A DNA stretch of 60,757 nucleotides, filler included, from Candidatus Tectimicrobiota bacterium (GTDB taxonomy: Bacteria; JACPSX01), in NCBI GenBank assembly GCA_016193065.1. It is 7 parts of 7 records of this genome, joined end to end, with 100 filler letters (N's around TTAATTAATTAA, not from the genome) between each part and the next. Parts side by side here need not be neighbours in the genome. Positions count along the whole stretch, not along the records: positions 5,144 to 26,852 come from JACPSX010000280.1; 6 more parts are not named here. The stretch is one strand, 5' to 3'. Both the position numbers and the translations under genes were made by a program. Below are positions 1 to 60,757 of the stretch, piece after piece (the stretch's first letter is position 1; every line of letters starts with the position of its first letter). The notes below the pieces were generated by a model. It did not search any database, was not told the origin of the DNA, and saw nothing but the letters and a program-made list of their open reading frames with translations.

Positions 1-564
1 AATCTCATCCTCGGGTTACGGGAGTTGACCAACGGCGAGACGGGCATTGTGACAACCGGTCTGGGGGCCGGCATACTGGAGAGGGCGCGGTGGAGCTACT
101 ACGTGATTCTTGCCGTCCTCATGTTCTCTCTCGTCCTGTATCACCTGTTGATGAGGTCCCGGGCGGGAACGGCCTTTCGAGCGCTCACCGACGACGAATT
201 CGCCGCCGAACTGGTCGGGATCGATGTCACAATGTATAAAGTGCTTGCCGCCTCGATCGGCTCGGCTCTGCTGGGGGCGGTCGGCGCCCTCTACGCCTAC
301 TACAGCGGGTTCATCAGTCCCACGGTGTACGCCCTCGTCAGCGTGGACATCGTCGTCCTGGTCACGCTGCTCCTGGGAGGGATGGGTACCCTGCTCGGAC
401 CGGTCCTTGGAGGCGTGCTCTTTACCGTCCTCGATGAGATCGTGCGGCCTCTCGGACGGCTCAACGTCCTGGTCTACGGAGCGCTCATGATCCTCCTGTT
501 CATCACCTTCCGGCAAGGACTGGTGGCGGTGCTGAGGAAGCTCGGAAAGGTCCGGATCCCGTAA
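1..564 (+). CDS. Branched-chain amino acid ABC permease (LivM-like), 5'-partial
   Basis: Hydrophobic ORF with RSRAGTAFRALTDDEFAAELVGID and LLGGMGTLLGPVLG motifs typical of LivM. Confidence 0.85.
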   Translation, partial: NLILGLRELTNGETGIVTTGLGAGILERARWSYYVILAVLMFSLVLYHLLMRSRAGTAFRALTDDEFAAELVGIDVTMYKVLAASIGSALLGAVGALYAYYSGFISPTVYALVSVDIVVLVTLLLGGMGTLLGPVLGGVLFTVLDEIVRPLGRLNVLVYGALMILLFITFRQGLVAVLRKLGKVRIP

Positions 565-751
565 ATATACCGCCCGTCCCCGGATTTCTTCGAAGTGCAT
601 ATGCATGATGGACCAACGCGTGTGGCCCAGGATGCAGACATACATGATCCTGGCATGCCGATCGATCCCGCAGTACTATCAGGGAGCCCTTTGGGAGAAT
701 CGAAGCGCTGCGGCTCAGCGTGCCAGCGGTAGAAGAGGAGGGATTCAGCGT

Positions 752-1039
752 ATGGCCGTATATATGATCGTAGATATTGATGTGAAGGACCCGTCCGCTT
801 ACGAACGATACAAAGCCGAAGTCCCCGCTCTCATACGCAACCATGGCGGTGAGTACCTCGCCCGAGGCGGGAACTGCCAGGTCCTCGAAGGAGACTGGCG
901 ACCGAGCCGGCTGGTCTTGTCTCGATTTCCCGATAAGGAGTCGGTGCGGGCGTTTTTCAGTGATCCGGAATACCAGCCGCTGAAAGAGCTGAGGCATCGC
1001 GTCGCAAAGACAGACATCGTTGTGGTCGAAGGCCTGTGA
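752..1039 (+). CDS. DUF1330 family protein
   Basis: 95 aa; HGGEYLARGG...EGDWRP.RLV..FP......F...EYQ pattern; GAGGAGG RBS. Confidence 0.85.
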   Translation: MAVYMIVDIDVKDPSAYERYKAEVPALIRNHGGEYLARGGNCQVLEGDWRPSRLVLSRFPDKESVRAFFSDPEYQPLKELRHRVAKTDIVVVEGL

Positions 1040-1147
1040 TCGGTGGATTGCCCATCTGTCATCTTTGCCGTCCAGTCTCCGGAGGCCGACGTCATTCTGC
1101 TCCCGGCCCGCGAGTGAATTCCTGCGCTTGGAGAAAAGGGGGGATCC

Positions 1148-1912
1148 ATGAAACTCGAAACGATGGTTTTCGAGAGGGAGGGTAGGATCGGCTGCCTGAC
1201 GCTGGACCGTCCAGGGCTGCTCAACGCCATGGATTACCAGGGAGCGCTCGACATGAATCGATCTGCCGAGATGATTCGTGACGACCCGGATCTCCGGCTT
1301 GTGCTGATCCGGGGGGCGGGTCGTGCCTTCTGTACGGGCATCGACCTCAAGCAACTCGCCGCCGGAGAGACCCCGCACGAGTATTACGAGAAGTGGGACC
1401 GGGCGTTGCGAATCCTTGAGCAGGCCGAGAAGGTGCTGATCTGTGCCATGCACGGCTATGTTCTTGGCGGAGGATTGCAGTTGGCGCTGGCATGTGACAT
1501 CCGCATCGCAACGGAGGACTGTCAGCTTGGGCTTCCGGCGATCAAGGAGGGCATCGTCCCCGGGCTGGGCACCCTGCGGCTGCCGCGCTACATCGGGCTT
1601 GGCCGGGCCAAGTGGATGGTGTTGTCCGGCGACAATATCGATGGCCGCCGCGCTTATGAAATCGGGCTGATAGACCACGTCGTCAACGCCGACACCTTTG
1701 CTGCTGACGTGAACGCTCTGGTGGAGAAGTATTCGCGTGTCTGCTCGGAGGGGACACGGCAGTCCAAAATGCTGCTGAATATGCCCTTCGACATGCCCCA
1801 TGGGCAGTTCTTTGAAGAGTATCTGCGCCGGCAGCGCATCGCTCTGGGGTCGCCGGACCATCAGGAGGCCATGGCGGCTTATCGCGACGGGCGCGACCCC
1901 GTGTTTACATGA
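1148..1912 (+). CDS. Enoyl-CoA hydratase/isomerase (crotonase) family protein
   Basis: GRAFCTGIDL, MHGYVLGGGLQLALACDIRIA motifs. Confidence 0.9.
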   Translation: MKLETMVFEREGRIGCLTLDRPGLLNAMDYQGALDMNRSAEMIRDDPDLRLVLIRGAGRAFCTGIDLKQLAAGETPHEYYEKWDRALRILEQAEKVLICAMHGYVLGGGLQLALACDIRIATEDCQLGLPAIKEGIVPGLGTLRLPRYIGLGRAKWMVLSGDNIDGRRAYEIGLIDHVVNADTFAADVNALVEKYSRVCSEGTRQSKMLLNMPFDMPHGQFFEEYLRRQRIALGSPDHQEAMAAYRDGRDPVFT

Positions 1913-2090
1913 CCGAAGCTGGCAGACGAGAAAGCTGAAACGGGAAAGCTGATTAAATCTAAGCGGGTGGCGGGCCGACCGTACGGTCTCCCGCGGATCA
2001 CTTCCCCCCATCCTGCCCTTCCCCCCCTGTATAGACAGGGGGAAGGACTTGAGTTCACGGAGCGTTCCAGCGCTCTGCCTGGATTTTCGG

Positions 2091-2480
2091 CTAGCCGCGG
2101 GGGAGCATCTGGGCCCAGCCGATTCCCAGGAGGATCAGGAGAGCGGCCACGAGATAGAGGACCCAGGGGGTGCGGCGGGCACCCGCGAGGCGGGTACCCG
2201 GTGCCGCGGCGACTTTCCGGGCCACATGGATGACCGCCGCCGCGGCAAGCATGGTGATCGGGTGAAGCAGATTCGGGCGGGATCCGGAACGCATTCCCAC
2301 GTAGTTGGAGATCCCGAGGAGAACCTGCAGGTCGACGAGAATCATATAGAAGAGGGCGATTCGGGATCTGCCTTTTTCCCGGAACCACCGGCTCCAGAGA
2401 GCCGACAAGCTCAGGACCACCATCAGGACGGCGATTCCCAGCAGGGTCCAGCCCAGGTGAACGTGAATCGTGCGCAGCAT
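2091..2480 (-). CDS. Small 4-TM membrane protein (mini-hairpin repeat inside a loop)
   Basis: Four hydrophobic segments; co-oriented 15 nt downstream of the MBL gene. Confidence 0.65.
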   Translation of the reverse strand: MLRTIHVHLGWTLLGIAVLMVVLSLSALWSRWFREKGRSRIALFYMILVDLQVLLGISNYVGMRSGSRPNLLHPITMLAAAAVIHVARKVAAAPGTRLAGARRTPWVLYLVAALLILLGIGWAQMLPRG

Positions 2481-2495
2481 CTCTTTCCCTTCTAT

Positions 2496-3557
2496 TTATT
2501 CCCCGGAGAGCTCGGTTCCCGCGGAAAGACCCGCCGGGATTAGCGCGAGACCCCCGAACGCTTCCCGGGCTTCGTTCAGGATCTCTTCTTCTCTGCCCCG
2601 GTACCGGGGGGAGAAGTGGAAGAGGATGAGCTTTTTTACCTGCGCCTGCCGGGCCAGCAGCCCGGCCTGCCGGGCCGTCAGGTGACCTCGCTTGCAAGCC
2701 TCGTCACGGTTTTCGTACAAGAATTGTGCCTCGCAGTAAAACAGGTCGGCCCCAGCAGCCAGATCGACCACCTTTTGTTGATTCGTCGGGGTGAAGCCGA
2801 TGTCGGTCACGTAGACGATTTTTTGGCCTGCGCAAAGCCTGACCAGATCACGGCACCACTCTTCAAGCGTCCTCTCCTGCTCCCTGGGTGTGTTTCCCTC
2901 CTGCCAGCAGACCCGAAAGAGTTTTCCGCCGGGAGCGCCGCAGCGCAGTTGATTCTTTAGTTCGCCAAGCCAGGGACCCACCGGAATGCCCTGGCGGCGC
3001 AAGCGATCCTTGTCGATGTTGAAGTGCGTCGATTCCTCCAGGCTGAAAGCGAGTACCGTAGTCCCATGATCGAGCTCGACGGCTCTGACCCGGGCCCAGT
3101 CTTCCCGCAGGAGGACTCCCGGCGGGAGCCCGAGATCCGGGAGATCTTCCCGCTGGAAGCGGCGGAAGCAGGGAAACCGGGCTCCACTCTGACCGGATTC
3201 CCCGTATTCGTAGACCTCGAGGACCAGGGGATATTCGTCGACCCGGTCCCATGTGTATCCGGATAGCTTACCGGCCACGTTTTGCACGAGGCCTGGGGGT
3301 CCGTAAACTCTCAGTGTCTGGGGTCGGTGCAGACGAAGTCGCAGGATCTGATCGAAGCCGATGAAGTGGTCCATGTGGGTGTGGGATACGAAGATGTCGG
3401 AAACTTTCAGCAGCGCCCGAGGGGAGAGCGGGCTCAGATCGCCCAGGTCGAATAAAAAGGCTCTGCGTTCCCATAGCACACCCACGTACAGACCAGGGTC
3501 TCCGAAGGGGTCATGAATGAAGCGGAGGTGCAGAAGCGGCTTCACGGTTCTCCTCAC
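2496..3557 (-). CDS. Ribonuclease Z-like metallo-beta-lactamase
   Basis: FGDPGLY, SHTHMDHF, YVTD, HLTARQAG, FHFSPRY motifs. Confidence 0.85.
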   Translation of the reverse strand: MRRTVKPLLHLRFIHDPFGDPGLYVGVLWERRAFLFDLGDLSPLSPRALLKVSDIFVSHTHMDHFIGFDQILRLRLHRPQTLRVYGPPGLVQNVAGKLSGYTWDRVDEYPLVLEVYEYGESGQSGARFPCFRRFQREDLPDLGLPPGVLLREDWARVRAVELDHGTTVLAFSLEESTHFNIDKDRLRRQGIPVGPWLGELKNQLRCGAPGGKLFRVCWQEGNTPREQERTLEEWCRDLVRLCAGQKIVYVTDIGFTPTNQQKVVDLAAGADLFYCEAQFLYENRDEACKRGHLTARQAGLLARQAQVKKLILFHFSPRYRGREEEILNEAREAFGGLALIPAGLSAGTELSGE

Positions 3558-3847
3558 GGAAGGGCGCCAATCAGATTGGCGCAGGCAATCGCCTATTATA
3601 GCGGACGGGAAGAGCGAGAACGTAGAATTGCAGCACGGGCAGGATCCTCGGGGGTGCCCACACCCAGGATGCGGGTACCCATCCTATGGGTGCGGCTCCC
3701 GAAGCGCTTGCGACGAGAGGAAGGGGAGGAACCGGGGGCCCCTTGGGGCTCCAGTAAACTTTTACGCGGCAGGGCGATTTGAGTTCGGGGGTGTTTGGAC
3801 TGCAGGGAGGTTTCACCATTCGGGAGGGCGGCGCCTGCAAAACTTTG

Positions 3848-3902
3848 TAGGGGCACCCCTGTGCCTGCCTGTGCGTGTCCGCACGCAGACAGGTGGGTGC
3901 CC
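3848..3902 (+). repeat. GTAG-type REP-like hairpin with nested palindrome
   Basis: GTAGGGGCACCC...GGGTGCCC enclosing CCTGCCTGTGCGTGTCCGCACGCAGACAGG. Confidence 0.5.
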
Positions 3903-3971
3903 TCTGTTGCTCTTGCAGTTCGCCTCGACAGCCGATAAGAGATTCTGTAGATTGGAGCGGGGAGGTGCTTC

Positions 3972-4823
3972 ATGCCAGGCGGGTTTTTCTCAGGTCCGAA
4001 GCCGAGGATTTTCGGGCATCGGGGGGCCATGGGGGAGTACTCGGAAAATACCCTGCTGTCCTTTGAGCGCGCTTTAGACAGTGGAGCCACTTGCCTTGAG
4101 ACGGATATCCACGCCAGCCGGGACGGCCGTCTGGTCCTCCTTCACGACGAGACCCTGGAGAGGACCACGAACGGCTGCGGCCCGCTGAAGCAGTGCACGC
4201 TGGCGGAGCTGAAATCTCTGGATGCGGGCTACGGGTTCAGTCCGGACGGGGGGAAAAGCCACCCCTTCCGGGGAGCGGGTCTCAGGATCCCGACGCTGGA
4301 GGAGTTCTTCTCCCGGTTCCCGGGCGTGAAAGTGACCCTGGAGATCAAGCAAGCGGAGCCTCCCATCGAACAGCCGCTTCTGGATCTGGTTGCCCGCATG
4401 GGACGACTGAAGGATGTATTGATCGCCAGCGAGGTGGACGTTATCATGAAGCGGGTGCGGCGGCTGGGGCTGGACGTGGCCACGAGCTTTTCGGCCGTGG
4501 AGGTGGCTGTCTTTGTGGAGGAGATGAAAGAGCCCGCTTCCGCTCCGCCCCCTGCGCCGGGCCAGGCCCTGCAAGTCCCGCCCACCTGGGGCGGCGTGCC
4601 GCTGGTCACCGAGTCCTTCGTGAGTGCGGCCCACGGGCGGGCCGTTGAGGTTCACGTCTGGACGGTCAACGAGGTGGCCGAGATGAAGCGGTTGTTGGAT
4701 CTGGGGGTGGACGGGATTATGACCGACTTCCCCGGCCGGCTGAAAGCGCTTCTGGGCTCCCTCTCACCCCGCCCTCTCCCCCTCGAAGGAGGAGAAGATT
4801 CAGGGCGGGGGTTCGCTAGATGA
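3972..4823 (+). CDS. Glycerophosphodiester phosphodiesterase
   Basis: GHRGA, ENTL..F, ETDIH, HDETL.RTT, VWTVN, GIMTDFP motifs. Confidence 0.92.
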   Translation: MPGGFFSGPKPRIFGHRGAMGEYSENTLLSFERALDSGATCLETDIHASRDGRLVLLHDETLERTTNGCGPLKQCTLAELKSLDAGYGFSPDGGKSHPFRGAGLRIPTLEEFFSRFPGVKVTLEIKQAEPPIEQPLLDLVARMGRLKDVLIASEVDVIMKRVRRLGLDVATSFSAVEVAVFVEEMKEPASAPPPAPGQALQVPPTWGGVPLVTESFVSAAHGRAVEVHVWTVNEVAEMKRLLDLGVDGIMTDFPGRLKALLGSLSPRPLPLEGGEDSGRGFAR

Positions 4824-4871
4824 TAGGACATTAGAAATACAGTTATCGATAGCATAGGAGAAACCAAGCGA

Positions 4872-5043
4872 ATGCCCCTGGACACTTCTTTTCAGCAGGA
4901 CTCCCTCGACGACGCAATCATGCACCTCATCGACCGTCTGGGAGGTTCCCAGAATTCCGACCTCATCAAGGAGATTATCATCACGGCCCTGCGCTTTGCC
5001 GAGGACAAGGCCACCCGCGGGGATCTCAAGATCGTGAACGCGG
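4872..5043 (+). CDS. LOG/TIGR00730-type protein, N-terminal fragment (contig end)
   Basis: LIKEIIITALRFAEDKATRGDLKIVNA resembles the N-terminus of long LOG-family proteins. Confidence 0.6.
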
Positions 5044-5143
5044 NNNNNNNNNNNNNNNNNNNNNNNNNNNNNNNNNNNNNNNNNNNNTTAATTAATTAAN
5101 NNNNNNNNNNNNNNNNNNNNNNNNNNNNNNNNNNNNNNNNNNN
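5044..5143. other. Artificial contig linker (also 26853-26952, 30671-30770, 39292-39391, 48750-48849, 52216-52315)
   Basis: 100-nt N run with central TTAATTAATTAA, six occurrences. Confidence 0.97.
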
Positions 5144-5491
5144 GTCGTATCTGCCTTCCAGGAGGAAGCTTGGGTTTTGGCGAGGTTGCACGTGGAGCGT
5201 GGGCATGCTCGGCGGGAGCATTTCGTTGCCACTCACGAGAGAGGACACTGCGATCCATACTCGGCCCTCTTGCAGTCAGGCCCGGTATCGAAAAGGAATC
5301 TGCTGCTTGTCGGTGGGGCAATTCTAGCCCCGCATCATCCGGGAGCACAAGGGTTTTTTACTCTGGAGAACGGCTTCTATGCCAGCAGGTGGGGAGCCAC
5401 GGGGGCACACCTCTCGCAGGCCGAGGTAACCGGTTCCCGTGGACCGGACGTCCCGCCTGGCCGCCGACATGGGGAAGGAGGCAGAGTCGGG

Positions 5492-5548
5492 CTAGCAAAT
5501 CCGGGGGAACTGTTCGCCGCTCAGCATGTCCACCACACGGGTACCTCC
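5492..5548 (-). pseudogene. hypE: Remnant of hypE C-terminus
   Basis: Minus strand reads GGTRVVDMLSGEQFPRIC*, the HypE C-terminal PRIC signature; in-frame stop about 10 codons upstream. Confidence 0.75.
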
Positions 5549-5729
5549 TCGCCTTGCTCCGTCAATGTGCTTTAGAACCTACGCCCCCAATTTCGCGTGG
5601 TGGGCCTGTCGAACCACGAAAAGGACTTTTTTCAGCGCCCTGCCAGCTCGAAGGTTCTACAGGCCCGGAGGAGGACCTCCGTCCCCGGGCCCGCAGCCGC
5701 TCAAGCCCGGGCAGAGAACGCCGCATCAT

Positions 5730-5834
5730 CTAATGGCGCGCCAGGAGCAGGCAGCCGCCGTGCAGGCTTTCGGTCCAGTACAGGACAGCGTACAGCATCA
5801 GAGCAACCGGAACCATGGCCAGAGCGATAATCAT
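5730..5834 (-). CDS. 34-aa single-TM small protein (or truncated gene)
   Basis: AAGGAGG RBS + ATG; MIIALAMVPVALMLYAVLYWTESLHGGCLLLARH*. Confidence 0.4.
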   Translation of the reverse strand: MIIALAMVPVALMLYAVLYWTESLHGGCLLLARH

Positions 5835-5852
5835 CGGAGTCCTCCTTCCCCC

Positions 5853-6218
5853 CTACTCGGCCCGGTGGCAGGCCGGGCAGTTCTGAAGGTCGAATGCCGA
5901 CTTGCCGCTGTGGCAGGCGCCGCACTGGCGGCCGGCCTGCATGCGCTCGTGGGAAATCTTGCCTCCCTCGGCCGGCATCCCCGCCTCCAGGATCCGGAAG
6001 AGCTGTGAATGGCAGGCAGTGCAATTGGGCTGCTTCATGTCGATATGGCTTCCGTGGCGAAAGGTGACCTTTCCGGGACTTCCCTCGCTTTGAGAAAAGG
6101 TAAAGTCGCTGGGTAGCCGCAAGGAAGCCTGGCCAAAGGCAAGCCCTGTCACTAGGAAGCTCAGAGTCAGCAAGCTCGCAATGAGGATCCAAGATGCGTG
6201 GGTGGCTCTTATCTTCAT
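5853..6218 (-). CDS. Periplasmic c(7)-type triheme cytochrome c
   Basis: Signal peptide; CTACH, CGACH, CPACH; GKVTFRHGSH. Confidence 0.88.
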   Translation of the reverse strand: MKIRATHASWILIASLLTLSFLVTGLAFGQASLRLPSDFTFSQSEGSPGKVTFRHGSHIDMKQPNCTACHSQLFRILEAGMPAEGGKISHERMQAGRQCGACHSGKSAFDLQNCPACHRAE

Positions 6219-6231
6219 GGTCCGCTCCTCC

Positions 6232-7410
6232 TCAGGCCGCCAGACGCGGCTGGATCGGGGATCCAACAACCGCTTTAGAGGCCGGCAGCCGCACCACCTC
6301 GGACGGAAACACGTTCAGATACCGGACCGCCAGGGCAAAAAGGGTAAAGCCGGTGGTGACGATGGCAATCGACACCCCCACCTCGATCCAGGAGGGGAAG
6401 TAGTCGGCGCCGGCACTCGCCGCCATCCCCGTAATGCTCACGTTGAGCCGGTTGAGGACCACGCCCAGGATCACGCACAGAGCGCAGGTATACAGGCCGC
6501 GGGGGCTGCGGCGCACCTGCTCGCTGGCCAGCAGGGCCATGGGAACGATCACCCCGAGAATCATTTCCAGGTAGAAGAGGGCCGTTTCCGTCCGGGGCTG
6601 GATGAGCAGAGAGAGAACGCCCCGCTCCACCAGATCTTCCGCTTTGAAGACGAAGTAGACGGCCAAAACGACAGCCAAAACACGGCCCAGGTCAGAGAGC
6701 AGATCCATCTCGATGTGGCGCCTGAAGGCCCGGGCGCTCAAGAAGGACTCGAAGATCGTCATCGCCAGGCCTACAGCCACGGCCGAGATGAAGAAGAACA
6801 GGGGGAGCATGGAGCTGTACCAGAGGCCGTAGAGCTTGTGGGGGACGATCAGGTACAGGGAACCCAGGGAAGACTGGTGGAGCGTGGACAGCAGCACTCC
6901 GACAATGACCAGGGGGATAAGGAGCCCGTGAACGACCCGCAGGGGCGTCTTCCAACGGAGCTTTTCCAGCACCATGGGGCTGAACTCGAGTGCCAGGACC
7001 GTGGTGTAAAGCATGACGCACCAGGCCACCTCGAACATGACGGAGCGGGGGTTCCACATGATCACCGCGTGCCAGACCCGGTCGGGGCGCCCCAGGTCAT
7101 ACACCAACCCCAGCATGACCATCAGGTATCCCAAGAACGCCGTCAAGATCGTGGGGCGCAGGATCGGCCGGAACCTCTCGATCCGGAAGATGTAGACCGC
7201 GGCGGCGATGGTGAATCCGCCGGCGGCCAGGGCGACTCCCGTGAGGACGTCGAATCCGATCCAGAGCCCCCAGGGGAAAGAATCGCTGAGGTGTGTCGCC
7301 GCGCCCAGTCCACGGGAAAAGCGGAAGACAGCCAGGCCGATGCCGAGGGCCAGGCTCGCCACCATAAACCCTTTCCAGAAGGTGAGCTTGCCGAACTCCA
7401 ACTTTTGCAT
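6232..7410 (-). CDS. NrfD/PsrC/HybB-type membrane subunit
   Basis: PWGLWIGFDVLTGVALAAGGF, DLGRP, FEVAWC, STLHQSSLG motifs. Confidence 0.9.
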   Translation of the reverse strand: MQKLEFGKLTFWKGFMVASLALGIGLAVFRFSRGLGAATHLSDSFPWGLWIGFDVLTGVALAAGGFTIAAAVYIFRIERFRPILRPTILTAFLGYLMVMLGLVYDLGRPDRVWHAVIMWNPRSVMFEVAWCVMLYTTVLALEFSPMVLEKLRWKTPLRVVHGLLIPLVIVGVLLSTLHQSSLGSLYLIVPHKLYGLWYSSMLPLFFFISAVAVGLAMTIFESFLSARAFRRHIEMDLLSDLGRVLAVVLAVYFVFKAEDLVERGVLSLLIQPRTETALFYLEMILGVIVPMALLASEQVRRSPRGLYTCALCVILGVVLNRLNVSITGMAASAGADYFPSWIEVGVSIAIVTTGFTLFALAVRYLNVFPSEVVRLPASKAVVGSPIQPRLAA

Positions 7411-7442
7411 GGCGCTTGCTCCTCTGCTCCTCACCCGCCCCG

Positions 7443-8201
7443 CTAACGAGACTTCCCCTCCATCTCCTTACTTTCCGGACCACCCCCGGCCAGGCGGTTG
7501 CGCCGGTTCACGATCCAGACCAGCCCGTAGAGAAAGACCCCTCCCGCCAGGACCACCTTCGGAATCTTCGAGAGGGCCTTCCAGGTGTAGGAAGGCAGGG
7601 GTTCGCTGCCAATCGCCGTGGCGTAACCCACATGGTCGAAGGGGACGCTGCTGAGCAAAAGCATCGACGTACCTCCGACTTCCTTCTCACCATATACGGT
7701 TCGCACATAGCGCTCTGGATTCTTCCGGATTCGCGCCTTGGCCTCGGCCAGAAGTTCCTCCCGATCTCCGAAGATCCGGGCCGAGACGGGGCAGACTTCG
7801 ACGCAAGCGGGAAGTTTTCCCGCCGCCTGGCGCTCCGCGCAAAAGTCGCACTTCATGACCTTGGGCAGCGGCTTGTCCCACTCGTACGCGGGAACCCGGA
7901 AGGGGCAAGCCAGCAAGCAATAGCGACAGCCGATGCAGCGTGCTTTGTCATAAACCACGGGTCCGTTCGCTCGCTTCTGCAGGGCGCCCACCGGACACGC
8001 CGAGGCGCAGGCAGGTTCCCGGCAGTTCATGCACAGCCTGGAGACGTAGAGGCCGTTGCGGCGGTTCACTACGGTGAGAGTCCGGGAGGTCAGGTCCGCG
8101 TCTTCCTCGGGAGGCAGGTTGTTTCTCTCCTTGCAGGCCGCCACGCAAGCCTTGCAGCCGATGCAGCGGGTGAAGTCGATTAACATCCCTTTCGTGCTCA
8201 C
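7443..8201 (-). CDS. HybA-like 4x[4Fe-4S] ferredoxin with C-terminal anchor
   Basis: CIGCKACVAAC, CMNCREPACASAC, CIGCRYCLLAC, KCDFC..C..CP. Confidence 0.9.
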   Translation of the reverse strand: MSTKGMLIDFTRCIGCKACVAACKERNNLPPEEDADLTSRTLTVVNRRNGLYVSRLCMNCREPACASACPVGALQKRANGPVVYDKARCIGCRYCLLACPFRVPAYEWDKPLPKVMKCDFCAERQAAGKLPACVEVCPVSARIFGDREELLAEAKARIRKNPERYVRTVYGEKEVGGTSMLLLSSVPFDHVGYATAIGSEPLPSYTWKALSKIPKVVLAGGVFLYGLVWIVNRRNRLAGGGPESKEMEGKSR

Positions 8202-8956
8202 TGGCTCGCCCTCCCTGCTTCCGCTCCCGGACCTTCTCCCCTGCGGGCGGAGAGAAACTCTTCTTCAAACCTCCGCCAGGCTCCAGGTCCCATGTTCTCC
8301 AGGGAGCGATCCACCAGAAAACCACCGTCGGCCAGGGTGCGGCCCAGGATCTCGTCAGGAGTCGTCTGAGCCATCAGGAAATCCCGGAACCGGGTCAATT
8401 CGCTTCGCAGCCAACTGCGGGCCTCTTCTCCCACTCGAGACGCGCGAACTGGAACCGAAGGATCGGCGGGCTTCAGTGCCAGGATCCATCCCGCACCGTA
8501 GGGATCGCGTTTAACGGTTCTTGGATCTCTCAACACGAAGGGATTGACAGCCGCCACGGTGCCGGCAGCCGGTGAGGCGTAAGCCACCGATTTGGTCCCC
8601 TGATGGATGCGGAAGAGTTCTTCCCCCGCGGCTACCTCGGTTCCAACCGGCGGGGTCTCGACCTGGTCGATCCGGCCCAGGATCCGCCGGGAAAAATCAT
8701 CGACCCCTACCTTGAGCTTGCCCGAAGGGAGCAGGTTCAACCAGGCATGCTGCGAAGAGAGAAAGAGCCCCGGGGGGAGATAAAATCCCTCGAATCCCTC
8801 TGCAGATCCGCCGGCAAGCGGGACCGGAAGCGGTTGTTCCTTCCCCCCGGCAATCCAGAGGGCCGCCCGCTCCAGACCTCCTTCCTTGAGGCGCAGCACC
8901 AGGGAATCCATGAGCAGGAAGAAAAGGATCAGCAGTACGACGAAGATCGCGACCAT
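8198..8956 (-). CDS. Membrane-anchored glycine-cleavage H-like protein 1
   Basis: N-terminal TM; HAW..., VGVDDF, SPAAGTV..VN, DPYGAGWI, LADGG. Confidence 0.85.
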   Translation of the reverse strand: MVAIFVVLLILFFLLMDSLVLRLKEGGLERAALWIAGGKEQPLPVPLAGGSAEGFEGFYLPPGLFLSSQHAWLNLLPSGKLKVGVDDFSRRILGRIDQVETPPVGTEVAAGEELFRIHQGTKSVAYASPAAGTVAAVNPFVLRDPRTVKRDPYGAGWILALKPADPSVPVRASRVGEEARSWLRSELTRFRDFLMAQTTPDEILGRTLADGGFLVDRSLENMGPGAWRRFEEEFLSARRGEGPGAEAGRASQ

Positions 8957-8991
8957 GCTCGCAAAACCTCCTCTCTTCCCCTCCGGGATCC

Positions 8992-9315
8992 TCAGTGGGA
9001 ACGCCCCCTGCCGGAGGTCCCCACCAGAAGCGACACGGTCCCCCTGCGGGCCAGCCGGAACAGACCGGCTGCGGCCATGCAAATCACCATCCCCACGATG
9101 ATGAACGGCATCGCGAGGAAATAAATCCCGCCCAGGATGGGTCCCAGGATAGAAACCAGACAGCGAGGGATCGGAATCTGAACGTAATCCGGTTCCCCAA
9201 TGGGTCCCAGGATCCTGCCGTTGCGGGGGACGATCCGGATCTGCCCGGTCTGGGACTGAATGTAGACCCCCTTTGGAACGGGGATGCCAGAGACCGCTCT
9301 CTTCAGAATCTTCAC
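8992..9315 (-). CDS. Small membrane protein
   Basis: GGAGG RBS + GTG; two C-terminal hydrophobic helices; within operon. Confidence 0.6.
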   Translation of the reverse strand: MKILKRAVSGIPVPKGVYIQSQTGQIRIVPRNGRILGPIGEPDYVQIPIPRCLVSILGPILGGIYFLAMPFIIVGMVICMAAAGLFRLARRGTVSLLVGTSGRGRSH

Positions 9316-9350
9316 TGCAATTCCTCCAGAATCAGGGGAATCCCCCCGAC

Positions 9351-10004
9351 TCAGGCCGTGTGGAAAAAGGCCCGCGTCAGGGCTCTCCACTCCCTGTCAT
9401 GAAGCTTCGCGGCAGGCCGGCTCACGAACTCACCGCCGTCCGCGGCTGCGGCTCCCAGCTCCGTGTAGAAGAACTGGTAGAGCCTCTCGATCTCCCTCTC
9501 CAGCCACTCCCGGGCCGCATCCCCGGAGAGCAGGCTGCGGAATTTCTCGGAGGCCGGTTTCACGAGGAATGTCCAGCCGCGTCCGAAAGGATCACGGTTC
9601 AACGGAGACCCGTCACTGTGCAAGCTTTCGTTGACCTCCACCACAATCCCGTCCACAGGCGAGGCGATCGTCGCTTTCCGCAGACCGCAATCCACTTCCA
9701 TGGCAGGCTCGCCGGCCCAGACCCAGGCGCCCTCAGGGGGCAGGGTCACCTTCCTGGCGCCATCCATCAGTCTCTGGGCAAAATCATCAATCCCCACGCG
9801 AATGCCTCCGTCCTCTTCCTGCTTTGCCCAGGCATGTCCGGCGTGATAGAAAAGTTCCGGGTGCCACAAGAAGCCATCGACCTTCTGCAACCCTCTGATC
9901 CGGTGGAGAAGGGTGCCTTTTGCTTCGATGGCTCCCCAGATGATCAGACCAATGGTGCCAATCGCCAGGAACCCGATAATGGTCAGAACAAGCGCCAGAA
10001 TCAT
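9351..10004 (-). CDS. Membrane-anchored glycine-cleavage H-like protein 2
   Basis: N-terminal TM; GHAWA, RVGIDDFA, SPVDG.V..VN, DPFGRGW, AADGG. Confidence 0.85.
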   Translation of the reverse strand: MILALVLTIIGFLAIGTIGLIIWGAIEAKGTLLHRIRGLQKVDGFLWHPELFYHAGHAWAKQEEDGGIRVGIDDFAQRLMDGARKVTLPPEGAWVWAGEPAMEVDCGLRKATIASPVDGIVVEVNESLHSDGSPLNRDPFGRGWTFLVKPASEKFRSLLSGDAAREWLEREIERLYQFFYTELGAAAADGGEFVSRPAAKLHDREWRALTRAFFHTA

Positions 10005-10017
10005 TGCCAACACCTCC

Positions 10018-10242
10018 TCAGGCGCCCCCCGCCTTTAGGGCTTTCCCCCCCTCTTCCAACTCCGCCTTTTCCTCATGGATCTCCTTGAGCCGGCGGCTGA
10101 TTTCCTGGAAGAGGGGGCAGGCCACATATTTTTCGTGGTTGCAAGGGCTCGCAGTCTGCACCCGGGCCTTGGGCACAAACTTGCGGATCGGGTACGCCCT
10201 GCAGAACACCACGGTCATCTCGGTGAGAAACGGACACTTCAT
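10018..10242 (-). CDS. Small Cys-rich protein (4 Cys: CPFL..C..C..CPLF)
   Basis: 74 aa; first gene after the sigma54 promoter; purine-rich RBS. Confidence 0.7.
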   Translation of the reverse strand: MKCPFLTEMTVVFCRAYPIRKFVPKARVQTASPCNHEKYVACPLFQEISRRLKEIHEEKAELEEGGKALKAGGA

Positions 10243-10283
10243 TTGTTTTAACCCCCTTTCCTTGCCTCCCGCTTCCTAAAGAT

Positions 10284-10300
10284 TGCAGGGGATGTGCCAA
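10284..10300 (-). promoter_or_regulatory. Sigma54 -24/-12 promoter
   Basis: TTGGCAC-ATCCC-CTGCA with correct GG-N10-GC spacing about 40 nt upstream of ATG. Confidence 0.8.
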
Positions 10301-10740
10301 ATCCGGTTCACAGGATTGTGATGGAAGTGCGCATTTACAAGGAGTTAGAAGTCGATCTTCGGAGAAATCGAGAGGTCGGGAAGGGGAGATGATGAGAAAT
10401 GAAACAGAGTACCGTGTGACGGACGCTGAGGACTGATTTTCAATGCATTCAGGATGTGGAAGAACGCTACAGACTTGGTGAGCTTTTCAACAATACCTTT
10501 TCGCGAAGCACGACGGAAAAATCTTAATTGCGAATCCGCACGGTTTCTTTCCCCGCATAGAGGGAAAGATGCGCGTGACCGAAAATTTTCTCGCTTGATC
10601 GGACCTATGGTGTGGTTCCTCTATTTTCTTCAGTGGCGGATAAACCCATATTGTAAGGTATGTTGGAGCGGGGCGGACCTGTAAGGAGCTTCCGGCTACT
10701 GAGATAGCGGGTGGACGGTCCACGTGGAGGGCTGCAAGAT

Positions 10741-11346
10741 ATGGAGCCGGTGATCATCCGGATCGCGGAGTCGGTGGAAATTGCTGCTCCACCTTCTGCG
10801 GTCTTTGCCCTGGTGAGCGATCCTCTGGCCAAGGCCCGCCTCAATCCCTTCGTCCAGGTCATTCGGATCGAGCGGGAGGATCCCGGACCGCTATGCGAGG
10901 GGAGAATAACCTTCTTGCGTCTTCAGAAAGGCACGAGAATCTTCGAATACCGCACGCGCTGCCGCGCGCTGGAACCTGACCGCCTGCTGGAGAACCAGGC
11001 CGAACTCCCCACACTGTTCCGCGTCCGAGTCGAACTGGAGCCGATCCCGGGGGGAACCCGCCTTACGCAGCGCGAGGAGTGCGAGGTCAGGGTTGAGATG
11101 CTGGAGGGATTACCGGTGCCCCGCCGGGCGGAGCGTGCCTGGCAAACCATCAAGATCCTCGGCCTGGTCCTTCCGGTTCTGGCGCGGGAAACCTATGCCT
11201 TGATTCTGAAAGAACGAACCGACACTCTCCGGGAGACCATGGGGCGGGAACTCCAGGTCTGGCTTCAGGCGATCAAGCAACACCTGGAATCTCCGGGAAG
11301 GGGAGTTTCAACACCGCAACCGGAAGCAGCAGGAGAACAAACGTGA
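10741..11346 (+). CDS. SRPBCC family protein
   Basis: ESVEIAAPPSAVFALVSDP; LEPIPGGTRLT. Confidence 0.75.
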   Translation: MEPVIIRIAESVEIAAPPSAVFALVSDPLAKARLNPFVQVIRIEREDPGPLCEGRITFLRLQKGTRIFEYRTRCRALEPDRLLENQAELPTLFRVRVELEPIPGGTRLTQREECEVRVEMLEGLPVPRRAERAWQTIKILGLVLPVLARETYALILKERTDTLRETMGRELQVWLQAIKQHLESPGRGVSTPQPEAAGEQT

Positions 11347-11478
11347 CCGGTACAGAGAAAATGCCCTGTTCACCCCCTCCCTGCTCCTCCCCCGTCGTGG
11401 GGGAGGTAGGAAGGGGGGAGTTGCCGTGCGTTCCATTTCAACTTATCGCAATATCGAAGCATTTTTATTTTCCTTGGG

Positions 11479-11526
11479 AAATCCCCCCTCCTCCCCCCTT
11501 TTTAAAGGGGGGAGGAGGGGGGATTT
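11479..11526. repeat. G/C-run palindromic intergenic repeat (related copies near 2005, 4760, 11375, 28557, 28870, 47095, 48480-48580)
   Basis: AATCCCCCCTCCTCCCCCTTT-TTA-AAGGGGGGAGGAGGGGGGATT and similar CCCTCACCC/GGGAGAGGG motifs. Confidence 0.6.
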
Positions 11527-11630
11527 TCTTGAGTGGGGGGGGATTTGCATGATGCACGGGTGGACACCCGCTCTGCGGGTACCCGGGTCCATGATAACTG
11601 AGAGGTTCTGACCAGTAACGGGGGATCTGC

Positions 11631-13118
11631 ATGTCGATTCGGTTCAAAATGATTCTGGGGATCGGTTCGATCCTGCTCCTGGTGATCTTCGTCTATGCGA
11701 TCCTGGCCTTTAAGACCCAGGCAGGCCATCTGATGAACATGTCCAGACGTGAGGCGGAATTGATGGCTGCGCTGGTGGAACGGGCGATTTCCCGGGCCAT
11801 GGTAGGAGGAAAGGTCAAGGAGGTTCAGGCCACGCTCGAACGGATCGGTGAGGATCCGGAGTTGGCCGGGATCCGGATCGTGGACCCCCGGGGAATCATC
11901 GCCCGCTCCAGCAGAGCCGAGGAGGTAGGAGGACCCCTGGCACAGGGAAAACGACTCGTGGAGGGAATGGGTCCCGTCTTTGATTATCGAGAGCAGACGG
12001 TGGGGATCTTCCGTCCTATACTGAACGGCCCTGAATGTTACAAATGCCACTCGATCAACCAGAGGATTCTCGGATTCCTGAACGTCAGTGTCACCTTTCC
12101 GAGCATTGATTCGGAGCTGGCCAGGCAGTGGACGCTCATGATTCTCTCGACCGTCGCCGCTCTTGTGGTGGCTGGCGCGCTGATCGCCTTGTATTTCACG
12201 TTAGTACTGGGCCGGCGGATTGATGCCATTTCTCAGACCATGAGCCGGGTGGAGACGGGAGACCTTACGGCCAGGGTCATGGAGAACGAGCGGGATGAGC
12301 TGGGGCGCCTCGGCAAGAGCTTCAATGCCATGGTGGCCCGGCTGGCCGATGTCCGGCGGCAACTGGAGAGTCGCCACGAAGCGGAGATCCGGCGAGCTGA
12401 AGACCTGGCCTCTCTCGGCAAGATGGCGGCCGGGATCGCCCACGAAATCAACAACCCACTGGCCGGCATGCAAAACTGCGTCAGGACCCTCCTGAAGGGC
12501 ACCAGGGACAAGGAGCAGAGGATCCAGTACCTCACAATGCTCAAAGAGGGCTTGGACCGCATCGGCCGGACGGTGGGGCAACTCCTGGGTTTCGCCCGTG
12601 AATCCAAACCCCAGCTCACCCGGATCGATCTTTCCCCTCTCCTCCGACGCTCCCTGGCTCTTTTGGAGCACGAGCTGGCGGCCCGCAAGATTTCCTGCTC
12701 TCTTTCCACGGATTCCGGCCTTCCGGCTCTCCTCGCCGACCCCCACCAGATCGAGGAGGTTCTCCTGAACATCCTGATGAACGCCGTAGAGGCAATGCCG
12801 GATGGTGGAGCCCTCGCGGTCAGCACCGGCCTGCGGGAATGGGCGACGGGTCCCTTCATCGAGATCCGGGTCACGGACACGGGAGTCGGAATCTCTCCCG
12901 AGCAACTGCCGCGCATCTTCGACCCCTTTTTCACGACCAAGGAAGTCGGAAAGGGGACCGGCCTGGGGCTCTCGGTGAGCTACGGGATCATAAGGGCTCA
13001 CGGGGGTTCCATTGATGTCAAAAGCGAGTTAGGGAAAGGGACCACGTTTACGGTGGCCCTCCCCGTGGGAGGGGAAGGAGACAACCATGCGCCACCGCAT
13101 CCTCCTGGTGGAAGATGA
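11631..13118 (+). CDS. HAMP sensor histidine kinase with periplasmic heme-c motif
   Basis: 2 TM; CYKCH; AHEINNPL H-box; DTGVG, FFTTK, GTGLGL. Confidence 0.92.
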   Translation: MSIRFKMILGIGSILLLVIFVYAILAFKTQAGHLMNMSRREAELMAALVERAISRAMVGGKVKEVQATLERIGEDPELAGIRIVDPRGIIARSSRAEEVGGPLAQGKRLVEGMGPVFDYREQTVGIFRPILNGPECYKCHSINQRILGFLNVSVTFPSIDSELARQWTLMILSTVAALVVAGALIALYFTLVLGRRIDAISQTMSRVETGDLTARVMENERDELGRLGKSFNAMVARLADVRRQLESRHEAEIRRAEDLASLGKMAAGIAHEINNPLAGMQNCVRTLLKGTRDKEQRIQYLTMLKEGLDRIGRTVGQLLGFARESKPQLTRIDLSPLLRRSLALLEHELAARKISCSLSTDSGLPALLADPHQIEEVLLNILMNAVEAMPDGGALAVSTGLREWATGPFIEIRVTDTGVGISPEQLPRIFDPFFTTKEVGKGTGLGLSVSYGIIRAHGGSIDVKSELGKGTTFTVALPVGGEGDNHAPPHPPGGR

Positions 13119-14430
13119 GCCCATCCTCCGGGTGACTTTGTCCAATGACCTTTCCGAGGAAGGGTACGAGGTCACACCCGCCTCAGACGGCGCAGAGGGG
13201 CTTGCCCGGATCCGGGAGCGGTCTTTTGATGCGGCTCTCCTGGACTTAAAGCTACCGAAGGCAGATGGGCTCAGCTTGCTCCAGAGCTTTAAGGCCGCAA
13301 ATCCCCAGGGGCTCGCGATCATGATGACCGCCTACGGCACCATCCAGTCGGCCATCGCGGCCATGAAAGCAGGGGCCACGGACTACCTCCTGAAGCCTTT
13401 CCCCACGGACGAGCTCCTCGTGCTTCTGCGTGGCCTGCTGGCCCAGCACGCCGTTCTGTCGGGAGAGAGAACTAAGCTGCCCGGACTCCGGCAGTTCGGA
13501 GATCTCATTTACGCCAGCGAAAAGATGGCCCGGGTCTGCGACCTCATTGCTACCGTGGCGCGCAGCGATGCCACCGTTCTGATCCAGGGAGAAACAGGCA
13601 CGGGTAAGGAGCTGGTCGCTCGTGCCATCCATCAACAGAGCGGACGGCGAGCCCAACCGCTGATCCCCGTGGCTTGCGCTGCCATCCCCGAGACCCTTCT
13701 GGAAACGGAGCTGTTCGGCCATGAGAAGGGCGCCTTCACGGGAGCCATTCGGGAGCGCAAGGGGCGCTTCGAACTGGCCCATCGGGGGAGCCTCTTTCTG
13801 GACGAAGTCGCCGATTTAGGACCTGCAGTTCAAGCCAAGCTTCTGCGGGTGCTCCAGGAAAAAGAGTTCGAGCGGGTCGGAGGGACGCAGACCATCAAGG
13901 CCGATGTCCGGCTCATCTCCGCCACCCGCAAGCGGCTGGAAGATGAAGTCGTGGCGGGCCGGCTGCGCGAAGACCTTTTCTATCGCCTCAAGGTGATCAC
14001 CGTCCTGCTTCCCCTACTGCGGGAGCGCAAGGAGGACATCCTCCCGCTGGCTGCGCATTTCCTGGAGAAGTACAGTAGACCACTGGGGAAAGACGTCCGT
14101 GGGTTCAGCTCGGAGGCTTGCCGCCAGCTTCTTGCCTACCACTGGCCCGGCAATATCCGGGAGCTGGAGGCCACCGTCCAGCGGGCAGTCACTTTGACGA
14201 AAAACACGATTCTCACCGCGGAGGACCTTTCCTTTGAGGTCGGTTTGACTCCCACCGACAAGACAAACGTCCCGGCTCACCCCCTCACCGACACGGTCCG
14301 GGAGGCCGAGCGGCGATACCTCCAAGAGGTCCTGCAAAGTGTCGGAGGCCAGCGGAAGCGGGCCGCGGAGATCCTGGGGATCAGCCGGAAGACCCTCTGG
14401 AAGAAAATGAAGCTGCTCGGCATGGAATAA
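13087..14430 (+). CDS. Sigma54-dependent response regulator (NtrC family)
   Basis: REC (VEDE, LLDL), GETGTGKE, GAFTGA, WPGNIREL, Fis HTH. Confidence 0.95.
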   Translation: MRHRILLVEDEPILRVTLSNDLSEEGYEVTPASDGAEGLARIRERSFDAALLDLKLPKADGLSLLQSFKAANPQGLAIMMTAYGTIQSAIAAMKAGATDYLLKPFPTDELLVLLRGLLAQHAVLSGERTKLPGLRQFGDLIYASEKMARVCDLIATVARSDATVLIQGETGTGKELVARAIHQQSGRRAQPLIPVACAAIPETLLETELFGHEKGAFTGAIRERKGRFELAHRGSLFLDEVADLGPAVQAKLLRVLQEKEFERVGGTQTIKADVRLISATRKRLEDEVVAGRLREDLFYRLKVITVLLPLLRERKEDILPLAAHFLEKYSRPLGKDVRGFSSEACRQLLAYHWPGNIRELEATVQRAVTLTKNTILTAEDLSFEVGLTPTDKTNVPAHPLTDTVREAERRYLQEVLQSVGGQRKRAAEILGISRKTLWKKMKLLGME

Positions 14431-14468
14431 CCCCAGTCGATCTCTCTCATTTCCCCTCTCGGGAGCGC

Positions 14469-14515
14469 GTTACCGTACGGTAACACTTGTCCCCTCCATG
14501 TTCCCGATCGGTAAC
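14469..14515. promoter_or_regulatory. Two enhancer (UAS) palindromes GTTACC-N4-GGTAAC
   Basis: Perfect GTTACCGTACGGTAAC at 14469-14484 and GTTCCCGATCGGTAAC at 14500-14515, 31 bp apart. Confidence 0.75.
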
Positions 14516-14693
14516 TGTTGTACCCGATCCCTCCCGACCGCCCCTTGGCTGTAAGAGCCCTCTTTCTCCACCCTTTTCCCCGGTTCATCCAACTGGTACG
14601 GCCCTTGCTGTGGGGAAAAAGGGCGGGACAAAGGCAGGAATGTCCCGAAGGGATAGGAGTGATGATTTTCGCAGCATCCGCCTTGATGAAACG

Positions 14694-14709
14694 GGGCACG
14701 GGCGATGCT
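14694..14709 (+). promoter_or_regulatory. Sigma54 -24/-12 promoter
   Basis: GGGCACGGGCGATGCT, GG-N10-GC; about 36 nt upstream of ATG 14746. Confidence 0.75.
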
Positions 14710-14745
14710 GCTGCCGGTTTCCAGTAACCCGATGGAGAGAATTCC

Positions 14746-15033
14746 ATGAAACAAAAGATGGTTTCCATCTGCCTGGCGGGAATTTTTGTGTCCGGGCTGA
14801 TTTTCATCCCGTGTCTGGCGCAGGCCGCGAAGACCCAAGAGACCTCCTTCATGAATCTCCTGGGCCAGGCGCAGAAGGAAGAGAAAAAGCCGGAGAAAGC
14901 ACCGAAGAAAAAAGCAGGGGAGGTAGAAAAGAAGAAGGAAACCCTGGAAAAGGAAAAGAAAAAAGACAAGGAAGAAAAGGAGAAGGAAAAGGAAGAAGAG
15001 GAAGAGCCCAGCTTGAGGCCATCGAAGTGCTGA
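14746..15033 (+). CDS. Exported K/E-rich small protein with C-terminal Cys
   Basis: Signal peptide (AQA), charged tract, ends EEEEEPSLRPSKC; GGAGAG RBS. Confidence 0.75.
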   Translation: MKQKMVSICLAGIFVSGLIFIPCLAQAAKTQETSFMNLLGQAQKEEKKPEKAPKKKAGEVEKKKETLEKEKKKDKEEKEKEKEEEEEPSLRPSKC

Positions 15034-15059
15034 TGATTTCTTTACCGTAAACCCCGGGC

Positions 15060-15245
15060 TCAACCTTAATCCGAAAAAAAACCAACCTGGTTGATCCGTG
15101 CCGTTGGCCCGCAGGTCCTGACACCCGCCAGGCGGGTACCGGGTCGCCTCCTCGAACCGCGCTCCGTCACCCTGACGAGGGTCCCACTTTCGCGCGGCTC
15201 TACGGAGGCATCCCGGGTACCCACAAAGTGGGTGCCCACCCGCAG
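15060..15245. mobile_element. MITE-like element copy 1 (right end missing, two mini-hairpin insertions)
   Basis: Near-identical to 21446-21600. Confidence 0.7.
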
Positions 15246-15272
15246 GCGAACAACGAAAAGGAGTTGAATCAG

Positions 15273-17339
15273 ATGAGCAAAGGCAACCGAGTCTCCCGAC
15301 GAAGCATGCTGAAATGGTCCATGGGCTCTTTGGCCGCCCTTCCCTTTGCCGGCAGCCTTTTAAGAGCGGGACAGGCTGCCGCTCAGTCGGGCGCGCAAAG
15401 CGTCCCCCCAGGCAAAAAAACCAAGGTTCTCGTGCTTGGTTTGGACTCCTGCGACATGGAGCGCCTATTGGAGTGGGTGAAGGAAGGAGAACTCCCCACT
15501 TTTCAGAAACTGATTCAATCAGGTGCCTACGGGACTTTCGAAAACATTTTCCGCGGGATGTCCGTGGATGCCTGGGCCGCATATTTGACCGGAGTCGGGC
15601 CCGGCCAGAACAATTTCTTCGGGGCTCACCCCTGGAAGGTTTACGACAAGTGGGCCAGCCAGACTTCGGGGATCAATCGCTTTTATCGAATGCACGTGGC
15701 CACGATCCCCTTCATGCTGGCGGAGGCCGGGGTTAAGGTGGGAATGTGCGGGTGCGCCATGACCTGGCCACCGGAACGCTTGCAGGGCGGCTTCATGATG
15801 TCGGGTAAGGGATCTCCCGGGCTGGGCGACGATCCGGACTGCAAAGGGCACATTTACTACACCCAGGAGAAACACGCAGCAGCCAAGCCGCTCAAGACCC
15901 AAATTGAATTTGTGGATGGCAATGTAAATACCTCCATCCGTTATCACGGCATGGAAGTTCTCCTCCACCTCACCCTGAACTCACTCACCAACACGGTGAC
16001 CATTGCCTACGAAGATCAGAAGGTGACCTTGAGGGAAGGCGAGTGGTCCGGCTACATGCCCATCAAGTTTCCGAACGGCCGCCGCGGTGTGATCCGCTGG
16101 AAACCCGAGCGCCTGGATGCCGCCGGCGGAGAGCTTCAGCTTTACCGCTACAAGCTTCTGCAGGACCCCAGCGCGGAGCTGGACCACGACCCGATCAATT
16201 CCTTCTTCGACGGAGCCTGCGTGCCTACGGACCAGTGGACCTATCCTGCCGCCCTGCAGAGAGAAGTCTTCGACGCCGTGGGATATTACCGGACACCCAA
16301 TCTCCCCTTCGAGTATGACTATTCCTCATTTGTCGGGTTTGTCCAGGAAGAAGAGACCCTTCTCGAAGACGCCTATGACGCAACGCGAGAGCAGAACAGG
16401 ATCGTGAAGTGGCTCCTGCAGAACAAGGAATGGGACTTCTTCTGGTTCTCCAACATGCCCTACGACCGTCTTAACCACAACATGGTTCGGATCAAGGGTA
16501 ATCCGGACTGGTCCCCGGAGTACGAGAGAAAGTACGGCAACGGGAAGGTGATGAAGGACTTCACCAGGTTCATCGACAGCGAGCTGGCCGACCTCATGAA
16601 GATCCTTCCCAGGGACACCTACGTGGTGATCATCTCCGACCACGGCTGGGGTCCGGTGGAGGCCGAGTTCCAGCCCAACTCCTGGCTCAAGGAGTTGGGG
16701 CTCCTGCACGTGAAGCCGGAGGTGGAGGGCAAGACCCGGCGCTACTACTACCCGGAGGATATCGACTGGAGCCGGACGAAGGCCTTTTCCGCGGACAATC
16801 CGGGGATCTTTATCAACCTGAAGGGGCGCGAAGAGAACGGAATTGTCCGGTACGCCGAGTACGAAGGGCTCAGAGACACCATTATCGAAGAACTCAAAAA
16901 GGTCAAACATCCCGATGGCAGCCCGTTCATCTACAAGGCCGACCGGGTGGAGAACATTTACCCCAAGGGGAGCTACGGATGGTATGCGGGGGACATCCAG
17001 TTCTGCGGCACCCGGGACTCCTCCGGCTACAAGCTGCCGGGGCCCAATGACGGCCTCTACCAGATCAACTGGACGGGGTTCGGGTACCGGGACAGGATAT
17101 GGGATCATCCCCGCAGGCACTTCACGGCCTGGCACGGCAACGCGCTCACCACGTTCGTCATGACGGGCCCGGGCGTGAAGAAGAACGCCGATGTCTCCGA
17201 GAACGGCCACATGTTGAACGTCTTCCCGACCATCATGCACATCTACGGCCTGGTGCCGCCGCCGAATTTCGAAGGGCGCATCATGTATGAGGTATTCGAC
17301 CCGAGCTCCCCGCTGGCCAAGAAAAAGGAAGCAGTATGA
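15273..17339 (+). CDS. Tat-exported alkaline phosphatase superfamily (type I phosphodiesterase-like) hydrolase
   Basis: SRRSMLK Tat motif; VLGLDS, G.LPTF.KL..G.YG, S..AW..YLTG, DRLNH, ISDHG, INLKGRE..G.V. Confidence 0.88.
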   Translation: MSKGNRVSRRSMLKWSMGSLAALPFAGSLLRAGQAAAQSGAQSVPPGKKTKVLVLGLDSCDMERLLEWVKEGELPTFQKLIQSGAYGTFENIFRGMSVDAWAAYLTGVGPGQNNFFGAHPWKVYDKWASQTSGINRFYRMHVATIPFMLAEAGVKVGMCGCAMTWPPERLQGGFMMSGKGSPGLGDDPDCKGHIYYTQEKHAAAKPLKTQIEFVDGNVNTSIRYHGMEVLLHLTLNSLTNTVTIAYEDQKVTLREGEWSGYMPIKFPNGRRGVIRWKPERLDAAGGELQLYRYKLLQDPSAELDHDPINSFFDGACVPTDQWTYPAALQREVFDAVGYYRTPNLPFEYDYSSFVGFVQEEETLLEDAYDATREQNRIVKWLLQNKEWDFFWFSNMPYDRLNHNMVRIKGNPDWSPEYERKYGNGKVMKDFTRFIDSELADLMKILPRDTYVVIISDHGWGPVEAEFQPNSWLKELGLLHVKPEVEGKTRRYYYPEDIDWSRTKAFSADNPGIFINLKGREENGIVRYAEYEGLRDTIIEELKKVKHPDGSPFIYKADRVENIYPKGSYGWYAGDIQFCGTRDSSGYKLPGPNDGLYQINWTGFGYRDRIWDHPRRHFTAWHGNALTTFVMTGPGVKKNADVSENGHMLNVFPTIMHIYGLVPPPNFEGRIMYEVFDPSSPLAKKKEAV

Positions 17340-19528
17340 GGGAAAGATCCGGTGATGGCGGCATGAAGCCCTCTCGGCGCGAATTTCTGAAGCTCGGAGG
17401 CCTGGCAGTCGGCAGCCTGTCCCTGGCAACGGGACCCGAGGGGGTATTCGAAATCCCGATTAAGGAGAAGTTGGAGCCTCCCCACTTTGACCGGGAGGTG
17501 AACGGGATCTGCCCTTACTGTCAGACGCGCTGCACGACCAAGGTGCAGTTGAAGGGCGACCGAGTGGTGAACGTGTACGGGAATCAGGACAATTTCTGGA
17601 CGGGTGGCTCCGTGTGTCCCAAGGGACAAGCCATGGTGGAGCTCACGTACAGCCCTCACCGGCTTCTCCATCCGCTGATTCGCGACGGCCAAAGCTGGAA
17701 GAGAATCTCCTATTCCCAGGCTCTGGACGCCGTGGCCGCGAAGATAACCAGGATCAAGCAGGAACATCCGGAAGACTATTCCCATCGCCTGGCGTTGTTT
17801 GCCCCGCTCTGGGATTGCCATGAGGCGGAGCTGGCGGCTCAGATGACACTGCACATGGCGGGATTCCCCGACATCTGCTCCCCCGGAGACGCCTGCATCG
17901 GCAACCTCTCCACGGCTCTCAACATGTGCCTGGGGGAGCCCACGGCCCCCACGACCATTAACGAGCTGGAAAATGCGGAACTCGTGGTGCTGGTGGGCGC
18001 CAATGTGGCCGTCACCTATCCAATCTATGTGCAATGGCTGCGGCGGGCTCGCGAGAAAGGGGCCCGGATTCTCTATTTTGATTTCCGCGCCACCCCCACG
18101 ACGAACCAGGTCGACGAACAGGTCATTCTCCGGCCCGGCACCGATGGCGCCCTTTTCCTTGGCATGATCCGCGTGCTGATCCAGGAGAATTTGTACGACC
18201 GAAAATTTGTCAAGGACCATGTCAACGGGTTCGACGAACTGGCCCGATCGTGCCGGGAGTACACCCCGGAAAAAGTCGGGGAAATCACCTGGGTCCCTCC
18301 GGAAACGATCGTGGGCATGGCCCGCATGCTGGCCAAAAGCAAAGGAACCATCATCTGGATCGGGGGGGCAATTTCCCGTTACACGAACGCCATGCAAACT
18401 GTGCGAGCCATCGTAGGCCTGCAAGCCATCACGGGTCAACTGGCCGGTCCGGGGAAAGGGATCATCCCGTTTCAAGGAGGAAAGCCCCCGATCAGCAAAG
18501 AGTTCGAAGAGAAGCTCAGAGCACCGGACCTGCCCGAGAGACTTCACGTCCGCAAGGTCGTCTATAACATGAATCAGGGTGATGTGGACCTGCTCCTGCT
18601 CAGCTCCAGCTTTCGCCGATATCCCGACTCGAACCGAGTCAAGAAAGCCATTCAAAAGGTGAGGTTCGTGGTCTATCGGGGCTTTTTCATGGATGAGGAG
18701 GCCGATCTGTCCCATCTCATCATCCCATCCACCATGGGATTCGAGTCCGCGGGTTCCATGTACGGACTGCAGCGCCAGATCGTGTGGAGGGAGCAGGCCG
18801 TAGAGAGTTGCGGTGAGACGGTGCCGGATTGGCGTTTCTACACCGATTTGGGCAAAAGGCTCCTGGGTGAATCCTATCCGAAAATCGCGCAGGTGGACGA
18901 CATTTACGAGCTCCACAGGAGCTACACCCCCACCTGGAAGGGTTTAACCATAGAAAGGCTGAAGAAAAATCCGACCGGAATTTCCTGGCCATGCCCGTCC
19001 GAGGATCACCCTGGAACTCTGGGAACCTTGTACCGGGACAATCGGTTTCACACTCCCCACGGCAAGGTGGAGCTTCTTTCCAAAGTGCTCGGCCCCATCC
19101 GCTGGACCGAACCGAAAGGAAGCCCGCTGGAAAATCCGAACGAAGAGCAGAAACAGAGGAATAACTTCCCCCTGATCTTCACCCAGGGAAAGGTGGCCCA
19201 TCACTGGCAGCACATGACCAACTGGTCGGATTACATGGCCCAGTTTTCCGAGGGCAACGTCGTGCAGTTGAACCCCGCGACCGCTCGCGAATATGGCATC
19301 CAGAACGGAGATTGGGTTCACATAGAAACCCAGGTGGGAAAAATCAAGGCCAGGGTTCGGCTTACGGAGGGCATCCTTCCTGGGGTTGTCTGGACCCCTT
19401 CTCATCTTGGCTCAAAGAGTCCCTTTGCCGGAAACCGGGGGGAAAACACCAACGAGATCACGCCTAACTACTGGGATAAGGTGGCTGCCCAGTTTAACGG
19501 CTTTGGTTGCCGTCTTAGGAAGGCCTGA
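17336..19528 (+). CDS. Tat-exported molybdopterin oxidoreductase catalytic subunit (DMSO reductase family)
   Basis: SRREFLK; CPYCQTRC...CPKG; RPGTDGAL..G; C-terminal Mo-bisPGD binding domain. Confidence 0.92.
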   Translation: MRERSGDGGMKPSRREFLKLGGLAVGSLSLATGPEGVFEIPIKEKLEPPHFDREVNGICPYCQTRCTTKVQLKGDRVVNVYGNQDNFWTGGSVCPKGQAMVELTYSPHRLLHPLIRDGQSWKRISYSQALDAVAAKITRIKQEHPEDYSHRLALFAPLWDCHEAELAAQMTLHMAGFPDICSPGDACIGNLSTALNMCLGEPTAPTTINELENAELVVLVGANVAVTYPIYVQWLRRAREKGARILYFDFRATPTTNQVDEQVILRPGTDGALFLGMIRVLIQENLYDRKFVKDHVNGFDELARSCREYTPEKVGEITWVPPETIVGMARMLAKSKGTIIWIGGAISRYTNAMQTVRAIVGLQAITGQLAGPGKGIIPFQGGKPPISKEFEEKLRAPDLPERLHVRKVVYNMNQGDVDLLLLSSSFRRYPDSNRVKKAIQKVRFVVYRGFFMDEEADLSHLIIPSTMGFESAGSMYGLQRQIVWREQAVESCGETVPDWRFYTDLGKRLLGESYPKIAQVDDIYELHRSYTPTWKGLTIERLKKNPTGISWPCPSEDHPGTLGTLYRDNRFHTPHGKVELLSKVLGPIRWTEPKGSPLENPNEEQKQRNNFPLIFTQGKVAHHWQHMTNWSDYMAQFSEGNVVQLNPATAREYGIQNGDWVHIETQVGKIKARVRLTEGILPGVVWTPSHLGSKSPFAGNRGENTNEITPNYWDKVAAQFNGFGCRLRKA

Positions 19529-20208
19529 TGGCCCGTGAAATGGAACGACTGATTGTTTTCCACGCCGATCGGTGCATCAGTTGCCACTCCTGCGAGATTG
19601 CCTGCCAGATGGAGAACGATGCTCCTCCCGGCCTACGCCTGCGATGGGTGCAGGACTTTGAAGAGGGGTATTTCCCCGGGGCGAGGATCTATTTCATCTC
19701 AGCGGCCTGTTTCCACTGTGACGACCCCTCTTGTGTCGCCGGATGTCCGGCCGGAGCGCTGATCCGGCGCAACGACGGCACGGTGGTCCATCTTCGGGAC
19801 AAATGCATTGGCTGCGGATACTGCATCCAGACTTGCCCTTTCCATGTGCCGAAATTCAGCCCATCCCAGCATACCGCGCGCAAATGCAGCTTTTGCACCC
19901 AGCGTATCGATCGGGGGCTGGAACCGGCATGCGTGGCCAAGTGCGCCACGAAAGCTCTCGTTTACTACCCGGATGGGAAGCCTCCCGTTCCTCTCCAGGC
20001 CTATGGAACGCCGGAAAAACTCCACATGGTCTACAAGCTGGATCGGAACCCGGAAAATTACCAGCTACCGCATCCCGTGCCAGGCAATGAGGTGGCCGCA
20101 ACTCAGTTGTGGAAGTGGCTGATCGGCTTGATCCCCGGTTTTGGGGTGGCCCTCTGGTTATTTAAAAATGCCGCAGATTCGAATCAGGACGAGGTTCGCC
20201 ATGACTGA
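19528..20208 (+). CDS. 4Fe-4S electron-transfer subunit with C-terminal TM
   Basis: CISCHSC, CFHCDDPSC, CIGCGYC, KCSFC motifs. Confidence 0.92.
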   Translation: MAREMERLIVFHADRCISCHSCEIACQMENDAPPGLRLRWVQDFEEGYFPGARIYFISAACFHCDDPSCVAGCPAGALIRRNDGTVVHLRDKCIGCGYCIQTCPFHVPKFSPSQHTARKCSFCTQRIDRGLEPACVAKCATKALVYYPDGKPPVPLQAYGTPEKLHMVYKLDRNPENYQLPHPVPGNEVAATQLWKWLIGLIPGFGVALWLFKNAADSNQDEVRHD

Positions 20209-21091
20209 AGCAACCTGGGGATCGGCAATCGCCTTTGACCTGTTTCTGGCCGGCCTGAGTGGGGGGTCATTTCTCTTGGCAGCTTTGGCTTCCGACCAGG
20301 ACGAGATAGGCTGGGAGGCCTGCGGCAGGACATCCTCTCTTCTAGCCCCGGCAGCCCTGGCCGCCGGTATGGCCATGCTACTCCTGGACCTGGGCCAGAA
20401 ACACCGGTTCTGGCAGCTCCTGGTGCGCTTCAACCCGGTTTCCCCCATGTCCATCGGAACCTGGCTTCTTGCGGCTTTCGCCGTTATTTGTGTGGTGTTC
20501 GCCCTTTTCTGGCTGCCGGAGGATTGGAGGCGGCGCATTCCTGTCGTGGGGAAATGGCCTTTCTGGAGCGACCGGACGTGGCGCGGAAGGTTCGGAATCA
20601 TCGGCGTGCCGTTTGCCGTGGCCGTCACGATTTATACGGCTGTCCTGTTGTCCGTAACTTCCATACCCCTGTGGCGGAATTATCTGCTGCCGCCCGTTTT
20701 CTTCTTTTCCGCCCTGGCCACGGGTTTTTCCGGCGGGGTTCTTCTGAGCGTTCCCTGGCCAGCGAAAATCCGGACAAAAGATCTTTCCCGCCCGCTGGAA
20801 TTCATCCGGAAAGTCTTCCGGATCATTCTCCCATCTCTATTGCTGACCTTGGTGTTCTTCATGGCTCTCGTCCCCGGCAAGGTGGAGGAGAAAAACGTTT
20901 TCGGAGCGTTGGTAGGAGGGTGGACGGGAGCGCTGTGGGGGGGAGGAATCGGTTTAGGGATCGTTTTGCCCTTGATTCTCTGCCTCTCCAGGAAGCGCTG
21001 GTCGATTCTCCGTGCCGTCACCATTTTCGCCACAGTCCTGATCGGAGGACTGATTTTGCGCTGGGTTCTCGTGGTGGCCGGTCAGATGTAA
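20201..21091 (+). CDS. NrfD/PsrC membrane anchor
   Basis: W...IA..LFLAGLSGG, LDLG...RF, SPMSIGTW, P..F..SAL.TG, GG.ILR. Confidence 0.88.
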   Translation: MTEATWGSAIAFDLFLAGLSGGSFLLAALASDQDEIGWEACGRTSSLLAPAALAAGMAMLLLDLGQKHRFWQLLVRFNPVSPMSIGTWLLAAFAVICVVFALFWLPEDWRRRIPVVGKWPFWSDRTWRGRFGIIGVPFAVAVTIYTAVLLSVTSIPLWRNYLLPPVFFFSALATGFSGGVLLSVPWPAKIRTKDLSRPLEFIRKVFRIILPSLLLTLVFFMALVPGKVEEKNVFGALVGGWTGALWGGGIGLGIVLPLILCLSRKRWSILRAVTIFATVLIGGLILRWVLVVAGQM

Positions 21092-21124
21092 GCCACGAAG
21101 TTCCCGTATGAGGAGGTCAGGTCA

Positions 21125-21445
21125 ATGAAACGGAGTGGAAACCTCAAAGTAGCAGCGATTGGAATCCTGGCTGTGTTTCTCGCGTTCAGCCTGTTCTCTT
21201 CCGCCGCGGCGGAAGAGCGCAAGATCAAGACGCTGGATTTGAACAAGGCTACGGTGGAAGAGCTGGCAAAAATCCCGGGCCTCAACAAACAACTGGCTCA
21301 GGCCATCGTGAATTACCGCGACGAGACGGGGGACATCCATGCGCTCACCGAGCTTCTCAAGATCAAAGGCATCAACCGGGATCTTTTGAGAAAAATTCAA
21401 CCTTACGTGAATCTGGAGTCCGTGGGAGGCGATTGCACATGCTAG
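21125..21445 (+). CDS. Exported helix-hairpin-helix (ComEA-like) protein with C-terminal CxC
   Basis: Signal peptide; LDLNKATVEELAKIPGL, IVNYR...G, LLKIKGI; ends GGDCTC. Confidence 0.85.
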   Translation: MKRSGNLKVAAIGILAVFLAFSLFSSAAAEERKIKTLDLNKATVEELAKIPGLNKQLAQAIVNYRDETGDIHALTELLKIKGINRDLLRKIQPYVNLESVGGDCTC

Positions 21446-24400
21446 CCCTAATCCGAAAAAAAACAACCTGGTTGATCCGCGCCGTTGGCCCGCAGGACCT
21501 GTCGCCGGGTCGCCTCCTCGATCCGCGCTACGTCACCCTGACGAGGGTCCCACTTTCGCGCGGCTCTGCGGAGGCATCCCCGACGCCACCCGCGGGCCTC
21601 AGCCGGATGACCCCGACAGAGAATTTCGGATTGAGGTTAGTCCTCTCCCCTTCGCGATGGGTCCTGCGCTTTGCAGTGAATGCGTTTCTGGCAGGCTCTC
21701 TGATTTTTCTTGTGTGCCCGGCCACGGCGTCTGCGGCGGCGGAGACCGTCAGGGGCCTTTCCCCGTCCGAGGATGCAACCTACATTCCCGACCTGGGCGG
21801 GCTGCAAAACAAAAAAATGCATAACCATTTCGGGCAGGAGCGGGATCTGCAGGAATGCGTGGTGCTGCGGGGGTCCAGCGTGAAAGAGGGGAAGGTCTCC
21901 ATCCCTCCGGGAGGTTTGTTCTATGCTTCCAGCTCGCCGGCAACCGCCCGGCCGCTGGTCCGGGACCCTTTTCTCGTCCTTGGTGAGGAGGCCTACCTCG
22001 TAAAGCTCACCGTTGATAGAGCAGTCAAGACCGATTTCAAGGTCGACGTGCGTCAAAAGGCCCTCCTGGATCCCTCCGGGTATCGCCTCTGGTATGAATA
22101 CGCCACCGATCATTACGGGAAACCCTACGGGGAATTCGCCCTCATCTCCCCATCCGGCGGCTGGCCCGTGGAAATGCCGATCTCCACGTCCTTTCCGGGG
22201 CCCATGAAGGCTCTGGAAACGAAAAGACCCGCCGGCATCACCCCGCAGTCCAGAGATTTCTATCTCTCGGATACCTATCTGTACGGCGCCACAACGCTGA
22301 CCGCCAAGAAAGTCGACGAGAAGCAGGCTCTCTTCTCCCGGATCGAATATCCGGTGATCAAAGAAGCGGTCTTCTCCCTGGACCGCCCCTCGATCCTCAA
22401 AGTCCGCCAGGGGACCTTTCGCTGGTATTGGGGCAAAAGGATCTACGCGTTCCGAGAAGCGGAAGGAATCCGGGTCGAGGTGCGCAACTGGACCGGGAAA
22501 AAAATCCTGGCCCAAAAAATGATCCCACCCGCCACTTCCCAGCAATACAAGGTCCTTCAGCAAGACGATCTGAGCCTCACCCTGGACGATCTGCACATCG
22601 AAATCGTGGTGGATCCTTCCTGGTACAAGGGGTCGGACTATGCTCCATGGGTGACCGGTGTCCCCTATGACTGGAAGCAGGGAACCGTATCCTTCCGGAT
22701 CTACGATGACCTGGTTCGCCTGGAGGACGGCCAACCCTGGCCCAACGATCCCCGCTACCTCGTCCGCCTGGAAGCCGACCTGATGAGCGGGTTTCTCAAG
22801 AGAATCACCCTGGAGAATCAGGAAGCGATCATCCTGGATAAGGATCACCCGACCTACGCCGGCCCGGTGAAATACTCCGAGATCTGGGACCGGAGATTCT
22901 TCAACCTGGTCCTTGGCAAGATTGACAAGGATGTGGTGAAGAACTACTACCTTCGCGACTCCATGCTTCGCCGCACCGATAATTTGATTCTCTGGCCCGA
23001 AGGCCGCACAAACGTGGACTTTTTCATCGGGAAGAGCGAGCTGGTCGTCTCCGTGATGGAGGATACCTTCCTGATGCGGCTCGCGGATCCAACCTACGGG
23101 GTCCCCGTCGTCCCCTCGAAGTTCGCCTCTTATCCCCCTGTCATTCCGACGGCCCGTTGGTTCGCGCCGGACCCCACCTGCGCCTTTGTCCCCAAGATGA
23201 AAGGTCTGGTGCGCAAGTTCGTAAGGAACCGGAAGGGGGAGAGGCTGACGGCCGCCGAGGCCATCGTGATCCGCGGCAGCTACGTCGATTATCGGAAAGG
23301 GAAGATCATCATCCCTCCCGCCGGGCTGTACTACTCCTCGCGAAACAACCGCAACGTCCGCCCCCTGGCCGGAGAGTCCTTTTACCTCCTGGGGAAGCAA
23401 ATCTATCTGCTGAACAACAAGAGCTATCTCGTGGTCAGAAAGGATTTCAGGATCGACAAGTGGGATCAGTTTCCCATGGGGGACGGAAACCTCCTCTTCT
23501 GGCAGGACCTTCCCCTGGGAGACGGCACCAAGGCTTTGCGATACACGGACTCGGGATTCCTCTGGGATCGCCCGTTGGCTCTGTTGCGCGTCACCAAGTA
23601 CTCGGGGAATACCTGGGGGGCCAATCTGTTGATGGCGCCGGGTCTGAAGAGCTATCCGGACCACTCCAGCGACCGCTCCGAGCCGAAGAACTCGGCCGAG
23701 CCCTTCCATTACTCCATGCCCCCGTTTGCCGCCGAGGGTGCGACCTATCTGATTCCGCGCTGGGTCACACCGAACATGGTGGAAGTGGCGGACATGGGGA
23801 CGCCGGGGATGGATTGGATTCTCGTATCCTACCAGGAAGCCGAGAAAAAAACGGTATCCGTGGGGGGCAGTTTCGCCTTTGCAGACTTCCAGCTCCATCT
23901 ACGCAAGATGGATCCGGGAGGCAAGACCATCCATTTTGCCGTCCTGGACACATCCGGTGTTCTTTTGGACACGAAAGTTCTGGGCCCCATCACAGGCGAG
24001 GTCTACGCCACCCTGCCCCAGTACGGCCCTTCCCGGGAGAAGGTCATGTTCCAGTTCCAGAACATCCACCTGGAGATCGAGGTCCCGGTGAATTTCCAGG
24101 CCGGCAAAGCGACCGTGTATGTGACCGGGGGCGTGATGAAGCTCGAGCGCGATAAGCCCTGGCCCGGGGACAAACGATTCGTCATGCGGCCGGATGTCTG
24201 CGGCCACTGCTACATGCTCAACGAATTCATCCTCGATAATCCGGAGCCCATCGTTCTCGACGCCGAAAATCCCGTCTACGAGGGGCCCGAAGGATATTTC
24301 AAGATCGTGGTCGATGATTTCGACGGGGAAGCGATCAATGCCTGGCACATCGAGGACAGCGAGGGGAGGAAAACTCCCAATCTGGCCGAGTACCCCCGCA

Positions 24401-24504
24401 ACAACCTGGATGTCATGGTGGGAGTCAATGGGACGACGGAGAGCTTTCTCCGGAAAACCCTGCTGGAGCGCCTGTCTTACAGGGAGAAGTGGCGCTTGAA
24501 GTAA
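21439..24504 (+). CDS. Large exported protein of two homologous halves; CGHC in second half; in-frame MITE near N-terminus
   Basis: GGAGG RBS + ATG 21439; signal peptide after the MITE; repeated motifs in both halves. Confidence 0.8.
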   Translation: MLALIRKKTTWLIRAVGPQDLSPGRLLDPRYVTLTRVPLSRGSAEASPTPPAGLSRMTPTENFGLRLVLSPSRWVLRFAVNAFLAGSLIFLVCPATASAAAETVRGLSPSEDATYIPDLGGLQNKKMHNHFGQERDLQECVVLRGSSVKEGKVSIPPGGLFYASSSPATARPLVRDPFLVLGEEAYLVKLTVDRAVKTDFKVDVRQKALLDPSGYRLWYEYATDHYGKPYGEFALISPSGGWPVEMPISTSFPGPMKALETKRPAGITPQSRDFYLSDTYLYGATTLTAKKVDEKQALFSRIEYPVIKEAVFSLDRPSILKVRQGTFRWYWGKRIYAFREAEGIRVEVRNWTGKKILAQKMIPPATSQQYKVLQQDDLSLTLDDLHIEIVVDPSWYKGSDYAPWVTGVPYDWKQGTVSFRIYDDLVRLEDGQPWPNDPRYLVRLEADLMSGFLKRITLENQEAIILDKDHPTYAGPVKYSEIWDRRFFNLVLGKIDKDVVKNYYLRDSMLRRTDNLILWPEGRTNVDFFIGKSELVVSVMEDTFLMRLADPTYGVPVVPSKFASYPPVIPTARWFAPDPTCAFVPKMKGLVRKFVRNRKGERLTAAEAIVIRGSYVDYRKGKIIIPPAGLYYSSRNNRNVRPLAGESFYLLGKQIYLLNNKSYLVVRKDFRIDKWDQFPMGDGNLLFWQDLPLGDGTKALRYTDSGFLWDRPLALLRVTKYSGNTWGANLLMAPGLKSYPDHSSDRSEPKNSAEPFHYSMPPFAAEGATYLIPRWVTPNMVEVADMGTPGMDWILVSYQEAEKKTVSVGGSFAFADFQLHLRKMDPGGKTIHFAVLDTSGVLLDTKVLGPITGEVYATLPQYGPSREKVMFQFQNIHLEIEVPVNFQAGKATVYVTGGVMKLERDKPWPGDKRFVMRPDVCGHCYMLNEFILDNPEPIVLDAENPVYEGPEGYFKIVVDDFDGEAINAWHIEDSEGRKTPNLAEYPRNNLDVMVGVNGTTESFLRKTLLERLSYREKWRLK
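21446..21640. mobile_element. MITE-like element copy 2 (195 bp including duplicated TAG)
   Basis: Terminal IRs CCCTAATCCGAAA / TTTCGGATTGAGG; TAG on both sides; second copy at 15060. Confidence 0.78.
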
Positions 24505-24530
24505 CCCATTGCCGAAGGGGAATTCGCCTT

Positions 24531-25700
24531 ATGGAACTGGCCGTGGAAAAAGAACCCATTCCGGAACAGGCCGCGCCCCGGGGAAGATCCATCTGGAGGG
24601 CGCTCCCCAGCTTTCGGGAAGCGCGCCCGGGCCTTCTGGCCATGCTCGTCATCGCCCTCTTCTGCGAGCTGCCGGGAATTCCCTGGCCCTTCACCATCCA
24701 CGCTCTGTTGAAATACATCGATGAGGTCCTGCCTCCGATTTACGGGAAAGGGCTTTTCGTAGACCTTCTCCACTTCAACTATGTGCTGATTGCTTTGGTC
24801 GCGGGGATCGTGATTCGAAACGTCATCGGGGTTCCCAGGAGCTGGGAGCCCGGCTTGAGCTACAGCTCCGTGTTCATGAACACCGCCATCGTGATGCTGG
24901 GCTCCCAGTATCTGCTCCGGGATCTGGTGCGCATCGGAACCGTGGCGGTGGCGCTCATGGTCGTCTTTGTTTTCGGGGCCGCGGCTCTGGTGATTTTCCT
25001 GGGCCGCCTCTTCAGGGTAAACGACGCCCTCACGGGGGTCCTGGCGGCCGGATTTTCCTCCTGCGGAGTCTCCGCCTCCGTAGCCGCCGCGCCCATCGTG
25101 GGCGCCAGGAGCGAAGAGGTGACCTACTCCATCGCCACCATTCTCTCTTTCGGTCTCCTGTGCCTGTTCACCCTTCCCTACATCGGCAGAGCCCTGGGGA
25201 TGGAGGATTTCGCCTACGGCATCTGGTCCGCCGTGGGGATTTTAAACTCCGCCCAGGTCATCGCTTCAGGCTTCATGTACAGCTTTGACGCGGGCAAAGT
25301 GGCGGGTTTCGTCAACATCGCCCGGGTCGTCCTGATCCCCGCCGCCGTCCTGTTCATCGGCATCCTGATCCTCTCCCGGCAGGTTACCCAGGCGAAGATC
25401 AACAAGATGCAGGTAATCCGGGAGAAGTTTCCGGTGTTCGTCTTCGGATTTTTTGCTCTCTGGCTGGCCCGCTGCCTGGGCATGTTCCCCCGCCCCGCCG
25501 TGGAAGCGATGAGCAGCGTCATGACCTGGTTCTTCACCCTCTCCTTCGTCGGGCTGGGGCTCCAGACCAAGCTCGGGGATCTGCGGAAAGCAGGCCTTCA
25601 CGGAGTCATGATCGGCTACTTGGCCGGAGTGGTCAAAATCCTGCTTTCCCTGGCCGCCATCATGCTCCTGCTGAAGCTCGGGATGCTGCGAAGAGGTTGA
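24531..25700 (+). CDS. YeiH family putative sulfate exporter
   Basis: Multi-TM; IVMLG, G.S.CGVSA..A.API, QVIA.G, FVFGF, GLGLQT. Confidence 0.85.
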   Translation: MELAVEKEPIPEQAAPRGRSIWRALPSFREARPGLLAMLVIALFCELPGIPWPFTIHALLKYIDEVLPPIYGKGLFVDLLHFNYVLIALVAGIVIRNVIGVPRSWEPGLSYSSVFMNTAIVMLGSQYLLRDLVRIGTVAVALMVVFVFGAAALVIFLGRLFRVNDALTGVLAAGFSSCGVSASVAAAPIVGARSEEVTYSIATILSFGLLCLFTLPYIGRALGMEDFAYGIWSAVGILNSAQVIASGFMYSFDAGKVAGFVNIARVVLIPAAVLFIGILILSRQVTQAKINKMQVIREKFPVFVFGFFALWLARCLGMFPRPAVEAMSSVMTWFFTLSFVGLGLQTKLGDLRKAGLHGVMIGYLAGVVKILLSLAAIMLLLKLGMLRRG

Positions 25701-25703
25701 GAG

Positions 25704-25874
25704 ATGGCTGAAACGAACGAACAAGAAACGGGTACGGTCCAGGACCTGAAAGCCGTCGAAGCCGACGCCATCGCCAAGTTCCAGCGGCACCGCGTGGACG
25801 ACTACGTGGCCATCCTCTTAGGAGTGGGATCAGCTCTGATTCTGTGGCTGTTCCAGCTCATGGGTTTTTACTGA
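25704..25874 (+). CDS. 56-aa single-TM protein (not in ORF track)
   Basis: MAETNEQ...DDYVAILLGVGSALILWLFQLMGFY*; fills the gap between YeiH and Usp. Confidence 0.7.
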   Translation: MAETNEQETGTVQDLKAVEADAIAKFQRHRVDDYVAILLGVGSALILWLFQLMGFY

Positions 25875-25875
25875 A

Positions 25876-26418
25876 ATGAACTCTCGCATCCTCGTCGTGG
25901 TGAACTTGAACTTGGAAGATTCCTTTCTGGAGGCCGTTCTGGATTGGGCCCGGAAATCCGCCGGCAGCGTCATGGTGCTGCAGATCTTGACTTCCGACCT
26001 TTACCACTACGGGCATAACGACCTCCTGGCCGGCGGTCGCGCCAAGGCCGACTTCTTGCTCCACATCCGCCGGGAGGTCCTGGAAAAGGGGGAATCCCAG
26101 GCGGCCAGACTCCTGGCGGGAGCGAGAACCCGGGGGATTCAGATCCGTCTCATCCCCGTCGAGACCGAGAACCCGGCCGCGGCGGTCATCGCCGAGGCCA
26201 AGAGAGGCTATGACCTCGTTGTCGTTCCGAAAGAACCCAGGAGGCTATTGCCCCTCTTCCAGAAGTCATTGTTCCACGAGATTCGCGGGAAGGTGGACTG
26301 TGAGGTCACGGAAATGGACAATCCGCCCTCCCTAAAAGAGCGCAGATCTCCACAGAATCTTATCATCAGCGAAAGGAGGGAAAGGAGGGATGTGTATGGT
26401 GACCTGAAGAAAAAATGA
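25876..26418 (+). CDS. Universal stress protein-like
   Basis: RILVVV, P...VI.EA..GYDLVVV pattern. Confidence 0.7.
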   Translation: MNSRILVVVNLNLEDSFLEAVLDWARKSAGSVMVLQILTSDLYHYGHNDLLAGGRAKADFLLHIRREVLEKGESQAARLLAGARTRGIQIRLIPVETENPAAAVIAEAKRGYDLVVVPKEPRRLLPLFQKSLFHEIRGKVDCEVTEMDNPPSLKERRSPQNLIISERRERRDVYGDLKKK

Positions 26419-26457
26419 AAGCTGGGGTTGGGGGGCATTAGACACGGAGGTAAGGAG

Positions 26458-26852
26458 ATGAAAAGATCAAATCGATTTCTGCTTATAGTCCTTGTGGCTA
26501 TGGCAATTCCATTGATCTTCTCCGCTGCGGCTTTTGGGTGGCCCTCGGTCTACCCGACGGGGACCACCATCCACAATCCGGAGAAGGCGTTCAACGGCTA
26601 CACGTTGATCGCTCCCCTGGACGCGGGCAAGCCCACGGATGAGTTCTACGCCAACCCCGGAACCGCGTATCTGCTCGACATGAACGGAAACGTGGTCCAT
26701 CAGTGGAAGCTCCCCTTCCCGCCGGGGCTGCACGCCAGGCTGCTGCCGAACGGGAACCTCTTGTTCGCCGGCAGGAGCGGCAAGGTGGATCCTCCCGATC
26801 GGCCCGGCGTGGGTAAGTACCCCATGGGCGGCGCCGCCGGGTGGCTCATCGA
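26458..26852 (+). CDS. Aryl-sulfate sulfotransferase (ASST) family, 3'-partial
   Basis: Signal peptide; PSVYPTGTT...PEKAFNGYTL; LLDMNGNVVHQW; LLPNGNLL. Confidence 0.8.
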
Positions 26853-27039
26853 NNNNNNNNNNNNNNNNNNNNNNNNNNNNNNNNNNNNNNNNNNNNTTAA
26901 TTAATTAANNNNNNNNNNNNNNNNNNNNNNNNNNNNNNNNNNNNNNNNNNNNCCCTTCCGCCCGCTTCATCGTCCCGCCCGCCTTCCCCCTCTAACCCCG
27001 CAGGAGAGGGAGAACATGAGCATGATCGAGCAAATTACC

Positions 27040-27068
27040 TTGCTTTCCGGTGCATAGTGGGATAGAGT
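27040..27068 (+). promoter_or_regulatory. Putative sigma70 promoter (duplicated at 27789-27817)
   Basis: TTGCTT-N17-TAGAGT conserved in both RRM units. Confidence 0.55.
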
Positions 27069-27260
27069 CCATCCAGCTTCATCATGTGGGGGCTGGTGGT
27101 GAAGCGTAAACAGCAAGGCCCTCAACCGATGTTGTTTTGCCCGGGAATCGAATCGGAAGCCAGACCTAAGCGGCCGCGGTCTTCGCGTCTTCGGCCCGCT
27201 CCTTCCTTTCGTTCTTGTTTCTCGAGTTCAAGACAATATCACTATCCGAGGAGGAGCTCC

Positions 27261-27569
27261 ATGGGTTCGAAGATTTATGTGGGTGGCTTGCCCTATTCCG
27301 CGACCGAGCAACAGTTAAACGACCTGTTCGCGACACACGGAACTGTTGAGTCGGCGCGCGTGGTCACGGACAAGTTCACGGGGCAGTCACGCGGTTTCGG
27401 GTTCGTGGAGATGTCCACAGCCCAGGAAGCCCAGACTGCAATCCGGGAGCTGAACGGCACCCAACTGGATGGCCGCACATTGACCGTGAACGAGGCGAAG
27501 CCCCAGCAGCCCCGCACCGGTGGGGGCGGCTTCGGCGGAGGCCGTGGCGGCAAGCGCGAGCGCTGGTAG
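27261..27569 (+). CDS. RRM RNA-binding protein 1
   Basis: KIYVGGL (RNP2), RGFGFVEM (RNP1), Gly-rich tail. Confidence 0.95.
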   Translation: MGSKIYVGGLPYSATEQQLNDLFATHGTVESARVVTDKFTGQSRGFGFVEMSTAQEAQTAIRELNGTQLDGRTLTVNEAKPQQPRTGGGGFGGGRGGKRERW

Positions 27570-28008
27570 GGTCCGGCTTCGCAAGAGATTACGGGCCTGA
27601 CCTCATTACCCTAGGATACTTGAAGGAACATCCTTTCCTTTCACATAGCAGGGCGCCCGATCAGGCCATTCCGCTCATAACACAAAGCGGAAGGGCCACG
27701 TGTTGCCTTGCGTCTGTGCGAAGTCCAAAGGCATTCAGGTAAGCAAATGGTCAACAAGATCTTCCGCTCCCAGGTTGAGTGAATCACCTTGCTTTCCGGT
27801 GCATAATGAGATAGAGTCATTCAGCTTCATCATGTGCGGCCTGGTGGTGAAGCGCAATCAGCAAGGCCGTCAACTGATGTTGTTTTGTCCGGGAATCGAA
27901 TCGGAAGCTAGACCTAAGTCGCCGGAGTTTTCGTGCCTGTGGCCGTTCCTTCCTTTCGCTTCTTCTTTCTCGAGTCCAAGACAATATCACTCTCTAAGGA
28001 GGAACCCC

Positions 28009-28320
28009 ATGGGTTCGAAGATTTATGTAGGTGGCTTGCCCTATTCCGCGACCGAGCAACAGCTCAACGCCCTGTTCGCAACGCACGGAACCGTCGAGTC
28101 GGCACGCGTGGTCACGGATAAGTTCACGGGGCAGTCACGGGGCTTCGGTTTCGTGGAAATGTCCACAGCCGAGGAAGCCAAGGCCGCCATCAGCAAGCTG
28201 AACAGCACCCAAATGGACGGCCGGACGTTGACCGTGAACGAGGCGAAGCCCCAGGAGCCCCGCTCCGGTGGCGGCGGCTTCGGCGGAAACCGTGGTGGCG
28301 GCAATCGCGAGCGCTGGTAG
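28009..28320 (+). CDS. RRM RNA-binding protein 2
   Basis: Near-identical paralog of 27261-27569. Confidence 0.95.
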   Translation: MGSKIYVGGLPYSATEQQLNALFATHGTVESARVVTDKFTGQSRGFGFVEMSTAEEAKAAISKLNSTQMDGRTLTVNEAKPQEPRSGGGGFGGNRGGGNRERW

Positions 28321-28685
28321 GGCCAGCTCCGAAAGAGACTGCGAGGCTGCCTTCCTAACGTTCGGATGTTGAAGGAACATAGTTTCCTTTAACGTCACAG
28401 GGCACCCGGATAGGCCAGCGGCCCTTTACCGCAAGGTGGAAGGGCCGCTGGTCGTCTCGCGCGTTTGCAAGTGCCGTAGGTTCCATTTTCCTCGCTCACA
28501 TCCCCTCCAATGTAGGCTCCGTCTACCCCGTTTATTTCTCAACCCGGATTTGGTAACCCCACCCTCTCACCCAGACTCTTTCCCCCAAAGGGGGCGAGGG
28601 TTGAGAATAGAGCAGGAGCAATTTATGCGAACGATCGAAACGGCTATTGGTAAGGTTCAATCGTGTGTGGAATGGCGGTTTTTTA

Positions 28686-28761
28686 TGGAGCGGGCGACGG
28701 GCCTCGAACCCGCGACCCCAAGCTTGGGAAGCTTGTACTCTGCCAACTGAGCTACGCCCGC
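28686..28761 (-). tRNA. tRNA-Gly (CCC)
   Basis: GCGGGCGTAGCTCAGTTGG...CAAGC-TTCCCAA-GCTTG...GGTTCGAGGCCC...CCA, 76 nt. Confidence 0.95.
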
Positions 28762-28947
28762 TCCCCGGTCTTTAAACCGTATTCATTCTCAGCCAGCCTC
28801 GGGGCGTTGTCAAGGTGATTTTGGGGGTCCGTGTGCTATACTCCACTTCCTGTAAAGTGAGAGGCGCACCCCTTACCCTCTACCCTCTCCCACGGGGGAG
28901 AGGGAAAAGAGGAAATCGCAGAATTCAAATGAGTCCGTGAAAGTCCC

Positions 28948-30283
28948 ATGGAAGAAGCCGCAGCAATTCAAACACAGCTTGCCGCCTCCGAAGTGACGGA
29001 AGGAAAGATCATCCGCACCGCCTGGCGGCAGGCCTGGCCCATGACGGTGGCGCAGTTTGCCTCGGCCGCATATACCCTGGTGGATATGTTCTTCGTGGGG
29101 AAGCTGGGCCGCGATGCCATTGCCGCGGTGGCTCTGGGAGGGATCGTTGACAACGTTTCCTGGATCATCATGACGGGCGTGGTGATCGCCAACAAGGTCT
29201 TCATTTCCCGGGAGATCGGCGCAGGGCGCTGGAAGGAAGCCGCTCATTCAAGCTACCAGTCCCTCCTGTTCGGATTCGTACTGAGCCTGTTTGTAGCCAT
29301 TCCCTGCTTCTTCCTGGCCCGGGAGACCCTGATCGTCATGGGGGCACAGGGGGAGGTCGTCACACAGGGGCTGGGGTACTTGCAGATCCTCTCCCTTGGG
29401 GTTCTGGTGAGCTTCCAGGTGCAGGTGGCCCGTTCGATCTTCGAGGCGGTCGGCGATCCCAAGATCCCCATGAAGATTCTCGTTGTCTCCAACATCCTCA
29501 ATGCCATTCTGGCTCCCGCTCTCATCTGGGGAGTGGGAATCATCCCGGCCTTGGGAGTCAATGGGGCCGCTCTCGCCGTGGTTTTGGCCCGCTTGTTTGC
29601 CCTGGGCTGGTTCATGATCCTTCTCCGGAGAAGATTACGCCCTTATCTACCGGTTCATGCAACTGGGAGTCCCCCGCTGCCTTCAGAGGGGCGTGGAAGT
29701 GATCTCCGGGATGCTTCTCATGAGAATTGTAGCCGGCTACGGCACCGCCGCCTTGGCCGCTTACGGGGTGGGTCTGCGAATTGACCTGGCCATGAAGACC
29801 CCGGGGTGGGGGTTCAGCAGCTCGGTCATCACGCTGGTGGGTCAAAACCTGGGAGCTGGGAAGCCCGAGCGCGCGGAAAAAAGCGTCTGGGTGATAATGG
29901 CCATGTATTTAGCGTTTGCGGCCCTGTGCGGGCTGGCTTTTTTCTTTGCTCCCGGAGCCGTCATGGGAATCTTCACACGGGATCCCGAGGTGCTTCAGAT
30001 CGGCTCCCAGTACCTGCGGATCATGACCTTCGGGTACATATTCATCGCCGTAGCCATGGTCTCGGATCGCGCTATGTCGGGAGCCGGTGACACGGTCACG
30101 CCCATGGTGGTGGCCTGCATCTCTCTGGTCGTGTTGCAGCTCTCCGGGGCCCTGCTTCTCCCCCGCATCACCGGCCTGGGGGCCTTGGGGATCTGGATTG
30201 CCATTGCTTTGAGCTATGGTATCTGGGCAGGCACCATACTCAGATTCTTCCGGCAAGGGCAGTGGAAGCACAGGAAGCTGTAA
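28948..30283 (+). pseudogene. MATE efflux transporter, frameshifted near 29640-29660
   Basis: VDMFFVGKLG, GD.K.PM, N.IL.P.LI in one frame; VGQNLGAGK.ERA, GAGDT..PM in another. Confidence 0.8.
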
Positions 30284-30553
30284 TCCCTTCCAGCTTGATG
30301 CAGCACCCCAAGGCACCCTTGCGGAGTTCGGACTGCCGGGAGGACGGGATCCCCAACTCTTCCGGCCATGTTTCCATCACAACGCAGGGGATGATAGCGA
30401 TGCGAGCCTTTTCCGGCCAGCACACAGGCGGCCTTCTCATGGATAACCACCATTCGGGAATCGGCTCCCAAGGGATGGGATGACCGAATTCTTTTTAAGC
30501 TGCGGGCGCTTTGCTATCAAGAGTTTTTCGGGAAACAACGTCCGAGAGGATTT

Positions 30554-30670
30554 CTAAAATAACCAGGCGTCCAGCGAGAGGTAGCCCCCGGCTCCTGAGA
30601 AGATCACCAGGAGCTCACAGGCGATCATCAGGTAGTTGAAAGGAGCGTTGGAGGGATTCTGCCAGCCGCA
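30554..30670 (-). CDS. DoxX-like membrane protein, C-terminal fragment
   Basis: ...LLVIFSGAGGYLSLDAWLF*, not in ORF track. Confidence 0.55.
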   Translation of the reverse strand, partial: CGWQNPSNAPFNYLMIACELLVIFSGAGGYLSLDAWLF

Positions 30671-30770
30671 NNNNNNNNNNNNNNNNNNNNNNNNNNNNNN
30701 NNNNNNNNNNNNNNTTAATTAATTAANNNNNNNNNNNNNNNNNNNNNNNNNNNNNNNNNNNNNNNNNNNN

Positions 30771-31616
30771 ACGCAAGCGGCCTCGGCAAACGTGAACAGC
30801 ACGGACCGGACTAAAATCAACTCCGAAGCCAACGCCCTGGTGAACGAAATTGACCGGATTGCCAACTCCACCAAGTACGCCGGAACCACCCTGCTTGACG
30901 GCTCTTACGGAGTCACCATCAGCGGCCAGACCACGATCACCGCGACGACTGGAGGTCTGGCGTCGGCAACCGGTATGGCGGCAGATACGGACTATCAGTT
31001 GGTGGTCACGGATGGGCAGGGAAGCAACCTGAAGGTCACCCTGACCCTTTCCGGGTCTACGGCAAACGCCCAGACGGTGGACAACGTGGCGGCGCCTACG
31101 GGGTCCAACACCACCTCGGTGAAGTTCGCCGCCTTTGGGATCACCTTGGTATTCAACAGCAACATGGCGGCCGGTTCCACGACCTGGAGCTTCTACGCCA
31201 CGGATGCTGGGAACTCCGACTTCCAGGTGGGGAACGATAACAACTCGAATAACCGGGTCACGATCTCCGTTGGGAACGCGACGGCCACCAGCACGGGCGG
31301 GTTGGGCCTCAGCACGGATATGCTGACCAGCGCCAGTGCAGCCCAGACGGCCTTGGATACGATTGATACGGCCATCAGCACCCTGTCGACCCGGCGCGGT
31401 GATATCGGTGCGGCTGTAAACCGGCTCTCCTATGCCAACGCGAACCTGGCCAGCAACGTGGAGAACACCCAGGCCGCTGAATCGGTCATCCGGGACGCCG
31501 ATATGGCATCGGAAATGACCTCCTTTACCAAGAACCAGATCCTGCTGCAGGCCGGTACGGCCATGCTGGCCCAGGCGAACCTGGCGCCACAGCAGGTCTT
31601 GAGTCTGTTCCGGTAA
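30771..31616 (+). CDS. fliC: Flagellin, 5'-partial
   Basis: EIDRIA..TKY.G..LLDG; RGDIGA..NRL; AES.IRDADMASEM; MLAQAN..PQ.VLSL. Confidence 0.95.
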   Translation, partial: TQAASANVNSTDRTKINSEANALVNEIDRIANSTKYAGTTLLDGSYGVTISGQTTITATTGGLASATGMAADTDYQLVVTDGQGSNLKVTLTLSGSTANAQTVDNVAAPTGSNTTSVKFAAFGITLVFNSNMAAGSTTWSFYATDAGNSDFQVGNDNNSNNRVTISVGNATATSTGGLGLSTDMLTSASAAQTALDTIDTAISTLSTRRGDIGAAVNRLSYANANLASNVENTQAAESVIRDADMASEMTSFTKNQILLQAGTAMLAQANLAPQQVLSLFR

Positions 31617-31649
31617 TCCGGCAGCCAGGAAGGCCACCTAGTGATGCGG

Positions 31650-31682
31650 GTTGGGCAGGCGCATTGAAGCTGCCTGCCCAAC
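31650..31682 (+). terminator. Hairpin after fliC
   Basis: GTTGGGCAGGC...GCCTGCCCAAC; no U-tract. Confidence 0.45.
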
Positions 31683-31712
31683 CCACCCCCAGGGTTTGAA
31701 AGGGGGCTGAAC

Positions 31713-32036
31713 ATGAAAATTACCGAATCTCTGAACCTTCACAATACGGTGCGGCTGCTTCGCCAGGGTACACCCTCGGGAGACAGCCAGCCCTCCGCCG
31801 GGGAGAGCGCCCCACAGTCGAAAGACGCCTATACGGCCGATCCCCCGGCACAAACCCCGGCTCCGGAGCAGAGCGCGACTTACGTCAATTATCGGGTGGA
31901 GAAGCAAACAGGTACCGTGGTCACAAAGGTCATCCGGGAAAAAAGCGGAGAGATCGTCCGTCAGATTCCACCCGATGAAAACCTGAAATTAGCCGCGCGC
32001 CTGCGCCAGGTTTTAGAGCAGGTCCGCAGGAAATAA
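31713..32036 (+). CDS. flaG: Flagellar protein FlaG
   Basis: VV.KVI...SGEIVRQIPPDE.L; between fliC and fliD. Confidence 0.85.
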   Translation: MKITESLNLHNTVRLLRQGTPSGDSQPSAGESAPQSKDAYTADPPAQTPAPEQSATYVNYRVEKQTGTVVTKVIREKSGEIVRQIPPDENLKLAARLRQVLEQVRRK

Positions 32037-32062
32037 CCCCGCTCCATTAAGGGGAACAACCC

Positions 32063-35000
32063 ATGGCCTCAACCAGTTCTATCAGCGGCCTGGCCTCCGG
32101 GATTGACTGGGCCAACATCGTCGATCAGATCATCGCAGTCGAACACCGCCGGATCGACGTGGTCATCGGGAATCAGAATCAATACAATAACAAGCTTTCC
32201 GAATGGAAAAAAGTAAACACCCAGCTCCTGTCGCTGCGCACCAAAGCAGACACCTTGAGGACAGCGGACACCTTTAACGTCTTCCAGAACACGGTGACCG
32301 GCTCTTCCAGCACAGATCCAGCCAAGCTCCTCTCCGTTTCCGCCTCGACCGAGGCTGCGCCCGGAGTGCACACCATTGAAATGTCCTCTACTTCCACCCT
32401 GGCCCAGGCCCGGAAGGTTTCCTCGAAAAGTTATAGCTCGAGCAGCACTGCGCTGAGCCTCTCGGGAGACATTCTCATTAACGGCAAGGCAATTAACATC
32501 GCCTCCACGGACACCCTTAGCGACATCAAGAGCAAGATCAACGCGGCCAACTCCGGCAGCAGCGCCACCGGGGTCACGGCGACGCTCCTGACCGTATCGT
32601 CCACGGACAACCGCCTGGTCCTGACCAGCGACGTGACGGGCCTGAACCAGTTCAGCATCCTGGACGCCAGCACTGGGAACGTCCTGCAAAGCCTGGGGAT
32701 CACGAACAGCACGACGAGCATCAAGAACGCCACGAGCAACGGGGCCCTTTCCGACGAGTTCTCCAGCAGCGACGTGACGATCCGCAGCTTGCTGGGACTC
32801 AATGCCACTCTCAGCTCGACCACCGTGAACATCGGCGGCAACAATGTAACCATCAACCTGGACACCGATACCTCCTCCGTCGTGAGCACCACCGAGGATG
32901 GGGTGACGAAGTATCAGTTGAAGATCGAGAATACAACCTCTTTCACCGACAGCAACAACATTCTGGAGGCTTTGGGCGTCCTGGCGGGAAGCCAGTCCTC
33001 AGTCAATGAGCTCCAGGCCGGCAGCGTGGCCAATCAGAAGACCAGCGCCGCCGGAGGCGGGGCCGTCACGGATGGCACCCAGTGGAACCAGATCAATACC
33101 GGGGGAGACGCCAACAACATCGCCCTCAACGACACGATTACGATCACCGGGACCAAACACGACGGCACCGCCGTCTCCAGCACGTTCACCATTGCGAACC
33201 TAGCCCAGGCGCTGAACGCGGGCAGCGGGTTCCTGGAGACCATCGAGACGGCCTTCGGCGGCGGCGCCGCCGTGGACGCCTACATCAGCGACGGGACCGA
33301 CGGGAACACGGCGGGCCAGATCGTGGTGAAGGACCTCACGGCCGGCGACAGCCAGCTCACCGTGAGTCTGGTGGCCAACAACGAAGGCGGAGGCAGCCTG
33401 AACTTCGGCACGGTGGCCGCGTCTACGCAGGGCTACAGCATGCAGGTCACGGCCGGGCAGGACGCCAACGTCAAGGTCAACGGGGTGACCCTCACCCGCA
33501 GCAGCAACACAATCACGGATGCCATCGACGGCTTGACTCTGAACCTTTTGAAAATCGAGGCTGGGACCACGTTGACCCTCAACGTATCCCGGGATACGGC
33601 CGCCATACAGGCCAGCGTTCAAAGCTTGTTGGACGATTACAATAGTTTCATCAGTTACGTGAACACTCAGTTCACCTATGACGAGAACACCAAGTCCTCA
33701 GGGATTCTCGGAGGAGACACCACGTTGTCCTCCGTCAAGTTCAGCACGATTTCTCTCCTTCCCACGACGTTGAATGCGTTTTCTTTAATTGGAATCAATT
33801 CGGACAAGACCGGCCTGCTTTCCATCGACTCCAGCGACTTTCTCAGCTCGCTGCAAAGCGATTTTAACGGGGTCAAGCGCATCTTCGTGGCCGAAGGCAC
33901 CACGACCAGCGGGGAAGTAACATATCTGAGCCACACGACAAACTCCAAGGCGGGCGATTACGCGGTCAACGTCACCCAGGTCGCCACCCAGGCGGCAACC
34001 ACCGGGGTAAAAAGCCTGCTCAGCGGTATCGGGGCGGGCCAGACCGAAACCCTGCGCATTACCGATACGCTCACCGGCCGCATTGCGACTGTGGCGTTGA
34101 ACGGAGACGCGGGAGAAAACGGCAGCAGTATTGACAACATCGTCAACGCCGTGAACTCGGAATTCCAGACCCAGTATGCCCAAAAACTGGTCGGGAGCGT
34201 GGCGAACGTCCAGATCAGCGATGCTCAGCCCATCACCAGCAATACGGAGTGGAGCGACATCGACGCCAGCCTGCAGGACGGTGACGTGATCTCCTTTACG
34301 GGCACCTACCGCACCGGCCAGACGGTGAGCGGGAGCTACACGATCAGTGACACAGCCACCGATACGGCGCAAGGTTTTCTATCCGCCGTACAAACCGCCT
34401 TTAATAACGAGGTGTCCGCCACCATCAACGCTTCGGGAAAACTCGTCATCACCGACGTGGCGGACGGGGACAGCAACACTTCCATCTCCATCACCGAGCC
34501 CACAGGGGGGGGCCGGACTCTTGATTTCGGAACAGTAACCACTTCCAACAGCGGGGGGGTGGTGGGCCGCTATGCCCTGGAAATCACCGCCTCCAAGGAC
34601 GGCAGCAACCAGTTGGTCCTGACCCACAATCTCTACGGCAGCGCGAACGGTTTCACGATCGCCCAAGTCTCCAACCCGGGAACCACCAATAAAGAAATCC
34701 TCATCGGCAGCCAAGCGAACACCCAAGTGGCCCCCCCAGGAGTCCTCACCAGCTTGACCGCGTTTGACAACATCACGGGTTATACAGCCAACACGTCGGA
34801 TACGATCACGATCAGCGGCAAGGACCACAGCGGCACTACCATCACTCCCGTGGTTTTCAGCGTACATACCGGAGCCGCCTACAAGACCGTACAGGATTTC
34901 CTGACGGCAATCGAGGGCGCCTTCAGCCTGACAGCAGGAAGCGCCACGGTGGACGGCTCGGGAAAGATCGTGATCACGGACAGCACCACGGGATCTAGCC

Positions 35001-35437
35001 AGCTCGCCATGACCCTGACCCCGCCGACCGGTCTGAACTTCGGCACCTTCGCATCCCAAAATACGGGTCTCAGCAACGGCAGCTCCAGCGGCCAGAACGT
35101 TGCAGGAACCATCAACGGGGAAGCCGCCACGGGAGTCGGTCAAGTCCTCACGGGAGACGAGCCGCCCAGCGAAGGAGGAACCGGGGAACTGTTGTACCGG
35201 GAACTAGATTCCCTCACCGATCCCCTAGAGGGCTACGTGACCACGCGCATTGACGGTCTCCAGGATACCGTGACCGACTTGCAAACGCAGATTGACGCGA
35301 TGGAGGCCCAACTGGCCCTGGAAAAGAACAGATTAACCAACCAGTTCATCGTCATGGAAAGCGTCATGAGCCGGATGAAGACATTGAGCAACTGGCTCGC
35401 TCAACAAACCGGCAGCCTCACACAGCTCTTCCGGTAG
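32063..35437 (+). CDS. fliD: Flagellar filament cap FliD (1124 aa)
   Basis: ISGLASGID; GQDA.VKVNG....SSNTITDAIDGLTLNL; C-terminal coiled coil. Confidence 0.92.
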   Translation: MASTSSISGLASGIDWANIVDQIIAVEHRRIDVVIGNQNQYNNKLSEWKKVNTQLLSLRTKADTLRTADTFNVFQNTVTGSSSTDPAKLLSVSASTEAAPGVHTIEMSSTSTLAQARKVSSKSYSSSSTALSLSGDILINGKAINIASTDTLSDIKSKINAANSGSSATGVTATLLTVSSTDNRLVLTSDVTGLNQFSILDASTGNVLQSLGITNSTTSIKNATSNGALSDEFSSSDVTIRSLLGLNATLSSTTVNIGGNNVTINLDTDTSSVVSTTEDGVTKYQLKIENTTSFTDSNNILEALGVLAGSQSSVNELQAGSVANQKTSAAGGGAVTDGTQWNQINTGGDANNIALNDTITITGTKHDGTAVSSTFTIANLAQALNAGSGFLETIETAFGGGAAVDAYISDGTDGNTAGQIVVKDLTAGDSQLTVSLVANNEGGGSLNFGTVAASTQGYSMQVTAGQDANVKVNGVTLTRSSNTITDAIDGLTLNLLKIEAGTTLTLNVSRDTAAIQASVQSLLDDYNSFISYVNTQFTYDENTKSSGILGGDTTLSSVKFSTISLLPTTLNAFSLIGINSDKTGLLSIDSSDFLSSLQSDFNGVKRIFVAEGTTTSGEVTYLSHTTNSKAGDYAVNVTQVATQAATTGVKSLLSGIGAGQTETLRITDTLTGRIATVALNGDAGENGSSIDNIVNAVNSEFQTQYAQKLVGSVANVQISDAQPITSNTEWSDIDASLQDGDVISFTGTYRTGQTVSGSYTISDTATDTAQGFLSAVQTAFNNEVSATINASGKLVITDVADGDSNTSISITEPTGGGRTLDFGTVTTSNSGGVVGRYALEITASKDGSNQLVLTHNLYGSANGFTIAQVSNPGTTNKEILIGSQANTQVAPPGVLTSLTAFDNITGYTANTSDTITISGKDHSGTTITPVVFSVHTGAAYKTVQDFLTAIEGAFSLTAGSATVDGSGKIVITDSTTGSSQLAMTLTPPTGLNFGTFASQNTGLSNGSSSGQNVAGTINGEAATGVGQVLTGDEPPSEGGTGELLYRELDSLTDPLEGYVTTRIDGLQDTVTDLQTQIDAMEAQLALEKNRLTNQFIVMESVMSRMKTLSNWLAQQTGSLTQLFR

Positions 35438-35461
35438 CAGATCAGGGAACAAGGAGTCGAG

Positions 35462-35917
35462 ATGTCACAGAATGCAATCAAAGCCTACGAACAGACCCGG
35501 GTGACGACCGCCGGACAGGGAGAACTGATCCTTCTCCTTTACGATAGCGCGATTACCGCCCTGCGGCAGGCGGCGGGCGAGATCCGCGCGAAACATTACG
35601 AGGCGAAGGGCAGGCTCCTCAGCAAAGCCCGGGAAATCATCGAGGAATTATGGGCCTCCCTGAACCCCGAGGCGGGACCCGTCGCCGTCTCTCTCGATAG
35701 TCTTTATAGCTATATGATCCGGCGGATCCTGCACGCCAACTTAAACCTCGATGCAAAGGCCGCCGAGGAAGTCGCCCGCTTCTTAAGCGAGCTCCGGGAA
35801 GCCTGGGCGGCGGTAGTGAACCGGCCAGGCGTCACGACAGCGGCCGAGGAGAAAGTGAAAGTCGGGCGGAAACGGTCAGAGCGCCCTGCCGTTGCAAATC
35901 CCGGTCTGGGAGGCTGA
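35462..35917 (+). CDS. fliS: Flagellin chaperone FliS
   Basis: AY....V.TA...LILLLYD.AI; L.SLYSYM; LREAW. Confidence 0.93.
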   Translation: MSQNAIKAYEQTRVTTAGQGELILLLYDSAITALRQAAGEIRAKHYEAKGRLLSKAREIIEELWASLNPEAGPVAVSLDSLYSYMIRRILHANLNLDAKAAEEVARFLSELREAWAAVVNRPGVTTAAEEKVKVGRKRSERPAVANPGLGG

Positions 35918-35922
35918 CAGGG

Positions 35923-36384
35923 ATGCCGCCAAACGATTCTCAAGTGCCATCCCGGGTTTGCCAGCTCCTGGAGAAAAAGATCGAGAAGCTGGGCGCGATG
36001 TTGGCGCTGGCGGAGAAGCAAAAGGAAGCAATGGCTCAGAAGAATTGGCAGCGTCTCGGACAGGTCGTTGAGCAACGGATGCAATACACGACCGAGGTGG
36101 ATGCTCTCGATAAGCGACTGGCGGATGTGCTTGGCGGCCAGCAGGGAAATCAGGGAACTCATTTGAATCTCTTTCGGTCCAAACCGATCCGGTCGCTGCT
36201 GGCACAGCTCAGGGACATCCTCCGCCAGCTCTCCGATCTGGAAGCCAAGAGCATGTCCGGCCTGGAGGAACAACTGGAATCGGTTCAAGCTCAATTGAAA
36301 CAGATCCGAAAAACCCGGGTCGGAGTCCTCTCCTACGCGCCCAAGAAATCCCCAGCCGCCCGTTTCGTGGATCTTCAGGGGTAG
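35923..36384 (+). CDS. FlgN/FliT-like flagellar export chaperone
   Basis: Helical protein after fliS ending Y......ARFVDLQG. Confidence 0.6.
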   Translation: MPPNDSQVPSRVCQLLEKKIEKLGAMLALAEKQKEAMAQKNWQRLGQVVEQRMQYTTEVDALDKRLADVLGGQQGNQGTHLNLFRSKPIRSLLAQLRDILRQLSDLEAKSMSGLEEQLESVQAQLKQIRKTRVGVLSYAPKKSPAARFVDLQG

Positions 36385-36587
36385 ATCGGGTTCCGGGGAA
36401 ATCGCCTCGGACCGGGCTCACCCGGCAAGAATTACCCCTGTCAACTATTTGGCAAATGGACCAGAAAAGTTGTCATTTCCTGCCCGGTCGCCCTCAAACT
36501 CCGGAGTTCCCCCCAAGGTTCAAACAGAAGGCCTTCAGGAACAAATAGTTACGGTTTACCCTCCATGGAGATGCTCCTCTACCTTTT

Positions 36588-36603
36588 TGGCATTGGGATT
36601 GCA
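36588..36603 (+). promoter_or_regulatory. Sigma54 -24/-12 promoter
   Basis: TGGCAT-TGGGA-TTGCA. Confidence 0.8.
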
Positions 36604-36623
36604 CTCCCACCAGGAAGGGGTAA

Positions 36624-38225
36624 GTGGAACCCCTTCTTCAGAGGAGGCAACCCGTGGCAGGCGAAAGGGTTCTCGTCGTTGATCCAGATCCAGGTCAACT
36701 GGCACAGATCGAATCCCACCTGCAGGCCAAAGGGTACCACGTGACCCTGGAGCGAAATGGCACGAGAGCCCTCCACTTGCTTCGGGAACATACTTTCGAT
36801 CTCCTCTTAAGCGAACTCGATCTCCCGGGAGCAAGTGGCCTCCAGCTCCTGGAAGAGGCGCAGAGCCTCGGCACCCATAGCTGTGTCATATTGATGGCTA
36901 AAACACCCCCGGTGGAGGTGGTCATTGCGACGCTGCAAAAGGGGGCTTACAGCCTGCTGCGCAAGCCTCTGAACTTCATGGCCCTGGAAGCCACCCTGGA
37001 AAAGGGGCTGGAGAACCGGCAGGCATTCTTGGAAATCCTTGGACTGTCGGAAGATCTCAAGCGCGCCAACCTGGTTCTCAACGAACAGAAAGAGGAACTG
37101 GAGCGCGAGAAGCGCACTCTGGAGGAAAAAATCCGGGAGCTTGATTTTCTCAAAGATCTGAGCAGCGCCATCGGCACCACCCTCGATCCCAAGGAAATTG
37201 CCCTGGCTGTCTCATCGCGGCTTAAAACGGTGATCCCTTACGATTTGTTCCTGCTGTCCTGCACCTTGGAAAAAGGCGCCGTCCTGTTCCTGGATTCCGG
37301 CCTTCCACTGCCGCCCGCCCTGGGGAGCCAAATCAGGGCCCAGGCGCTGCAGGATCTAGCCACTCTAACCGGTTACCTATGCCGGGCGGGGGAGGAAATC
37401 CAGGTGGAAGCCCTCCGGGGAGACCCCTTCCAGGACAACGGAGCCCATTCCTATGGCTCGGAACGGGCGATGGAATGCAAGATCGTTCTTTCCCTGGCCC
37501 AGAAACCTGTCGGGGTCTTAAACCTGATCAATTTCGAGGGGAAACCCTACGGCAACGACCAGATGGCCCTTCTTCATACCGTTGCCAACCAGACAGGCTT
37601 GGCCCTGAAGAACGCCGAAGAACACCGCAAGGTTCAGGAGATGGCCAATCGGGACAGCCTGACCGGCCTTTTAAACCACCGCACGTTTCAAGAGATCTTG
37701 AAGCGGGAATTCAAGCGCATCCTGCGCTACAAGAAACCTCTAGCCATCGGGATGATCGACATCGATCATCTCAAGATGGTCAACGACTCCTATGGGCATC
37801 CGACGGGAGACCAGGTGCTGCGGGAAATGTCCGCCTTGCTGGAACGCTGCATCCGGGAGACCGATGTTCTGGCGCGCTACGGGGGAGATGAGTTCGCCCT
37901 CCTGCTGCCGGAAACCAACCTGGGGGAGGCCAGGATTCTCGGGGAGCGCATGAGGCGCACGGTTGAGAATTTCCCCTTCCGGCTGGAGGGGGGAGAGATT
38001 CATATTACGATCAGCCTGGGCATCTCCAGCTACCCCACCCTGGACGTCTCCACGGGCCATGAGTTGATTGCCAAAGCCGACAAAGCACTTTATAAGTCCA
38101 AGCGGGAAGGGCGCAACCGGGTGTCCACGGCGGGCGAAAGCACGGTTGTAATTAAGAACTTCCCGATGGCCGCCAGCTCTGATTCCAAGCTTCAGGGAGA
38201 TCTATGGAAATCACGGAACTATTAA
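36624..38225 (+). CDS. REC-GAF-GGDEF diguanylate cyclase
   Basis: REC; GAF; DSLTGL.N; RETD I-site; RYGGDEF. Confidence 0.92.
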   Translation: MEPLLQRRQPVAGERVLVVDPDPGQLAQIESHLQAKGYHVTLERNGTRALHLLREHTFDLLLSELDLPGASGLQLLEEAQSLGTHSCVILMAKTPPVEVVIATLQKGAYSLLRKPLNFMALEATLEKGLENRQAFLEILGLSEDLKRANLVLNEQKEELEREKRTLEEKIRELDFLKDLSSAIGTTLDPKEIALAVSSRLKTVIPYDLFLLSCTLEKGAVLFLDSGLPLPPALGSQIRAQALQDLATLTGYLCRAGEEIQVEALRGDPFQDNGAHSYGSERAMECKIVLSLAQKPVGVLNLINFEGKPYGNDQMALLHTVANQTGLALKNAEEHRKVQEMANRDSLTGLLNHRTFQEILKREFKRILRYKKPLAIGMIDIDHLKMVNDSYGHPTGDQVLREMSALLERCIRETDVLARYGGDEFALLLPETNLGEARILGERMRRTVENFPFRLEGGEIHITISLGISSYPTLDVSTGHELIAKADKALYKSKREGRNRVSTAGESTVVIKNFPMAASSDSKLQGDLWKSRNY

Positions 38226-39124
38226 AGGTCGGCCAGCATCTGGACTGTGATCTGGCTCCGGACAGCGAGGGAGAAGAGCGTTATCCCTGCCAGGTCGCCC
38301 ACCTGGAACCGGAGAGGCTCCTTCTGACCATTCTCTCGGAAGCCACCCGGACCCCTGCCGTCCTGCCGGAATGCGACCTGACCCTGCAAGTCATCAAGGG
38401 CCAGGCCCTTTACAGCATCCGGGGCCGGGCAATTTCCTTTGAATTTCCCTATCTCGCCCTGCGCCCGGAGGGCCCCGCGGAACTGATCCAGAAGAGAAGC
38501 TACGTCCGCGTGGAAGACTCCTTCGGCGTGCGCTTCCGCATGCTCGATCCGGAAGAGTACGAGCGCAGACGCTACGAATTCGCCAGCCGCGCCAGCAGGC
38601 GTGGCGAGGCCCGCTCCCTGCTGGCAACAGACTGGTCCCGGGAACTGCAGGAAACCCTGGGAGAGGAGGCGGCAGCCGGACTTGAATCGGTCCTGATCAA
38701 GATGCTGATCGGCCTCGACCGCAAGCTCGACAAGATCATCGAACTCCTGGAGCGTCCCGAGGGCGAGACGGGCTTCTTCAAGGGAACCGGAGTCAACATC
38801 AGCGGAGCGGGTTTTTACTTTGTGACCGAATCTCCGGTTCGGGTTGGAGGCATGATCGAGGCCGCCCTCGAACTCACCGTCTTTCCGGGACTGCACCTCA
38901 TGGCCCTGGGGAAGGCTCTGCGGGTCCGGGAGATCCTGGACTTCCCCGACACCCATCGCCACTTTGAAGTCGCCGTGGAGTTTACGGACATCCACGAGGA
39001 CGACCGGGACGAGGTGATCCGCTACACCTTTCGCCGCCAGCGCGAGCTTCTGAGAACCCAACGTCTGAACAAGACCGACCTGCAATCCAGCGAGACTTCC
39101 ATTCCGCAGCAGGACCTTCTCTGA
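38204..39124 (+). CDS. PilZ-domain (YcgR-like) c-di-GMP effector
   Basis: QKRSYVR (RxxxR), NISGAG, F....E.DRD..IRY.F..QR. Confidence 0.85.
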   Translation: MEITELLKVGQHLDCDLAPDSEGEERYPCQVAHLEPERLLLTILSEATRTPAVLPECDLTLQVIKGQALYSIRGRAISFEFPYLALRPEGPAELIQKRSYVRVEDSFGVRFRMLDPEEYERRRYEFASRASRRGEARSLLATDWSRELQETLGEEAAAGLESVLIKMLIGLDRKLDKIIELLERPEGETGFFKGTGVNISGAGFYFVTESPVRVGGMIEAALELTVFPGLHLMALGKALRVREILDFPDTHRHFEVAVEFTDIHEDDRDEVIRYTFRRQRELLRTQRLNKTDLQSSETSIPQQDLL

Positions 39125-39392
39125 CCTCTCGGCACTTCTGAAAACTCCCGCTTTCCTTGCCTAATCCCAATTTTTCTTGGGCATCCTCGGGTTGCCCCCT
39201 TGGGCTCACGAAGCGCTTGCGACGTGAGTTGTGTCGGCCGGATTGAGAGTTCTCTTCCTCGCAACCGCTTAGATCGCCTACGGGGGCAACCNNNNNNNNN
39301 NNNNNNNNNNNNNNNNNNNNNNNNNNNNNNNNNNNTTAATTAATTAANNNNNNNNNNNNNNNNNNNNNNNNNNNNNNNNNNNNNNNNNNNNC

Positions 39393-40202
39393 TACATCGA
39401 GGAGGAATCTTGCCGGGTCTTGACCGAACCCTGCGCCACCCAAGAGATCGAAGAGGCCCTGGGAAAATACATTTTCATATCCGACGTGACTCTGGAAAAT
39501 CATACGGAGAGCTGCGGAATGCTCTCGATCTTTGGTCCCCGGTCGGCCCTTCTCGTTCGCACTATCCTCGGCGAAACCCCGGCTGGTCAGGAAAATTTAA
39601 ATCACGTAAACCGGAATTTTCACGGCACTCCGGTCCTGATCGCCCGCAGTGACTATACGGGAGAGGAAGGGTTTGATCTTCTGGCTCCGGCGGACATCCT
39701 GGAGTCCCTGTGGATGGCCTTCACGGCAGGAACATCGGGAATATCCGCCCTGCCGGTGGGCTGGGATGCCCTGGAGGTGCTGCGGGTGGAGGCCGGGGTG
39801 CCGCGATTTGGCCAGGACATGGACCACGATACGATCCCCCTGGAAGCCGGCATCGAGGCCAGGGCGATTGACTTCTACAAGGGGTGTTACATCGGGCAGG
39901 AGGTCATTGCCCGGGCTGCTCACAGGGGGCATGTCAATCGCAAACTCGTGGGGCTCAAACTGTCGCAGGGACCCTTGCCCGCCCGGAGGGATCCGATCCT
40001 GGAGGAGGGAAAACAGGTCGGGGAGATTACGACGGCCGTCCTCTCCCCTCTGTTTGGCCCCATCGCCCTGGGATACGTCCAGCGGAATCTGGCCCGACCG
40101 GGCGGCAACTTCCTGGTGAGAGGACTACCCGCAGAAACGGTGGACCTCCCGTTCTATTCCCGGGCTGCCCAAAGATCAACGGCTCCCCAAAATGCTGCCT
40201 GA
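39393..40202 (+). CDS. ygfZ: YgfZ/GcvT-family folate-binding protein, 5'-partial
   Basis: LRVEAG.P; DFYKGCYIGQEVIAR. Confidence 0.88.
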   Translation, partial: YIEEESCRVLTEPCATQEIEEALGKYIFISDVTLENHTESCGMLSIFGPRSALLVRTILGETPAGQENLNHVNRNFHGTPVLIARSDYTGEEGFDLLAPADILESLWMAFTAGTSGISALPVGWDALEVLRVEAGVPRFGQDMDHDTIPLEAGIEARAIDFYKGCYIGQEVIARAAHRGHVNRKLVGLKLSQGPLPARRDPILEEGKQVGEITTAVLSPLFGPIALGYVQRNLARPGGNFLVRGLPAETVDLPFYSRAAQRSTAPQNAA

Positions 40203-40317
40203 AGCCGCTGAACTCCGGGAAACCCTCCTCTTGCCGTCAAGAGAAGATCCGCGGTGGCAAGAGGTGACACACAGCAGGCACCCACGGGGGTGGATGACGT
40301 CGTTTTCCAGCCGCTTG

Positions 40318-40734
40318 TCAGGTTTGCTTGGGGCCGTAGCGGATCACCAGCAAGTTCGAGCCCAACTCGCGGCGGACCTCGATGGAGAGGCTCCACCCCG
40401 GTTTCTCGTAATTCAGCAGCGCCCCCTCGTGTTCAAAGCTGCTCACCTGCCGCCAGTTATACTGCTTGAGGTTTTCGCGGAAGAAACGCAAAAGCTCCTC
40501 GTATTTCTCGTTTCCCCGGTAGATGAGAACCCCGGCCCGGATTACATTGGATTCGTAGACAAAAGACTGGCGGGTATCCAGCTCCATCGTGGGTGGAACG
40601 GGGACATCTTCAAACCGGAAGGTGGGGCTGACCTGAGGAACAGGCTCAGTGCCGGCGCCCGGGAAATAGGTACAACCCGAAATGGCCGTCAAGAGGGCAG
40701 CCGCGGCCAGCCCCCATGCCCAGTGCCTTTTCAT
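40318..40734 (-). CDS. Lipoprotein, hypothetical
   Basis: Lipobox ISGC; FEDVPVP. Confidence 0.75.
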   Translation of the reverse strand: MKRHWAWGLAAAALLTAISGCTYFPGAGTEPVPQVSPTFRFEDVPVPPTMELDTRQSFVYESNVIRAGVLIYRGNEKYEELLRFFRENLKQYNWRQVSSFEHEGALLNYEKPGWSLSIEVRRELGSNLLVIRYGPKQT

Positions 40735-40898
40735 AACCTTCTCCTCTCAGAAGAACGATGAGTCTGTGTCGATCTGTGAAACGCTTATTTTTCAGTTACC
40801 ATATACGAAAGCGAGCGCGGGGCGCAACTGTTTTTCCCGACACGCCGGGGCCTGTCGATCGTTCTCCAGCGCGCCCGACGGGTCCGGCCAGGTGCAGC

Positions 40899-43203
40899 AT
40901 GGCTAGCAGTGCTCAGTTCACATGCCGGGTTTCAGGTCATCCCAAGTCTGCAAGGACTCTGGCACGAGCGGGCCTGGTCCTCGTCCTGCTGCCCTGGGTA
41001 CTGGCCGCCCGCACGCCGCAAAGCCGGGGAGAATCCTCTCCGCAGAACCCCGCGCTGCCGGCGGCGGCCCGGCACTATGAAAAAGGGGAGTACTCCAGAA
41101 CCGTAACACTGCTGGAGAAAACTCTCTCCCGCCGCCTGGCAGGTCTAGAAAAACAGGAAATCTATTTCCTCTTGGCCAGCGCTCAAGAGCGCAGTGGGCA
41201 CCTGGAGGAGGCCGTGGCGAACTTCAAGAAAGTGGCAGAAGGGGAAATCCTGGCAGACTACGCCCTGTTCCATGGAGCCACGATTCTAGCCCAGCTCGGC
41301 AGACCTGAGCAGGCCCTGCAGTGGCTGGACCGCCTTCTGGACCGGTTCCCTGGCAGTATCCTGGTCGGTGAGACCTATGCGCTGAAAGCAAACCAGATGG
41401 AGCAACTCGGCAATTTTCCGGAAGCCCTCAAGACCTGGGAACAGATGGAGCGCTGCTGCGCGGAACCCTCCCTGCTCCCTCAGTCGTTTTTCCACCAGGC
41501 AGTCCTCCTGGAAAAGGAGAACCGGCCTGCCCAGGCGGTCAATTTCTACCGCCAGCTCAGTGTTCGCTTCCCCAACCGCCCAGAAGGAGCCCAGGCAGAG
41601 AAGCGTCTGGAAGAACTGGCCCGGGAAGACCCTCCCCCGTGGACCCGGTTCTCGGCTCAGGATCTCTGGCAAAGAGCCCTGTCCCGGTNNNNNNNNNNNN
41701 NNNNNNNNNNNNNNNNNNNNCCGGCCGGAAGCCGCGCGCCGGGACTTGAACCGCCTACTGAAGGAATATCCCGAGAGCCCGATCGTCCCGAAAGCTCTTT
41801 TCCGGCTGGGGGCGCACGCGCTTGCCACCAAGCCGGCCGCCGGAGGGATCCAGATCCTGGAGGATTTTCTGCGGCGATATCCTTCCGACCCGCTGGCCGC
41901 CGAGGCTCTCTACGTGCTGGGACGCCATTATTGGAGAGAAAACCGCCCCGTAGAGGCCCGCAAGTACTTGCTGCCGATTCTCTCATTCCATCCGGGCAGC
42001 GCCCGCTTTCCCGAAGCTCATCTCATCATCGGCAGGACGTATGAGGAGGAAGGATTCGCCGAAAAAGCCCGGCAGATTTACGATCAGTTGCTCGACATCG
42101 CTGCCCCCCAGGAAGTGCTCGTCGAAGCCCTGTGGCGCCTGGGCTGGAGCTTCTATCAAAGCAGTCAATTCGCCGAAGCCTACAGCGCCTGGCAACAAGG
42201 GGCTTCGTTAACATCCGGTACGGGGGATGGGGAACGTTTCACTTACTGGCAGGCCCGGACCTCCGAGAAGATGGGAGCTCACGGGCAGGCCCTGACTCTC
42301 TTGCGGAACCTTCTGGAAAGGGCGCCCTTCAGTTATTACGGGCATCTGGCCCGCTACCAGTTGGAGCAAAAGGGTGAAACCACGGAGCAACACTGGCCGA
42401 AGCCAAGAACGGACCCCGATCTTCTGCCGCCGCCACTGGATTCCTGGTCACAAAATCCCAGGGTGCGGACGGCCCTCGCGTTCCTGCACCTCGAATTTCT
42501 CTCCCAGGCCCGCCGCGAGCTGGACGTTTTGTCCAAGGAACTCCCCGAGGGCTCCGAATCCCGCTACTGGCTGGGCGAATTGTATTCCCGGGGAGGTTAT
42601 TTTCTGCAGACATTCCAAAACTTAAGCCGCTATCTCCAGCAAGTCGCCGTTGAAAAGAGAAAGGACCTGCCGCTGGACTTTTGGAAAAAGCTCTATCCGG
42701 TGTCTTACAGAAAGCTGGTCATGCGTCAAGCTTCCAGCCAACGACTGCCTGTACCCCTTCTTTATGCCATCATCCGTCAGGAAAGTGCGTTTCAACCGAA
42801 GGCGGTTTCCCGGGCCGGAGCCCGGGGACTCATGCAGCTCCTGCCTGGAACTGCTCAAGAGCTCTTGGGCAAGAGTCGCCACATCCAACCCCAAGACCTC
42901 TTTGATCCCGGAACAAACATCGCGCTGGGCAGCAAGTATCTCGCCAAGTTGATCCAGAGCTACAGCGGCAAGATCCCATTCGTTCTGGCCAGTTACAATG
43001 CGGGTGAGCAGGCCCTGAAGCGTTGGATCCCGCCAGACCAGACGGAGATGGACACATTTATAGAGAGCATCCCGTACTCCGAGACCCGCAACTACGTAAA
43101 GAACGTGGTGCGAAATCTCCTGAACTACGAGCACATTTATTCCTCCCCGGACGGGCGCACGGCGCGGGGGGGAATTTCCCTTGACAAGGTTTGGGGAGAA
43201 TGA
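40899..43203 (+). CDS. TPR-containing soluble lytic transglycosylase (spans N gap 41689-41720)
   Basis: TPRs; IRQES.F...A.S.AGA.GLMQL; ASYNAG; IPY.ETR.YV. Confidence 0.9.
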
Positions 43204-43558
43204 TAGGTAACGTTACCGTCGGCATATAGGTAAGGGTTCTCCTTTCTGTGCTCCTCATCTGATGGATCTATAGCCTGCTTCTGGCCCGGGCGAGGGCCTA
43301 TCGGGAACGCCGCCGCAGTGCCGGCAGAGAAAAGTGAGACTCTGTCAGGACCTGGGGGGTGCCACCAAAAGGATGCACCTGCCGGTAGGAAGGTGAACAG
43401 AGAAGCTCAGCGGTTCTAATTCAGTTGCCCAAATTCCTGCCGAGGGGAACAAACTGAGACGGTTGGTGAACAGGAGAGGGTCTCAATGATGGGTGCCCAG
43501 AAGGGTTTTCTTTTTTCTGGGATCGCTCCAGCGCCGAGATCCTCCGGGGAAATCCGCC

Positions 43559-45592
43559 GTGAAGGCCAGCAAAGTTCGTGATCTTTGGAAAGCCTGGCAA
43601 AATGAACTGGCGGCCCAACTGGGCCTGGCCTTTCAGGTCTACCCTGTAAGGGGGGGGCAGCGCCAGGAAATCCAGAACCACCTTCCGGTCGTCACCAAGG
43701 ATCTCCTTGAGCGTGTAGAGACCTGCAAACATTGCACCCCCTCGAAACTGACCCAGCAGGTTAGAAAAAACCAGCCTTTCATCTATCGCTGTCCGATTGG
43801 CCTGCACCATTGCGCGATTCCAGTGGCCTCGGAAAAGGAAATCGAAGAGATCTTAGTGGTCGGGGAAGCTCCTCCCGTGGCTTGCGCTCTGGAGGAAGTT
43901 GAAAAGTTTAACGAACTCGGCATGGCCCAAACGACGGCGATGGGAGACAAACTTGAGGAGACCAAGGTCCCGGCCTTGATTCGCCATGTCCTGGACCAGC
44001 TCTCTCCGATCCTGTCCCACGCCTCCCAGTTCATGAAGAACGCGGAAGGGGAGAGGCTGCGACTCACCACAAGCATCACGACCCTATCCACACTACTGCA
44101 AATGGGCAAGAGAACGGCGGAGATCTCCTCCACAAGCGAGATCGAAGAAATCCTGCTTCATACTCTGGGGGTTCTTTACAATATCCCCCTGGCCAGTCTT
44201 CTTACCCTGGATCCAACGGGTGACCTCTTCACAACAGCAGCCGCCTTTGGCCCTGCGGGCCATCCTGTGCGACTCTATTCCTGCCATCCCGACCAGCTTC
44301 TTCTCAGGGAGCTCACGGAATCGGAGAGCTTCGTATACTGCGACGAGGTGTACCGGCTCCTGAAGGCCGGATACGGCGAGGGAATTACAACGGCCTACCT
44401 CTTTCCTCTCCCGGTCCGGGGCAAGACGACGAGAGTTGTGCAGATATTTAATTGTCAATTCCCCCCCGAGGAGGTCTCTGCCATCGCGGCGTTTTGCAGG
44501 CAGACTGCCGTCTCCCTGGAGCGGCTCGAGTTGATCGAGGAAGTGCAGGGAAAAACCCGGGATCTGACTCGCCTCCAGGAGCTCACCTCCTCCTCGGGCG
44601 ATACACTCGAGCTGGAGGAACTCCTGCGCTTGGTGCTGGCGACCTGCATGGAAGTTGTGGGAGCCGAGCAGGGCTCCCTGATGCTCCTGGAAGAGGACAC
44701 CATGGAGCTCTTGATCAAAGCGGTCAGGGGAATCGACGAAAAAATCATCGAGCGCTTCCGGTTAAAACCCGGGGAAGGGGTGGCGGGTCAGGTCTTCGTC
44801 AACGGCACTCCGGTCCTGGTGACGAATATTGAAACCGACGAGCGCTTCCATCACGTCAACAGGCCGCGCTACAAGACCCCTTCGTTCATGAGCGTTCCCA
44901 TCCGCTTCCGGAACCGGTCCCTGGGCGTGATTAACGTGGCCGACAAGCGGGGGGGCCCCCATTTTACCGCCGAGGACCTGCGCTTGCTGTGCTCTTACGG
45001 TGCCCAGGCCGGCGTGGCCATCGAGCGCTCCATCTACTATGAAAAGTCCAAGGCTCTCAGACAAATCTCGATTACGGATTCCCTCACGAGCCTCTTGAAT
45101 CGGCGCTACTTTCAGGAACGCCTCACAGAGGAGATCGACCGGGCCAAGCGCCACCGCCACAAGCTCTCTCTGATCATGCTCGATTTGGATAACTTCAAGG
45201 AGTTCAACGACACCCACGGCCACCTCGCCGGAGATCAGGCATTGCGGGCCACGGCCCAGATCGTGCGCAACAATGTCAGAGCCATCGACGTGGTGGCCCG
45301 CTTCGGAGGCGAGGAGTTTTCGGTTATCTTGCCGGAGACGGCCAAGGAAGAGGCCACCATCATTGCCCACCGGATTCGCCGGGAAATTGAGAAGGGGTTT
45401 CTCCTCAAAGGGATCACGCGGCTCCATCGGCCTCTGACCATGAGCCTTGGACTAGCCACCTTTCCGGAAGACGCGCAAAACCTCACGGCCCTCATCCACA
45501 ATGCGGACCGGGCCTTGTACACAGCCAAGGCCTTCGGGAAGAACCGCGTCGTCGTCTTCCGGGAAGGCCCCCACACCGATCCAGCTTCTTAA
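43559..45592 (+). CDS. PocR-GAF-GGDEF diguanylate cyclase (start uncertain)
   Basis: CKHC...YRCPIGL.....P PocR-like; GAF with NVADK; RAID I-site; RFGGEEF. Confidence 0.88.
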   Translation: MKASKVRDLWKAWQNELAAQLGLAFQVYPVRGGQRQEIQNHLPVVTKDLLERVETCKHCTPSKLTQQVRKNQPFIYRCPIGLHHCAIPVASEKEIEEILVVGEAPPVACALEEVEKFNELGMAQTTAMGDKLEETKVPALIRHVLDQLSPILSHASQFMKNAEGERLRLTTSITTLSTLLQMGKRTAEISSTSEIEEILLHTLGVLYNIPLASLLTLDPTGDLFTTAAAFGPAGHPVRLYSCHPDQLLLRELTESESFVYCDEVYRLLKAGYGEGITTAYLFPLPVRGKTTRVVQIFNCQFPPEEVSAIAAFCRQTAVSLERLELIEEVQGKTRDLTRLQELTSSSGDTLELEELLRLVLATCMEVVGAEQGSLMLLEEDTMELLIKAVRGIDEKIIERFRLKPGEGVAGQVFVNGTPVLVTNIETDERFHHVNRPRYKTPSFMSVPIRFRNRSLGVINVADKRGGPHFTAEDLRLLCSYGAQAGVAIERSIYYEKSKALRQISITDSLTSLLNRRYFQERLTEEIDRAKRHRHKLSLIMLDLDNFKEFNDTHGHLAGDQALRATAQIVRNNVRAIDVVARFGGEEFSVILPETAKEEATIIAHRIRREIEKGFLLKGITRLHRPLTMSLGLATFPEDAQNLTALIHNADRALYTAKAFGKNRVVVFREGPHTDPAS

Positions 45593-45673
45593 AATCCTGC
45601 CGTTTTTCACGCTCCCTATTTCCTCTCAACCCCCTCGGGGATCCTTACGATAAGAGCGGGGGAGGTTCCGTCT

Positions 45674-47041
45674 GTGAAAATCAAGAATATTCTGCTGGCC
45701 AGCGACGATCGCGTTTTAGCTCAAGGGATTAAGGCAGCCCTGGAGAGCCAGGAGTGGCTCCAGCTCACCCACATCCCCGGTCGTCTCCAGTCGTTGGAAA
45801 CCCTCGCTGGAGCACGCTTCGACCTGATCCTTTCAGACCAGATCCTCACCCACGGAGACGGGCGCCCGTTTCTCTCGGAGATCAAGCGGGCCTTCCCCGA
45901 CGCCTTCGTCGTCTTCATCGTCGGCCAGTTCTCCATCAGTTGGACCATCAAGGCCATGGAGGAAGGAGCCTGCGATTATCTGACCAAGCCGGTTAAAGAA
46001 AAAGAACTGCTATACCTGGTAACCAAGCTGCTGCGGTCCCGCGAGCAGTTCCAGAGCGCCATTGCCATCGATCCACCCCCGCCGGGCGAACCGGAGGAGA
46101 TGGACCAGTTGGTGGGAAACAGCCCCGAGATATTTGAGATCTTCAAGATCGTAGGGAAAGCGGCCCAGTCCGATGCCACCGTCCTCATCCAGGGGGAGAA
46201 TGGTACGGGAAAGGAACTCATCGCCAAAACCATTCACCGCAACAGCCACCGGAAGGCAAGACCCATGATCACGGTCAACTGCGCCGCCATTCCGGAGACA
46301 CTTCTGGAAAGCGAGCTCTTTGGACACGAGAAGGGGGCGTTTACCGGGGCCATCTCCCGCAAGACGGGAAAGTTCGAGCTTTGCCATGGAGGCACCATCT
46401 TCCTGGATGAAATTGGGGACATGAGCCTCCTGAACCAGAGCAAGGTTCTGCGCTTCCTCCAGGAAAGAGAGTTTGAACGAGTTGGAGGGAATGAGACGAT
46501 TCAAGTGGATGTGCGGGTCATCGCGTCTTCCAACGAGAGCCTCGTACAGAAAATGAAAGAGAAGAAGTTCCGAGCGGACCTCTTTTATCGCCTGCGGGTC
46601 GTCTCCATCTACCTTCCCCCGTTGCGGGAGCGCAAAGTAGATATTCCCCAGTTGACCAATTATTTCCTGCACAAATACACGAAAAAGTTCAAAAAGAGCT
46701 TCCGGGCCATAGACCACGAAGCCGTCGATCTCCTCAAAAATCACCCCTGGCCCGGAAATGTGCGGGAACTCAGACACGTCCTGGAGCAAGCGGTGCTCAT
46801 GGGGCAAGGGGAGATCCTCTCCGCTCAGGACATTTCCCTGGAGCCCGTTCTGCCCCAGCAAACCTCGCTAATCCAGCCCTCACTGGAGCATAACCTGACC
46901 CTGGAAGAACTGGAATGGGAGTACATCCAGGCCATGCTGCAGAAAACCCGGGGAAACAAGGCCAAGGCGGCCCGCCTCCTGGGAATCTCCAAGATGACCC
47001 TGTACCGCAAAGAGAGACGCTGGGGTGCCCTGAGCGCCTGA
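45674..47041 (+). CDS. Sigma54-dependent response regulator
   Basis: GENGTGKE, GAFTGA, WPGNVREL, Fis HTH. Confidence 0.93.
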   Translation: MKIKNILLASDDRVLAQGIKAALESQEWLQLTHIPGRLQSLETLAGARFDLILSDQILTHGDGRPFLSEIKRAFPDAFVVFIVGQFSISWTIKAMEEGACDYLTKPVKEKELLYLVTKLLRSREQFQSAIAIDPPPPGEPEEMDQLVGNSPEIFEIFKIVGKAAQSDATVLIQGENGTGKELIAKTIHRNSHRKARPMITVNCAAIPETLLESELFGHEKGAFTGAISRKTGKFELCHGGTIFLDEIGDMSLLNQSKVLRFLQEREFERVGGNETIQVDVRVIASSNESLVQKMKEKKFRADLFYRLRVVSIYLPPLRERKVDIPQLTNYFLHKYTKKFKKSFRAIDHEAVDLLKNHPWPGNVRELRHVLEQAVLMGQGEILSAQDISLEPVLPQQTSLIQPSLEHNLTLEELEWEYIQAMLQKTRGNKAKAARLLGISKMTLYRKERRWGALSA

Positions 47042-47376
47042 CCCCGCCGCTCTGCGGTATCAATCTGGTCCTTCCGTATCCAGATGAGCCCTTCCTTACC
47101 CTCCCCCCTTGCGAGGAAACCCCTTTTTTCCCTCCCCCTTGAGAGACTGTGTCGCAATCCACCGTTCGCCCTTCGACCGCGGGTACCCGCGAAGCGGGTG
47201 CGGTTTCCGGGTGAGGACGAACGGCTAAGTGATTGAATTTCGGGGTTTCCTTGTCCGTTCGTGGTGAGCCTGTCGAACCATGAACGGACTTATGACACAG
47301 TCTCTGTGGGGGAGGGATGGGTGGGGGGTCAAGTACTCTCCCCTGCGGACGATAGGTGGATTGAGGAGGGTTTGCC

Positions 47377-47727
47377 ATGAAGATCTCGGGATTCTATTCC
47401 GCCCTGTCGGCCATCTCGGCCTTCGGCAAGAAGTTCAACGTATCGGCCAACAACGTGGCCAACCTCAATACCAACGATTTTAAGCGCAGCCGCGTCACCA
47501 TGGCGGAGCAAAGACCCGGAGGAGTTAAGGCGGAAGTGGAAAAAGACAACACCCCGGGAGCCCCCGTGCCCGAGTTTCTGGGAGAAAAAGGGACCGAGCT
47601 GTCCAACGTGGAGCTTCAGGACGAGGTCGTCGATCAGATCATCGCCCAGCGGGGGATAGAGGCCAATCTCAAAACCGTGAAGACCGCCGACCAGATAACG
47701 AAGTCGGTTATCGACATTCTCGCCTAG
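47377..47727 (+). CDS. Short flagellar basal-body rod/hook family protein
   Basis: SANNVAN.NT..FK; SNVEL..E.V..I.....AN.K...TAD. Confidence 0.8.
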   Translation: MKISGFYSALSAISAFGKKFNVSANNVANLNTNDFKRSRVTMAEQRPGGVKAEVEKDNTPGAPVPEFLGEKGTELSNVELQDEVVDQIIAQRGIEANLKTVKTADQITKSVIDILA

Positions 47728-47809
47728 CAGGATGCTGAAAAAGTCTTTTTCGTGGTTCGACAAGCTTGTCCTGAGCCTACCGCTCTCTGGTTTGCGACCC
47801 GGCTCCTTC

Positions 47810-48204
47810 TCATTCTTCCAGGAGGTGGAGAGGAAAATCCTTGTGACGGCGAATGAGCCGAAAGTCTTCCCGGTTGTACGTGAAAAGCGTTGCGCCAATT
47901 CTCCTGGCGCAGAGGGCTATGAGAATGTCGTTGAGCAGCAAGGGCAATTTGGACCGCCAGCTCCGCTCTCTTGCCATGATGGCCACGACGACCTCCGATG
48001 CCTCGATCCAGTCTTCAAAAGTCGGGGCAACCACGCGACCGGTGCGCTCCATGGGTCGGATGAACTCCTCTAACAAATTCCGGGTGCGGCGGTTCTGAGC
48101 ATTTACGTGCAGCTCGTAGGCAACAACGGCGGAAAGAACTGAACCCTCTTTTCCTCGGAGCGGACAGTTGCCAGATAGACGTTCGTGTCCAGCAGGTATT
48201 TCAC
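47810..48204 (-). pseudogene. vapC: VapC/PIN toxin, frameshifted near 48140
   Basis: VKYLLDTNVY from GTG 48204 is in a different frame from LSAVVAYEL...D.LIA..A....TL.TYN..DF. Confidence 0.8.
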
Positions 48205-48395
48205 CGATAGGTTGTCCGGAAGCGACCTTCTCTGAGCAGCCTGTCCAGGGATTCTTGAATCTCTTGGTCCTCAACGGTTTTCTGCAAGGCCCTGTGGATC
48301 GCTTCCGTGTCCGTCTTGGCGTTTAACAGCCGGCGGACTTTCGCAATCATCCTACCATCCAGGTTGTAAGTCTTCTTTCTCACTGTCGCTTTCAC
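48201..48395 (-). CDS. VapB-like antitoxin
   Basis: 64 aa, RHH-like; GTGA overlap with toxin. Confidence 0.75.
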   Translation of the reverse strand: MKATVRKKTYNLDGRMIAKVRRLLNAKTDTEAIHRALQKTVEDQEIQESLDRLLREGRFRTTYR

Positions 48396-48621
48396 ACTAG
48401 GCTCCTTTGCGATGCGTCACATATGGATAATGTAACAATCTTGTCCATATCGGTCAAGTGTGCCGTGGCCCCGGTTCTTTCCTTCAACCCGCAGCGGCGG
48501 GAGTGGAAGAGGGGAGGGGAAAAATTGCGAATCCCTTCCCCCGGGTACCCTTTGGGTGCAGGGAGGGGAAGGGAGGGGGTGAGTCCCCGGGACAGTGGAA
48601 AAAGATTCGGAGAAGATTTCA

Positions 48622-48652
48622 TCAGCAATCAGCAAACAGAAGACAGCAGACA
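48622..48652. repeat. Degenerate heptamer tandem repeat
   Basis: TCAGCAA TCAGCAA ACAGAAG ACAGCAG. Confidence 0.55.
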
Positions 48653-48653
48653 A

Positions 48654-48749
48654 CTACTTCTGGGGAGAACTCTGAGGCACCACCACACACCGAAACCCGA
48701 GACCGTCGTACCCGGAGACCGGGGCGACGCCGCGGCTGCGGGAGGCGCA
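48654..48749 (-). CDS. FGE-sulfatase/C-type-lectin-fold protein, C-terminal fragment
   Basis: CASRSRGVAPVSGYDGLGFRCVVVPQSSPQK*; GFRC signature; not in ORF track. Confidence 0.7.
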   Translation of the reverse strand, partial: CASRSRGVAPVSGYDGLGFRCVVVPQSSPQK

Positions 48750-48849
48750 NNNNNNNNNNNNNNNNNNNNNNNNNNNNNNNNNNNNNNNNNNNNTTAATTA
48801 ATTAANNNNNNNNNNNNNNNNNNNNNNNNNNNNNNNNNNNNNNNNNNNN

Positions 48850-49070
48850 AACAGCTTGCTTTCCTCTTGCCGTTTAACGGCCTCCCGAAGCAGATCGTCG
48901 TCGAAAGTGAAGAGCACGCGGCCAAGTTGAGTCGCCCGCTCCAACAGCCCGGGGTCGAGAAATGTCTCTGCGCCATCTTCCTGGGCCGTAAGTACATCCA
49001 CTGTGCGCATGCGGAGTCCAAGAGTAATAGATCGAGGAATATGGGCATCCATGTAGAGGGCAATCGCCAT
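48850..49070 (-). CDS. DUF5615 PIN-like toxin, 3'-partial
   Basis: LYMDAHIP...GLR...DVLT.Q.DG....D..LL..A...GRVL.T.D.D. Confidence 0.82.
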
Positions 49071-49388
49071 CTAGAGCAGCCCTTGAGTCCTCAGCCGTGC
49101 GGTCAGTGGAGATGACTTCGCCTTTGCCGATTTCTGAAGGGCCTCCACCTTCCTTAGCCGCTCCGCGATCTCCCGGTCCAATGCCTCAACATGATCCCAG
49201 TAGTAAGCAAGGGCCGCATGAATCTGGCCTAGGCGCAAGTACGGATGTTGGAGGTGTAATTCCTCCGAACTCCAGCCGTAGGCCAGCCTTTCGACAACCA
49301 ACTCAATGACCTTCACGGTCGTCCCCGCGATCGCGGGTGCTCCCCTTTCGTCAAGGACTATATGCGGATACTCCGTCTGAACTGCCAT
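49071..49388 (-). CDS. DUF433 antitoxin
   Basis: G.P.IAGT...V; G.S.EE....HP.L...QIHAALAYY. Confidence 0.88.
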   Translation of the reverse strand: MAVQTEYPHIVLDERGAPAIAGTTVKVIELVVERLAYGWSSEELHLQHPYLRLGQIHAALAYYWDHVEALDREIAERLRKVEALQKSAKAKSSPLTARLRTQGLL

Positions 49389-49423
49389 GAGCCTGCCTCC
49401 TCCTTTATTGTACAGGCTAAGTA

Positions 49424-49479
49424 TAGCAAAAGCTAAAGGGCTAAGGGCTTAGAGCTGAGAGCTTAAGGCTAAGAGCCTT
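49424..49479. repeat. Heptamer tandem repeat flanking the four-helix-bundle gene
   Basis: GGGCTAA GGGCTTA GAGCTGA GAGCTTA AGGCTAA. Confidence 0.7.
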
Positions 49480-49699
49480 TCAGAGTGCGGCGAAAGCCAC
49501 TCAGCATTTTTGCCAGTTCCTCTGCTTTGCTATAGGCTGTCTGAAACGCCTCGGCCTTGAGAAATTGCTGCCGTTTGGCAATCTCCAGCTCTGATATAGA
49601 TTCCAGGAGTGAACCGTAGGCAATTTCGATGAAACGCGCCAAGTCAGTATCGGAAGACCGGGAAGACCCTTCGGCAATGTTGGAGGATACGGAAACAGT
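49469..49699 (-). pseudogene. Four-helix-bundle (23S rRNA IVP/TIGR02436-type) protein, 5'-truncated
   Basis: TVSVSSNIAEGSSR.S..D..RFI.IAYGSLLE....LEIA...KMLSGF*; no start, upstream in-frame TAG; not in ORF track. Confidence 0.8.
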
Positions 49700-49729
49700 G
49701 CCAAATGTTATAAGAAAGTGCTAAACACT

Positions 49730-51651
49730 ATAGGGGTAGGAGCGGTGCATTGGGTTGCGCCGCCCCTCCCTCCGAACCGGACTGGCGGATCTCCCGCATC
49801 CGGCTCTCCGGTCGGTGGTTTTACCTCCGCGAGGACTGGAGTAAAGTTGCATGGGCCTCGACAAGGCTGAAAAGCCCATGGTCCCGAAAGAATCGGTTCG
49901 GCCAGCGCTGATGATCATGTCCCCGACTGATGCCCTTACGCCCTGTGCGCTGTCGCAGGATACTTCGAATCCGGCGTCGCACCCAACTATCAAGCGGAGG
50001 AAAGGTCCATTTGTTGCTATGCTGAAAATATTCGAACCATCCCCGCAGGGTACGATTGACCTCTTCGATGATCACTGCCAGGCTGTGGCCATTGCTGCGC
50101 CCGGTCTTGGAACGGATGGTGTCTTTGAGCTTCTTGAGACTCCTCTTTCGAGGGCGGCGAGTCCCCCCCTCAAAGTGGTACCCCAGGAAGTCAAATCCCG
50201 GTCCGGAAGAAGCGATGTCTACCACTCGCGTCTTCTCCGGATGCAGAGTGAGTCCCCTTTCGAGGGTCAGCCTTTGCACTCCAGCCAGGGCCTTCTCGGC
50301 TTCTTCCCGGCTGCGGCACAGGATCACAAAGTCGTCCGCATAGCGAATCATCTCATGCCCAGCTGCCGCCATGGCCGTGTCCACCGGATGCAGGTACAGA
50401 TTCGCCAGCAAAGGGCTGATCACGGCCCCCTGCGGGCTTCCCTTTTCCGGGGTCCAGAGAGCTGCTCCTTCCAGGACGCCTTGTTTGAGAAACCCCTCGA
50501 TCAGTCCCACCACTCGACCGTCTGCAATATAACGACCGATATCGGTCAACAGAGGTTCGTGGGGGATACTGTCAAAGTAGGCTTTCAAGTCGGCCTCTAC
50601 CACAAAGGTATATCCGGCCTTCAGGAGTCGTTCTACCTCCCGCAGGGCATCCTTGCTCCCCCGTTTGGGCCGAAACCCATAACTGTGGGGCGCAAAGTCC
50701 TTCTCGAAAATAGGCTCGATCACCAGGCGCAGCGCCGCTTGGACCAATAGGCTCGATCACCAGGCGCAGCGCCGCTTGGACCACCCGATCCCGCACACAG
50801 GGAATCCCCAGAGGCCGCTTTTCTTTCCTTCCCGGCTTGCCAATGTAGATGCGCCGGATCGGCCTCGGTCGGTAGTTCCCTGTGCGAAGTTCTTCCGCAA
50901 GACGCTCGATTTCCCTCGCCAGGTCTCGCTCGAAGCCCTTAATGGTCTGGTGGTCCGTTCCGGCCCCACCCCCGTTCCTTTTCACCGTTGCCCAGGCCGC
51001 ATACAGAGTCTCGGGCCGGTAGACTTTATCAATCAGGCTGAACCATACTCCTCCTTTCACCCCCTTGACGAGGGCCTCCAGCATGCGCTCCGTCCAAATC
51101 GAACGTTTCACCCATCCCCATTTCCCAGGAAGGGCTTTTCCTGGTTGTTTAGCCCCTTTCGGCACTCCCCCAGGTGTGGCTTCATCCGGTTCGGCCATGG
51201 CGCATCCACCTTCCTGCACCCCTTTGCTCCGCGGGCATTACCCCGCTTCCTCGCTCGTATGGGTGCTCTGACTCCTGCCGGAAGAGCTCTTCACCCATCT
51301 TGTCTCCGGCAGGTCTCCCTGGTTCACGTGGCGCAACCTTCCTCGCATTCCGTCACCAAACACCTGACGCGCCCTGTCATCGCTTCTATGCTGCCCGCCC
51401 AGCGTGACAGGCTCCCTGAGGGCCTCTTCCCTGAGGGACCCTGGCCCTTTCCAGGTCTGGACTTCGCCATTTATCCGCAGGCTCGTCGCTACGTGCGGCC
51501 GAATCGTGTTCGTCCTCCTACAGACTGCGAGTTCGCCTCCGGGTGCTCTCCACCTCGCCTCACAGCGACGCAGTTCCCTTCGGCTACCGGGAGCGGGCAT
51601 CTCCCGGGAGGGGACTTTCACCCCTCTGATTGCGCCTGCTTCCAGGCGCAC
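49730..51651 (-). mobile_element. Group II intron, bacterial class C type (~1.9 kb)
   Basis: 5' GTGCG at 51651; domain V GAGCCGGATGCGGGAGATCCGCCAGTCCGGTTC; domain VI ending CCTACCCCTAT; inserted just after a stem-loop. Confidence 0.9.
49821..51198 (-). pseudogene. ltrA: Group II intron RT/maturase, frameshifted by a 37-bp duplication
   Basis: RPLGIP...DR.VQ, SYGFRP, PQG...SPLLANLYL, YADD, FDFLG, LRGW..YF; no endonuclease domain. Confidence 0.9.
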
Positions 51652-51865
51652 GGATTCCGGCTTCCGCCGGAATGACGGGGAAAATTGCGGGAATGACGAA
51701 GATCCAAATGATGTTGAAGCCGTCGTTCCGGTACGTCACCGGGGGCATGGTGCACTCAACGCCTTCCTTCCCTGGGAGAACCAGAAATCCTGGATGATGG
51801 GAAACTTCCGTGCGGATCAGGATGCTTTCGCATTCGCGGGAACAAGGGTCCGGGAAGTTCCTACA

Positions 51866-52215
51866 TTAGTCGATCTTGGATTCGTCCTTAAACATGACCT
51901 TGTAGCGGGTGTTCTTGATCCACAGGTCGACCTGGTCGTCGCTCATGAAGTTATCGGGATTGAATCGATCCCAGTTCATGATTTGGTCGAGGGTTTTCTT
52001 CCAGCGCTTGTAGGAAGGCCTGTGCGGTGGCCCGAAACACATGATGTCCACCAGGGACAATTCGTCCGGCACGCCCAACAGGGGCTTAATCTGGTTTTGC
52101 ATTTCCTCCTGACCGATGGCTGTCACCCACCACACCGCGTACCCCAGGGCCGCCGCGGCCAGATGGGCCGACATCGTCGAGGCGGCCACGCTTTGCAGAA
52201 GGATACGCTCGGCGT
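51866..52215 (-). CDS. Nitroreductase family protein, 5'-partial
   Basis: HLAAAALG....W; LLGVP; G.P......R.KK.L. Confidence 0.75.
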
Positions 52216-52315
52216 NNNNNNNNNNNNNNNNNNNNNNNNNNNNNNNNNNNNNNNNNNNNTTAATTAATTAANNNNNNNNNNNNNNNNNNNNNNNNNNNNN
52301 NNNNNNNNNNNNNNN

Positions 52316-52573
52316 GCCCTTCCCCAGGTGTTTGCGGGGATGCGCACCAGTGTTTCCGTAGCGCTGATCATGATCGTCGTCTCCGAAATGATTGCGAGCA
52401 GCAACGGTTTGGGGTACTTTATCCTGCACGCCCAGCGCACCTTTAACGTCCCGGCCGTCTACAGCGGAATTTTTCTCCTGGGACTGTTCGGATATGCTCT
52501 CAACGCCCTGTTCCTGCGGCTGGAGGGGTTCGTTCTCAACTGGCACCGGGGGTACGCGGCCAAGAGGCTATGA
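52316..52573 (+). CDS. TauC/SsuC-type ABC permease, 5'-partial
   Basis: G.R......ALI...VSEM.....GLGY.I. Confidence 0.85.
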   Translation, partial: ALPQVFAGMRTSVSVALIMIVVSEMIASSNGLGYFILHAQRTFNVPAVYSGIFLLGLFGYALNALFLRLEGFVLNWHRGYAAKRL

Positions 52574-53391
52574 AAGCCACCAAGATGCTTGAAGTGAGCA
52601 GGCTGGAGAAGCGCTACGAGAGCCGGGACACACTGGCCATTGCGGACCTCACCTTCAGCGCCGAGCGCGGGGAGTTCCTGTCCATCGTGGGCCCTTCCGG
52701 AGCCGGGAAAACCACCCTGCTCAAATGTGTCTGCGGGCTTCTGCCGCTGAGCGGCGGCAAAGTCCTGCTCAACGGGCGCCCCGTATACAAGCCCCCGCCC
52801 GAGATGGTTCTGGTCTTCCAGGATTACAGCCGCTCTCTTTACCCCTGGCTCTCGGTCCTTAAGAACGTGCTTTTCGCTCTGGCCAAGAAGCAGGAAATGG
52901 ACCAGGAGAGCCGGTTGAGCCTGGCCGAGAGGATGCTCGATGCGGTCGGGCTCAAGGGGTTTAGCCATCACTACCCTTGGGAACTCTCGGGCGGGATGCA
53001 GCAGCGGGTTGCGCTGGCCAGGGCTTTGGCCTTTCAGCCTGAAATTCTCCTGATGGACGAGCCTTTTGCCTCCGTCGACGCCCAGACCCGAGCGGACCTG
53101 GAGGATCTGCTGCTGTCCTTGTGGGAAAAATTCTCTATCACGATTCTCTTCGTCACCCACGATATTGAGGAAGCCACCTACCTTTCCGACCGCATCCTGG
53201 TACTGAGCGCATCACCGGCCAGGACGATTGCTGAACTCCTCGTGGGGCTGCCGCGGCCCCGGGATCAGATTGAAACCCGCTCCTCCCCCCGATTCATGGA
53301 ACTTCGAGAGATCCTCTATCACACCATCAAGGGGAAGAGCCGGCCCGCGGAAACCAAGGTTCCGGTCCCCGACTCTAAAAATTCGGGTTGA
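52570..53391 (+). CDS. TauB/SsuB-type ABC ATPase
   Basis: GPSGAGKTT, LSGGMQQR, LLMDEPF, VTHD. Confidence 0.93.
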   Translation: MKATKMLEVSRLEKRYESRDTLAIADLTFSAERGEFLSIVGPSGAGKTTLLKCVCGLLPLSGGKVLLNGRPVYKPPPEMVLVFQDYSRSLYPWLSVLKNVLFALAKKQEMDQESRLSLAERMLDAVGLKGFSHHYPWELSGGMQQRVALARALAFQPEILLMDEPFASVDAQTRADLEDLLLSLWEKFSITILFVTHDIEEATYLSDRILVLSASPARTIAELLVGLPRPRDQIETRSSPRFMELREILYHTIKGKSRPAETKVPVPDSKNSG

Positions 53392-53402
53392 GGAGAGGCG
53401 AG

Positions 53403-53885
53403 ATGTCCCTCCAGAACGATCAGTTTCGCCAGCTCATGGGGTGCTTCGCCACCGGGGTCACCGTGGTCACTGCCGTGGAACCCGACGGCCAGCTCCGCGG
53501 GCTCACCGTGAGCGCGCTGTGCTCCGTATCCCTCAATCCTACCCTCCTGCTGATCTGCATTGACCATCAATCCGACACCTTCAACGCGGTCCAGCAGGGC
53601 AAGGCCTTTGCCGTGAACTTTCTGAAAGCCGACCAGGAGGAGATCTCCAGGCTGTTCGCCGCCAAAGGGGTTGAGAAGTTCAAAGATCTTTCTTACCGGA
53701 TGGGAGATCTGGGAATGCCCCTCTTAGACGGAACCATGGCCTGCGCAGAGTGCCGGGTGGTTGCAGAGTACCCGGGAGGAGACCACACGATCTTTCTTGC
53801 GGAGGTTGAATCCGCCCGCATCGAAGGAGGCTCCCCTCTTCTGTACTTCCGTGGCCACTATGCCAGCCTGCCCGCTGCCGGGTAG
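53403..53885 (+). CDS. Flavin reductase family protein
   Basis: FR..MG.FATGVTVVT, SVSL.P, GDHTIF. Confidence 0.92.
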   Translation: MSLQNDQFRQLMGCFATGVTVVTAVEPDGQLRGLTVSALCSVSLNPTLLLICIDHQSDTFNAVQQGKAFAVNFLKADQEEISRLFAAKGVEKFKDLSYRMGDLGMPLLDGTMACAECRVVAEYPGGDHTIFLAEVESARIEGGSPLLYFRGHYASLPAAG

Positions 53886-53925
53886 CAGGCCCCATCGCAA
53901 CTCTTGTTAGCGTAGGAGAGAAAAA

Positions 53926-54906
53926 ATGATCATCGACTTTCACATCCACTATACCCCCGAGGAACTCATCAAGGAAAAACTCCCTCCCGGTGTCAAGACC
54001 AAGGTGACCTATGTCCAAGGCATTCCCATCTACATCGACCACCCGGGTCTCTATCACCTGGAGGGACACCTGGCGGCCATGGACATGGCCGGAGTGGACG
54101 TGGCAGTGCTTTCCAGCGGAGCCGGCCTGGGAGGAACGCTGGAGGTCTGCAAGCGCCTCAACGACCTCCTGCGCCAGGAAGAAAAGCGCTTCCCCGGCCG
54201 CATCCTGGGACTCGCCCATGTCCCTCCCCTGAGCGGACAGGGGGCACTGGACGAACTCAAGCGCGCCGCTCAGGAACTGGGATTTAAGGGAGTAGCCATC
54301 TCTTCCAGCTTCGGCGAGGTGGGCCTGGACTCCCCGGATCTTTTCCCCTTTTACCGCACGGTCCAGGAGTTGGGCCTTTACATTTTCGTTCACCCCGCCC
54401 TGGGAGCTCCCGGCGTGAGTGCTCCTCTCTACCAGGACTACGATCTCTTCCGCATGGTGGGACGCGAATTTGACCTGGTCATGGGGGTCATTCGCCTGAT
54501 CAGCGGAGGCGTGCTGGACGAATTCCCCGGGTTGCGCTTCGTGATCTCCCATCTTGGCGGCGGCATTGCGGCTCTCATGGGGCGGATTCACAACTACCAG
54601 GACAAAGAATTTTGGGGAGTCGCGGACAACCCCCGGCATGGCAAGACGCCAAAGCACCCCTACTCGTATTATCTCCAACGACTTTACTTCGATACGGGCG
54701 GGTTTTTCGGGAGCTTAAACGCCATTAAGGCAGCCCTATTGGAAATCCCGTCGAGCCAGATCGTTTTCGGCACCGACTACCCCCAGGAAATTCGGGAGGG
54801 GAGCAAGGTCCGGGACTTCGTGCAGGGGGCCCGGAGCCTCCCGCTGCCGGAAGAAACCATCCGGGGGATTTTTAGCGAAAACGGCCGCAATCTGATCGGA
54901 CTATAG
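53926..54906 (+). CDS. Amidohydrolase_2 family protein
   Basis: IDFHIH, FVHP, SHLGG, FGTDYP. Confidence 0.9.
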   Translation: MIIDFHIHYTPEELIKEKLPPGVKTKVTYVQGIPIYIDHPGLYHLEGHLAAMDMAGVDVAVLSSGAGLGGTLEVCKRLNDLLRQEEKRFPGRILGLAHVPPLSGQGALDELKRAAQELGFKGVAISSSFGEVGLDSPDLFPFYRTVQELGLYIFVHPALGAPGVSAPLYQDYDLFRMVGREFDLVMGVIRLISGGVLDEFPGLRFVISHLGGGIAALMGRIHNYQDKEFWGVADNPRHGKTPKHPYSYYLQRLYFDTGGFFGSLNAIKAALLEIPSSQIVFGTDYPQEIREGSKVRDFVQGARSLPLPEETIRGIFSENGRNLIGL

Positions 54907-54917
54907 GTCAGGCTCCG

Positions 54918-56315
54918 ATGACGAGCCCAGCGCAGATCCCTGCGCGCAAATCGCTGGGGGCGATCCTCGGCCCCGCCGTCGCGCTGGCCGTTTACTTCCT
55001 GCCTCTGACCGACATGCCTCCCCAGGCCCGGCACGCCTTCGCGATCACACTGTTTGCCACCATTTACTGGCTCACAGAGCCGATCCGAGTGGAGCTCACA
55101 GGGCTCATTGCGCTCGTTGCCCTGGCTCTGAGTCGCACGGTCCCCTTCGAGATCGCTTTTTCCCCCTTCGGCTCCAAGTCCCTGTGGCTCGTCATTGCCG
55201 GACTTCTCATGGGGCTGGGGGTCACCCACACTCGACTCGGCAGGCGGGTGGCCTTTCGGGCCTTGCTTCTCTTCGGACGTTCCTACTGGACGATCTTGCT
55301 GGGTCTCATGGCTTCCGGGTTCCTCTTCACCTTCGTAGTTCCCTCGGCCCTGGTCCGCATTCTCCTTCTAGCCTCCGTGGCCCAGGAGCTCTGCAAGGCT
55401 CTGGGCTACAAGCCGGGAACCCCGGCTGCCACGGGAATCTTCCTGGCCTTTGGAGCCGCCACGTATTTCCCGGGAACCGGGATCCTGACCGCTCAAATCC
55501 CCAGCATCGTGGTCCTGGGAATTCTCGAAAAGTTAAAGATCACGATTTACTGGGGGGAGTGGGCCGTGCGGATGTTCCCGGTCATGAGTTTGGGAGGCCT
55601 GGTGGCCATCTATCTCTATCTGAGGATGGCGGTCCACGACGCCGAGGTGAAAGATACAGGGGAGATCCGCCGGGACCTGGAGGCCCTGGGACCCATGGGG
55701 GCAGAAGAGAAGCGGGTCCTCGTCCTCCTGGCCCTGGGGATTATCCTGTGGGCTACCGATTCCCTGCACCACATCCACCCGACGTTTGTCGCCTTGGGGA
55801 TCGGGGTCGCCTTGTTTCTGCCTGGAATTGGAGGCTGCAAATTCGAAGATTTGAGCTCCGTGCACTTTCCGATCCTATTTTTCGTGGGAGCACTGTTCGG
55901 GATTGGGGAGGCGCTGCAGAGCACCGGATTTACCCGCTGGATCTCGGCGGCAATTCTGGGCAGCGTTCATCTGGAGACTTTCGGCTGGTTTGGCACCTAC
56001 TTCACAATCACACTCATCACTGCCCTTCTGAACCTGCCCATGAACACCCTCACACAGGCCAGCGTCACGACTCCAATCATTCTCAGCTACGCTCAGGAGC
56101 GGGGCATCAACCTGGTAAGCAGCGCATTGAGCATGGTCGTCAGCTACAACTACCCTTACATTCCCTATCAATCCCCGCCCCTGGTGGTGCTCCTGAGTTT
56201 CGGCTATGTGGAGCATCGGGAGCTCCTGCGCATGATGCTGTTCGTGGGCGCTGTGGGGATCTTCGTCCTGACTCCTCTGAATCTACTTTACTGGCGACTC
56301 TTTGGATTCATCTAA
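54918..56315 (+). CDS. SLC13/DASS family permease
   Basis: W.TEPI, T.LGRR.A, VPS...R, LW.T...H, PYQSPP. Confidence 0.85.
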   Translation: MTSPAQIPARKSLGAILGPAVALAVYFLPLTDMPPQARHAFAITLFATIYWLTEPIRVELTGLIALVALALSRTVPFEIAFSPFGSKSLWLVIAGLLMGLGVTHTRLGRRVAFRALLLFGRSYWTILLGLMASGFLFTFVVPSALVRILLLASVAQELCKALGYKPGTPAATGIFLAFGAATYFPGTGILTAQIPSIVVLGILEKLKITIYWGEWAVRMFPVMSLGGLVAIYLYLRMAVHDAEVKDTGEIRRDLEALGPMGAEEKRVLVLLALGIILWATDSLHHIHPTFVALGIGVALFLPGIGGCKFEDLSSVHFPILFFVGALFGIGEALQSTGFTRWISAAILGSVHLETFGWFGTYFTITLITALLNLPMNTLTQASVTTPIILSYAQERGINLVSSALSMVVSYNYPYIPYQSPPLVVLLSFGYVEHRELLRMMLFVGAVGIFVLTPLNLLYWRLFGFI

Positions 56316-56429
56316 TGGAATCCTTCTTCAAAACGAGCCGGGATGCAGCCATCATTGGAGATGCGGTCAACGCAGCACAACGCCTGCTGACGATGGCCCG
56401 CTGCGGCAAGGCCCACCGAGCGATCAGAC

Positions 56430-56609
56430 CTAAGCCGCAGGGGGAGTCTCCCCCTCTCCTTTCATCTTTGTCCAGGTGCAGTCCTTCCCACATCTCCGAC
56501 AAGGTGGAAATGGCTCGCTTTTGATTAGGGAGATCAGAGCCTCACAGCAGATGGAGCGGTAAATCCCGAATTCCGGGTTCACGTCTCCCGTTTTCCACAT
56601 GACACCCAT
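56430..56609 (-). CDS. Small Zn-ribbon protein (YjzC-like)
   Basis: KTG...P..GIY...CC......FPPC..C....W. Confidence 0.65.
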   Translation of the reverse strand: MGVMWKTGDVNPEFGIYRSICCEALISLIKSEPFPPCRRCGKDCTWTKMKGEGETPPAA

Positions 56610-56792
56610 CCTCACCGAAGAAATTGCCACCACCTCCCAAAGAATCAGAGCCCGATCGGCCCGCCACAACCAGGGAAGGGTATTCGGCCCCCGGAGGGGA
56701 TCAGGGTATAATTACCGCCCAGCCCCGCCATCATCGGGCGCACCGAACAAACAGAGCATCCACTGAAATTCAGCCTATCTCCTCTACTCTGC

Positions 56793-56831
56793 TGCACATA
56801 AAACTGTGCACTTTGCACAAGAAATTGTGCA
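56793..56831. promoter_or_regulatory. Tandem palindromic sites TGCACA-N6-TGTGCA
   Basis: 56793-56810 and 56814-56831, 21 bp apart. Confidence 0.65.
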
Positions 56832-57077
56832 GCCGTTTTTCCCGAAAATCCGCTAACCCGATAAATATTAAGGTCCTTTTGATTTTTACCCTCCGGTTCC
56901 TAGATCTTTTCTTCCAATAATTGCACGGTCCGTACCATGCCCAAATTTGCGGCTTCCCCCTCTGGAGACTCCAGGGCCGCCAAGACCACGACAGCGGTTG
57001 AATCCGTCTGATCGAAAAAGAGGCCAAGCAGATGGAGCACGAGCGCGACATGAATGGTCAAGAACTTCGCAGGAAAC

Positions 57078-57702
57078 TCAAGCAAAGATGAGCTGGCCGA
57101 TGTACTTTAAGACCACGGGGGCTCCGCTCTCGTGCAGAGTCTGGGCGGAAACCAGATGGGCAACCCCGGCCACAGCCATGCCCCCGCGGCTTACCTCCTC
57201 GACCTCTCCGGGGCTGGCGCTGAAATAAATTCCGTCCCGGGCTTTGCGAATAGCCCTTGGAGCCTGCTTCCTGGCCCACCACCTCTCGAAACTTGGGAAG
57301 CAAATCCACCCGGTCAAGGCGGGCCTTGATTTGTTCCACCGGGGAGGAACCCACCGCAAAGAGTTGGGCTCCTTTCTCCAGCAGGGCATCCAGGACTTCC
57401 CGAGCCCCCTCATAGACCACGGGCCGCTCGGACTCCAGGGCCTCATCGAAGCGAGCCACAACCGCGTCCAGATCCGGCGAGGGCTGGCCGTGGTCATCCA
57501 ACAAGCGGCGAAACTTCTCTCTCAGGGTCAGATCTTGAGCCTGCGTGTAGAAAATCAGTGCGGCGGCGGCAGGAATCCCGTATTCACGCTCCAGGAAGCG
57601 ACCGAAGGTCTTCTTGGCCAGGATGCGGGCGTTCAGGAGAACTCCCTCGACGTCAAAAACACAATACTTGAACCGCCAGCCTGCGGGCAAAGGCACCGTC
57701 AC
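57078..57702 (-). pseudogene. HAD-like hydrolase, frameshifted near 57255
   Basis: FDVEGVL, YEGA.EVL..L; plausible C-terminus (…VAGVAHLVSAQTLHESGAPVVLKYIGQL) in another frame. Confidence 0.65.
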
Positions 57703-59018
57703 CTCTCCGCGGACGCAACTTCTCCAAGAAGGGTGGCGCTGGTGGCCCCGGTAATTCGCACGCGGACCAGCTCGCCGGGAGCAGTGCCGTTGCGGGGGAA
57801 CACCACGGTGCGGTTATCGTCGCCGCGCCCCATGAATTCCTGAGCGGATTTCTTGCTCTCCTTCTCCACGAGGGCCAGAACTTCCCGGCCGATCTTCTGC
57901 TGGTTTTTCCGCAGCGAGATCCGGCGCTGGAGTTCAACGAGACGACCCAGCCGCTCTCCCTTCACTTCGTCGGGGACATCGTCGGGCCACTTGCGGGCCG
58001 CGGTCGTCCCTTTGCGCTCGGAATACTGGAACAGGAAAGCCGAGTCAAACTCCACCTCTTCCATGACCCGGCAGGTGTCCAGGAATTCCTCTTCGGTCTC
58101 TGTGGGAAAGCCCACGATGATATCCGTGGTGAGCCCCATCTCCGGGCACAATTCCCGGATCTTGCGCACCAGGAGGAGGAATTCCTCTCGGCTGTAGGTG
58201 CGGTTCATGCGGTGCAGGATCCGGTCGCTGCCGGCCTGCAAGGGGAGGTGGATGTGCTTGCAGATTTTGGGATTCTCGGCGATCACCCGGAGGAGGGAGT
58301 CCGGAAAATCCTTGGGATGAGGCGAGGTAAACCGCACCCGCTGAATTCCTTCCACCTCTGAGACTCGCTCCATCAAGCCCGCAAAGTCACAGCTCCCGGC
58401 GCGGTAGGAATTCACGTTTTGTCCCAGAAGAGTGATTTGCTTGTATCCTCGCATGGCCAGAACCTCAACCTCCTGCACCACGCTGTCGGGGTCCCGGCTT
58501 CGTTCGCGCCCGCGCGTGTAAGGGACCACACAGAAGGTACAAAAATTGTCGCACCCTCTCATGACCGCCACCCAGGCATTGACCCCGTCCACCTGCTCCG
58601 GGCAAATATCACTGTAGGTCTCGTACTCCGAAAGATCCACGTGGAGGACCGGCTTGAGGGTCTGCCGGACCTGGCGAATCATCTCCGGCAACCGGCGGTA
58701 ACTGTCCGGTCCGGCCACCAGGTCGACAATCCGGCCCCGCTCCAGGAGATCCTCCTTCAGGTTCTGAGCCATGCAGCCCAAAATCCCGATCACCAGCTCC
58801 GGTTGTTTCTCCTTGAGCCGGCGGAACTGGTCCAGCCGCCCGTAAATGCGCTGGTGGGCATTTTCCCGGACGGCGCAGGTATTCAAGAGAATCACCCGGG
58901 CTTCCTGCGGGGAAGCGGCCAGAGCGAAATCTCCCTGCTTGAGGAAGGAGCGCACAATGTCGGTGTCATATTCGTTCATCTGACAGCCGTAGGTCTCGAT
59001 GTAAACCTTCTCGCTCAT
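57699..59018 (-). CDS. miaB: tRNA i6A37 methylthiotransferase MiaB
   Basis: TYGCQMN, NTCAVRENA, CDNFCTFC, LLGQNVNSY, TRAM domain. Confidence 0.95.
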   Translation of the reverse strand: MSEKVYIETYGCQMNEYDTDIVRSFLKQGDFALAASPQEARVILLNTCAVRENAHQRIYGRLDQFRRLKEKQPELVIGILGCMAQNLKEDLLERGRIVDLVAGPDSYRRLPEMIRQVRQTLKPVLHVDLSEYETYSDICPEQVDGVNAWVAVMRGCDNFCTFCVVPYTRGRERSRDPDSVVQEVEVLAMRGYKQITLLGQNVNSYRAGSCDFAGLMERVSEVEGIQRVRFTSPHPKDFPDSLLRVIAENPKICKHIHLPLQAGSDRILHRMNRTYSREEFLLLVRKIRELCPEMGLTTDIIVGFPTETEEEFLDTCRVMEEVEFDSAFLFQYSERKGTTAARKWPDDVPDEVKGERLGRLVELQRRISLRKNQQKIGREVLALVEKESKKSAQEFMGRGDDNRTVVFPRNGTAPGELVRVRITGATSATLLGEVASAER

Positions 59019-59028
59019 CCCCTTTTCC

Positions 59029-60336
59029 TCAAGCCGCCGGCCGGGAGACCAGGCGCCCGACCGCTATCACCCCCAGCGTGTCGGTGATCTCCACAGGGAG
59101 AAGTTGATTGGAGAGATCTTGCCGGGTCATGACCCCGACTTTCATGTAATTGTCCGCCAGCCCGCTGAACCAGCCGTCCTCCTCGCGCTGCTCAAAGAGA
59201 ACGGAGACGACCTTCCCCACATGGCGGCGGGCGAATTGCTCTTTCATGCGGACCGAGATTTCCCGCATCGCCGTGGTGCGCTCCTTGATCCGGTTCGGGT
59301 GAACTTTCTGGGTCAAAGTCACCGCCCGGGTGCCGGGGCGGGGGGAATAGCTGAACACATGGAGGTATGAGAAGGGGAGAGAAACAACGGTCTGGCGCGT
59401 CGAAGAGAACTCCTCTTCCCCTTCTCCGGGAAACCCCGTGATGACGTCCGTCCCGATGCCTACACCGGGGACCTCCCGGGCGATCTTCTCCACAAACCGG
59501 CTATACTCGGCCACCGAGTAGCGCCGGCGCATCCCCTCCAAGATCCGGTCGTCTCCGCTCTGAATCGGCAGGTGCAGGTGGCGGCAGATTTTCTCGGAGC
59601 CCCCCATGGCCCGGATGAGCTCATCTCCGATGGTCGTGGGCTCCACGGAAGCCAGGCGAATCCGGGCAATCCCCTCGACCTTTTCCAGCGCCCCAACCAC
59701 GTCCACAAGGCGCTTCCCTGCGCTCTCGTAGCGCCCCATGTTCACACCGGTCAGCACGACTTCCTTGTAACCGCTGTCCGCCAGGTGTTGAGCCTCGCGA
59801 AGGATATCCTCAAACTTCCGGCTCCGTTCCCGGCCTCTCGTGTACGGGATGATGCAGAAGGAGCAAAAGAAGTTGCAGCCGTCTTGAATCTTGATGTTCG
59901 CCCGAGTGCGCTCCGTGAAGTCCCCGATGGAATCCAGGGTAAACTCCCCGGTACTCATCTTCCGGGTGTGCAGAATGACCGGCTCGAGAAGTTTCTCCGT
60001 TGAGGAAATATAATCGGCGATCTTCATCTTGAACTCGTTGCCGGCAATGAGGTCCAGGCCGGGGATCTGCTTGAGCTTCTCCACCCCGATTTGCGCATAG
60101 CAGCCCGTCAAGGCCACAAAGGTCCGGGGGGAGCGGCGCAGAAGGCTGCGGACCAAATTGCGGCACTTGGCCTCGGCTGACTCGGTGACCGAGCAGGTGT
60201 TAATCACGCACAGGTCGGCCGCCTCTTCAAAGGGGACCAGGGTAAACCCCTTTTCCTGAAAGCTGCGGCCAATGAGGGCTGTCTCGGCCTGATTCAGGCG
60301 GCAGCCCAGCGTATATAACGAGATGCGACCGGACAT
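59029..60336 (-). CDS. mtaB: tRNA t6A37 methylthiotransferase MtaB
   Basis: TLGCRLNQAE, NTCSVT, IQDGCNFFCSFC, HVFSYSPRPGT. Confidence 0.92.
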   Translation of the reverse strand: MSGRISLYTLGCRLNQAETALIGRSFQEKGFTLVPFEEAADLCVINTCSVTESAEAKCRNLVRSLLRRSPRTFVALTGCYAQIGVEKLKQIPGLDLIAGNEFKMKIADYISSTEKLLEPVILHTRKMSTGEFTLDSIGDFTERTRANIKIQDGCNFFCSFCIIPYTRGRERSRKFEDILREAQHLADSGYKEVVLTGVNMGRYESAGKRLVDVVGALEKVEGIARIRLASVEPTTIGDELIRAMGGSEKICRHLHLPIQSGDDRILEGMRRRYSVAEYSRFVEKIAREVPGVGIGTDVITGFPGEGEEEFSSTRQTVVSLPFSYLHVFSYSPRPGTRAVTLTQKVHPNRIKERTTAMREISVRMKEQFARRHVGKVVSVLFEQREEDGWFSGLADNYMKVGVMTRQDLSNQLLPVEITDTLGVIAVGRLVSRPAA

Positions 60337-60458
60337 CGGAAAGCTCCCTCAAGGAATTCAAGTCCTTGTCAGCACAAACAGTGTAGAGACCCCAGCCCCC
60401 TTTGTCAACGGGGCGGCTCGCCTTGCCCACCCCCACTTTTGCGAGAGGATAATGGTGA

Positions 60459-60647
60459 GGCTGCCCTGCCACCCTTCGCTCCCCGCCTCACGCAGCGACC
60501 CTACCGGGCCCGCGCTCGGACGAACCTTCCGGAATTCCCTGCGGTCAGTTCCGGCTTTCATCCGGCGCGGGCCTCGGCGGGGGTACCCGCGCTTCGCGGG
60601 TGTTGCGCTGCTCCCGGCAGTTCCGCTCAGGGCGGGAAGGGCAGCCC
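60459..60647. repeat. Structured ~190-nt element with terminal IRs (MITE-like)
   Basis: GGCTGCCCT...AGGGCAGCC ends; nested stems; mini-hairpin at 60581. Confidence 0.45.
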
Positions 60648-60757
60648 CCTGCCTATTGGGACCGGGTGTGCCCCACAGGGCGACTTAAAGTTTGGTAACA
60701 ATATACATGACACACAAACGGCTTGAGCCTATATTGTCTTCAGGAGGAAAATCATGG

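Follow-up and report, generated by a model that had tools for sequence, protein, structure and literature searches.

Several described systems resemble, each in part, the gene cluster analysed here. The thiosulfate-oxidising Sox system (SoxYZ, SoxXA, SoxB and SoxCD) is, like the cluster, periplasmic, and shares with it a sulfur chemistry, proposed in our case, on the cysteine of a small carrier's flexible C-terminal arm. The possible partners, a hydrolase and a molybdoenzyme, are similar too. The Sox families were nevertheless unmatched in profile searches of the operon proteins. The tail of SoxY is GGCGG, whereas the carriers of the cluster are HhH or disordered proteins ending in PSKC or CxC. 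The cluster hydrolase belongs to the alkaline-phosphatase (AP) superfamily and is not SoxB-type, both it and the molybdoenzyme are optional, and Sox has no counterparts of the ASST, of YeiH and of the large exported protein, here called BIG. The polysulfide/thiosulfate reductases PsrABC and PhsABC also join a Tat-exported, Cys-ligated Mo subunit to a 4Fe-4S subunit and to an anchor of the NrfD or the cytochrome b type, both of which occur among the clusters, and Sud of Wolinella is, as may be the case here, a small periplasmic Cys protein serving as substrate carrier. However, our Mo subunit scores beneath the Psr/Phs-like range of its phylum on the PhsA model, a tetrahaem cytochrome stands in for the Mo module in about half of the clusters, and the carrier does not resemble a rhodanese.

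PAPS/APS reductase (CysH) with thioredoxin performs the chemistry proposed below, a dithiol releasing the sulfite of a C-terminal S-sulfocysteine. It has no homology to the cluster, which is periplasmic, and for which an ester donor via ASST, instead of a nucleotide, and a respiratory-chain reductant are proposed. In the enterobacterial and Campylobacter loci assT-dsbL-dsbI and astA-dsbA, according to the available part of the literature on them, a PAPS-independent aryl sulfotransferase is likewise linked to periplasmic CxxC proteins. Those are Dsb proteins with a thioredoxin fold, which serve the folding of the AST, whereas the CxxC protein of the cluster is a 950-aa beta-repeat protein; the cluster moreover has no invariant ASST Cys, and tail carriers, YeiH and respiratory modules in addition. 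Finally, the Methanosarcina S-layer protein MA0829, whose domain layout we take to be a tandem DUF1608, is like BIG a tandem repeat with halves of similar beta fold. BIG differs from it in being bacterial, in its Cys/Sec motif, in its redox operon and in showing no family match at the sequence level. No published description of the cluster itself was found in the literature searched.

Organization and regulation of the locus

The window, i.e. the whole stretch of 60,757 nucleotides analysed, consists of contigs with N44-TTAATTAATTAA-N44 spacers between them, and the contig of the operon covers positions 5144-26852. A sequence-only reading of this DNA had described ten or more co-oriented genes behind a sigma54 promoter with a paired UAS, and this arrangement is indeed present. 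All the genes listed were found, on the + strand like every feature given below, and the operon breaks off within the ASST-like gene, where the contig ends (26852).

Immediately 5' of the promoter region and its palindromes lie a sensor histidine kinase (11631..13118; Pfam HAMP, HisKA and HATPase_c), whose periplasmic part carries a haem-c-type motif, CYKCH, at residue 136, and an NtrC-type response regulator and sigma54 activator (13087..14430; Pfam Response_reg, Sigma54_activat with 231.7 bits, HTH_8). Homologous regulators flank the related clusters. Two 16-bp palindromes, GTTNCC-N4-GGNAAC, occupy 14469..14515 (GTTACCGTACGGTAAC at 14469 and GTTCCCGATCGGTAAC at 14500). They are the only matches to this pattern in the whole window, and two matches were reached in 0/100 shuffles. 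The pair likely represents the activator binding sites; a search for it in other loci of the cluster found none. The sigma54-type promoter TGGTAC-N5-TTGCT (14594..14609) has a single match in the window, as compared to at least one match in 6/100 shuffles. A structured intergenic repeat of about 150 nt is found in two copies, at 15064..15214 and 21446..21580.

Conservation of the cluster and its hosts

The co-occurrence of these gene families, on which the sequence-only reading depended, extends to 80 metagenome loci (71 distinct) and 7 genome loci. YeiH directly follows BIG in 64/64 metagenome loci with at least 900 nt at that place (62 as tabulated, to which L050 and L092, with overlapping matches, are added) and in 6/6 genome loci, and all 14 distinct wide-context loci contain both ASST and HhH genes. 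The invariant core is composed of ASST, the PSKC-tail protein, BIG, YeiH and the CxC-tail protein. The ASST, formerly placed as a trailing gene, is thus a core component. The Mo-enzyme and the hydrolase had been regarded as defining parts but are dispensable: the core includes neither the AP-superfamily hydrolase, found in only 5 of the 14 loci, nor the Mo/FeS/NrfD trio. The redox modules are swappable: among the same 14 loci, five have Mo and NrfD, one has Mo-HhH-FeS, seven have a tetrahaem cytochrome c only, and none was seen in one. In clusters other than the present one, the variant modules are Mo/FeS/cytochrome b or tetrahaem cytochrome c.

DsrA is above cut-off in 4/5 host genomes, and dsrAB adjoins the cluster in L001 and L032. 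In the genome of L001, AprA is not over cut-off. These DsrAB-bearing hosts are best explained as anaerobic sulfite- and sulfate-reducing bacteria of the Desulfobacterota type, carrying a sigma54-controlled periplasmic system. Sulfate reducers of low-sulfate sediments obtain sulfur from sulfate esters, according to the available part of a published study (PMC6129605).

Small exported proteins with cysteine tails

The first gene of the operon (14746..15033) encodes a class A Cys-tail protein of 95 aa, with a signal peptide, a K/E-rich linker, an acidic run and the C-terminus ...EPSLRPSKC. It has no HhH domain, although most of its relatives carry one. The class B protein (21125..21445) has a signal peptide and an HHH_3 domain, and ends in ...GGDCTC. 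When 67 complete ORFs of such small proteins are compared, leaving out one more that is cut by a contig end, the C-terminus is PSKC in 26, C[T/N]C in 40 and without Cys in one. The terminal Cys is therefore kept in 66/67, and the genome loci agree, so that its anticipated conservation in homologs is borne out. In the class A tail, L-x-PSKC, none of the residues L, P, S, K and C varies among the 17 sequences aligned. As the stop codons are mixed (TAA, TAG and TGA), the Cys tails are true C-termini.

Each class has its own genomic surroundings. A PSKC gene follows an ASST gene with a gap of less than 130 nt at 17 loci (13 distinct), and directly precedes the AP gene wherever the latter occurs. 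The CxC-tail gene is always beside or within a redox module, in the arrangements Mo-HhH-FeS-cyt b, HhH-cyt c or NrfD-HhH.

BIG, a large exported protein with a Cys/Sec site

BIG, which the earlier reading had treated as one part among many, turns out to be the central new component. The longest ORF (21433-24504, 1023 aa) matches no Pfam family. Translation probably begins at the ATG of position 21607, because homologs align only from residue ~85-90 and a signal-peptide-like stretch, judged by eye, follows this ATG; the resulting protein (21607..24504) would be an exported, all-beta tandem repeat of ~965 aa from a family without Pfam model. The duplication claimed for it is real, its halves being 23% identical (E 2e-32), but the CGHC motif (24199..24210) is found in the second half only. 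This motif is invariant in 31/31 BIG sequences. Scoring of 8000 candidates gave BIG 213 relatives at E<=0.001; no Pfam domain is present in any of the 120 relatives listed, and where the source names them it is as 'hypothetical protein'.

In half-length relatives from 5 genomes, an in-frame TGA takes the place of the first Cys codon of the motif (RPDT-U-STC or YI-U-PLC), so that the first Cys of CGHC aligns with a selenocysteine. selB is above cut-off in 5/5 of these genomes, a hairpin begins ~21 nt 3' of the TGA in 4/5 of the relatives, and a small exported protein ending in ...APD(E/Q)GC is encoded upstream in 4/5 loci. Half-length relatives are also found without ASST or YeiH, beside TonB-dependent receptors, so that membership of the BIG family does not by itself imply sulfuryl chemistry.

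The predicted model of BIG is nearly all beta strand, and no thioredoxin fold is modelled. Its best fold match is a DUF1608 domain of the Methanosarcina S-layer protein, with a Foldseek probability of 1.00 but a Z of 9.5 (224 residues, rmsd 6.7) that is only slightly above background.

YeiH, ASST and the optional modules

YeiH (24489..25700; PF03601, 172 bits) is a membrane transporter. According to the available text of a preprint (bioRxiv 10.1101/2025.07.27.662810), sulfite resistance in Salmonella depends chiefly on yeiH. YeiH is considered to guard against sulfite there, probably via export; the suggested link of YeiH to sulfur oxyanions has therefore experimental backing for sulfite. In Mo-type clusters, YeiH is followed by a conserved 56-aa protein with one C-terminal helix (25704..25874) and then by a Usp-like protein (25876..26418), likewise kept. 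The Usp assignment is matched, but at 20.5 bits, under the Pfam cut-off of 24.

The last gene (26428..26852), interrupted where the contig ends, yields only the first 141 aa of an ASST-like protein, an exported beta-propeller; the ASST assignment had overlooked this truncation. The fragment alone matches no Pfam family. Its L021 ortholog, 43% identical, is an ASST (80.8 bits vs a cut-off of 24.2), which upholds the assignment itself. The cluster neighbours belong to the ASST family, with up to three paralogs per cluster, and their profile matches the solved sulfotransferase 9kf4 (E 8e-14). No invariant Cys was found in 16 aligned cluster ASSTs. In the available text of PMC13426309, ASSTs have a sulfo-His ping-pong mechanism and an unknown physiological role, and thiols do not figure as acceptors of sulfuryl groups from ASST.

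The AP-superfamily protein (15228..17339; PF01663 60.8 bits, PF00884 26.6 bits), whose start is probably at 15273, is Tat-exported, with the twin-arginine motif SRRSMLK read by eye. It precedes the bis-PGD molybdoenzyme catalytic subunit (17336..19528; PF00384, PF01568, PF04879), also Tat-exported (SRREFLK) and with a Cys ligand (PGDACIG), a 4Fe-4S subunit with four clusters and a C-terminal helix (19528..20208), and an NrfD-type quinone-interacting membrane subunit (20141..21091; PF03916, 141 bits). Against models of characterised families, the Mo subunit reaches no cut-off, and the His and Arg that serve catalysis in formate dehydrogenase are missing from it. Judged by its sequence, it is a member of an uncharacterised clade, in agreement with the expectation that it would lie outside the characterised non-sulfur ones. 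It resembles formate dehydrogenases and Nas more than PhsA, with 344 bits for Fdh-alpha vs 243 bits for PhsA (cut-off 694). The PhsA model gives 337-593 bits to ordinary Psr/Phs-like proteins from its phylum, so that the link of the Mo subunit to sulfur comes from context only.

Proposed function and alternatives

The explanation that we favour, and hold tentatively, is that an ASST loads the carrier Cys, a thiol/selenol relay fed by a respiratory module frees sulfite, and YeiH moves this sulfite across the membrane. The ASSTs would take sulfuryl groups off aryl or other organic sulfate esters via a sulfo-histidine intermediate, and the class A tail would receive these groups on its terminal Cys, which would thereby become a protein S-sulfocysteine. 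BIG could use its Cys/Sec centre to split the S-SO3 bond reductively, in the manner of thioredoxin acting on PAPS reductase, with sulfite going out and a disulfide being left. The class B C-x-C tail might link the respiratory module to BIG as a shuttle of reducing equivalents, and YeiH may pass sulfite over the inner membrane to DsrAB. The AP-superfamily enzyme, in some variants only, could work on the class A tail or broaden the range of esters.

Several points count against this explanation. The reduction of sulfate esters to sulfite requires a low-potential donor, and menaquinol via NrfD would need the aid of the membrane potential. AprA is present in 3/5 host genomes, so that most hosts do not need a bypass. 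CPxGH replaces CxxC in some BIG relatives. A hydrolase that was a member of the pathway would lose the sulfuryl group as sulfate.

An oxidative, Sox-like direction would use identical conserved parts, and comes nearest to the sequence-only proposal; we regard it as rather unlikely. Sulfite exported by YeiH would attack a disulfide of BIG or of the carrier, giving a protein S-sulfocysteine, from which the ASST-like enzymes or the AP hydrolase would release the sulfuryl group as sulfate or hand it to an acceptor. Re-oxidation of the thiols would then fall to the Mo/FeS/NrfD or cytochrome module, with electrons going to the quinone/cytochrome pool, and the outcome would be sulfite detoxification or an energy gain in disproportionation. 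Disulfides undergo sulfitolysis spontaneously, and a hydrolase encoded next to the carrier would be a sensible means of sulfate release. This direction also fits the role of YeiH against sulfite stress in Salmonella, as given in the available text (bioRxiv 10.1101/2025.07.27.662810), and the arylsulfatase activity, with water as acceptor, described for some ASSTs in that of PMC13426309. However, the presence of as many as three ASST paralogs in a cluster suits many small-molecule donors better than a single protein substrate, and the hydrolase is absent from 9/14 distinct wide-context loci. Direct periplasmic sulfite dehydrogenases, besides, work without carriers.

It is improbable that the cluster handles soft metalloids or chalcogens (selenium, tellurium, arsenic), bound by the Cys tails and the Cys/Sec site while the Mo enzyme or the cytochrome reduces the oxyanion. 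C-terminal Cys and CxC tails do suit soft ions, as in the MerA tail, the Mo subunit is uncharacterised, TonB-dependent receptors adjoin half-length BIG relatives, and a distant half-length relative is named from the selenate respirer Selenihalanaerobacter shriftii. That relative has no CxxC, however, ars, sel and ter families were not seen in the scanned neighbourhoods, ASST and YeiH belong to the core, and dsrAB adjoins the cluster in two loci.

A Dsb-like maturation of the periplasmic ASSTs, by disulfide formation or isomerisation, with BIG as oxidase, the CxC protein as shuttle and the respiratory module as a DsbB/DsbI analogue, has in our view quite a low probability. The invariant CGHC of BIG is of the PDI type and, in the available text of PMC13426309, AST genes adjoin dsbA or dsbL/dsbI in enterobacteria and others, and E. 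coli AST requires a disulfide. Yet the 16 aligned cluster ASSTs have no invariant Cys, the model of BIG is not a thioredoxin fold, and an active-site Sec favours catalysis on a substrate; YeiH, the PSKC tail and a molybdoenzyme as electron outlet would all be left unexplained. That BIG is an S-layer-like lattice, disulfide-tied to HhH anchor proteins in a structural envelope layer, is very improbable despite its DUF1608 fold match and its tandem repeat resembling the Methanosarcina S-layer protein, given the near-background Z, the selenocysteine at its site in half-length relatives, the tight linkage to redox modules, transporter and ASSTs, and the two-component sigma54 control.

Since the genes co-occur, the tails are conserved, the Mo subunit is uncharacterised and, from the available preprint text, YeiH is linked to sulfite, a Cys-carrier pathway built from non-Sox parts, as first suggested, is a fair description. 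The cluster, undescribed in the literature searched, is widely conserved, and points to an unknown route of sulfur processing outside the membrane.

Layout of the operon and its regulatory region

The genes at 14469-26852 belong to a conserved, regulated and exported gene set, which combines two kinds of Cys-ended tail with a Cys/Sec protein and is coupled, in DsrAB-bearing anaerobes, to the transporter YeiH and to some electron-transfer module (not seen in one of 14 wide loci). A sequence-only reading had described a promoter with paired sites in front of co-oriented genes; the listed genes, their orientation and this promoter are indeed found, on contig 5144-26852, off the end of which the operon runs. 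The 60.7-kb window is a chain of at least seven contigs from a draft assembly, joined by spacers in which 44-N runs flank TTAATTAATTAA (N44-TTAATTAATTAA-N44, at 5044-5143, 26853-26952, 30671-30770, 39292-39391, 48750-48849 and 52216-52315), and features are not to be read across these spacers. At 41689-41720 there is a further, isolated run of 32 N.

Upstream of the operon, on the plus strand, a histidine kinase gene precedes that of an NtrC-type sigma54 activator. The sensor kinase (11631-13118, plus strand) carries in its periplasmic part, at residue 136, a CYKCH motif of the haem c attachment type; the kinases of two related clusters (L023 and L021) have SBP_bac_3 and PAS domains instead. 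A pair of 16-bp palindromes, starting at 14469 and at 14500 (plus strand), accounts for the sole two matches within the window, a number reached in 0 of 100 shuffles, and is followed by the promoter TGGTAC-N5-TTGCT at 14594 (plus strand). The window's UAS motif is absent from all 31 loci searched. A promoter and terminator scan gave no signal exceeding shuffles, and an Rfam scan of 14400-26852 gave one sub-threshold miRNA match, judged to be due to chance.

Eleven co-oriented genes lie downstream of the promoter, all on the plus strand. The first encodes a 95-aa exported K/E-rich protein ending in PSLRPSKC, the second a twin-arginine protein of the alkaline-phosphatase superfamily (AP, PF01663), and the third to fifth a twin-arginine molybdopterin subunit, a 4Fe-4S subunit and an NrfD subunit (Mo, FeS and NrfD). 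They are followed by a 106-aa exported HHH_3 protein ending in GGDCTC (gene 6), by an exported protein of about 965 aa without any Pfam or NCBIfam family (gene 7, hereafter BIG), probably starting at 21607, by YeiH (gene 8, PF03601) and by a 56-aa single-helix protein (gene 9). Besides this probable start of BIG, three of the initial assignments are corrected: the Usp-like match of gene 10 is weak and scores under the Pfam cut-off; the last gene, an exported protein read as the sulfotransferase ASST, is present by its first 141 residues only, the contig end cutting off the rest; and BIG, read as a duplicated CGHC protein, does have homologous halves (23% identity, E 2e-32) but a single CGHC, encoded at 24199-24210 (plus strand) in the second half, the first half having EADLMSG there.

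A direct repeat of about 150 nt, with two copies (15064-15214 and 21446-21580) that are 90-96% identical, lies in both long intergenic gaps, with a Cys-tail gene just upstream and a large gene downstream of each copy. The repeat folds as a long hairpin (-68 kcal/mol, z -2.8), has no Rfam match and no third copy in the window, and is absent from loci L021 and L001. It may represent a mobile or regulatory element particular to this genome. Window DNA was found in four DNA sequencing runs of a single groundwater study, and none of the runs listed as containing it was an RNA run.

Two other regions of the window were recorded. Upstream of the operon and divergent from it (6235-10013, minus strand), genes for two membrane-anchored GcvH-like (PF01597) proteins are followed by one for a 4Fe-4S protein and one for another protein of the NrfD type. 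This combination of lipoyl-protein-like and NrfD/FeS parts is unusual and may be a further sulfur or redox module. On the next contig, 27084-27569 and 27700-28320 are tandem genes for glycine-rich RRM-type RNA-binding proteins, with near-identical coding parts and similar in-frame stretches ahead of them.

A conserved core with exchangeable modules

Mapping with the window proteins gave 7 genome loci and 80 metagenome loci, 71 of the latter being distinct when judged by the last 600 nt of BIG, so the doubt whether these genes co-occur elsewhere is lifted. YeiH lies directly 3' of BIG in all 64 metagenome loci that extend 900 nt or more beyond BIG (the automatic count was 62; L050 and L092, with overlapping matches, were added), and in 6/6 genome loci with sequence there. 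ASST-like and HhH genes occur in all 17 wide loci (14 distinct), a wide locus having at least 8 kb upstream and at least 5 kb downstream.

Three layouts are seen. The first is that of the window, HhH(PSKC)-AP-[ASST]-Mo-FeS-NrfD-HhH(CxC)-BIG-YeiH-56aa-Usp-[ASST]; the second is ASST-ASST-HhH(PSKC)-BIG-YeiH-56aa-Usp-Mo-HhH(CxC)-FeS-cytochrome b; and the third joins ASST/HhH(PSKC) with BIG-YeiH-HhH(CxC)-tetrahaem cytochrome c, the latter with four CxxCH. As for the redox module, 5 of the 14 distinct wide loci have Mo plus NrfD, 1 has Mo-HhH-FeS, 7 have cytochrome c, and no such module was seen in the remaining one; AP genes occur in 5. The core is thus made of ASST, both tail proteins, BIG and YeiH. 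The Mo-enzyme and the hydrolase, which had given the proposed operon part of its title, are exchangeable accessories (6/14 and 5/14, respectively), since the redox module varies and AP is present in only some loci.

The small exported proteins with a C-terminal Cys

Among 67 complete HhH or K/E ORFs of the 80 metagenome loci (duplicated loci counted; one extra ORF is cut by a contig end), the tail is PSKC in 26 and C[T/N]C in 40, and a single one has no Cys. The tails of the genome loci agree with this census, and the expectation that the terminal Cys would be conserved in homologs therefore holds for 66/67 ORFs as well as for the genome loci. The tail ends are true C-termini rather than Sec sites because all three stop codons are used; a Sec beyond the terminal Cys was considered and ruled out, TAA and TAG stops being found too.

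In 17 aligned proteins of the PSKC kind (class A), L-x-P-S-K-C is invariant after an acidic run. As class A of the window and of L021 has lost the HhH domain and kept the signal peptide, the linker and the tail, the tail is the part predicted to carry class A function. In 17 loci (13 distinct) class A comes next after ASST, less than 130 nt away, and AP comes directly after class A wherever it is present. The HHH_3 protein with the C-x-C tail (class B) adjoins or interrupts the redox module. Compared with ComEA, it scores 66 bits on HHH_3 and 55 bits on TIGR01259, against a cut-off of 152, and no competence genes were found near it.

A large beta protein with a Cys or Sec centre

A search of 5.8 billion proteins, with 8000 candidates scored, gave at least 213 BIG relatives (clusters at 90% identity, E<=0.001). 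The 120 listed are mostly of about 950 aa, none has a Pfam domain, and the source names, where given, are 'hypothetical protein'. BIG matches occur in 12/401 genomes sampled from the phylum of L001. V-C-G-H-C-Y is invariant in 31 aligned full-length sequences of 44-65% identity. The AlphaFold model (pLDDT 81.3, pTM 0.78) is beta almost throughout, and an ESM Atlas search with BIG gave no usable match. The single plausible fold relative of the model is the DUF1608 domain of a Methanosarcina acetivorans S-layer protein (Foldseek probability 1.00), a domain which we take to be PF07752. VIA-align of the second repeat with 3u2g gave a Z of 9.5, modestly above background, over 224/274 residues (rmsd 6.7), and DUF1608 had no Pfam match in BIG at E<=0.01.

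Five genomes encode half-length relatives (about 500 aa), homologous to the second repeat, whose reading frame is interrupted by a single TGA. The TGA read through corresponds to the first Cys of the motif, as RPDT-U-STC in four genomes (G061, G332, G193 and G308, with loci L026, L027, L028 and L029) and YI-U-PLC in one, and homology to BIG continues past it. These relatives are predicted bacterial selenoproteins, because UGA stands in the Cys column, selB is over cut-off in 5/5 genomes and a hairpin lies about 21 nt 3' of the TGA in 4/5 genes. BIG of the window has Cys, not Sec, at the motif, and further half-length relatives show C-P-x-G-H, retaining the first Cys only. Cys alternating with Sec is the usual sign of a redox-active nucleophile.

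Upstream of four of the five Sec-type genes, those of L026-L029, is encoded a small exported protein of low complexity, which carries AGNCxIGGE close to the N-terminus and terminates in ...APD(E/Q)GC. Neither ASST nor YeiH is found at the Sec-type loci; a TonB-dependent receptor adjoins two of them and a sigma54 activator is a neighbour in three of L026-L029. Since the Cys-ended protein precedes 4/5 Sec-type genes while ASST and YeiH are missing, the minimal unit of the BIG family seems to consist of two members, a small protein with a Cys end and a Cys/Sec beta protein. Genes beside the half-length relative at L027 (10796-15210, minus strand) encode a histidine methyltransferase of the EgtD type (PF10017) and a 1131-aa protein in which a molybdopterin oxidoreductase is fused to a class V aminotransferase; this neighbour set might be a thio- or seleno-histidine pathway.

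ASST, YeiH and the hydrolase

The 141-aa fragment of the window matches nothing in Pfam by itself and is assigned to ASST by 35-44% identity to the ASSTs of related loci. The ASST domain (PF05935/PF14269) is present in orthologs or neighbours of L021 (80.8 bits), L023 (112, 105 and 89 bits), L025 and L022, the PF05935 range across these four loci being 74-112 bits. The ASST profile matches a solved sulfotransferase, 9kf4 (E 8e-14), to which the H-x-N, R and H motifs align; a single-sequence search of the PDB gave no match. The motifs HHD, DW-x-H-x-N, R, H-x-x-H and NGNT are invariant in 16/16 sequences, in an order equal to that of the active-site residues of EcAST (compared by order). In the literature on this enzyme, His436 is catalytic and His252, His356, Asn358, Arg374 and Thr501 bind the sulfuryl group; ASSTs are described there as transferring sulfuryl groups via sulfo-histidine, their natural role being unknown (PMC13426309). 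A complex prediction for the ASST of L023 with the neighbouring PSKC-tail protein scored 0.00, which counts as 'no answer' and speaks neither way.

YeiH of the window scores 172 bits on PF03601 (cut-off 24.5) and 84 bits on TIGR00698. As the latter score is under the subfamily cut-off of 232.6, the protein is classed by its scores as a PF03601 family member and not as a close YeiH ortholog. In Salmonella, yeiH is reported as the main sulfite-resistance determinant (bioRxiv 10.1101/2025.07.27.662810). The AP-superfamily protein had no match in the PDB by phmmer, and its model, from a 9-row alignment, was too poor for a fold search (mean pLDDT 42.8).

The molybdoenzyme

The Mo subunit scores 344 bits on Fdh-alpha (TIGR01591, cut-off 666), 278 on NasC and 243 on PhsA (cut-off 694). 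Its closest solved relatives are FdhF-type enzymes (E 4.5e-75). Compared with FdhF (7qv7_S), Cys-Ile replaces Cys-His and Gln replaces the catalytic Arg; the Mo-ligand motif PGD-x-C-[I/V]-G is found in 22/22 cluster loci and Gln at the Arg position in 19/21. A formate dehydrogenase is excluded, because the catalytic His is replaced by Ile and the Arg by Gln, the TIGR01591 score also being under cut-off.

With its 243 bits on the PhsA model, the Mo subunit falls below the Psr/Phs-like proteins found in the phylum (337-593 bits), and PhsA was over cut-off in 0/121 genomes of the phylum. By these scores the Mo subunit does not look like a typical Psr/Phs protein; the FeS and membrane-anchor partner architecture of PhsA/PsrA is present in the cluster. 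Placement in a characterised non-sulfur clade, which would have spoken against a sulfur role, was not observed, as no family cut-off is reached and the FDH residues are missing. The Mo subunit is tied to sulfur by its neighbours alone.

Host genomes

The names on the relatives are those of Syntrophales, Desulfobacteraceae and Deltaproteobacteria MAGs, with single Acidobacteria and Bathyarchaeia bins. DsrA is over cut-off in 4/5 host genomes and AprA in 3/5. At L001, dsrAB comes directly after the cluster, together with a gene for a CobB/CobQ-like amidotransferase (by its position, dsrN) and genes resembling dsrMK, and AprA over cut-off was not found in this genome; L032 also has dsr matches. 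The dsrA match beside L001 (G001:C4:967076-968203) contains one in-frame TGA, for which sequencing error, pseudogene and Sec are all candidate explanations, and yeiH at L001 is split across three frames.

A possible carrier-based mechanism and its alternatives

In PAPS reductase a C-terminal Cys becomes S-sulfocysteine, which a dithiol resolves to sulfite, and SoxY, DsrC and Sud are sulfur carriers on Cys. We tentatively propose, as a possibility that falls short of an even chance, that the core could work along similar lines. ASST would load sulfuryl from sulfate esters onto the PSKC tail, BIG would cleave it off this tail as sulfite, electrons would travel between the Mo or cytochrome module and BIG by way of the CxC tail, and YeiH would move the released sulfite. 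Several points are against this model: the affinity of the Mo subunit is FDH-like rather than Psr-like, half-length BIG relatives exist without ASST or YeiH, the hydrolase would waste sulfuryl as sulfate, and AprA is found in most hosts. A further difficulty is the low potential at which sulfate esters are reduced.

It is rather doubtful, though conceivable, that these parts amount to an ATP-independent, dissimilatory organosulfate respiration, in which periplasmic ASSTs would transfer sulfuryl from sulfate esters to the terminal Cys of a protein carrier, a new Cys/Sec enzyme would free it as sulfite, and YeiH would feed this sulfite to DsrAB. The second Cys-tail shuttle would wire the Cys/Sec enzyme family to the respiratory chain, and sulfate activation by Sat and Apr would be bypassed.

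The identical parts could also be run in reverse, as a Sox-like oxidative pathway, which we consider unlikely. A Sox system proper has a SoxY-type carrier, a SoxB-type thiosulfohydrolase and SoxXA cytochromes; Pfam and NCBIfam scans of 13 window proteins found no Sox families, and the hydrolase of the window is a PF01663 member of the AP superfamily. Metalloid handling by the cluster is improbable. A Dsb-like maturation system for ASSTs is given a still poorer chance, because the 16 aligned ASSTs have no invariant Cys; moreover, Dsb proteins carry CxxC on a thioredoxin fold, whereas BIG carries CGHC without any thioredoxin-type Pfam domain in a model that is nearly all beta strand. A structural layer, which the S-layer resemblance of BIG might bring to mind, is highly improbable.

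Novelty and significance

The cluster does not show the defining features of Sox, FDH or Dsb, and no description of the gene combination was found in the open-access literature (supplements not covered). The core proteins have no family model. We rate the cluster as new as a system, its function still being a proposal.

Soils, peat, sediments and groundwater contain much sulfur as organic sulfate esters, which form a large pool there. A route that turns these esters into sulfite on a carrier would, if real, alter the energetics of sulfur respiration where sulfate is scarce. According to PMC6129605, energy use of sulfate esters by anaerobes is known only via hydrolysis to sulfate. In either direction of the pathway, our results define a large unannotated protein family with a Cys/Sec centre (BIG, at least 213 clusters at 90% identity), two exported 'tail' protein families with invariant C-terminal motifs and an uncharacterised clade of periplasmic molybdoenzymes. 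The cluster also offers a testable physiological context for ASSTs and for YeiH. Organosulfate respiration, if true, would supply the physiological role long sought for the ASST family, and the widespread linkage of ASST and Dsb genes would then suggest coupled thiol chemistry, not protein folding alone.
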